NCBI GenBank assembly: GCA_038087875.1
Contig: CM075992.1
Coordinates: 11,286,001 to 11,350,000, forward strand
DNA from: Malacoraja senta
Lineage: Eukaryota
Direction: 5' to 3'
DNA length: 64,000 nt
Both the position numbers and the translations under genes were made by a program. This document shows, piece by piece, positions 1 to 64,000 of this stretch (positions are counted from its first letter, which is position 1; every line of letters starts with the position of its first letter). The notes under the pieces were generated by a model. It ran no database searches. It had not been told where the DNA came from and saw nothing but the letters and a program-made list of their open reading frames with translations.

Positions 1-25
1 CAATTTTTTGCCCGATTAATGGCGG

Positions 26-123
26 CCAATCAACCACCGTCTCTAAGGGAGGTGCGTCCAATCACCGACGAGCTTCCCTTAAAATTCCTTTCCAATCAAC
101 AAATCGGCCTCCTCCCGTCCAAT
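26..123 (+). promoter_or_regulatory. Four tandem CCAATCA boxes (NF-Y-type promoter), probably of the downstream hAT transposase
   Basis: CCAATCA at 26, 58, 92 and 119 (spacing 32, 34, 27 bp), ~300 bp upstream of the ATG at 412. Confidence 0.4.
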
Positions 124-411
124 CAGCCGCTGTCTCCAAGGGCATTACTTTTTCTATTATCAGGCCCCAATAAGAAACTGCATTTTCAGATTAATTGTTT
201 CAGTTACATTAGAATGGATGGGGAGAAAATTAAATAAATAGTACCAATAGTTTTTCCAGCCTAAATCGGGAGTGGTGAATTTTATTGTGAGTGGTTTTAT
301 TTAGCAAAACAGGAGTGCAAGCGGAAATATTTTATTATATATCACCATCAAATTTTATTATATATCACTATCAAATATCTATACATTTCAGATGTGTGTA
401 CCCCTGTGAAA

Positions 412-813
412 ATGAGCAAACTGAGATACTTTAAAAGGCAGCGTCTTCAGATCGATGAAGAAATAAATGATAATGAAAACATTCAGCCAGAAAAGAAGGC
501 AAAATTACTTGAAAATGATAATTGAACTAATGCAGCTGTTTCGCCTGATGCTGCAGGTGAAGACATTTCAAAAGATATTGAAAAAGGTGATCTTCCAGAC
601 TGTTGGACACAAGAAATGTACTTAAACAAAAAGAAAGAATATCCCTGGCTAATTGTTAAAAAGAGAAAACTAGGATGTAGTGTATGTAGCAAGTGTGGTC
701 ATCTTGGACTTGAACGATCATAAGGAACTCATTTGTCTCGTGAGTGGTGCAGTGTTAATGTAGTAGGAGTGAGTGTTGACAAAGCAAAACAGTTAATGAG
801 TTTAAGAAAATTG
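412..813 (+). pseudogene. hAT-family (KIAA1586/ZNF862-like) transposase N-terminal fragment, interrupted by a DIRS insertion
   Basis: Frame from ATG 412 reads MSKLRYFKRQ...DLPDCWTQEMYLNKKKEYPWLIVKKRKLGCSVC...LSREWC...KQLMSLRK with two in-frame stops. The PDCW/YPWL/LGCxxC pattern resembles KIAA1586-like hAT proteins. It ends abruptly at the DIRS ATT (814). Confidence 0.6.
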
Positions 814-999
814 ATTTTACTTCGGAGTCACGTGAGTGACTACGTGAAGAGCCCATCAGCACGCATGCGGATCATTACGTCTAACGCATGGCGCGCTGAC
901 TGGCTGGCTGGCGCGCAGCTCCAGCAGCGGTCCTTTTTAAAGACCTCAGGAGTGTATGGAAACTCACCTGCGGTGGAAATTTTTGACTTATCGTTACAG

Positions 1000-2187
1000 G
1001 ATGGACAACGCGAGGGTGAAGGCTCGCAAGACTGCAGGGAGAACCGCTTCGGAGGACCGTGGGAGTACGGTCTGCGGTCGGCAGTCCGTTTCACCATCGC
1101 GGTCGCTGCAAGCTGCACAGCCAGCGACTTCCGGCTCGGTGCCCTTGGACAGCATTTTGCATACCCCGCGGGGGAAAGCAAAGTGCACGTCCAACAGGCC
1201 TGTAGACTCGGAAGAGTCTGGCCGGGAGGATTCGCCTCCCAGAGTGGGAAGGTTGGTGGACGCCTTTCCCAAGTAGAGCAACTGATGGAGAGAATGCTCC
1301 AACAAAATACACTCCGTGGTCGGTAGTCATACCACAGCGGGGCTCGGGAACCCGCAGCAGCACCCCTTGGACGGCTGCATGACGTCTCCCCATCTGAAGA
1401 TGGGAGTGGAGAAGAGTCCTGTGGGGACGACCGCTCGATGCAGGACCCGCGGGAAGCGGAGGTACCCGGAATGATTTCCAAATTTGCGGTGTCGTCACTT
1501 GTTGGAGAGCCGCTGGAGGAAGAGCTGGCGGCAAGTATAAAACATCTGGTCTCCCACCAGCTGCAGGAGCAGGTCATCATGGAGACAACCATGCGGTATC
1601 ACGCACCCAGCAATTGTGCGTCCCTGAAGGTACCGGTGGTAAATAGTTCCATATGGAACCACATTGGGAGCGGTATTAAGACCCAAGAACTGAAGCTCCA
1701 GAGAATTCTGAATCTGCTGGGGTCAGGTCTGACAGCTTTCGCCAGGTCGGTGGACGGCTTCACATTATCAGATGCGTAGCGGGACGCAATGGCATTGTTG
1801 TGCAATGCACACTTTGAAATCAATTGTTTTCGGAAGAATGCCATTCGTCCCGTTCTCAACCCCAAGTTTGCGGGGTTGTGCAAAGCTAGTAATGTGCAGC
1901 CACCAAACTTGCTGCTTGGGGATGACCTGTCCAGGCAGGTGAAAGACCTCGATGAGGAGTCAAAGGCTGTGGGGCTTCTTCGGGCTCCACCAGGGAACAA
2001 GCCGTCGTCGTTCCGCCGCTTCCAGCCTTATTCTCTATCCATCACAAGACCGGCTGGGCAACCAATGAGTCCGGGAAGAACCGGACGGAAGTCTGTTTTA
2101 GGGCAAGGACCGAGTCGACCCACTATGAAGATGCGCAGCTACTGTCCACAAGCACCCCAAAACCCCAAACATCGGGGAAGGAAATAA
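1000..2187 (+). pseudogene. DIRS gag-like ORF1 (disrupted)
   Basis: ORF pieces 1438-1779 and 1789-2187 (PSNCASLKVPVVNSSIW, IRPVLNPKFAGLC, LLLGDDL) are homologous to the ORF1 pieces of copies 2 and 3. Confidence 0.7.
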
Positions 2188-2199
2188 CTGGCCAGAATC

Positions 2200-5100
2200 C
2201 ATCTAGTACGGAGGTAGGTGGGTCTGGTTCACATTGTAACATACCGAGTGTAGAGTTATTGCATGTTGGTGGTAGGTTATGTTTCTTTTTGCATGAGTGG
2301 CGTTGGATTACTTCTGATTTGTTCATACTGCATAGTGTTGAAGGGTTTAAAATAGAATTTACGGGCGCGTTGCCACCCACGCAGCATGTTCCAAGCCGTA
2401 CCTTTTTGCGTTAAAAAAAAGAACGATTTGGAAGTCGAGGCTGAAATTGAAACTCTGTGTGAAAAAAGGGTAATTGAGAAAACCAGGTATGCGCCACACC
2501 AGTTTGAGTCCAATATTTTCACCAGAGAAAAGAAGGATGGGGGGTGCCGCATTATAATGGATTTAACCCAATTAAACACTTTTGTGCAGTACAAACATTT
2601 CAAAATGGAAAGCTTTGTTACGGCGAAACATTTAATTTCCAGGGGGTGTTATATGGCATGTATTGATCTCAAGGATGCTTATTATTCGGTCCCTATTCAC
2701 AAAGAACACATGAAGTAACTGAAGTTTAGCTGGATGGGGCAGTTATCGCAATTTAAAGCCCTGCCTAATGGGTTGACCTCAGCTCCTAGACTGTTCACTA
2801 AAATACTAAAACCTGCACTGGCTCTTTTACCAGCACAGGGGCACATAGTCATGACTTACCTAGATGACATCCTCATCATAGGCAAAGCTATGGAATTAGC
2901 TATTTCGGCAGTTTCAGCCACTAAGTTTGTGTTTGAAAAGTTGGGTTTCCTAATTCATCCAGTAAAATCCAGGTTGACTCCATCCACTATCATGGATTAC
3001 TTGGGATTTAGTATTAACTCCAATCACCTGGTTGTAACGTTGCCCGAGGGCAAGAGATTGAAGTTAATAGAGTCCTGCAGCAATATGATTGCACATCAGC
3101 TGCCTTCAATTCGACAAGTGGCAAGCCTAATTGGAAAATTGGTTGCTGCATTTCTGGCAGCAAAATTTGGGCCTCTTCATTATCAGCAATTGCAAAGAAC
3201 CAAGGTGCAAGCACTTAAAAGGAATTTGGCCATTTTGACAGGGCCATGCAATTATCGGTTGAGGCAATTGACGAGCTCCAGTGGTGGATATTCAATCTTG
3301 ACTATTCTGGCAATATTTCAATTGAAAACCATTCAATGGTATTACAGACTGATGAAAGTGCGTTAGGTTGGGGAGCCACTGACACCCTTTCTAGCTGTGG
3401 TGGCAGATGGACTGTGCATGAACTATCTTTTCTACAGGTGCATGGGGTTAACTATTTGGAGTTGCTTGCAGCCTTCTATGGTCTGAAAGCTTATTGCGCA
3501 TACATGCAGCAGCTGCATGTTCAGTTACAGATAGATAATACTACTGCTGTAGCTTACATAAATCACATGGGTGGTATCAAGTCAGTATCATGTGATAAAT
3601 TGGCTAACCTCATTTGGCACTGGTGCATTATTCGGAATATTTGGGTGTCGGCAATCTACCTACCAGGTAGATTCAATACCTGGTAGGTAGGTTCTGCACT
3701 CAGCTGGTTCCGTTCTTACCTTTCCAACCGATCCCACTTCATCTCTCTCCATAACCACACCTCTGCCACAGCCACTGTCACTCAAGGCGTTCCCCAAGGC
3801 TCCGTTCTTGGTCCCCTCCTCTTCATCATCTACATCCTCCCCCTTGGTCATATACTCCGTCACTTCAAACTGGACTTCCACTGCTATGCTGATGACACCC
3901 AGATCTATCTCAGCACCAAGTCCCCCCACCACCCCCCTCTCTCCCATATCAACTCCTGCCTATCAGCCATCAAATCTTGGATGCAACTCAACTTCCTTAA
4001 ATTAAACAGTAGCAAAACAGAATTTCTCCTCATTGGCTCCAAATCAACACTCACTAAAATCAACAACCCCACTCTCACTATCTCCTCAGGCATGCAACCT
4101 TGGCGTGATCCTTGACTCAACCCTCTCCCTTGAGCCTCACATCCGCCATGTTGTCAAAACATCATTTTTTCACCTCCGCAACATTGCAAAAATCAGATCG
4201 TCTCTCACACCCCCCGCTGCTGAAAGACTCATCCATGCCTTCATCTCCTCCCGACTGGACTACTGTAACTCTCTTCTTTTCGGAATCAATTCCAGCAGCA
4301 TCAAACGACTCCAACTGGTCCAGAATGCAGCCGCCCGACTCATTACCCACACCAACTCCTGGCACCACATCACCCCAGTTCTCAAAGAACTTCACTGGCT
4401 TCCCATTTCCCACCGGATCACCTACAAAATCCTGGTCCTCACCTACAAAGCCCTCAACAACCTGGCCCCCCCTTATCTCATTGACCTCCTCTCCCCCTAC
4501 CAACCCTCACGGTCCCTCAGATCCACATCAGCTGGTCTCCTCTCCACTCCGAATTCAAACCTCTGCACTTTTGGAGGCAGAGCCTTCTCCAGGGCAGCTC
4601 CCAGGCTCTGGAATTCCCTCCCACAACCGGTCCGAAATTCTGAGTCCCTCACCATCTTCCAGTCCCGCCTCAAGACCCATCTCTTCACCTCTGCATACCC
4701 TTAGTCCCATGTTCCCCTCCCCTCTGTCTTACTGCTCTATTTTGTTTTGTTTATTCCTGACTCTCAATTGTAAAGCGACTTTGAGTCCTGAAAAGCGCTA
4801 TATAAAATAAATCTATTATTATTAATACAGTGGCGGACACCAGGTCACGTAAATTCAATTAGAACACAGAATGGATGTTGAATCATAGAGTATTTAAGGA
4901 CATTATTTCTAGGTACGGAACACCGGATATGGATATGTTCGCTTCAAGGTTAGACCATCAGTTACCTTACTATGTTTCGTGGGAACCAGACCCAGGGGCT
5001 GTAGCTGTAGATGCGTTCTCGCTACATTGGGGAGGAATGTTTTTCTACGCATTCTCCCCATTCTGCCTTGTCACTCGCTGTCTGCAAAAGATTCAGCAGG

Positions 5101-5285
5101 ACTCTGCCTCTGGCATTCTGGTAGTCCCTGATTGGCCCACTCAGCCATGGTACCCGCTTGTTCTCGGCATGGTGGTACAACCAGTTTGGAGGATACCCAA
5201 ACACAAGTCGTCTTTGACTAACCCCAGGTCCGGTGAAGTGCATCCTCTGCATGATCGACTCAATTTGTTAATTTGCAGGTTTTGA
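2200..5285 (+). pseudogene. DIRS RT-RNaseH-DNA adenine methyltransferase-like ORF (disrupted, split by L2 at 3680-4823)
   Basis: KKDGGCRIIMDL, HFKME, IDLKDAYY, LPNGLTSAPRLFTK, YLDD; RNase H QTDxSxxGWG, NYLELLA, DNTTAVAYIN; MT EWML, PDMDMFASR, YAFSPF, VPDWPTQPWYP. Confidence 0.88.
3680..4823 (+). mobile_element. L2 LINE, 5'-truncated, inserted in DIRS copy 1
   Basis: [13 protein letters not shown] and YADDTQIY RT motifs; LIHAFISSRLDYCNSLL and LKELHWLP L2 C-terminus; 3' end TGTAAAGCGACTTTGAG..GAAAAGCGCTATATAAA with (ATT)n tail; AATAC duplicated at 3675-3679 and 4824-4828. Confidence 0.92.
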
Positions 5286-6076
5286 GAAGACCTTTCCTTG
5301 GACTGGGACTAGCTGAGCATACGGTGGATGTTTTAACTGCGGCATGGAGAAGCAGTACACAGAAACAATATGCATTGTATATCAGGAAATGGGAATTGTT
5401 CTGTGCACAGTACGATATACTGTATGACGAAGTGCATATCACACATGTTCTGGAGTTTCTCTCACATTTATACCATGATGAGAGATTAAGTTATAGTGCA
5501 ATAAATAGTGCCAGGAGTGCGCTTTCGTCATATTTACATTCAGGTTCACAACAACTGGCTGTGGGCTCGCATCCATTAATTTCTATGTTCATGAAGGGAG
5601 TTTTCAATTCTAACCCTCCCAGGCCCAGATACACAGATATTTGGGAAGTAGGGGTGGTTCTTAAGTCACTACGTTCATGGGCTCCACCATCTTCCCTGTC
5701 TCTACTCCAGCTGACGCACAAGGTGGTCATGCTGATGGCCTTGGTGTCGGCTCAGAGGGTCCAATCCTTGCAAAAGCTACGGTTGGATAGTATGCTCACT
5801 TCGGACAGTGTGTCCACCTTTTTCATTTACGACAACATTAAACAAAGTAGACCAGGGTCCTCGGGGCTTAAATTACGGTTCATAGCATATCCTTTGGATC
5901 CCGAGTTGTGTGTAGTTCGTCACCTCAGGCAATATATGAAAGTTACCAAAGAGCTTAGAGGTTCGGTGCTAGCACTACTAATCAGCCATAAGAAGCCACA
6001 CAAGAGTGTCTCTACCCAGACCATTTCTAGGTGGCTCAAACTAGTTCTAGCCCATTCATGTGTCGATACTAAAATG
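5273..6076 (+). pseudogene. DIRS tyrosine recombinase (truncated)
   Basis: WRSSTQKQY, LSYSAINSARSALS, LMALVSAQRVQSL, KQSRPG, LCVV, QTISRWLKLVL; C-terminal catalytic residues are missing. Confidence 0.88.
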
Positions 6077-7040
6077 CTCGGTGGTAAATGCCTCGGGGTA
6101 AGACATCTGGTGTTTGTTGACCACGGCGTGCAGCTCCTCCAGTGCCAGACGGACGTCTGCCTGGGGTGGGATGTAGACCGCGGTCAGGATGATGGAGGTG
6201 AATTCCCTTGGGAGGTAGATGGGATGGCACTTCAGCGCCAGATGTTCTAGGTGTGGAGAGCAGGAGTTGGACAGGACTGCCACGTCTGAGCACCACGCAG
6301 AGTTGACCATGAGGCAATCTCCCTTTTCCAGATGCCAGTGTACGGTCCATACGGTGGATGGAGAACCCTTCTGGCTGGGCCGCTGGAGCTGGGGGTGAGC
6401 CATGTCTCTGTGAAACAGAACACAGAGCATTCCCTCAGCTCCCTTTGATAAAGCAGACTTGTCTTTAAGTCCTCCACTTTGTTTTCAAGGGACTGTACAT
6501 TGGCCAGTAGGATAGTATGGAGTGGGGGCCGAAGTCCCCTGCGCTTCAGTCTGACCTGATATCCTGCCCATCGGCCACATTTCCGAACACAATGGAGGCT
6601 TCCCCTTTGTTTCCAGATACTGAGCTTACTTTACCTGCTGTTTCTGCGAACCAGCGCTGGAACGGGGATACCTTCACAGACGGCAGCTCCAGCTCCGTAA
6701 CGAACGGGGGTTCCCTCAAAGTCGGCAGCTCCAGCTTCAATTTTTCCTGGAAGATCTAGCCCGTCGGCTCTGGAGGTCATCCCGGAGTTTCCAGGTAGCA
6801 TATCTGTGATCCTCAGTCGGGTCGGGATTTTTACAGCAAGCGTGGGAAAATTTAAAGTCCCGGGCTCCCGCAGCTGCAGGAGATGGCGAAATTGCGAGAG
6901 CCTTGAGGTGCTCAAGCAGCTCGTCCGAAACGGCACCGTTTTCTGCCGTTTTCCTGAAACAGGTGAGTTGATGGAAGTTGTATCTAAGCCTTTTATGTTC
7001 TGGTGCTCCTCAAAAGTCGCCGCAGGAAGGCGCCATCTTG
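6077..7040 (-). mobile_element. Rex1/Babar-like LINE 5' portion (APE endonuclease N-terminus plus probable 5' region)
   Basis: Minus strand reads ILLANVQSLENKVEDL, RECSVFCFTETWL, YLPREFTSIILTAVYIPP (6077-6560). 6560-7040 is less certain and ends in CAAGATGGCGCC. Confidence 0.65.
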
Positions 7041-7910
7041 AGAAACCTATAAGATTGTTAATGGTTTGGACACGTAAGAGGCAAGAAACATGTTCCCGAT
7101 GTTGGGGGAGTCCAGAACCAGGGGCCACAGTTTAAGAATAAGGAGTAAAGGGCCTGTTCTACGGGCATGCGACTCCATGCGGCTAGCGCGACCTAACGTG
7201 GTCGCTTGAGCCGTACAGCCTCGCGGGGCCGGTCCCACTTCGATCGGCGGAGCCGTATGGAGTTGTGCGGACCTGGTCCCGACATCGCGCGGAGCTCCAA
7301 AAAACTGACCGTGTTCAAAAATTCCGCGCGGCAACGGCCTGCCGGCCCGCAGCCGCCTCGACGCCGTACGCACCGCCTCGACGCCGTACGCACTGCCTCG
7401 AGGGGCAGCATCTTGACACCGTACGCAGCGTCTTGACGCCATACGTCCCGCGCGAACTTCCCGCGTTATTCACTCGACCTCCGCACGGCCCCCGCTTCCT
7501 GTATGGTCGCGCGTGCCGCATGCAGCCGAATGCTAGTGAGACCAGCCCTGAACGGGGATCACTCGACCTCCGCGTGGCCCCCGCTTCCGGTTAGGTCGCG
7601 CTTGCCGCATGGAGTCGCATGCCCGTGGGACAGGCCCTGAAGCCATTTAGAACAGAGACGAGAAAACACTTTTTCTCACAGAGATTGGTGAGTCTGTGGA
7701 ATTCTTTGCCGGTGGAGGCAGGTTCACTGGATGCTTTCAAGAGAGAGCTAGATAGGGCTCTTAAAAATAGCTGAGTCTGGGGATACGGGGAGAAGGCAGG
7801 AACGGGGTACTGATTGGGGATGATCAGCCATGATCACATTGAATGGCGGTGCTGGCTCAAAGGGCCGAATGGCCTACTCCTGCACCTATTGTCTATTGTC
7901 TATTGTCTAT
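7041..7910 (+). mobile_element. CR1 LINE 3' fragment split by a MITE
   Basis: GGGGAGTCCAGAACCAGGGGCCACAG...GAAGGGCCGAATGGCCTACTCCTG-type 3' end with (TCTATTG)n tail. Confidence 0.85.
7149..7638. mobile_element. PIF/Harbinger-type MITE
   Basis: ~48-bp TIRs AGGGCCTGT(T/C)C(T/C)ACGGGCATGCGACTCCATGCGGC; 3-bp TSD TAA (7146-7148) / GAA (7639-7641); CR1 reads through once it is removed. Confidence 0.8.
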
Positions 7911-8750
7911 TCAGAGTAAGGACCATCTCTGCTAGGTGGAGGAGAATGTTGGCTGGTTCTGCGGTCGAGGAAGAAACAAAGGGCTTTAAGACCTTCCTGG
8001 TGGGGGATGGAGGTGTATAGTGGCTGAACATCCATAGTAAAGATGAGGGAGAGGGGGCCTGGAAAATGGGTCATTGAAGAGACGAAGGGCATGTGAGGTG
8101 ACTTGGACATAGGTTGGGAGGGGGATAGGATGCAGTCGAGATATGTGGAAATACCATGGGACAGGAGCAAGCAGAAACAATGGGTCGGCCATGGCAGGTC
8201 TGTTTATGGATTTTGGGGAGAAGATAAAACTGCTGTGCGGCGCTGGGGAACGATAAGGTTGGAGGCTTTGGGGAGCAGACAGCTGGAAGTGATAAAATCA
8301 AAAATGGTCTGTGAGATTATGGCCTGGTGCTCGTCTGTGGGATCATAGTCCAAGGAAGAGTAGGAGGAGGTGTCTGAGAGTTTGCACCTGGCCACAGCAC
8401 CAGACTACCACGGCACCTCCCTTGTCGCGGGGTTTAATGATAATGTTTGGGTTGCTGCAGAGTGAGTGGAGGGCTATACGTTCAGAGGGGCAGTGGTTAG
8501 AGAAGGTAACAGGAGTGGAAAATTTGAAATAAAAAGGTCAAAGGCGGGTAGAAGGCTGTCAGGGAGTCTAAGAGAAGGGGGACCATTGGAGATGGGAGAA
8601 GGGGTCATCACTGGGTGGTAAGGACTTACCATAGAAAAAGGCACGGAGTTGGAAACGAAGGAAGAAAAGCTCTACATCGTGGCAGACCTGGAACTCATTG
8701 AAGTGGGGGCGGAGCAGAACAAAAGTGAGGCCTCTGTTGAGGAAGACCTA
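7911..8750 (-). mobile_element. Penelope-like element RT fragment
   Basis: FYLLPKIHK, RPIVSACSCP, FTMDVQPLYTSIPHQEGLKAL. Confidence 0.85.
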
Positions 8751-9207
8751 TGTACTAAATGCCGACTAACCATCCAATCTACCCATGACACAACTTTCGA
8801 GGAACGATGCACCTGCACTCTTAGATCCCTCTGCTCTACAACTCCCCAGAGCCCTGCCATTCACTGTGAAAGTCCTGCCCTGGTTATGACTTCCCAACAC
8901 CTCTTACTCGTCTACATTAAGCTCTGTGAACCATTGCTCAGCCCACTTGCCCAGCCGATCAAGTTCTTGTGGTAATTTTTGATAAACATCTTTACTATCA
9001 ATGATACCACCTACTTTAGTGTCATCTGCCAACTTACTACTCATGCTTTGTATGGTCTCAACCAAAACGTTAATATAAACCACAAACAGCAATGGACCCA
9101 ACACCAATCCCTGAGAGACACAGCTAATCACCGGCCTCCAGTTGGAAAAACAACCCACCACCACCCTCTGCTTCCTTCCACGAAGACAATTCTCCATCCA
9201 GTTGATA
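8751..9207 (-). mobile_element. CR1 RT fragments
   Basis: GRKQRVVV, SQGLVLGPLLF, KLADDTKVGG. Confidence 0.7.
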
Positions 9208-9298
9208 GACACAATACGCTGGAGTAACTCTGTGGGTCAGGCAGCATCTCTGGAGAAAACGAATAGGTGGCGTTTCGAGTCAAGACCCGTCTTCAGAC
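9208..9298 (-). ncRNA. Penelope-associated short repeat with degenerate minimal hammerhead ribozyme
   Basis: Minus strand GTCTGAAGACGGGTCTTGACTCGAAACGCCACC contains CUGANGA, stem II and GAAAC; same family as 11407-11489. Confidence 0.55.
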
Positions 9299-9365
9299 CC
9301 TGTACAAATGTAAAGAAAAAATTATATTTCTGAACTGCAACTCCATTGCAATCCATTGCGAATTC

Positions 9366-9757
9366 TATAGAAACATAAAATTCTTAAAGGATTGGACAGG
9401 CTAGATGCAGGAAAATTGTTACCGATGTTGGGGGAGTCCAGAACCAGGGATCGCAGTTTAAGAATAAGGACTGAAATGAGGAAAAACATTTAGGACTGAA
9501 ATGAGGAAAAACATTTTCACCCAGAGCGTTGTGTATCTGTGGAATTCTCTGCCACAGAAGGCAGTGGAGGCCAATTCACTGGATGTTTTCAAGAGGGAGT
9601 TAGATTTAGCTCTTCAGGCTAATGGAATCAATGGATATGGGGAAAAAGCAGGAATGTGATACTGTTTTTAGATGATCAGCCATGATCATATTGAATGGAG
9701 GTGCTGGCTCGAAGGGCTGAATAGCCTACTCCTGTACATATGTTTCTATGTTTCTAA
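9366..9757 (+). mobile_element. CR1 3' end
   Basis: CR1 3' UTR motifs and (TATGTTTC)n tail. Confidence 0.8.
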
Positions 9758-10039
9758 TACATGCCAATATGTCATTTGCTTTCCTCACTAGATGCTGCCT
9801 CTTCATTCTGTCTGAGCAGAGTTGATGAATACCCTTGTGGAAACCAGTGTTGTTTAACAACCTGTGTCTGTGCTGTAATATCACAAATAATCTTTCCTGT
9901 TACATCACAGCAGCAGGATTAGGGAACTCTGGCCGAGGAGGGATTTGAGACACTGGTCAGGAAATAGATGGAGGCGCATGTCATGTATAGGTAGCTGGGA
10001 TCAAACAAATCCCCTGTAGCATGTGGGATACAGGAGAAC

Positions 10040-10845
10040 AGTTTGTGTGGAAATCTTAAAAGCAAAACTGGAACATCCAGAAAGCTATTGACATTACAGA
10101 AGAGGAGGTTTTGATGTCATTGAGGCTCCAGGGGCTAACCAGGTGCACCCTTGCATGTTTTAGGGAGCTGGATAAGAAATTGCTTAGTCCCTGGCGAATA
10201 ATGTTGTTTCTTGGCTAGCTGTGAGATATTGGATGACGGGAATGTGGCTGATGTGCCTTTGTTTAAGAACTCTGGAAGAATAAGCCGGGGAACTGCAGGC
10301 CAGGTGAGTCTAACATCAGTTATGGGTCAGTTAATAGTGGGTATTCTGAGCGACAAGGTATATCTGCATTTGGAAAAGCAAGGACTGATTATGAATATCA
10401 ACAGTCTCATAAGGTCATGTGATAGAAGCAGAATTATGCCATTCGGCCCATCAAGTCTACACCCCCATTCAATCATGCCTGATCTATCTCTCTGTCCTAA
10501 TCCCATTCTCCTGCTGAGAATGTATCTATCTCTGCCTAAAAAATATCCACTGACGGCCTCCACAGCCTTCTATGGCTACGAATTCCACAGATTCACCACC
10601 CTCTGCTAAAGAAATTCTTACTCATCTCCTTCATAAAAGAACGTCTTTTAATTCTGAGGCTATGACCTCTAGTTCTAGACTCTCCTACCAGTGGAAACAT
10701 CCTCTCCACATCCACTCTATCCAAGCATTTCACTATTCTGTACGTTTCAATGAGGTCCCCCCTCATTCTTCTAAACTCCAGCGAGTAGAGGCCCAGTGGC
10801 GCTAAACGCTCATCATATATTAACCCACTCATTCCTGGGATCATT
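10040..10845. mobile_element. Old CR1 fragment (+, ~10040-10400) and CR1 3' end (-, ~10410-10845)
   Basis: VSLTSVMG motif; minus ORF 10593-10844 LGLYSLEFRRMRGDLIETY. Confidence 0.7.
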
Positions 10846-11406
10846 CAATACAATACAATACAATTTATTTATTGTCATTTGAACCTCAAAAGAAGTTCAA
10901 ACGAAATTTGGTTTCTGCATTCATACAACAAGAAAAGAACTAAGACACACAACCCACACAATTTACACAAACATCCATCACAGTGAATCTCCTTCTCACT
11001 GTGATGGAAGGCAAAGTCTTGTCTCTCCCCTGGGAGGGATGTTGTGGCTTTGGAGCGGCCAGTAGTGTTATCCCATTGGAGGTGGCGAAAGTGTTGGAGG
11101 ATTATATGCTGTATGCGATGGCTGATGGGGTGGAAGGCGAGGACAAGGGCGACTCTTGTTGCGAATGGGGGAAGGGGGGCAAGAGTGGAGCTGCGGGATA
11201 TCGAGGAGACCCTAGTGAGAGCCTTATCTATAATGGAAGAGGTGAACCCTCTTTTCCTAAAGAATGAGGACGTCTCCGATGATCTAGTATAGAAAACCTC
11301 ATCCTGGGCGCAGATGCGGCGTAGACGGAGGATTTGGGATTAGGGGATAGAATCTTTACAGGAAGCAGTGTGGGAAGAAGTGTATTCTAGATAGCTATGG
11401 GAGTCA

Positions 11407-11489
11407 CAAAATACTGGAGTAACTCAGCGGGACAGGCAGCACCTCTGAAGGGAAGGAACGGGTGACGTTTCGGGTCGAGACCCTTCTTC
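11407..11489 (-). ncRNA. Minimal hammerhead ribozyme-containing short insertion
   Basis: Minus strand CTGAAGA-A-GGGT-CTCG-ACCC-GAAAC-GTCACC; flanked by a 14-bp duplication AGCTATGGGAGTCA (11393-11406, 11490-11503). Confidence 0.7.
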
Positions 11490-12313
11490 AGCTATGGGAG
11501 TCAGTAGGTTTGTAGTAGATGTCGGTCAATATTCTGTCTTCTGTGATGGAGACGGTGAGATCCAGAAATGATAGGGATATGTCAGAGATGCTCCGTGAAT
11601 TTGAGTGGAAATTAATCGTGAAGTTGATGAAGTCAGTGAGTTCTGCATGGGTGCAGGAGGTTGCACCAATGCAGTCGTCAATGTAGCGGAGGTAGAGTTC
11701 AGGGATAGGGCCAGTGTACGCCTGGAACATTGATTGTTCGACGTACCCTACAAAGAGGCAGGCATAGCTGGGGCCCATGCAAGTGCCCATAGCCTTGGAT
11801 TTGGAGGAAGTGGGAGGAGTCGAAGGAGAAGGTGCTGAGGGTAAGGACCAGCTCAGCTAGGTAGAGGAGAGTATTAGTAGACAGAAATTAGTAGAATAAA
11901 CAGAGGGCTTTAATATCTTCCTGGTGGGGTATGGAGGTGTAGAGTGACTGGACATCCATGGTAAAGATGAGGGAGTGGGGGCCTGGAAAATGGAAGTCAT
12001 TGAAGAGACAGAAGGGCGTGTGAGGTCTTGGACATAGGTAGGGAAGGATTGGACCAAGGGGGATAGGATGGAGTCAAGGTATGTGGAATTTAATTCAGTG
12101 GGACATGAACAAGCAGAAACAATGGGTGCACCAAGACAGTTCTGTTTGTGGATTTTGGGGAGAAGATAAAAACGGGCCGTGCGGGGCTGGGATACGATAA
12201 GGTTGAAGGCTTTGGATGGCAGAGAGCCGGAAGTAATAACATCAGAAATGGTGTGTAATATTAAGGTCTGATGCTTGTCTGTGGGGTTATGGTCCAAGGA
12301 TAAGTAGGAGGAG

Positions 12314-13357
12314 TATCGATGTTACAATACCTACCTTCAGCGGCGCAGCAGTTCAGCCACTGGCCGTGTGCGCGACTTTGGCGCCTTTGAGGGGTGGGGC
12401 GGGATATAAATGATGTTTTCTCCTGCCTGTCGGAGTCGAACTTTCTCAGGCTGTTCAGCTGCTGCAGAAAAATCGTTCCGACTTCCGTTCTCGGAAGTTT
12501 AAAAAAAAAATCGCGAGACAATTTAATCCCTGGAGTAAAATAAAAAGCTACTTCTAACGCCATCAACGCCTACAACGGGACGGATCTCACGTAGGGGACA
12601 AAACATAAGGTAAGTTATGTATTTTACATATAAACTTGCTTCTTAGGATGACTTTAATCCAAATTTCATTGGCGAAAATGTGATTTTGGCCCAATACGAA
12701 CCGGCAGTGTTTTTCCTGCCGATATGGGGTTCAAATTCACTGCAACCACAATGTTCCAATCGATCACATTCCACAAAAACCCACTCGCAAGATGAGTAAA
12801 ATGCCCATTAATTTACGGGAATTAAACATTAAATGGCTTCCATTTGGCCTATAAATTCATGACAATGAGATTTAAAAATCATGTTATATTGTGAATTCTT
12901 GTGTGAATGTTATTTGGACACTTAGGCTATTTAAAAATGTTAACCTTTTCTTAAGAAATGGATAGATGTTGAGATCTAGTAATTGAATTTTGTAATCAGC
13001 TACAATTAGGTAACTAACTAATTATATGCTTTAATTTCAGGTCATCCAAGTAAGATTGTTTTATATTTGTTTCAGAATGCTTCAATCTATAATAACTGAA
13101 AATGTCATACAGTTCTCTTAATTTTTAAGAAAGTTATGGGCTTTTGGCTGTCCTCGATCACAGCTTTTGAGTTAAGTCAATGGAAAAGCAATAGGGAACA
13201 AGATGCTAATTTCAGAGTATGAAAATGGCCATACCTTTTTTAATACTGAAGATATGAAAGTGAATTAGGTGTCAAATTAAACTTCTTTTTATGCTTTATC
13301 TGATGGGATAAATTGCAGACTTGATTTTTTAAATCGCAAAATTTTGTAACATTGCTA
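12314..13357. mobile_element. Non-autonomous DNA transposon with 14-bp TIRs and 6-bp TSD (possibly IS3EU-like)
   Basis: TATCGATGTTACAA ... TTGTAACATTGCTA; GAGGAG duplicated at 12308-12313 and 13358-13363; the empty site is seen in the Penelope copy at ~8360. Confidence 0.75.
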
Positions 13358-13389
13358 GAGGAGGTGTCTGAGAGTTGTCGCCTGGCCTT

Positions 13390-14993
13390 AGACCCTGGTG
13401 ATAAATCCTCAGGGCCAGATAGGCTGCATCCCAGATTACTTAAGGAAGTAGCCCCAGAAATAGTGGATGCATTAGTGGTAATTTTTCGAAACTCTTTAGA
13501 TTCTGGAGTAGTTCCTGAGGATTGGAGGGTAGCTAATGTAACCCCACTTTTTAAAAAGGGAGGGAGAGAGAAAACGGGGAATTACAGACCAGTTGGTCTA
13601 ACATCGGTAGTGGGGAAACTGCTAGAGTCAGTTATTAAAGATGGGATAGCAGCACATTTGGAAAGTGGTGAAATCATTGGACAAAGTCAGCTTGGATTTA
13701 CGAAAGATAAATCATGTCTGACGAATCTTATAGAATTTTTCGAGGATGTAACTAGTAGAGTGGATAAGGTAGAACCAGTGGATGTGTTATATCTGGACTT
13801 TCAGAAGGCTTTCGACAAGGTCCCACATAAGAGATTAGTACACAAACTTAAAGCACACGGTATTGGGGGTTCAGTATTGATGTGGATAGAGAACTGGCTG
13901 GCAAACAGGAAGCAAAGAGTAGGAGTAAACGGGTCCTTTTCAGAATGGCAGGCAGTGACTAGTGGGGTACCGCAAGGCTCAGTGCTGCGACCCCAGCTAT
14001 TTACAATATATATTAATGATTTGGATGAGGGAATTGAATGCATCATCTCCAAGTTTGCGGATGACACAAAGCTGGGAGCAGTGTTAGCTGTGAGGAGGAT
14101 GCTAGGAGGCTGCAAGGTGACTTGGATAGGCTGGGTGAGTGGACAAGTGCATGGCAGATGCAGTATAATGTGGATAAATGTGAGGTTATCCACTTTGGTG
14201 ACAAAAACAGGAAAGTAGACAATTATCTGAATGGTGGCCGATTAGGAAAATGGGAGATGCAACGAGACCTGGGTGTCATGGTACACCAGTCATTGAAAGT
14301 AGGCATGCAGGTGCAGCAGGCAGTGAAGAAAGCGAATGGTATGTTAGCATTCATAGAAAAAGGATTTGAGTATAGGAGCAGGGAGATTCTACTGCAGTTG
14401 TACAGGGTCTTGGTAAGACCTCACCTGGAGTATTGCGTGCAGTTTTGGTCTCCAAATCTGAGGAAAGACATTCTTGCCATAGAGGGAGTACAGAGAAGGT
14501 TCACCAGACTGATCCCTGTGATGTCAGGACTTTCATATGAAGAAAGACTGGATAGACTCGGCTTGTACTCGCTAGAATTTAGAAGATTGAGGGGGGATCT
14601 TATAGAAACGTACACAATTCTTAAGGGGTTGGACAGGCTACATGCAGGAAGATTGTTCCCAATGTTGGGAAAGTCCAGGACAAGTGGTCACAGTTTAAGG
14701 ATAAGGGGGAAGACTTTTAGGACCGAGGTGAGAAAAACATTTTTCACACAGAGTGGTGATTCTCTGGAATTCTCTGCCACAGAAGGTAGTTGAGGCCAGT
14801 TCATTGGCTATATTTAAGTGGGAGTTAGATGTGGCCCTTGTGGCTAAAGGGATCAGTGGGTATGGAGAGAAGGCAGGTACAGGATACTGAGTTGGATGAT
14901 CAGCCATGATCATATTGAATGGCGGTGCAGGCTCGAAGGGCCGAATGGCCTACTCCTTCAGCTTTTTTCTATGTTTCTTTGTTTCTATGTTTC
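13390..14993 (+). mobile_element. CR1 LINE, 5'-truncated ORF2 (one frameshift) and 3' end
   Basis: ORFs 13352-14218 and 14122-14793: [49 protein letters not shown]. Confidence 0.95.
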
Positions 14994-15002
14994 TTAGCCC
15001 AT

Positions 15003-15800
15003 TAGAAGTCAGCGTGCCAGACTACCACGGCTCCTCCCTTGTCGGCAGGATTGATCACCCAGTCGGGGTTGCTGCAGAGTGAGCGGAGGGCTGTACGTTC
15101 AAGGGGGGAGAGGTTAGAGTAAGTCAGGGGAGTGGAAAGGTTGAGGCGGTTGATGTCCTGTCGCAGTTGGAAATCAAAAGGTGTAAAGTGAGTAGAGGGC
15201 CATCTGGGGAAGTCCAAGAGGAGGGGGACCAGTGGAGACGGGAGAAGGGGTCATCACTGGGTGGTGAGGACTCCTTCCCACAGAAAAAGACACGGAGGCG
15301 GATGCAACGGATGTAAAGCTCTACGTCGTGGCGCCCGGAACTTGTTGAGGTGGGGCGGAGGGGAACAAAGGTGAGGCTTCTGCTGAGGACAGACCATTCT
15401 GTATCAGAAAGGGGGAGGTTGGGGCGGATGGTGAAGACACGACAAGGGTAGGAGGAGGGCAGGTGAGTAGATGGAGGCCGAGACGATGTCTGGTGGGGGG
15501 GGATGGTGGGTGTTCAGAGTAGAGGGGGGCATGAGGACTATTGTATGGGTGGGGAGTAGCAGGGGCCATCTGGTTAAAGGGGGAAGAGGATGACCCAGTG
15601 GAACCCCCACTGCGGTTCCCTGTAAGGGGGGGTGAGCAGTAGGACCCAGCATAGTCAGACCACGTGGTGTTGGAGTCTGGCACGAGACTGTGGGCCCGGT
15701 GCTGAGCCTGGGACTCGGGTAAGGTGTCGGTTGTGGCCCGCTGGTGATAGATATAGCAATTTCTGTTCCATATTCACCACCCTTCTTCTAAAATGGCCCT
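15003..15800 (-). mobile_element. Penelope-like element 5' ORF fragment
   Basis: SNLSPLERTALRSL, INPADKGGAVVVW. Confidence 0.8.
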
Positions 15801-15814
15801 CATATTGCCTGATG

Positions 15815-17880
15815 TTAGACTCGCTAGAGGCAGAAAACATGTTCCCGATGTTGAGGGAGTCCAGAACCAGGGGCCACAGTTTAAGAATAAGGGATAAACC
15901 ATTTAGAACGGAGACGAGGAAACACTTTTTCTCACAGAGAGTTTTGAGTTGTGGAATTCTCAGAGGGCAGTGGAGGACGGTTCTCTGGGTACTTTCAAGA
16001 AAGAGCTAGATAGGGCTCTTAAAGATAGCGGAGTCAGGGGATATGGGGAGAAGGCAGGAACGGGGTATTGATTGAGGATGATCAGCCATCATCACATTGA
16101 ACGAGTTGTCTTTCAATCCAGGAGTGGTGCCAGAAGACTGGAGGGTGGCAAGTGTCGTGCCTCTTTTGAAGAAGGGCAGGGAGAATGCTGGGATCTATAG
16201 GCCGGTGAGCTTAACATCTGTAGTTGGAAAGTTACTGGAGAGTATTCTGAGGAATAGGTTATACAGGCATTTAGACGGACAAGGGCTGATAAGGGATGGT
16301 CAGCATTGTTTTGTACATGGGAGGTCGTGTCTCACAAATCTGATTTTCAAGATGTGACCAAAAAGGTCGATGAGGGCAGAGCTGTAGATGTTGTGTACAT
16401 GGATTTCAGGAAAGCGTTTGACAAGGTTCCACATGGTAGGCTGCTCTGGAAGGTTAGACCACATGGGATCCAAGGAGAGATAGCTGAATGGATAGAAAAT
16501 TGGCTCCATGGAAGGAAGCAGAGGGAGATGGTGGAAGGTTGATTCTCGGACTGGAGGCCTGTGACTGGTGGTGTGCCTCCTGGTTTGGTGCTGGGCCCAT
16601 TACTGTTTGTCATCTATATCAATGGTTTTGATGAGAACATACATGGCACGATTATCAAGTTTGCTGATAATACAAAAGTGGGTTGTTTTGCAGATAGTGA
16701 AGATGGTTGTGAAAAATTGCAGCAAGGTCTTGATCGATTCACCAGGAAGTCTTAGGAATGCTTTAGTTTAGTTTAGAGATACAGTGCGTAAACAGGCCCT
16801 TCGGCCCACAGAGTCCGCAGAGACCAGCGATCACCGCACACTCACACTATCCTACACACACTAGGGATAATTTTTACTTATTCCAAGCCAATTAACCTAC
16901 AAACCTGTGCATCTTTGCAGTGTGGGAAGAAACCGAAGATCTCGGATAAAACCCTCGTGGTCATGGGGAGAAAATACAAACTCCATACAGAGAGCACCAG
17001 TTGTTGGGATTGAACCCGGGTCCCTGGCGCTGCAAACTATGTAAATCAGCACCTCTACCACTGCGCCACCGTGCCGCCCCGTTGATGGAATTTAATGCAG
17101 AGAAATGTGAGGTGTTGCATCTTGGGACGTCTAACATGGGCAGGACCTATTCAGTGAATGGTAAGGCTCTGGGGAGTGTTGAGAAATCTTGGAGTGCAGG
17201 TGCATGGTTCCTTGAAGGTGGAGTTGCAGGTAGATAGGGTGGTCAAAAGGTGTTTTGGCACATAGGCCTTCATCAGTCAGAGTATTGAGTATAAAAGTTG
17301 GGAGATCATGTTGCAGCTGTATAAGATGTTTGTGAGGCCGCATTTAGAGTATTGTGTTTAGTTTTAGGCACCATATTATAGGAAAGATGTCAAACAGGAA
17401 AGGGTACAGAGAAGATTTATGAGGATGTTGCCAGGACTAGAGGGTCTGAGCTAGAGGGTTAAGTGGGTTGGGACTATTCCTTGGAGCTCAGGAGGTTGAG
17501 GGGTGATCTTACACGTACATAAAATCCTGAGAGGAATAGATTGGGTAGATGCACAAAGTCTCTTGCCCAGCAGTAGGTGAATCGAGGACCAGAGGACATT
17601 GGGTTAAGGTGAAGGGAAAACATTTGACAGGAATCAGAGGGGTACCTTTTTCACACAAAGGGTGGTGGGGGTATGAAACAAGCTGCCAGTGGAGGTAGTT
17701 GACGCAGGGACTATCCCAATGTTTAAGAAACATTTTGACAGGTACATGGAGAGGATAAGTTTGGAGGGATATGGGACAAATGCAGGCAGGTGGGACTAGT
17801 GTAGCTGGGACATGTTAGCCGTTGTGAGCAGGTTGGGCTAAAGGACCTGTTTCCACACTGTATCACTCTATGACTATATG
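15815..17880 (+). mobile_element. CR1 3' end (15815-16097) followed by a second decayed CR1 (16100-17880)
   Basis: [27 protein letters not shown], 3' UTR with (CTATGA)-like tail. Confidence 0.85.
16762..17080 (-). mobile_element. tRNA-derived HE1/V-SINE-like SINE
   Basis: Minus 5' end GGGCGGCACGGTGGCGCAGTGGTAGAG (A box), GGGTTCAATCCC (B box), CR1-like tail and (CTAAA)n. Confidence 0.8.
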
Positions 17881-17889
17881 TTAAATCCA

Positions 17890-18420
17890 CCCCCACTATT
17901 TAGTTTAAAGCCCTAACTACAGCCCTAGTTATCCATTCTGCCGGGATCCTGGTCCCAGCAGCGTTCAGGTGGAGTCCATCCCATCGGAACAGCTCCCTCC
18001 TTCCCCAATACTGATGCCAATGTCCCACAAATTCAACCCCACTTCTCCCACACCAATATTTGTGCGATGCGCTTAACTTTCTAATTTCATCCACCCTATG
18101 CCGATCTGCTCGTGGCTCAGGTAGCAATCCAGAGATTATTACCATTTTGGCAGTGCTTTTTAATTTAGTTCCTCTCTGCTCAAATTCCCCCTGCAGAACC
18201 TCTTTCTGTGATTTACCAATGTTGTTGGTACCAACATGGACTGTTACAATTAGATTTTCCCCTCTAATTTCCTCTGTAGATCAGACGAGATGTCCCAAAC
18301 ACGGGCACCCAACACAGTCTTTGGGACTCTTGTTCCTTGCAACAGAGAATTGTCAATTCCCCTGACTATACTGTCCCAAATTACAACTACGTGTCTCTTC
18401 TACCCCCCTCTTGAATGGCT
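17890..18420 (-). mobile_element. CR1 ORF1 (SGNH esterase) fragment
   Basis: VIISGLLPEP, ELFRWDGLHLNAAG. Confidence 0.75.
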
Positions 18421-18429
18421 CCCTTTGCC

Positions 18430-18716
18430 TGCTCCAGCAAGGTACTGACTTCCCCACCAGATAAGGGACCGACTGGACTCACTGCCTCAAAAAGACAGCC
18501 AGCATCATCAGAGACCCATATCACCCTGGCCACACACACATTTCAATCCTGCCATCGGGAAGAAGGTATAGGAGCCTGAAAATTGTAGCGTCCAGATTCA
18601 GGAGCAGATTCTTTACAACCATCAGGGTATTAAACACTACAACTGCCAAACAAGCTCAGAACTACATTGACTTGGAGGCATTGATTTTGTCTTTGTACAG
18701 ATAATAATATTTATAG

Positions 18717-18765
<49 letters not shown>

Positions 18766-18966
18766 ATAATAAATAGTTCCATATATATCCATGTATATAG
18801 CTTCATATATAATAATAATAATAATAATACATTTTATTTATATAGCGCTTTTCAGGACAAAGTCGCTTATATATATACATGTATATACATTGACATATCT
18901 GTTGTGCTGCTGTAAGTAAGAATTTCATTGTTCTGGACATTGTCAATAAAACACTCTTGACTTGAC
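18430..18966 (+). mobile_element. Rex1-like LINE 3' end containing a (TA)n microsatellite and an inverted L2 3' stub (~18805-18870)
   Basis: SIIRDPYHPGH..LPSGRRYRSL motif, (CTTGA)n tail; L2 stub TATATAGCGCTTTTCAGG. Confidence 0.6.
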
Positions 18967-20255
18967 TAACTGCAGATGTGGTCACGAGTAACCACACTGG
19001 GGTCCACCAGCTCCCACATCACGCAGCTACAGCACACCCACGTGATCCTGCATCCTTACTTTATTCCCAATGGCTCCTCTTTAAACTGCCCACTGCTGCT
19101 GTTGCTGCTGTTGCTCCACTGGGATTGAACCTGACTTGCCCGCTAGTTCAACACTCCTTTCCTCAGCTCTTCTCGCTGAAGCCTCTCGAGCCTCAGCCTC
19201 AGTTCTGCACTTGGCCTCAACACGGCACTTAGCCTCAGTTAGGGAGGGTTTAGAGGGCTTGGGGCCAAATGCAGCGAAAATAGACTAGCCTAGTATGCCA
19301 ACTTGTATAACATAGACAATGTGGACAGAAGGGCCAGTTTTGGTGCTGGGTGACCCTAGTTAGTTGGTAGGGATTTACACAGGACCTACATTCCCACTCA
19401 TACATTTGCCCTTCACCATTACAGCTCCTGCTCAATGTTGCCCGTCATTGCGGTTGTTAGAGGAAGCTCACCGACTGGGAACAATGAGCTCTTCATTCCT
19501 GAAACCCAGAATAGGTGTGGGCTTGCTTGTTTTGCATGTTTATCCAAAACATACATCAACTACACTGCCAACTGCTCTGCAGTTTATTCACTTGAAAAGC
19601 AGAAGTGGAAAGTAGTCAGTGAGCTGTCACTGAACACAACACCACTCGGGGAAGATTGTCGCCAAGACTGAGGAGGTTGTAGGTGGTCACATCTCCCTCC
19701 ATCTCAGACAGCAACATCACTACAGATCCAGGTAAGAAGACAGCTCCATCGCTTGATCAAACTCTGAATTTTACCTTTGGTTGTTAACTGATTGTGTGCG
19801 TCTGTGAGTGAGTGTGTAAGTGAGTGTATGTGCCTCTGTGTGTTAACTCACTGTAGTGCCCTAAGATAAAGAGGGGTGGATCACACCTCTGTGTGGAGGG
19901 GGGAGGGGGTCCCAGTGAGGGAGAGAGGGAGATTTCACCTCCCACAGTGAGGGAAAGAGGCAATAGTCAAGAGAGTTTTATTGTCATGTGCCCCAGATAG
20001 GACAATGAAATTCTTACTTGCTGCAGCACAACAGAATATGTAAATATTATACAAAACAGAAGATAAAAGTTCAGTATGTCTATAGACCATAGACCATATA
20101 TACACAATAAATAAACAGATATAGTTCAATAATAATAATGGACTGTTTTTGTTCAGAGCTTATTTGATGTGTTTAATCGCCTGATGGCTGTGGGGAAGAA
20201 GCTGTTCCATGTAATGACATGGATAGAGACAGAGAGAGAGAGAAAGAGATCTTTG

Positions 20256-20289
<34 letters not shown>

Positions 20290-20310
20290 GGGGGGGGGTC
20301 CAGTGATGGA

Positions 20311-20590
20311 GAGTTTAGTTTAGAGATACAGCATCGAAACTTGCCCTTCAGCCCACAGTCTGCACTGACCTGCGATCCCCGCACATTAACACTATCCTAC
20401 ACACACCAGGGATTTATACATTTATACCAAACCAATTAACCTACAAACATGTATGTCTTTGGAATGTTTGGAGAAAACCAAACGCAGGTCACGGGGAGAA
20501 CGTACAACCTCCGTACAGACAGCACCCGGTCAGGATGGAACCCGGGTTTCTGGGGCGGTAATGCAGCTACTCTACCGCTGCGCCACCTTG
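20311..20590 (-). mobile_element. HE1/V-SINE-like SINE
   Basis: Same family as 16762-17080. Confidence 0.75.
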
Positions 20591-20753
20591 GAAGAGCTTA
20601 CACCTCTGTGTGAAGTCCCAGTGAGGGAGAGGGGGGGTGATCACACCTGTGTATGTGTGTGTGTGGGGTGGGTCCCAGTGAGGGAGAGGGGCGGAGATCA
20701 CACTGTGTGTGGGTGGGTGGGGGGGGGGAAGTGAGTGAGGGAGAGGGGGAGAG

Positions 20754-23700
20754 ATCATTTCCCAATGTTCTATAGATTCAGGATCAGTTCCTGTGGATTG
20801 GAGGGTAGTTAATGTTATCCCACTTTTTAAGAAAGGAGGGAGAGAGAAAACTAGGAATTATAGACCAGTTAGCCTCACGTCGGTGATGGGGCAGATGCTG
20901 GAGTCAATTATAAAAGATGGAATAGCGGCACATTTGCATAGCAGTAACAGGATCGGTCCGAGTCGGCATGGATTTACGAAGGGGAAATCATGCTTGAATA
21001 ATCTTCTGGAATGTTTTTAGGATGTAACTAGGAAAATGGACATGGGAGAACCAGTGGATGTAGTGTACCTAGACTTTCAGTAAGCCTTTGATAGGGTCCC
21101 ACATAGGAGATAAGTGGGCAAAATTATAGCACATGGTATTGGGCGTAAGGTAATGACATGGATAGAAAATAGGTTGGGAGACAGGAAACAAAGAGTAAGG
21201 ATTAACAGGTTCCTTTCAGAATGGCTGGCAGTGACTAGTGGGGTACCGCAAGGCTCGGTGCTGGGACCGCAGCTATTTACAATATACATTAATGATTTAG
21301 ATGACGGGATTAAGAGTAACATTAACAAATTTGCTAATGACACAAGCTGGGTGGCAGTGTGAACTGTGAGGAGGATGCTATGAGAATGCAGGGTGACTTG
21401 GACAGGTTGGGTGAGTGGGCACATGCATGGCAGATGCAGTTTAATGTGGATAAATGTGAGGTTATCCACTTTGGTGGCATAAACTGGAACGCAGGTTATT
21501 ATCTGAATGGTGTCAAGTTAGGAAAAAGGGAAGTACAACTTGATCTGGGTGCCGTTGTTCATCAGTCGCTGAAAGGAAGCATGCAGGTACAGCATGAAGA
21601 AAGCGAATGGCATGTTTGCCTTCATAACAAGAAGAGTTGAGTATAGGAGCAAAGAGGTCCTTCTACAGTGGCCCTAGTGAGACCACACCTGGAGTACTGT
21701 GTTCAGTTTTGGTCTCCAAATTTGAGGAAGGACATTCTTGCTATTGAGGGAGTGCAGCGTAGGTTCACGAGGTTAATTCCCAGGATGGAGGGACTGTCAT
21801 ATTTTGAAGGAATGGAGTGACTGGGCTTGTATACACTATAATTTAGAAGGATGAGAGGGAATCTTATTAAAACATATTAAATTATTAAGGGACTGGACAC
21901 GCCAGAGGAAGGAAACATATTCCTGATGTTGGGGGAGTCCAGAACCAGGGGCCACAGTTTAAGAATAAGGGGTAGGCCATTTTGAAAGGAGATGAGGAAA
22001 AGCTTTTTCACCCAGAGAGTTGTGAGTCTGTGTAATTCTCTGCCTCAGAATGCACTGGAGGCCAATTCTCTGGATGCTTTCAAGAGAGAGTTAGATAGAG
22101 CTCTTAAAGATAGCAGAGTCAAGAGATATGAGTCAAGTTAGTGATAGAATAAAACTAAAAGAAAACATGTATAACACAGCAAAGAGTAGCCGGAAGCCAG
22201 AGGATAGGGAAACTTTCATAGGACAACAGAAGGAAACAAAATGGGCAATACAGGCTGAAAAGATGAAGTACGAAGGGAAGCTGGCCAGGAATATAAAGAA
22301 GGACAGTAAAAGCTTCTTCAGATATGTTAAGGGAAAAAGAGTAGCAAAGTCAAATGTGGGTCCCTTGAAGGCAGACACGGGTGAAATTATTATGGGCAAC
22401 AAGGAAATGGCAGAAGAGTTGAATAGGTACTTCGGATCTGTCTTCACTAAGGAAGACACAAACAATCTCGCAGATGTACTGGAGGACAGAGGATCTAAGG
22501 GGGTAGAGGAACTGAAATAAATTTTCATTTGGCGAGAAATAGTATTGGGTAGGCTAATGGGACTGAAGGATGATAAATCCCCTGGGCCTGATAGTCTGCA
22601 TCCCAGGGTCCTCAGGAAGGTGGCTCTAGAAATAGTGGACGCATTGGTGATCATTTCCCAATGTTCAATAGATTCAGGATCAGTTCCTGTGGATTGGAGG
22701 ATAGCTAACGTTATCCCACTTTTCAAGAAAGGAGCGAGGGAGAAAAAGAGGGAATTACAGACCAGTTAGCCTGACTTCGGTGGTGGGAAAGATGCTGGAG
22801 TCAATTATTAAAGAGGTAATAATGGGCATTTGGATAGCAGTAAAAGGATTAGTCCAAGTCAACATGGATTTATGAAAGGGAAATCATGCTTGACTAATCT
22901 TCTGGAATTTTTTGAGGGTGTGACAAGTAAAATGGAAGAATGAATGCCAGTGGATGTAGTGGATCTAGACTTTCAGAAAGCCTTTGATAAGGAACCGCAC
23001 CGGAGACTGGTGATTAAAATTAGAGCACATGGGGGTAGGGTGTTGACATGGATAGAAAATTGGTTGGCAGACCGGAAGCAAAGAGTAAGAGTGGACGGGT
23101 CCCTTTCAGAATGGCAGGCAATGGCGAGTGGAGTGCCGCACGTCTCGGTGTTGGGGCCGCAACTGTTTACCATAAACATTAATGATTTGGAAGAGCGAAT
23201 TACGAGCAACACGAGCAAGTTTGCAGATGACACAAAGCTGGGTGGCAGTGTGAACTGTGAAGAGGGTGTTAGGAGGTTGCAGGGTAACCTGGGCAGGTTG
23301 AGTGAGTGGGCAGATGCGTGGCAGATGCAGTATAATATAGATAAATGTGAGGTTATCCACTTTGGCGGCAAAAACAAGGGGGCAGATTATTATCACAATG
23401 GGGTTAGGTTAGGTAAGGGGGAGGTGCAGCGAGACCTGGGCATCCTTGTACACTGGTCACTGAAAGTTGGCTTACAGGTACAGCAGGCAGTGAAGAAAGC
23501 TAATGGAATGTAGGCCTTCATAACAAGAGGGTTTCAGTATAGGAGTAAAGAGGCTCTTCTGCAGTTGTATAGGGCTCTGGTGAGCGGAATGATACCATTC
23601 GGCACCGCCGTTTCGTTTAGGGGTAGGGTCAGGGTTAGGGTTAGGGTTCTGATGAGTACAGATATTATAAATGGGAGGCGCCGAAAAGTACCCGACATTT

Positions 23701-24365
23701 GGAATATTGTGTACAGTTTTGGTCTCCTAATTTGAGGAAGGACATCCTTGTGATTGAGGCAGTGCAGCGTAGGTTCACGAGATTGATCCCTCGGATGGCG
23801 GGACTGTCATATGAGGAAAGATTGAAAAGACTAGGCTTGTATTCACTGGAGGTTAGAAGGATGAGGGGATATCTTATAGAAAGAGATAAAATTATAAAAG
23901 GACTGGACAAGCTAGATGCAGGAAAAATGTTCCCAATTTTGGGCGAGTCCAGAACCAGGGGCCACAGTCTTAGAATAAAGGGGAGGTCATTTAAGACTGA
24001 GGTGAGAAAAAACGTTTCACACAGTTGTGAAATTATGGAATTCCCTGCCACAGAGGGCAGTGGAGGCCAAGTCACTGGATGGATTTAAGAGAGAATTAGA
24101 TAGTGCTCTAGGGGCTAATGGAGTCGAGGGATATGGGGAGAAGGCAGGCACATGTTATTGATGGGGGGACGATCAGCCATGATCACAATGAATGGCGGTG
24201 CTGGCTCGGGACCGAATGGACTCCTCCTGCACATATTTTCTTTGTTTCTATGTTTCTATATGGGGAGAAGGCAGGAACGGGGTTCTGATTGTGGATGATC
24301 AGCCATAATCACAGTGAATGGCGGTACTGTCTCGAAGGGCTGAATGGCCTATTGTCTATTGTCTT
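20754..24365 (+). mobile_element. Two nested CR1 LINEs (outer 20754-22130 plus ~24260-24365; inner ~22131-24259)
   Basis: RT motifs occur twice; the outer 3' UTR resumes at ~24260 after the inner tail. Confidence 0.88.
23585..23694. mobile_element. 110-bp insertion with CGG..CCG ends, subterminal inverted repeats and internal TTAGGG repeats
   Basis: Interrupts the CR1 GTGAG|ACCACATTTGG motif; TTCGGCACC / GGCGCCGAA inverted pair; (TTAGGG)-like tract at 23617-23648. Confidence 0.55.
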
Positions 24366-24556
24366 TTATCATACCTCTTTTTTGGCGTGGGGGGTCCCAG
24401 TGTGGGAGAGAGGGATCTCACCTCTGTGTGTTGTGTCAGTCTGGGGAAGAGCGATCTATGTGTGGGAGTGAGCTATTTTGTCCCAGAATACAGCTTTGCC
24501 TGAACACCTAGTAGCTCTCTTTCCTCTGATTTTAATTCCCTGCTTACATTTCCAGA

Positions 24557-24605
24557 ATGCCACCTGGTGAAGTGAGACTTCTGCTGCTGATTCTGGGCTC
24601 TCTGG
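24557..24605 (+). pseudogene. Signal-peptide exon of the inverted paralog of the D8C gene (downstream exons not found)
   Basis: ttccag A ATG...MPPGEVRLLLLILGSL G|GTGAGT, near-identical to 63804-63852 on the minus strand. Confidence 0.75.
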
Positions 24606-25712
24606 GTGAGTAGTTATTAACAAGAGTGTGGTGGGGGGTGCACTGTGCGCTGTGTACAATTACTGGATGTTGGTTATGTATTTGTCTGTGTGTTAAAGCA
24701 TCATCTGAATCCTCCTCAAATACCTCGAATGATCTAGTGTCCACCATCCTCCGGAGTGGAGAATTCCAGCGATTCACCGACCTCAGTGAGAGGAAGCTCC
24801 TGTGCAGTTTTAAATGACCGCCCTCTTATCTTGTAACTATGTCCCCTCATTGGAGCCTCTGCCTCTGCACATAGTTATAGAGATCTCCGGCACACAGGCT
24901 CCCAGGTTCACCGCACTTCTACAGGCCATCTTGCTGAGTGACACTAATCCAACTTCCCGACATTAATTGCCGATCCCTCTGTGCCCTGTCGTTCAAATAC
25001 CTATCAAGATGCCTCTTAAATATTGTTACTGTTCCTGCCTCCACCACCTCATCTAGCATCTACCAACAACACTTTGTGTGGACAAATTATCACTGATCTC
25101 CTTAAACCACTTCCTTCCCATCTTCAACTGGTACACTTTGATCTTGGACACCCGTACGGTGGGAAATGGCCATCGACTCTGTCTGTGCCTCTCATAATTG
25201 TATATAACTATATCACAGTCATTTCTCAGCCACCTTTGCTCCAGGGAAAACAGACCCTGTCCAATCTCACATTATAACTCAAGCTGGCCAATCCCAGGCA
25301 ACATCCTTGTGAATCGTTTTCACCCTTCTCTTCACATTTACCCTCTCATCCCCCCTCACGATCGTGCTTTATAATAAGGTCACCCCTCATTCTCAATTCC
25401 ACAGACTGGAGACCAAATATCTTCAGCCACTCTTGATGGCTGAATTCTCCCATCAAGAATGAATCAAGTGAATCTCTCTGGACTGCCGGTATATCCTTGG
25501 TTTAATAGAGGAACCAAAACTGTCCCCAGTAACCAGGTTTGGCCCCACCAGCACCCTGTCCACTTGTACCAATACTTCCTCATTTAAAAACTCCAAGCCC
25601 TGTGTGCTCTCAATGACCCGTGGAGCCGACAGCACGGAAACAGGCCATTCGGCCCACCTGACCCGTGCTGACCAAAATGTTGCATCTAAGCTAGTTTCCT
25701 TTTGCCTGCATT

Positions 25713-27710
25713 TAGAAACATAGAAACATAGAAAACAGGTGCAGGAGGAGGCCATTAAGCCCTGCGAGCCAGCTCTGCCATTCATTGTGATCATGGCTGA
25801 TCATCTCCAATCAATAAACCGTGCCTGCCTTCTTCCCATATCCCTTGATTCCACCAGCCCCTAGCTCTCTCTAAAATCCATCCAGTGATTTAGCCTCCAC
25901 TGCCCTCTGTGGCAGGGAATTCCACAATTTCACAACTCTCTGTATGAAAAAGTTTTTTCTCACCTCAATCCTAAATGGCCTCCCCTTTATTCTAAGACTG
26001 TGGCCCCTGGTTCTGGACTTGCCCAACATTGGGAACATTTTTCCTGCATCTAACCTGTCAAATCCTTTTATAATTTTATATGTTTCTATAAGATCCCCCC
26101 TCATCCTTCTAAACTCCAGTGAATACAAGCCTAGTCTTTTCAATCTTTCCTCATATGACAGTCCCGCCAACCCAGGGATCAATCTCGTGAACCTACGCGA
26201 CACTGCCTCAATCACAAGGATGTCCTTCCTCAAATTAGGAGACCAAAACTGTGAACAATACTCCAGATGTGGTCTTACCAGAGCCCTATAGAACTGCAGA
26301 AGAACCTCTCTACTCCTATACTGAAATCCTTTTGTTATGAAGGCCAATATTCCATTAGCTTTCTTCACTGCCTGCTGTACCTGCACGCCAACTTTCAGTG
26401 ACCGGTGTACAAGGACACCCTGGTCTCACTGTACCTCCCCCTTACCTAACATAACCCCATTGAGATAATAATCTTCCCCCTTGTTTTTGCCACCGAAGTG
26501 GATAACCTCACATTTATCTATATTATACTGCATCTGCCACACATCTGCCCACTCACTCAACCTGTCCAGGTCACCCTGCAACCTCCTAACATCCTCTTCA
26601 CAGTTCACACTGCCACCCAGCTTTGTGTCATCCGCAAACTTGCCAGTATTGCTCCTAATTCCCTCCAAATCATTAATATATATGGTAAACAGTCGCGGCC
26701 CCAACACCGAGCCTTGCGACGCTCCACTCGCCATTGCCTGCCATTCTGAAAAGGACCCGTTCACTCCTACTCTTTGCTTCATGTCTGCCAACCAATTTCC
26801 TTTCCATGTCAACACCCTACCCCCAATACCATGTGGTCTAATTTTAGTCACCATTATCCTGTGCGGGACCTTATGAAAGGCTTTCTGAACGTATAGATAC
26901 ACTATATCCACTGGCTCCCCTTCATCCATTTTACTTGTCACATCCTCAAACAATTCCAGAAGATTAGTCAAGCATGATTTTCCTTTCATAAATGCATGCT
27001 GACTTGGACTAATCCTTTTACTGCTATCCAAATGCCCTATTATTACCTCTTTAATAATTGACTCAAGCATCTTTCCCACCACCGAAGTCAGGCTAACTGG
27101 TCTGTAATTCCCCGTTTTCTCTCTCGCTCCTTTCTTGAAAAGTGGGATAACATTAGCTATCCTCCAATCCACAGGAACTGATCCTGAATCAATTGAACAT
27201 TGGAAAATGATCACCAATGCGTCCACTATTTCTGGAGCCACCTCCCTGAGGACCCTGTGATGCAGACCATCAGGGCCAGGGGATTTATCATCCGTCAGTC
27301 CCATTAGCCTACCCTATACTATTTCTCGCCTAATGAAAATTTATTTCAGTTCCTCTACCCCCTTAGATCCTCTGTCCTCCAGTACTTCTGGTAGATTGTT
27401 TGTGTCTTCCTTAGTGAAGACAGATCCGAAGTACCTGTTCAACTCTTCTGCCATTTCTTTGTTCCCCATAATAATTTCACCCATGTCTGCCTTCAAGGGA
27501 CCCACATTTGACTGCTATTCTTTTTCCCTTAACATATCTAAAGAAGCTTTTACTGTCCTCCTTTATATTCCTGGCCAGCTTCCCATCATACTTCATCTTT
27601 TCAGCTCGTATTGCCCGTTTTGTTTCCCTCTGTTGCCCTATGAATGCTGCCCAATCCTCTGGCTTCCGGCTACTCTTTGCTGTGTTATACATTCGTTGCT
27701 GTGTTATGTG
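25713..27710 (-). mobile_element. CR1 LINE (young, 5'-truncated), absent from the paralogous segment
   Basis: ORFs 26426-27304 and 25871-26386 with full RT motifs; (TATGTTTC)n tail at 25713. Confidence 0.95.
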
Positions 27711-28864
27711 ATGTTTGGCCCACATCTCTTGAAACAATTCCAATCAATGTATCTGTCCAAGTGTCTTTTACATGATGTTATCGTGTCTGCCTCAACCATC
27801 TCCCCTGGCAACTCATTCCATTTACCCAGTGAATATGTTGCTCCTCAGCTTCATATTAAATCTTGCCTCTCTCACCTTAAAGCTATGTCCACTGGGTTAA
27901 AGACACCGTGAATTCACCTTATCTATTCCCCTCATGATTTATACACATTTATATTATCATCCCTCAGCCTCCTGGGCTCCAAGCAATAAAGTCCTATCTG
28001 GCCGAACCTCTCCCTATAGCTCAGCCCCTTGACTTCTGGCAACATCCTCCTAAATCTTCTTTGCACTCTTTCCAGCCTAATGGCATCCTTCCTATAGAAG
28101 GGTGACAATAAGTGAACATCCTACTTCAAGTGCGGCGTCACCAATGCGCTGCACAACTGTAACATGCCAAAATGCAGCGGCTTGCACCTATCAGCATTAG
28201 ACTCTCATTTCCTCCCACACCCATGCGCTCATGGGTTAATAGTCTTCTGTAAACCAGTCCTAGTGCAGGAAAGTGGCACAAACACCAAAGGGTAGTGGGT
28301 AGGATCAGAGAGAGAGAGAGAGTGGGTAAGTTGCAGAGCTAAAGGGGAAATAAGGATCTGAGGATTGGGACTGATCGGATTGTCCCCAGTGAGCTATCAT
28401 GGGCACGATGGCTGGAATGGCCTCCTATTTGGTGCGGTAAGTGGATGTTAAACTGAGTTGATGCCATTTATTCCACTGTTTACCATGAAAGACCACACGT
28501 GGAGCACAGAGAGCTTGTGTGGACTCCAGGGCAGCGGAAGGGGAGTGTGGAACTCCACAATGAAGAAATTTCAAGAAACTCCCATTTGGAAATCCCCACG
28601 GTTCAGCATCTGGCTCTACAGATGTTGATAGCCGACCTCCCCCCTCACTCACCGAGACCCCTGTTCCCAGAGCCCCCACTCACCGAGACCCCCGTTCCAG
28701 AGCTCCATGCCATTTGCTGGGACCTTCTTTCCCAGAGCTCCCTCCCTCCCAGTTACTGGGACCCTGGATCTCATGCTCCATTTCATATTCCAGGCCGCAG
28801 TTTCCTGTTCGCTCCCCCAACATCGGGAACATGTTTCCTGCCCCTAGCATGTCCAATCCCTTAA

Positions 28865-29897
28865 TCTATATCACTAAAAGTCTGATCTTGACCACTTCCT
28901 GTTCTGTATATTGATTTTAGAAAAACGTTGCCACTTACGGCTGTGATATTTCGCCATCCTACTCAAAGTCCCCCTCCGCTGCGCAGGACAAGAGGATTTT
29001 TCCCATTGATGAAAAATAAAAGAGTTATTAGTGTTTTAAAAATGTTGAGATTCTCTCTCCTGAAGACCACGCCCCTTCCGGAGGGACTATAAAACCCGGA
29101 AGTGTTGAGTGCCTCAGTCAGTCTCTGCAAGATGGGGGTAAGCGAGAGGGTCACATCTCTCAGTCTGAGCTGTGAATAACACTGAACACATGTCTACTAA
29201 ACTGTGTGTGTGGTTTTACTAGCCTTGAGTACCCTTAATGTGGTTTGAAAATGAAAATGTGATTGGTTTGAATAAAGCACAGCAAATGGTTGGTGGTGGT
29301 TGGTGTGAACTAAAGCACAGCAAATGGTTGGTGGTGGTTGGTTTGAACTAAAGCACAGCAAATGGTTGGTGGTGGTTGGTTTGAACTAAAGCACAGCAAA
29401 TGGTTCGTGGTGGTTGGTTTGAACTAAAGCAATGATTAAAAGTCTAAACTTGACAAATTCCTGTTTGCACTGTATATTGATTTTAGATAAAACGCTACCA
29501 CTTACGACTGATTTTTGGCCATCTTACCCAGACCCCCTCCGCTCATTAGGTGCAGAGGATGCTTCCCATCAATGAAAAATAAAAGTGTCATTAGTGTTTA
29601 AAAAATGTTGAGAATCCCTCTCCTGTTAATCATGCCATGAAGGCTACACCCCTTCTGGTGGGAGGGGGAGGGATTATAAAACATGGAAGTGTGGGTGTGG
29701 CTCAGTCTCTGCAAGATGGGGGAGGGAGAAGTCATGACTCTGAGCAGTGAATCAACTGAACACACTGAATGTCTACTGAACTGTGAGTTTGGTGTTTATG
29801 TGGTGTTTTGTGTAGTTTAGTGATGGTTTTATGGAGGTTTCACCCTGATTAAAATGGTATGAAACTGCATTTGAACGTGGTGGCCTTGCAACCTGCA
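28865..29897 (+). mobile_element. Non-autonomous Helitron, 3'-truncated duplicate of 34687-36626
   Basis: 5' TCTATA(T/C)..ACTAAAAG at the same CR1 site (CCCTTAA|TC); ~39-bp internal repeats. Confidence 0.75.
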
Positions 29898-31449
29898 AGA
29901 AGACTTATCAATTATTTCATTAGGTGCAGAAAAAGCATTTGACCAATTAGAATGGGAATACCTCTTCACAGTACTGCAAAAATATCAGATGGGAGAGAAC
30001 TTCATCTCATGGATAAAATTACTATATGACAGGCTGACTGCTAGAATATTGACCAACCACATACTCTCTCCAAAATTTCATTTATCCAGGGGCAATAGAC
30101 AGGGCTGTGCATTATCACCCCTGCTATTTGCACTTGCGATAGAGCCCTTAGCGGAAAGTATAAGAATGTATCCGAATATTCACGGGTATAATACTAAACA
30201 TTCCAATAACAAAATATCATTATATGCAGATGACGTATTATTATACATTACAAAATCTCAAGTTAGTATACCAAATATATTAAATCTAATAGAGGAATTT
30301 GGTTCTTTCACAGGATATAGAATAAACTGGAATAAAAGTGAAATCATGGCGATAAAACCCCAAGAGTCGACACAACTTTTAAAATTTCCTTTTAGAATTG
30401 CTACAGAAAAATTTAAATACCTGGTATCCAAATAACCAGAAAGTATAATTATTTTTTCAATGCAAACTTCCTGCCTTTAGTTACTAACTCAAACGCTCTG
30501 ATTCAATTCTGGAAAACACTCCCGATGTCTCTAATAGGCAGAAGAAATGCCATAAAAATGATTTTCCTCCCACAAATTCTCTACTTATTTCAATCAATAC
30601 CGATATATCTACCTACATTTAAAAAAAAAAAACTAGTTTCCAACATTACAAATTTTATTTGGGATTATAAATCACACAGAATTCATAGACGACATTTATA
30701 TAAACCCAAAGAAATCGGTGTACTGGCTCTCCCCAACTTCTGGTACTATTACTGGGCAGTGAATATTAAACATGTAATTCACTGGCTGGACAATTCATGT
30801 CAACAGGTAGATTGGTTAGTAATGGAGAGAGAGGATTGTTCGCCTTTTAACATAGGCGCGATCCTTCTCTCCCCAATAAAGTTGAAGAATACAATATTCA
30901 AGAAAAACCCGATTACTCATAGCACTTTACGAATCTGGAGACAAGTAAAACTTAATCTTAAACTAAGAAATCTATCTCTTCTTTCTCCAATAGCTAATAA
31001 TCCATCGTTCAAACCATCTATTATAGATAAAACGTTTATTCATTGGGAAAGACTAGGAATTAAAAAGGTTGGAGATTTGTACGAAATGGGAAACCTTTTA
31101 TCATTTCAGAAATTACAATCAAAATACAGTCTGAAAGGTAATCAATATTTTAGATATCTTCAAATTCGAGATTATTAGAAAACATATACCCATGAATATC
31201 AAACTCTGTTGCCAGATATATTAGATGAAGGTATGAATAGAAACACAGTCAAATAATTTAATATCATACTTGTACAATATCATTCTAAATATAGAAATTC
31301 CATCGTCAGATGTAATTAGAAGAGAGTGTGAACAGGAATTAAGCTTAAAAATTCCCAAAGACAGATGGGAAAAATATCTCCTATATGTACATAACTGTTC
31401 GATCAATGTAAGACATATTCTAATACAATTTAAAATAATACAAGGACTA

Positions 31450-31480
<31 letters not shown>

Positions 31481-33870
31481 ATCTATCTATATACTATTAA
31501 AACTCTCTGGCTGTCGTCCGTCTGTACGTCCGACGGCCTGCTTGACTTTGCCGCGCGGCCTTTGATGCGGCCCCTGGCCCACACGGAAAGGCCCACGTTT
31601 TTCGCCATTTTCAAAGAGATGACATTTATCTTTACGAATAGCCACTCCTGATTAAATTCGGTCCTGTTTATGTACACGTTTTTTAATAAAATCCATCCCT
31701 CCCAACCCCAATGTGATTTTCTCCGATTGTCTCCGATTTTCTCCGAAAACGACGCCATCTTTTTTTCCCCGATTTTCTCCGAAAACGACGCCATCTTTTT
31801 TTCGCTGATTTTCTCCGATTTTTTCCGAAAACGACGCCATCTTTTTTTCAGCACATTTTCACCCCGGGGTCTGAAGCACGTTCGGGAACAACACCCCGGG
31901 GTGTCAAGCACTTTCGGGGACCAGACCCAACGGGTCTGCACTTGGTCTAGTATACTTTTAAAACTCTCTGGCTGTCGTCCGTCTGTACGTCCGACGGCCT
32001 GCTTGACTTTGCCGCGCGGCCTTTGATACGGTCCCTGGCCCACACGGCGCGCGGAAAGGCCCACGTTTTTCGCCATTTCCAAAGAGATGACATTTATCTT
32101 CACGAATAGCCACTCCTGATTAAATTCGGTCCTGTTTATGTACACGTTTTTTAATAAAATCCATCCCCCCCCCCACCCCAATGTGATTTACTCCGATTGT
32201 CTCCGATTTTCTCCGAAAATTTTCTTTCCCCGATTTTCTCCGAAAAAGACGCCATCTTTTTTTCGCCGATTTTCTCCGATTTCTTCCGAAAACGACGCCA
32301 TCTTTTTTTCCCCGATTTTCACTCCGGGGTCTGAAGCACCTTCGGGAACAACACCCCGGGGTGTCAAGCACTTTCGGGGACCAGACACAACGGGTCTGCA
32401 CTTGGTCTAGTATACTTTTAAAACTCTCTGGCTGTCGTCCGTCTGTACGTCCGACGGCCTGCTTGACTTTGCCGCGCGGCCTTTGATACGGCCCCTGGCC
32501 CACACGGCGCGCGGAAAGGCCCACGTTTTTCCCCATTTCCAAAGGGATGACATTTATCTTTACGATTAGCCACTCCTGATTAAATTCGGTCCTGTTTATG
32601 TACACGTTTTTTAATAAAATCCATCCCCCCCCCCCACCCCCATCTCCGATTTTCTCCGATTTCTTCCGAAAACGACGCCATCTTTTTTTTCCCGATTTTC
32701 TCCGAAAACGACGCCATCTTTTTTTCGCCGATTTTCACCCCGGGGGTCTGAAGCACGTTCGGGAACAACACCCCGGGGTGTCATCCATCCCCCCACCAAC
32801 CCCAATTTGATTTTCTCCCATTTTATCAAAAAACGACGCCATCTTTTTTTCGCCGATTTTCTCCGAAAACGACGCCATCTTTTTTTCGCCGATTTTCTCC
32901 GATTTTTTCCGAAAACGACGCCATCTTTTTTTCAGCAGATATTCACCCCGGGGTCTGAAGCACGTTCGGGAACAACACCCCGGGGTGTCAAGCACTTTCG
33001 GGGACCAGACCCAACGGGTCTGCACTTGGTCTAGTATTACTCTAAAACTAAACTGAACAAAATTTTCCCAAATGTATCTCCCATCTGCGACAAATGTTTA
33101 TATCAAGAAGCAATTATAACACACTCCTTCGTCTCCTGTATAAAACTCCATACATTTTGGAAAGAAATCTTCAAAATCTTCTCAAAATTATTTAAAACAA
33201 AACTGGACTCCCATAGAGAATTGACTATTTTTGGAACAACAGGTGCCTGCTCTGAGCTTTCAATGTTTCAAAGACATTTCCTTAACTACGGCCTGATAAT
33301 GGCAAAAAAACGTATACTTAAATTTTGGAAATATGCATCCACCCAACGTTTAAAATGTGGATCACAAGCATATCTGAGACGCTACATCTTGAAGATATGA
33401 GACTCGTCTTAGCAGGAAAATCAGAGCAATTTTTAAAGACATGGTCTCCTTTTATTGATTCATTACAAGTATAGTATGGTGCAACACAACTCTGGAAATA
33501 AACCGATCCACGTGATGGGTGATGGGCATGGTGAGATACGAAGCAGGTATATCCACACATAAGGGTCCCTTTTTTCCCTTTTTTTTTTCTTTTCATTTCT
33601 TTCTTAAAAAAATATATATTTTATGGGTTTTTGTCTTTATTTTTCTATAGGCTATCACTTATTCACCCCTGGACTGCACATCTGGTAGTCTAGGGGTTTA
33701 CACATCACTACTTCCTTCACTCTTTCTCTTTCTCGCTCTTTCTTTCTTGTTCTACCTCTTTCTTGTTAAATTTAAAATAGAAGTTGTACACAAAATTTAT
33801 TTTGTCATATGCCGCGGTTTATACTACTGTACACGGCTTCTAATAAAAATACAAATTTAAAAAAAAAAAA
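29898..33870 (+). mobile_element. L1-clade LINE, 5'-truncated ORF2 with poly(A) tail
   Basis: AEKAFDQLEWEYL, RGNRQGCALSPLLF, ISLYADDVLL, CCHC-type C-terminal region, AATAAA plus A-tail at 33842-33870. Confidence 0.9.
31452..33034 (+). mobile_element. Head-to-tail trimer of a non-autonomous Helitron inserted in L1
   Basis: Three units each ending in the hairpin CAGACCCAACGGGTCTG (one mismatch in unit 2) plus CTAG (31950, 32410, 33034); (TCTA)n at the 5' end; L1 resumes at T33035. Confidence 0.85.
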
Positions 33871-34149
33871 GGAGATCCCCACGATTCAGCATCTGGCTCT
33901 ACAGATGTTGATAGCCGACCTCCCCCCTCACTCACTGAGATCCCCCACGTTTCCAGAGCCCCCTCCCCCCACTGACTGAGACCCCTATTCCCAGAGCCCC
34001 CACTCACCGAGACCCCCATTCCAGAGCCCCATGCCATTTGCCAGGACCTTCTTTCCCAGGGCTCCCTCCCTCCCAGTTGCTGGGACCCCGGATCTCATGC
34101 TCCATTTCATATTCCGGGCCGCAGTTTCCTGTTCGCTCCCACTCTCGGT

Positions 34150-34325
34150 GTAACAATACTGATATCCGCTGCTATCTGTGTGGAGTTTGCACATTCTCCC
34201 CGTGACTGTGTGGGTTTCCCCGGGTGCTCCAGTTTCTCTCACATCGCTGAAACATGCTGGGATGTTAATCAGCAGCTGTAAAATGCCCCAGTGTGGGTTA
34301 ATGGCAGTTGATGTGACGGTGTCAA
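34150..34325 (+). mobile_element. V-SINE-like fragment
   Basis: TGTGGAGTTTGCACATTCTCCCCGTG core; paralog at ~60850-61010. Confidence 0.6.
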
Positions 34326-34686
34326 TAGACAATAGACAATAGGTGCAGGAGTAGGCCATTTGGCCCTTCGAGCCTGCAGCGCCATTCACTGTGATCATGG
34401 CTGATCATCCACAATCAGTACCCTGTTCATGCCTCCTCCCCATATCCCTTGACTCCGCTATCTTCCATAGCTCTATCTAACTCTCTCTTGAAAGCATCCA
34501 GAGAATTGGCCCCCACTGCCTTCTGAGGCAGAGAATTCCACAGATTCACAACTCTCTGGGTGAAAATGTTTTTCCTCATCTCCATTCTGAATGGCCTACC
34601 CCTTATTCTTAAACTGTGGCCTCTGGTTCTGGACTCCCCTAACATCGGGAACATATTTCCTGGCCCTAGCTTGTCCAATCCCTTAA

Positions 34687-36626
34687 TCTATATTACTAAA
34701 AGTCTTATCCTGACCACTTCCTGTTCTGTATATTGAATATAGAAATAACGTTGCCACTTACGGCTGTGATTTTTGGCCATCTTACTCCGAGACCCCCGCC
34801 GCTGCGCAGGACAAGAGGATTTTTCCCATCAATGAAAAATAAAAGAGTTATTAGTGTTTAAAAAATGTTGAGATTCTCTCTCCTGAAGGCCACGCCCCTT
34901 CCGGAGGGACTATAAAACCCGGAAGTGTTGAGTGCCTCACCTCAGTCTCTGCAAAATGAGGGAAGCGAGAGGGTCACGTCTCTCAGTCTGAGCTGTGAAT
35001 AACCCTGAACACATGTCTACTAAACTGTGTGTGTGGTTTTACTGGCCTTGAGTACCCTTAATGTGGTTTGAAAATGAAAATGTGATTGGTTTGAATAAAG
35101 CACAGCAAAAGGTTGGTGGTGGTTGGTTTGAACTAAAGCACAGCAAATGGTTGCTGGTGGTTGGTTTGAACTAAAGCACAGCAAATGGTTGGTGGTGGTT
35201 GGTTTGAACTAAAGCAATGATTAAAAGTCTAAACTTGACAAATTCCTGTTTGCACTGTATATTGATTTTAGATAAAACGCTACCACTTACGACTGTGATT
35301 TTTGGCCATCTTACCCAGTCCCCCTCCGCTCATCAGGTGCAGAGGATTCTTCCCATCAATGAAAAATAAAAGTTTAATTAGTGTTTAAAATTTTTTGAGA
35401 ATCTCTCTCCTGTCAATCATGCCATGAAGGCTACGCCCCTTCTGGTGGGAGGGGGGGGGATTATAAAACCTGGAAGTGTGGGTGTGGCTCAGTGTCTGCA
35501 AGATTGGGGAGGGAGAGGTCATGATTCTGTCTAAGCTGTGAATCAACTGAACACACTGAATGTCTACTGAACTGTGTGTGGTGTTTATGTGGTGTTTTGT
35601 GTGGTTTTGTGGTGGTTTTATGGAGGTTACACCCTGATTGAAATGGTATGAAACTGCATTTGAATTTGGTGGTCTTGCACCCTGCTTGAAGTGGCATGGA
35701 ACTGCACTTGAATTTGTTGGCCTTGCACCCTGATTGGTGGCATGAAACTGCACTTGAATTTGGTGGCCTTGCACCCTGCTTGAAGTGGCATGAAACTGCA
35801 CTTGAATTTGGTGGCCTTGCACCCTGCTTGAAGTGGCATGAAACTGCACTTGAATTTGGTGGCCTTGCACCCTGCTTGAAGGGGCATGAAACTGCACTTG
35901 AATTTGGTGGCCTTGCACCCTGATTGGTGGCATGAAACTGCACTTGAATCTGGTGGTCTTGCACCCTGCTTGAAGTGGCATGACACTACACTTGAATTTG
36001 GTGGACTTGCATCCTGCTTGAAGTGGCATGATACTGCACTTGAGTTTGGTGGCCTTGCACCCTGCTTGAAGTGGTAGGAAACTGCACTTGAATTTGGTGG
36101 CCTTGCACCCTGCTTGAAGTGGTGTGAAACTGCATTTGAATTTGGTGGCCTTGCACCCTGCTTGAAGTAGTATTAAACTGCACTTGAATTCGGTGGCCTT
36201 GCACCTTGCTTGAAGTGGTAGGAAACTGCACTTGAATTTGGTGGCCTTGCACCCTGCTTGAAAGGGTAGGAAACTACATTTGGAGAGGTGGAGAGGTGGA
36301 TTATTTGGTGGCCTAGCACCCTGCTTGAAATGGAATTTCAAGGAATAGCCGTGAGTCAACTGCCAGCCCACCATCCGTGAGTGAGCTGCCAGCAGATCAG
36401 GCTTTTGTGACCGAGCTGCCACCCCAAGAATCCATTTGGCCAACAATATCCATACTAGCCCTCTGGAAACCAGTCCCTTCAGCCCACAACACCCATACTA
36501 GCGCTCCAGAAATTGTCCCCCCCCCACTGGGCACCAATATTGGAATTGGTGGAGAGGTGGATTATTGCGTTGGGGGACCTGCCCTCCCGTGTGAACATGG
36601 GACCCAACGGGTCCCACTTAGTCTAG
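34687..36626 (+). mobile_element. Complete non-autonomous Helitron
   Basis: 5' TC, 3' hairpin TGGGACCCAACGGGTCCCA then CTAG, inserted between A and T with no TSD. Confidence 0.88.
35630..36335 (+). repeat. ~52-bp minisatellite inside the Helitron
   Basis: Repeats of GCACCCTGCTTGAAGTGGCATGAAACTGCACTTGAATTTGGTGGCCTT-type units. Confidence 0.9.
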
Positions 36627-36946
36627 TAATCTTATATGTTTCATTAAGATCCCCTCTTATCCTTCAAAATTACAGTGTATACAAGCCAGGTTGCTCCATT
36701 CTTTCAACATATGACAGTCCCGCCTTCCCGGGAATTAACCTCGTGAACCTACGCTGCACTCCCTCAATAACAAGAATGTCCTTCCTCAAATTTCGAGCAC
36801 CAAAAATGCTCACTAGAGCCCTGTACAACTGTAGAACAACCTCTTTGCTCCTATATTCCTCATCTTGTTATGAAGGCCAACATGCCATTCGCTTTCTTCA
36901 CTGCTTGCTGTACCTGCATGCTTACATACAGTGACTGATGAACAAG

Positions 36947-37430
36947 TGTGAATATGCATGGGTTTGGGTACTTGGGGAAAATGGCAGATGTCTGTGAAAC
37001 CTGCTTCACTGAGGCTGACATCACTTGCAGGGAGCTGGAGATCCATGTGACATAGATGGCTCCAGGGAGTCTGAAGCATGGGTAGGGGCTGCAGAAGGTT
37101 TTTGCCCTTGTGACCTACATGTTGCCACAATGTCTGGGATTCTGCAGGTGCAGCAAAGCCCTGATGCTAAAGGCAAGCCTGTGGTTGGTTGGAGAGATGT
37201 TATGTCTCAACTGGGTTTTGGTACCTTCCCGCCGGTACTTGTGATTGGTCCAGAAAAGTGGTCTCACCAAAGATAATGGTATCTTTATCTAATGGTAAGG
37301 TTTCTTTACTTAATGGGAATGTTTCTCCCTGTGCTATGTGTTGAAACTATGTTATGTACTGTTATATGATTGGGCCAAAGAGTTGTCATTCTATGTATTT
37401 TGCAGCCGGTATCGGTAATTGGTTTCTAGG
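36947..37430 (+). mobile_element. Truncated copy of the solo LTR (paralog of 59760-60229)
   Basis: Starts TGTGAATATG at the same CR1 position; homology stops at ~37430. Confidence 0.75.
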
Positions 37431-37789
37431 TGCTGAGGAACAGTATTTAGCGGGAAGAGGGTTCCAGGCCTAGGGGGGTTTGAGGCCCCGTCTGTGCGGG
37501 TTCAAGTACCAAACAGTGCTGGGTATTATCAGTGCCAAGGTAAAATTGGCTGGAATACTTTAAAAATTAGCACTGAATTTTTAGGACGCATCTGTGATAA
37601 TTCTAGGACTGTGATCCAAATTTTTTAATCTAAATTTTATGAATTCGAGGTATTCATATCCAGTGCTTTTGGTTATTCTTATACTTTAGTTGTTTGTTTC
37701 TGATCGTGTAATATAGCGACTTGCGTAAGATTGTGTAATTTACTCTGCTACCGTAATTGTAATTTAAATCGTATGCTTATACGTTATAT

Positions 37790-50095: not shown

Positions 50096-53000
50096 ATTTT
50101 ACTTCGGAGTCACGTGAGTGACTACGTGAAGAGCCCATCCAGCACGCATGCGCGACATTAGCGTTCACGCAGTGCAACAGCGACGACCGGGACTACAGGC
50201 GCTCCCGCTACAAGTTTAAACAGCGGACCATCAGGTAAGTCTTACTCTGTGGTCATAATCAGCAAGCTGTGCTCTGCTCTGTATTCCAGGGGAACTGGGA
50301 AAATGAGAAGCACGGCAAAGGAAGAAAACCGCCCCCCCGTTCGACTCCAACAGAACGGAAGTGTTCCATCAGTGGGGGGCGAAAGGCGGCACCTGGACCG
50401 CATATGCTGCGGTCCACCCACATCGAGACCGAGCCGAGCCCAGTACCGCTAGCGCAGCCTGATGAGCGGCAGCGGGCTGGAGGAAAAGTTGAATAAATAA
50501 ATAAATAAATAAATAAAATTTAAACCGGCCGGTTATGTCTGACTCCGATGAGGAGGGTCTGCCTTAGAGCGGCAGAGCTAGCCGCCTGAGCCGAATGAAA
50601 AGGCTCATGGAGCAACTGCTCCAGCGAGACTTGCTGCAGGAGCTAGAGCAGTCTCGCCAGGGGGATCAGGCACTCCCACAGCAGTGCTCTACAATGCACT
50701 GGCCATCGCTTTCCCCCCAAAGCAGGGCAGCGTTGGCGACCAGGGCTGGGCTGGTCAGGAACAGGGGTCATTGGCTGAAGATGTCGGGAGTACGCTTGGG
50801 GTACAGGATCAGGAAGAGCTGCTGGGTGTGGAGATTCGCTACGTGGTTACACCACGAGCAGAGCGGCCATTGGAGCTAAAACTGGCGGCCAGCATCAACC
50901 ACCGGCTGTTAACAGGCAAATCTGGGTGGGGGGGGGACAGAGTATCCGGAACCAGGAGCTAAAATCCTCAAGCTCCTGACGACAGGGATAACAGCCTATG
51001 CTCGTTCCGTGGATGGGGTGGATATGACCACAAACCAGCAAGACACTCTGGCTCTGCTGTGCTACACCCAATATGAGATAAACAACCTCCGCAAGGAGAG
51101 AATAAGACCTGCCCTCAATCCCAGGTTTGCAGGACTGTGTAAAACACCGGCCTCAGAGCCGCAGATCCTGTTATTTGGAAGGACAAGTGAAAGACCTGGA
51201 GGAAGAGTCCAAAGCATTTGGCCTCATGAGGGCAGGCCCCGGAACGAGCAGACCCACACAAAAAACCAGACGGCAGTACCCCACCGCGTCCACCAGTCAA
51301 GGTCAAATTTATGGAACTGGTGAAAGCTCGGGGTCCGCATACTATCCCCGAAAGCCTTTTTAGGCCAGGGCCCAGAGCGGACCCCATGGAAAATGCGCCA
51401 CCCCCAATCAGCAGTACATCAGCAGTACATCCAGCAGTATAACGACGGATGAACAAACGGAAGACAGGAACTCTACCATAACTATGGAGGTAGGTGGGTC
51501 TGGTTCCTACCAGCATGTAAATGGGGAACTGTACTAACAGGAGGTGTCTCACGAATGATAGTTATATACTTAACAGTATTCGGGGATACAAAATAGAGTT
51601 CATTCAAGAAAACATGCCACCAGTTCAGCACGTACCCCAAAGGGTCTTTACCCTCTCAGTCAAAGAGAACTAGAGGCTCAAGCAGAACTGGTGAGGTTAC
51701 TTACAAAGGGTGTCATTGAGAAATCCAAACATGAACCTTTGGAATTTGTCTCAAATATATTTACCAAAAGCAAAAAAGATGGTGGATGTCGCATCATCAC
51801 TGACTTAACCTCACTAAATACCTTTGTTAAGTATGTACATTTCAAAATGGAAACATTTGTAACTGCTAAACATCTGATTTCCAAAGGATACTTTATGGCA
51901 AGCATTGATTTAAAAGATGCCTACTATTCAGTACCCATTCACAAGGGTCATCGCAGTTACCTAAAAATTTACCTGGATGGGGCAACTATGGCAGTATAAA
52001 GTGTTGCCTAATGGGTTGACATCAGCCCTAGACTATTTACCAAGATATTAAAACCAGCCTTGGCAACATTAACGAAACAAAGATATATTGTCATGGCATA
52101 TCTTGATGATATCCTAATAGTAGGCAAAACCATGGAGTTGGCTAAAATCTGCTGTATTAGCTACCAAACAATTGTTTGAAACCCTGGGTTTGTCATACAT
52201 ACAGATAAATCTAAGTTTACGCCATCCACAACTATGGACTATCTGGGATTCACAATTAACTCAATCCACATGTCTGTAACGTTGCCAAAAGGTAAAGCAG
52301 CAGAATTGGCACAGATGTGCAACAATTTAATGGTAAGCAATCGACCAACCATCCGACAAGTGGCAAGAGTAATTGGCAAAATGGTAGCAGCATTTTCAGC
52401 TACACAATTTGAACTCCTGCACTATCAGCACCTACAAAGGGCAAAAGTACAGGCGTTGAAACGACATGCAGGTCACTTTGACAGAACCATGAAACAACCC
52501 ATTGAAGCAATATCAGAGTTACAATGGTGGATATAACATTTGGCATAGTTCCAGCCCTATCATCATCAATAACCCAACGTTAACTATACAAACAGATGCC
52601 AGTGCTCAAGGCTGGGGAGCAACTAATACCATATCCAGCACAGGTGGTAGATGGACTAACCTAGACTCATATTTACTACAAACACTGGGCATAAATTATT
52701 TGGAAATGTTGTGTGCGTTTTATGGTTTTAAAGCATATTCTAGGAATATGCACAACTTGCATGTTCATTTACAAATTGATAATATCACGGTGGTGGCCTA
52801 TATTAACCATATGGGCGGAATAAAGTCGATATCATGTGACAATTGGGTCAACACAATCTGGTAATGGTGGGTCGATAGACATATTTGGCTATCAGCAACT
52901 TACCTACCAGGTAATCTAAATACAGTGCCAGGTCACGCAAATTCAATGATAAACACCGAATGGATGTTAAATCCTAGAGCTTTTGCTAAAATTACAAACC

Positions 53001-54826
53001 AATATGGCACACCAGATATCGATATCTTTGCATCCAGACTAAATCACCACGTACCAATGTATGTCCCTTGGGAACCACACCCTGAGGCAGCAGCGATAGA
53101 TGCATTCGCGCTAAATTGGGGGACCTATTTCTTCTATGCTTGTCCCCCCTTCTGCCTTAATCTGTAGGGTACTACGCAAAATACAGATGGACTCTGGTTC
53201 AGGTATTTTGATAGTACCAACTGGCCTACACAGCCATGGTTCCCAGTGGTACTCGACATGGTCATCGAAACTCCTATGACCTTTCCCAGTAGCCCAGACC
53301 TATTGACGCACCCTGTATCAGGCATAAGTAATCCATGCCATGACAAAATTAACCTACTGGGTTGCAGATTATCAAAAGACCACTGCTGGGACTGGGGTGT
53401 CTGACAGGACCATCAACATGATGACACCGTATGTCCAACAGGAAACAATACCTATCGAGCATCAGGAAGTGGGAAAGATACTGCTCGGCTACTGGGACAA
53501 CGTAGTCATCTGCAACCATAACCAATGTACTGGAGTTCCTGGGGGGGGCCTTCACCATAATGAAGGATTGAGCTACAGCGCCATCAATACTGCCAGAAGT
53601 GCGCTGTCACCTACTTAAAACAGGTGCCAGGACAAACAGGCCATAGGGTCTCAACCGCTGGTGATCAAACTCATGAGGAGTATCGTCAACTCCAACCCTC
53701 TTAGACCTAGGTATACCCAAATCTGGGATGTCAGTGTGGTCCTGACATACCTAAGGGGATGGTCCCCAGCCAGGTCACACCCTGGAAAAGCTAACCCTGA
53801 AAACGGTCATGCTGATGCCACTAGTCTCAGCACAAAGTGTCCAGTCCCTCCACTTACTGCGACTGGACAACATGGTTATAACACCAGACCGGGTCTCATT
53901 CACCATTCAGGAGCTGCTAAAGCAGAGCAAGCCAGGAACTTGAGTCATAGTTATGGATTTCCGGGCATACTCACCAGACCTACGGTTGTATGTCATGACT
54001 CACTTATTCACTTACATCAACACAAGAGATTCTCGAGGGTGAAAGAAAAAAAAAAAAAAAAAAAAAAAAAAGCCTTATGGGTCAGCCACAAGAAAACCTC
54101 ATGGTTGGGTGTCGAGCCAAACCATCTCGAGATGGCTCAAGCAGGTACTGGGAGCTGCTGGAGTAGATACTGATGTATATACATCTCACTCCACCAGGGC
54201 AGCATCCACATCGGCGGCTAAAAGAATGAACATGGAGAAAACGTTCCAAACGTTCTACCACAAGCCGCTAGCAGAACCTGTGTTATTTGCAGAAAGAGTT
54301 TTAAAATCTGCAAAAATATATAATTTAAGCCCGGGGGAGCATTTTGTCTTTTGTTATTGTTTAATAGATACCATTATTGTTTACAAACAGATTATGGTTG
54401 ATTACGATAACATACTTCCTCCCTTGAATGACTTCGGCAGCGAGTGAAGTATGAACTGTTACACGGTTTGAAATCACAGAGCTTTAAAATCTTCACGTAG
54501 TCACTCACGTGACTCCGAAGTAAAATAGTAAGATTAAACGAGAACTTACCAGTTTGAAGTTTGATCTGTATTTTATGAGGAGTTACGATGAGGGATTACG
54601 TGCCCTCCGCTCCCACCCTCAATTATAGAGATCAACTGGTATCTTAGTTCTCCTTTTCTTTACTATGTTTATTTCAATTATTGTGTTTCCTGTGATTCCA
54701 CACCGCTGCTTTGAAGAATGTCGCGCATGTGTGCTGGACGGGCTCTTCACGTAATCCCTCATCGTAACTCCTCATAAAATACAGATCAAACTTCAAACTG
54801 GTAAGTTCTCGTTTAATCTTACTATT
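50096..54826 (+). mobile_element. DIRS1-type retrotransposon, copy 2 (structurally complete, ORFs disabled)
   Basis: Left ITR from 50096, ICR 54490-54602, right ITR 54717-54753 plus 3' extension to 54826; gag, RT/RNH/MT and YR (HSTR) pieces. Confidence 0.95.
54490..54602 (+). repeat. DIRS internal complementary region (ICR) of copy 2
   Basis: Exact reverse complement of the 5' terminus joined to the reverse complement of the 3' terminus. Confidence 0.93.
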
Positions 54827-57800
54827 TTACTTCGGAGTCACGTGAGTGACTACGTGAAGAAACCGCTCAGTGCGCAGGCGCGGCATTACGCCAGCAGTGC
54901 AACAGCGGCGGCAGCTGGAGGAAGGCGCTCCGGCTGCATTTTTAAAAAAACGGACCGTTGGGTGAGTATATTCAACTAGTTTAACGGAGAAAGAGAATGT
55001 GGGTTTTCTTAGCAAGTAAGTACACTCACGAGAAGACTCTCCAACAGAACTGCCCCAGCTCAACTCCACCAGAGGAGCGTTTAATCTCAGGGGGGCAGCA
55101 ACAGGCGGCAGGACCGCTCATAGGGCGCTCCGCTATCCCCGAGACCGAGCCGAGCCGAGTCCCGCTAATGCCTGCACAGCGAACAGGGAGCAAAGCCATG
55201 AGAGCAACCGGCCGGTAATGTCTGATTCGTCGGATGGGGACATGTCTCCACCTACACGGAGGTGAGACAGCCGCCAGAGCTTACAACAGCTCTTGGAGCA
55301 GATGCTCCAGCGAGCTACGCAGAAGGAGCGTTCTCGCGGAGGTAGGTCAGGCACCTCCTCCACAGTGTCTTGTGCACTGCCCTCTGCTCCCTCATTACTG
55401 GAGGCTAGAATTGGTGACCAGGGTTGGGCTGGTCTGGAACAGGGGCTGGCAGAAGAATTCGGCAGTATGCAAGGGGTGCAGGAGCAGGAAGAGCTGCTGG
55501 GTGTCATGGACCGCTATGTAGCAACCCCACGTGCTGGAAGACCGCTGGAACCAAAAATGGTGGCCAGCATCAATCATCTGTCAAATAAGCCCTTGCAGGA
55601 GAAGGTACTTCTTGAGGCGCTTGAATTTTACACAGCACCAGAGAACTGTGAGGCCTCAGAGTGAAGACTGTGTACAGCCAGATCTGGGGTCACGTGGGGT
55701 CAAACATGTGTAACCATGAAATCAAGCTACAGCGGATCCTAAGGCTCCTGACGTCGGCCATTACAGCCTTTGCTCGTTCTGTTCAAAGTACGGAGATGAA
55801 TACGTGCCAGCAGGATGTGCTGGCACTGATGTGCAACACAATTTGAGATACACAATCTCCGGCGGGGAAACATAAGACCTGCCCTCAATCCCAAATTTGC
55901 TGGATTGTGCAGAGCCCCAGCTGCAGAGACGGACACTCTGTTATTTGGGAAAGACCTCAACAAAAAACTGAGGGACATGGAGGAAGCAGCGACATCTTTC
56001 GGCCTCATGAGGGCAGGCCCTGGGACGAGCAAACCAAGAGCTACAATACCCAAGCGGCAGCACCCCATGGCATCCACCAGTCGACGTCCTCAATATGGGA
56101 CTGGTGAAAGCTCGGGGACCGCATTTTATCCCCAAAGATCTTTTTTAGATCAGGGCCCACAGCGGACCCCATGGAAAATGCGCCACCCCCCAACATCGCC
56201 AGCACGTCAGACAAGCAAAACCTACAAAAACATCAGGAAACAAAAGAAACACCAATAACCATGGAGGTAGGTGGGTCTGGTTCCTGCCAGCATATAGAGA
56301 ATAAGGGTGCTTTACTAACAGAGGGGAGATTACACTGGTTTAAAGAAGCATGGGTTACTGTCACGTGTGACAAGTATATACTCAACAGCATTAGTGGAGA
56401 GGTCATCCAAAAGACCAAACATGAACCTTTGGAATTTGTATCAAATAAAACCCAAAAAGATGGTGGATGTCGCATCATCATTGACTTAACATCACTAAAT
56501 AAGTTTGTTGAGTATATACATTTCAAAATGGAGACAGCTGTTACTGCCAAACAACTGATTTCCAAAGGATACTTCATGGCAAGCATTGATCTGAAAGATG
56601 CTTACTATCTAATACCCATACACAAGGATCATTGCAGATACCTACAATTTATCTGGTTGGGGCAGCTGAGGCAGTACAAAGCATTGCCCAATGTGCTAAC
56701 TTCAGCCCCAAGATTATTCATCAAAATATTGAAAATAGCCATGGCAAGACTAAGAAACAAACACATATTGTCATGGCATACCTGGATGATATTCAGATAG
56801 TAGGGAAAACGATGGAATTGGCTGTGGCAGCAGTATCAGCTACAAAACAGCTCCTCAAAACTCTGGGGTTCGTCCTACATCCAGATAAATCTAAGTTGAA
56901 GCCATCCACTATTATGGACTACCTGGGCTTCACAATTAACTCAGTCCATATGACTGTTACCTTGCCAAAAGGAAAATAAAAATAAATAAATAAATAAATT
57001 AATTAATTTTAAAACATTTTTTTTTTAAATGGTTGCATTAGCACAATCATGCAACTATTTAATGGTCAACAAACGACCAACTATTCGACAAGTCCCAAGA
57101 GTGATTGGGAAAATGGTAGCAGCATTTCCAGCTACACAATGCGGACCTTTGCACTATCAAAATTTACAAACGGCAAAGGTACAGGCACTAAAACGACATA
57201 CAGGTCACGATGTTCGTGTCATGTAATTACCCACTGAAGCAATATCAGCTACAGTGGTGGGCAGAAAATGTTTGGCATAGTTTCAGCTCTATCATCATCA
57301 CTAACCTTACTTTAGTTCTTCAAACAGATGCCAGTGCTCAAGGCTGGGGAGCAACTAACTCCATATCCAGCACAGGTGGTAGATGGACTAACCTAGAGTC
57401 ATCATTACTACTGACACTGGGCATTAACTATCTAGAGATGTTGGGCGCCTTTTATGGGTTAAAAGCATATGTATCTAATATGCAGCACTTGCATGTTCGG
57501 TTACAGATTGATAATACTATGGTGGTGGCTTATATTAACCATATGGGCGGCATAAGATCATTATCATGCGACAAATTGGTCAACGTGATTTGGCTATGGT
57601 GTGTCGAAAGACATATTTGGCTATCAGCTACTTATCTACCAGGTAAGCTAAACACAGTGGCAGACACCAGGTCACGCAAATTCAATGATAACATCGAATG
57701 GATGTTAAACCCTAAAGTATTTGCTAAAGTTATTAAGCAGTATGGAACGCCAGGTATCGATGTATTTGCATCAAGACGAAATCACCAGTTACCTATATAT

Positions 57801-59589
57801 GTCACTTGGGAACCAGACCCAGAGGCAGCAGCGATACATGCCATCACGCTGGATTGGGGAAATGTCTTCTTCTATGCTTTCCCTCCCTTCTGCCTCATCA
57901 GTCGGGTACTTCGCAAAATACAGATGGACTCTGCTTCTGGAATTTTGATGGTGCCCGACTGGCCTACACAGCCATGGTTCCCGGTTCTACATGACATGGT
58001 GGTTGAGTCACCAATGGTCTTTCCCAGTGATCCAGGATTATTAACTCACCCAGTATCAGGCATAAGCCACCCATGCCATGAGAAAAATTAAACTCCTGGG
58101 TTGCAGGCTTTGAATAGATCTTACCTGGAACAGGGATTGTCCGAACGAACCATCACCACCATGTCGGCATCACTTTGAACATCCACCAAGAGGCAGTACT
58201 GAATCAGCATAAGAAAATGGGAGAAGTACTGCCAGGAAACAGGGACAACGTATGCAACAGCCACAGCCACCAACGTACTGGAATTCCTGGCCCATCTACA
58301 CCATGATGAAGGGATCAGTTACAGTGCCATCAACACAACGCGAAGTGCTCTTTCTGCTTATCTCAAACCAGCAGGACAACAGGCAATGGGATCCCATCCA
58401 CTGGTGGTAAAACTGATGAAGGGCATTTATGATATCAAGCCCCTAAACCCAGGTATACCCATATTTGGGATATCAGTGTGGTCCTGACATACCTCAGGGA
58501 ATGGCCACCAGCCAGATCCCTCAGCCTTGAGCAATCTACACTAAAGACGCTCATGTTGATGGCACTCGTATCCGCTCAGAGGGTCCAGTCACTACACAAG
58601 TTAAGGCTGGACAACATGGTGACCACCCCAGATCAGATCACATTCATCATACAGGGTCTGGTGAAGCAAAGCAGGCCAGGAACAGCTAATCCACTGGTGG
58701 TATTCCGGGCCTACCCACAAGAGCCACGGTTGTGTGTCATGAACCATCTACAACATTACATAGACACAACCCACAATATCAGAGGGAGTGAAAAAGCCTT
58801 ATGGGTCAGCCACAAGTAACCTCATGGCCGGGTAATGAGCCAAACCATTTCAAAATGGCTCAAACAGGTACTGAAGGCTGCCGGAATAGATACTAATACA
58901 TTTAAATCTCATTCCACTAGGGCAGCATCTACATCAACGGCCGACAGAATGGACGTACCGGTTGACCATATTCTGAATACAGCAGGATGGTCGAGGGAAA
59001 CGACATTCAGAACTTTTATAATAAGCCGTTGATAAAACCTGATTTATTTGCAGAGAAAATATTACAAGCTGCAAATATATAATTTAAGCCCGGGGGAGCA
59101 CTTTAATTTTGTTATTGTTAATAAATACCTTTTTTGTTTCTTGAGAAACAGATTCATTGGTTGATTACGATAACAGTTCCTCCCTCAAGAACTTTCGGCA
59201 GTGAGTGAAATAAAACTGTTACACGGTTTGAAATCACAGAGCTTTAAAATCTTCACGTAGTCACTCACGTGACTCCGAAGTAAAATAGTAAGATTAAACG
59301 AGAACTTACCAGTTTGAAGTTTGATCTGTATTTTATGAGGAGTTACGATGAGGGATTACGTGCCCTCCGCTCCCACCCTCATTATATGGATCAAACTAAT
59401 AAATTGATGTCTCCTTTTCTTTACTATGTTTACTTCAAATACTTGTGTCTATCTGTGATTCCACACCGCTGCTTGGAAGTATGCCGCGCCTGCGCACTGA
59501 GCGGGTTCTTCACGTAATCCCTCATCGTAACTCCTCATAAAATACAGATCCAACTTCAAACTGGTAAGTTCTCGTTTAATCTTACTATT
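54824..59589 (+). mobile_element. DIRS1-type retrotransposon, copy 3 (structurally complete, ORFs disabled)
   Basis: Own ITR pair (54851-54886 vs 59481-59516), ICR 59250-59362; RT, RNH+MT ORF 57210-58091, YR with HSTR..AGWS..TF. Confidence 0.95.
59250..59362 (+). repeat. DIRS ICR of copy 3
   Basis: Same sequence as the copy 2 ICR. Confidence 0.93.
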
Positions 59590-61144
59590 ATATTGTATAC
59601 AATACCGTGGGGCCGATCTTCACAACCACTCACTCGAGCCTAATACAGCCTCGTGCAAACAAAAACAGACTAAAGACAATTGGCAAACCCCCATGAACTA
59701 CCGACCCCTTTATACCCCTCCAAACTAGAGGCACAAAAGTACTTGGGGAGGCAACCCCTACAAACCAATTACCGATACCGGCTGCAAAATACATAGAATG
59801 ACAACTCTTTGGCCCAATCATATAACAGTACATAACATAGTTTCAACACATAACACTTGGGGAGAAACATTCCCATTAAGTAAAGAAACATTACCATTAG
59901 ATAAAGAAACATCATTGGTGAGGCCATTCTTCTGGACCAATCACAAGTACCGGCGGGAAGGTACCAAAACATAGTTGAGACATAACATCTCCCCAACCAA
60001 CCACACGCATGCCTTTAGCATCAGGACATTGCAGAATCCCAGACATTGTGGCAACATTGTGGGTCACAAGGGCAGAAACCTTCTGCAGCCCCTTCCCAGG
60101 CTTCAGACTTCCTGGAGCCATCTATGTCACATGGGTCTCCAGCTCCCTGCAAGTGATGTCACCCTCAGTGAAGCAGGTTTCACAGACAACTGCCATTTTC
60201 CCAAGTACCCAAACCCATGCATATTCACACTTGTACATCAGTCTATGAAAGTAAGCATGCAGGTACAGCAGGCAGTGAAGAAAGCGAATGGCATATTGGC
60301 CTTCATAACAAGAGTAGTTGAGTATAGGAGCAAAGATGTCCTTCTACAGTTGTACAGGGCCCTTGTCAGCAGTTTTGGTGCTCGAAATTTGAGGGACATT
60401 CTTGCTTTTGAGGGAGTGCAGCGTAGGTTCACGAGGTTAATTCCCGGGATGGCGGGACAGTCATATGCTGAAAGAATGGAGCGGCTGGGCTTGTATACTC
60501 TGTAATGTTGAAGGATGAGAGTAGATCTTATTGAAACATATAAGATTATTAAGGGTTTGTACACGCGAGAGGCAGGAAACATGTTCCCGATGTTGGGGGA
60601 GTCTAGAACCAGGGGCCACAGTTGAGAATAAGAGGTAGGCCATTTAGAAAGGAGATGAGGAAAAACTTTTTCACGCAGAGAGTTGTGAATCTGTGGAATT
60701 CTCTGCCAATTCTCTGAATGCTTTCAAGAGAGAGTTAGATAGACCTCGAAGATAGCGGAGTCAAGGGATATGGCGAGAAGGCAGGAACGGGGTACTGATT
60801 GTGGATGATCAGCCATGATCACAGTGAATGGCAGTGCTGGCTATCGATACCGTCCCATCAACAGCCATTAACCCACACTGGGGCATTTTACAGCTGCTGA
60901 TTAACATCCCAGCAAGTTTCAGCGATGTGGGAGAAACTGGAGCACCCGGGGAAACCCAGTCACGGGGGAGAACATGCAAACTCCACACTGATAGCACCGG
61001 AAATCAGTATTGTTACACCGGTGCTGGGAGAGTGGGAATGAGCAGGAAACTGTGGCCCAGAATATGAAATGGAGCATGAGATCCGGGGTCCCAGCAACTG
61101 AGAGGGAGGGAGCTCTGGGAAAGGAGGTGCCGGCAAATGGCATG

Positions 61145-61540
61145 GAGCTCTGGAGCGGGGGTCTCAGTGAGTGGGAGCTCTGGGAATGGGGGTCTCAGTC
61201 AGTGGGGGCTCTGGGAACGGGGGTCTCCGTGAGTGTGGGACTGGGAACGGGGGTCTCAGTGAGTGTGGGACTGGGAGCAGGGGTCTCAGTGAGTGGGGGG
61301 AGGGGGCTCTGGGAATAGGGGTCTCGGTCAGTGGGGGCTCTGGGAACGGGGGTCTCGGTCAGTGGGGGCTCTGGGAACGGGGGTCTCCGTGAGTATGGGA
61401 CTGGGAACGGGAGTCTCAGTGAGTGGGGGGAGGGGGCTCTGGGAATGGGGGTCTCGGTGAGTGGGTATGGGAACGGGGGTCTCGGTCAGTGGGGGGAGGG
61501 GAGTCTGGGAATGGGCATCTCGGTGAGTGGGGGGGGGAGG
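61145..61540 (+). repeat. ~30-bp G-rich minisatellite (GGGGGTCTCAGTGAGTGGGGGCTCTGGGAAC)
   Basis: About a dozen degenerate units; only a few units in the paralogous copies (28640-28700, 33920-34025). Confidence 0.8.
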
Positions 61541-63112
61541 TCAGCTATCAACATCTGCAGAGCCAACGTGGGGATTTCCAACTGGGACAGCAGACAATGG
61601 GAGTTTCTTGAACTCCATTCATTGTGGAGTTCCACACTTCCCTTCCGCTGCCCTGGGGTCCACACAAGCTCTCCGTGCTCCACGTGTGGTCTTTCATTGT
61701 AAATAGTGGAATAAACGGCATCAACACAATTTAACATCCACTTACCGCACCAAGTAGGAGGCCATTCCAGCCATCGTGCCCATGATAGCTCACAGGGGAG
61801 CAATCCCGTCAGTCCCAATCCTCAGCTCCTTATTTCCCCTTTAGCCCTGCAACTTATCCACTCTCTCTCTCTCTGATCCTATCCACTACCCTTTGGTGTT
61901 TGTGTCACTTTCCTGCACTAGGACTGGTTTACAGAAGACTATTAACCCATGAGCGTATGGGTGTGGGAGGAAATCAGAGTCTAATGCTGATAGGTGCGAA
62001 TGGTGCATTTTGGCATGTTACAGTTGTGCAGCGTATTGGTGAGGCTGCACTTGAAGTAGGATGTTCACTTATTGTCACCCTGCTAGAGGAAGGATGCCAT
62101 TAAGCTGGAGAGAGTGCAAAGAAGATTTAGGAGGATTTAGGAAGTCAAGGGGCTGAGCTATTGGGAGAGGTTTGGCCAGATAGGTCTTTATTCCTTGGAG
62201 CACAAGAGGCTGAGGGATGATAATATAAATGTGTTTAAAATCATGAGGGGAATAGATAAGGTGAATTCACAGTGTCATTTACCCAGGGGACATAACTGTA
62301 AGGTGTGAGAGGCAAGATTTAATATGAAGCTGAGGAGCAACATATTCACTCAGCGCTGCTGGGTAAATGGAATAAGTTGCCAGGGGAGGTGGTTGAGGCC
62401 GGCACGATAACATCATGTAAAAGACACTTGGACAGATACATTGATAGGAATTGTTTCAAGAGATGTGGGCCAAACGCAAGCAAATGGAACTAGCTTAGAT
62501 GCAACATCTTGGTCAGCACGGGTCAGGTGGGCCGAAGGGCCTGTTTCCGTGTTGTCGGCTCTATGGGTCATTGAGACCACACAGGGTTTGGAGTTGAAGT
62601 AGTGGTACAAGTGGACAGGGTGCTGGTGGGGCCAAACCTGGTTACTGGGGACAGTTTTGGTTCCTCTATTAAAGCAATGATATACCGGCAGTCCAGAGAG
62701 ATTCACTTGATTCATTCTTGATGGGAGAATTCAGGCATCAGGAGTGGCTGATGATATTTGGTCTCCAGTCTGTGGAGTTGAGAATGAGGGGTGATCTTAT
62801 TATAAAGCATGATCCTGAGGGGGGGTGAGAGGGTAAATGTGAAGAGAAGGGTGAAAACGATTCACAAGGATGTTGCCTGGATTGGCCAGCTTGAATTATA
62901 AAGTGAGATTAGACAGGGTCTGTATTCCCTGGAGCAAAGGTGGCTGAGAAATAACTGTAATATAGTTATATAAAATTATGAAAGGCACAGACAGTCGATG
63001 GCCATTTCCCACCGTACGGGTGTCCAAGATCAAAGTGTATCAGTTGAAGATGGGAAGAGAGTAGTTGAAGGAGATCAGAGTGGTCATTTGTCCACACAAC
63101 GTGTTGTTGGTA

Positions 63113-63339
63113 ATAATAATAATAATGGATGGGATTTATATAGCGCCTTTCTAATACTCAAGGCGCTTTACATCGCATTATTCATTCACTCCTCAGTCAC
63201 ACTCGGTGGTGGTGAGCTACTTCTGTAGCCACAGCTGCCCTGGGGCAGACTGACGGAAGCGTGGCTGCTAATCTGCGCCTACGGCCCCTCCGACCACCAC
63301 CAATCACTCACACACATTCACACACATTCACACGCAGGC
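63113..63339 (-). mobile_element. SINE fragment with L2-type 3' tail, absent from the paralog
   Basis: TGTAAAGCGCCTTGAG..AAAGGCGCTATATAAAT plus (TTA)n; TSD TGGTA at 63108-63112 and 63340-63344; empty site at ~25060. Confidence 0.75.
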
Positions 63340-63803
63340 TGGTAGATGCTAGATGAGGTGGTGGAGGCAGGAACAGTAACAATCTTTAAGAGGCATCCTG
63401 ATAGGTATTTGAACGAACAGGGCACAGAGGGATAGGCAATTAATGTTGGGAAGTTGTATTAGTGACACTCAGTGTGATGGCCGGTATAAGTGAGGTGGAC
63501 CAGGGTGCCTGTTTCTGTGCCGGAGATCTCTATAACCATGTGCAGAGGCAGAGGCTCCAATGAGGGGACATAGTTACCAGATAAGAGAGTGGTCATTTAA
63601 AACTGCACAGGAGCTTCCTCTCACAGAGGTCAGTGAATCGCTGGAATTCTCTACTCCGGAGGATGGTGGACACTAGATCATTTGAAGTATTTGAGGAGGA
63701 TTCAGATGATGTTTTAACACACAGCCAATACATAATCAACATCCAGTAACTGTACACAGTGCACAGTGCACCCCCCACCACACTCTTGGCAATAACTACT
63801 CAC

Positions 63804-63852
63804 CCAAAGAGCCCAGAATCAGCAGCAGAAGCCTCACTTCACCAGGTGGCAT
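63804..63852 (-). CDS. D8C-domain gene, coding exon 1 (signal peptide)
   Basis: ATG at 63852, MPPGEVRLLLLILGSL plus G|GTGAGT phase 1; joins exon 2 to give ...LGSLATDSALG|DPC; an AG acceptor just upstream implies a non-coding first exon outside the window. Confidence 0.78.
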
Positions 63853-64000
63853 TCTGGAAATGTAAGCAGGGAAATAAAATCAGAGGAAAAAGAGATACCA
63901 GGGTTTCAGGCAAAGCTGTATTCTGGGACAGAATCTACAGTACACAAAATAGCTCGCTCCCTCACATAGAGGTGAGATCGCACTCTTCCCCAGACTGTGA

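What the first reader, a model, noticed from the sequence alone, without database searches (positions are those of the whole stretch)
50096..59589. Head-to-tail heterodimer of two different DIRS elements joined at a perfect circle junction
Seen: copy 2 ends and copy 3 begins at ...AATCTTACT-ATT-TTACTTCGGAG (shared ATT at 54824-54826), exactly the reverse complement of the junction encoded in both ICRs. The two copies are not a tandem duplication. Their ITR variable parts differ (GAGCCCATCCAGCACGCATGCGCGAC vs GAAACCGCTCAGTGCGCAGGCGCGGC), each left ITR pairs only with its own right ITR, and their ORFs are diverged. The outer ends also break at ATT (50096, 59587), as does copy 1 (814). Established: DIRS integrate a circular cDNA by YR recombination over a short core. 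Inference: one subfamily used the terminus of another as its att site, an integron/prophage-like stacking that could build mixed DIRS arrays.
Basis: partly seen in the sequence, partly recalled or inferred. Interest (0 to 1): 0.7.

Follow-up and report, generated by a model that had tools for sequence, protein, structure and literature searches.

The report
Two DIRS retrotransposons stacked end-to-start
In a skate-like fish genome, two related but different jumping genes sit exactly end-to-start at one site, sharing a three-letter joint, which suggests that these elements can use the end of a resident copy as a landing site, though one example cannot show how often.

Summary
Copy 2 (50096-54826) and copy 3 (54824-59589) are decayed DIRS1-like elements of two subfamilies (76% identical). 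They share one ATT, and the 113 nt around it are exactly complementary to both ICRs. Each left ITR pairs with its own right ITR. New here: the pair splits one TG...CA insert with a 4-bp target duplication inside one colinear LINE. Both flanks therefore belong to a single site, which excludes a fusion of two loci. The two subfamilies have identical termini, so no foreign site had to be recognised. Most likely one circle recombined, by its tyrosine recombinase, into the ATT at the end of the resident element, as bacterial integrative elements do in tandem accretion. A dimer circle formed before integration gives the same DNA and cannot be excluded. No read spans the junction, no genome was held, and 0 of 42 ends of distant relatives are stacked, so preference and longer arrays are unshown. 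Self-insertion of DIRS is known; this precise heterodimer was not found in 10 paper searches, and the scan's notes showed no such case.

The parts
50096..54826 (+). DIRS1-like element, copy 2 (subfamily A), full length, decayed
   Evidence: ITRs and ICR; pol 51484-53368 with 12 frameshifts and 1 stop, YR 53334-54273 with 3 frameshifts and 2 stops
54824..59589 (+). DIRS1-like element, copy 3 (subfamily B), full length, decayed
   Evidence: RVT_1 6e-09, Phage_int_SAM_1 1.4e-04, Phage_integrase 1e-04; pol 56261-58085 with 3 frameshifts and 1 stop plus an AT-rich insertion, YR 58098-59043 with 2 frameshifts and 3 stops
54748..54860 (+). Head-to-tail joint: right terminus of copy 2, shared ATT (54824-54826), left terminus of copy 3; equals a circle junction
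   Evidence: 113/113 complementary to both ICRs
54454..54621 (+). ICR block of copy 2 (ICR proper 54490-54602)
   Evidence: 168/168 identical to the block in copy 3
59214..59381 (+). ICR block of copy 3 (ICR proper 59250-59362)
50096..50159 (+). Left terminus (37 nt, ICR-matched) and subfamily-specific left ITR of copy 2
   Evidence: 25/27 with own right ITR, 18/26 with that of copy 3
54717..54747 (+). Subfamily-specific right ITR of copy 2
54861..54886 (+). Subfamily-specific left ITR of copy 3
   Evidence: 25/26 with own right ITR, 17/26 with that of copy 2
59481..59589 (+). Right ITR and right terminus of copy 3, ending in ATT (59587-59589)
   Evidence: 78/79 identical to the terminus of copy 2; 59333-59516 lies on one contig piece of run X23 with 0 differences
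50018..50095 (-). Short part (78 nt) of the TG...CA insert, probably a solo LTR, that the DIRS pair interrupts
   Evidence: border and 4-bp duplication; LTR identity inferred from ends and a TATA-like box, no library test
59590..60229 (-). Long part (640 nt) of the same insert
   Evidence: 59757-60551 has a 90% paralog at 37430-36624
50014..50017 (+). Left copy (CTTA) of the 4-bp target duplication of the insert in a LINE
60230..60233 (+). Right copy (CTTG) of the target duplication
49961..50013 (+). LINE fragment that resumes in register at 60230
   Evidence: matches 21501-21551, while 60231 onward matches 21555 onward; joint 50013->60230 in 6, 6 and 8 contigs of runs X21, X22, X1; 'CR1-like' is my recall
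814..6076 (+). DIRS1-like copy 1 (third subfamily), 3'-truncated and interrupted; shares the 37-nt left terminus
   Evidence: 37/37 with the ICRs; RNase H segment 63-68% aa identical to copies 2 and 3

Best explanation
Sequential integration into a resident terminus. One DIRS circle first recombined at an ATT inside a solo-LTR-like insert. That left two hybrid sites, each with the ATT core and one perfect element end. A circle of the second subfamily, whose junction has the same sequence, then recombined with one of these sites through the element-encoded tyrosine recombinase. This rebuilds a perfect circle junction between the two elements and leaves three ATT. A resident end matches the incoming junction over 37 or 79 nt, a naive site over a few bases, so resident ends should be favoured targets. 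Shown: geometry, identity of the termini, single site, two subfamilies. From the literature: circle and recombinase model. Inferred: the order of events and any preference. A weak hint says copy 2 came first (18 versus 9 coding lesions).
For: Perfect junction and three ATT. Flanks are two halves of one insert with a target duplication in one colinear LINE. Own-ITR pairing puts any crossover within the last 79 nt of copy 2 or the first 37 nt of an element, which contains the core. Termini are shared between subfamilies here (113/113 at 78% body identity) and in a marine pair, L014/L033 (111/113 at 72%). Relatives integrate at ATT: 25 of 25 left ends and 14 of 17 right ends, with T two bases after the core in 13 of 17 (p 6e-4; 9 of 12, p 0.006, after dropping 5 ends with unclear cores); both resident ends here fit ATT-N-T. 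A random-ATT model gives about 1e-5 to 4e-4 per insertion for 1,000-30,000 copies in 2-4 Gb (assumed values). DIRS-1 inserts preferentially into DIRS-1 (PMC7192593, PMC2665215). Accretion into attL/attR is established for bacterial elements (PMC5704250).
Against: One case only. 0 of 42 non-redundant ends of distant relatives abut another DIRS end, though those are short contigs that tend to break at termini. Similar divergence of the two copies from run X23 pieces (19/1162 versus 46/4289, p 0.13) fits simultaneous insertion as well. The same random model expects 0.7-37 dimers per genome at 10,000-30,000 copies, so one dimer does not prove preference. DIRS recombinase specificity was untested as of PMC7192593.
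Confidence: 0.5

Rival explanations
1. Dimer formed before integration. Because the ICRs are identical, the end of one single-stranded cDNA and the start of another can be completed and ligated on either ICR, or two circles can be fused by the recombinase. The 9.5-kb dimer circle then integrates once. A read-through copy of an older dimer is a variant.
For: ICR blocks 168/168 identical. Linear single-stranded cDNA accumulates and RT acts in trans in Dictyostelium (PMC7192593). The ages of the copies are not distinguishable. The cis sequences are nearly free of mutation (1 in 565 nt) while the ORFs are broken, as expected of templates moved in trans.
Against: Needs two subfamilies active in one germ cell. 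Copy 2 has twice the coding lesions of copy 3 (18 versus 9; weak, some may be alignment effects).
Confidence: 0.25
2. Chance double insertion: the same recombinase step, but the resident end was hit only as one of many ATT-N-T sites in a genome with very many copies.
For: Expected dimers per genome are 0.7-37 at 10,000-30,000 copies. Both subfamilies lay far deeper than the non-LINE flanks in three runs (depth is no copy number). TE dimers by double insertion are common in Drosophila (PMC5932611).
Against: A handful of dimers in tens of thousands of 64-kb windows would rarely be met (inference); the scan lists no other noted window of this genome.
Confidence: 0.1
3. Host homologous recombination or break repair inserted a circle through the 79-nt or 37-nt terminal identity, without the recombinase.
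For: The product is identical. Homology-type insertion into existing copies has been suggested for DIRS-1 (PMC5633606).
Against: A crossover in the longer identical ICR block (168 nt) or in the body would swap the ITR partners, and they are not swapped. 37-79 nt is short for vertebrate homologous recombination (my knowledge).
Confidence: 0.08
4. Assembly artefact: the assembler walked from a right end through ICR words into the left end of another copy.
For: Such walks occur: L015 shows a perfect junction inside an exact 5,940-nt fold-back, 1 of 86 loci. No spanning read was seen.
Against: The flanks are colinear halves of one site, so two wrong joins through at most 113 nt would be needed. 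Both copies carry their own lesions. The window resolves a 2.7-kb microsatellite and several duplications and has one 200-N gap, which suggests a long-read assembly (inference).
Confidence: 0.07

Closest known systems
DIRS1-like retrotransposons (order DIRS); nearest named protein XP_055488383.1 of Leucoraja erinacea, 84% aa
   Same: ITRs, ICR overlapping on a 3-bp junction, ATT at both ends, gag-like/RT-RNase H-MT/YR order, no target duplication beyond the core (PMC3266345)
   Different: Nothing in the single elements; what differs is the exact end-to-start stacking of two subfamilies
Dictyostelium DIRS-1 self-insertion (Cappello 1984, as cited in PMC7192593, PMC2665215, PMC5633606)
   Same: A DIRS element lands at another DIRS element
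   Different: There it lands inside copies, with no target sequence defined; here it is precisely at the terminal ATT, leaves both elements whole and rebuilds a junction
Tandem accretion of ICEs/IMEs/prophages at attL or attR (PMC5704250)
   Same: [quoted passage not shown]
   Different: Bacterial DNA elements with long specific att sites; here a vertebrate retroelement with a 3-bp core; excision not shown
TE tandem dimers by double insertion in Drosophila (PMC5932611)
   Same: Head-to-tail dimers from repeated use of one site
   Different: DDE or endonuclease chemistry with a target duplication at the joint; here the joint is the element's own recombination site
TATE of Leishmania (PMC6681497)
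   Same: YR retrotransposon found in tandem clusters
   Different: Split direct repeats and a telomeric-repeat target; not ITR/ICR type

Membership tests
DIRS1-like retrotransposon | Inverted terminal repeats | tested here: met
   45 nt 91% and 44 nt 93%
DIRS1-like retrotransposon | ICR complementary to both termini, overlapping on a 3-bp junction | tested here: met
DIRS1-like retrotransposon | RT, RNase H and methyltransferase-like domain in pol | tested here: met
   RVT_1 6e-09 in copy 3; Dam only weak in the window (E 0.041) and 0.0028 in relative P0003; RNase H through relatives bearing PF17917; copy 2 fragments gave no Pfam hit alone (0 of 7) but align to P0001-P0004
DIRS1-like retrotransposon | Tyrosine recombinase ORF after pol, HSTR motif | tested here: met
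   PF02899, PF00589 in copy 3; HSTR in both copies; both ORFs broken
DIRS1-like retrotransposon | Begins and ends with NTT; no target duplication beyond the core | tested here: met
   ATT at all ends
DIRS1-like retrotransposon | Circular cDNA intermediate and recombinase activity | not testable with these tools
   needs experiment
Tandem accretion (works like) | Internal hybrid site equal to the circle junction, outer sites sharing the core | tested here: met
Tandem accretion (works like) | Both flanks from one original site | tested here: met
   an uninterrupted copy of the insert was not found in the window
Tandem accretion (works like) | Sequential entry (single-element allele) and preference for resident ends | tested here: inconclusive
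   no genome; joints table cut, 665 rows hidden; 0 of 42 ends in relatives
Integron | One platform integrase with attI and passive cassettes with attC hairpins | tested here: not met
   each unit carries its own YR and pol; integron definition from my knowledge
Simple tandem duplication | Near identity along the whole unit | tested here: not met
   76%

The most novel reading that the evidence does not exclude
Vertebrate DIRS1-like elements home to their own attL/attR ends. Since termini stay nearly invariant across subfamilies that are only 70-80% identical, any subfamily can dock on any other and rebuild a perfect, reusable junction each time. This would build mixed and possibly excisable arrays like bacterial genomic-island accretion, and give a sequence basis for the long-unexplained DIRS self-targeting and clustering.
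Probability: 0.35. Interest if true: 0.68.

Novelty: new variant of a known kind. Interest (0 to 1): 0.42.

Why it matters
How DIRS recombinases choose targets is open: specificity was untested (PMC7192593) and self-insertion was called unresolved (PMC2665215). A precise heterodimer points to a simple rule, that a resident end is a better site than naive DNA. One string count in any long-read skate, fish or amphibian genome can test it. If it holds, it explains DIRS clusters, predicts mixed arrays and rearrangements between junctions, and warns that repeat annotation merges such units. If counts match chance, this is an ordinary curiosity.

Tried and rejected
No whole genome is held, so the genome-wide junction count could not be run. 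The junction 30-mer has 0 exact matches in metagenome contigs. No relatives in viral contigs (0 of 22 candidates). The 24 listed runs are all Logan contigs with word shares 0.10-0.61; I laid 4 of 24. No listed piece spans the junction or the outer ends, and the tables were cut (665 joints and 381,141 pieces hidden), so empty or single-element alleles were neither seen nor excluded. The paralogous segment at 36624-37430 breaks off 167 nt before the insertion site and does not show the empty site. A terminus-like motif 84 nt upstream of the element in L040 is not a DIRS end. Rfam: 0 matches in 49500-60500. Rejected: simple duplication (76%); fusion of two loci by deletion or translocation (colinear flanks); crossover in body or ICR (ITR pairing); integron analogy. 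The idea that identical termini are peculiar to this pair was weakened by L014/L033, although L050/L052 (90% body, 79% junction) go the other way. Goodwin and Poulter 2001 and Eickbush and Jamburuthugoda 2008 are not held.

Full report
Observation. ATT starts copies 1, 2 and 3 at 814, 50096 and 54824 and ends copy 3 at 59587-59589. The junction 20-mer occurs once on the + strand and twice, as the ICRs, on the - strand. The 113 nt 54748-54860 are fully complementary to both ICRs. Copies 2 and 3 are 76.0% identical (3436/4520), with third-position-biased differences in pol (9/11/27). In a tree of a 130-residue RNase H segment (29 rows) the three window copies are separate tips in one clade (support 100/99) with a little-skate protein. 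That protein is the best database hit, at 84% identity, so the host is probably a skate or ray. Both elements are dead: 18 coding lesions in copy 2 and 9 in copy 3, not counting stops inside insertions. Each left ITR pairs with its own right ITR (25/27, 25/26) and poorly with the other (18/26, 17/26).

One site, not two. A LINE fragment ends at 50013 and resumes in register at 60230 when compared with other window copies. Contigs of three runs join 50013 to 60230 (6, 6 and 8 contigs); these are other copies of the LINE and show its continuity, not an empty allele. The block between is bounded by TG...CA and a 4-bp duplication with one mismatch, CTTA and CTTG. The DIRS pair splits it into 78 and 640 nt. 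I read it as a solo LTR from its ends and a TATA-like box, with no library test and no uninterrupted copy found. The nesting is LINE, then LTR-like insert, then DIRS pair. This excludes a deletion or translocation that fused two distant elements, and makes a misassembly need two wrong joins. The artefact risk is real in short-read data: L015 has a perfect junction inside an exact 5,940-nt fold-back. No read across the window's junction was seen. All 24 runs offered were contigs and the four laid gave cut tables. Run X23 carries copy 3 as two long pieces (25 differences in 1937 nt, 21 in 2168) and its right ITR with 0 in 184, so subfamily B exists as such in another organism.

Shared termini. 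The left 37 nt are identical in all three copies, the right 79 nt differ at one base, and 168 nt around the ICR are identical between copies 2 and 3. I fetched 86 related loci (79 kept from the best 80 of 515 metagenome matches, and 7 of 7 in genome bins). 68 had a YR end and 47 a parsable junction, found by a conserved right-end motif. L001-L004 match 82-86 of the 113 junction bases at about 60% body identity. Among pairs above 66% body identity, L014/L033 have 111/113 at 72%, five pairs at 66-72% range from 84% to 98%, and L050/L052 have 79% at 90%. Near-invariant termini across subfamilies are therefore not peculiar to this pair. To the recombinase, A and B present the same site.

Target rule in relatives. 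After removing duplicates (28 to 25 left ends; 17 right ends) the genomic core is ATT in 25 of 25 left and 14 of 17 right ends. T follows two bases after the core in 13 of 17 (p 6e-4), or 9 of 12 after dropping 5 ends with unclear cores (p 0.006). A purine precedes the core in 23 of 25; the window's copy 2 has T there, like its junction. Several ends come from the same families. None of the 42 ends abuts another DIRS terminus, and apart from the inverted fold-back in L015 no locus holds a second pol. These contigs are short and often stop at termini, so the test is weak, but it gives no support for frequent stacking.

Mechanism. In the accepted model the termini are completed on the ICR, the cDNA is closed into a circle, and the recombinase exchanges the 3-bp junction with the same triplet in the genome (PMC3266345, passages; PMC7192593, passages and Introduction). 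After one integration each end keeps the core and one perfect element side. A second circle recombining there gives exactly the structure seen (inference). Own-ITR pairing confines any crossover to the terminal 79 or 37 nt. I give sequential entry with preference for resident ends 0.5, a dimer made before integration 0.25, a chance hit 0.10, host recombination 0.08 and artefact 0.07. Order cannot be fixed: lesions 18 versus 9 hint that copy 2 is older, while divergence from X23 pieces is 1.6% versus 1.1% (p 0.13). With assumed genome sizes of 2-4 Gb and 1,000-30,000 copies, a random-ATT model gives about 1e-5 to 4e-4 per insertion and 0.007-37 dimers per genome, so chance is unlikely for a given window but not excluded.

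Unexplained. The cis sequences together show 1 mismatch in 565 nt where 6-9 would be expected at the X23 divergence (Poisson p 0.014-0.001), and all 8 CpG of the ICR block are intact while the bodies have CpG observed/expected near 0.4. X23 is another organism, so that rate may overstate decay after insertion. Possible causes are recent movement in trans of already broken templates with ends rebuilt on the ICR, exchange of the 3' module, or local conversion.

Literature. DIRS-1 inserts preferentially into DIRS-1 with no target defined (PMC2665215, passages; PMC5633606, passages). PMC5941688 (passages and part of the reference list) says the same of zebrafish, but cites a Dictyostelium paper and a review. 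Accretion at attL/attR: PMC5704250 (passages). Double-insertion dimers: PMC5932611 (abstract and one section). Tandem TATE: PMC6681497 (passages). Passages of 10.1101/2021.08.05.455354, PMC9341512, PMC5890265 and PMC8547959 had nothing on stacked DIRS. Ten searches listed no paper that, by title, abstract or the passages read, describes precise head-to-tail DIRS1-like dimers. The founding papers of Goodwin and Poulter were not available and may mention them. No supplements were read. The scan's notes showed no such case in six look-ups.

Verdict. A real and clean heterodimer of ordinary DIRS1-like elements. It follows naturally from the textbook model once termini are shared, and resembles known self-insertion and accretion. 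Its value is a cheap test of an open question. New variant of a known kind; interest 0.42.

Noticed in passing
window 54798-54826 and 59561-59589; L001-L086: The right end carries GGTAAGT(T)CTCGTTTAA, nearly invariant in the 47 junctions parsed from distant relatives (the motif was used to find them). It contains a 5' splice-site consensus, and the ICR side reads ACTTACC, like the 5' end of U1 snRNA (recalled). It may be a recombinase or RNA-processing signal.
   Followed up: partly
window about 2212, 51487, 56265: GGAGGTAGGTGGGTCTGG just after gag is shared by all three copies; it could be the splice donor that an earlier scan note (e1-7142852) reports for making the recombinase mRNA.
   Followed up: no
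window 54454-54621 / 59214-59381: The identical block extends 36 nt before and 19 nt after the junction-complementary part and keeps all 8 CpG.
   Followed up: partly
window 47982-48401 (-): Exon-like frame with a weak uromodulin-like D8C match (PF23283, E 9e-04, below cut-off); the DIRS pair may lie in an intron of a uromodulin-like gene.
   Followed up: partly
window 22167-29902, 33925-37430, 59757-63997: Several inverted duplications at 81-92% identity suggest a duplicated gene cluster; the paralog at 36624-37430 shares the LINE/LTR-like border but not the DIRS pair.
   Followed up: partly
window about 37500-39200 (-): Sequence that reads like a decayed PIF1-type helicase of a Helitron (recognised by eye, not tested), with a 75% second copy at 33265-33474.
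   Followed up: no
window 3684-4820: About 1.1-kb LINE-like insertion in the pol of copy 1, with a short inverted duplication at its left border.
   Followed up: no
L015: Exact 5,940-nt fold-back through the ICR: short-read assemblies can create false perfect DIRS junctions.
   Followed up: yes
L080-L086: DIRS1-like elements inside bacterial genome bins, probably eukaryotic DNA binned by mistake.
   Followed up: no
window 45073-47820: 2.7-kb degenerate (AC)n microsatellite next to the 200-N gap.
   Followed up: no
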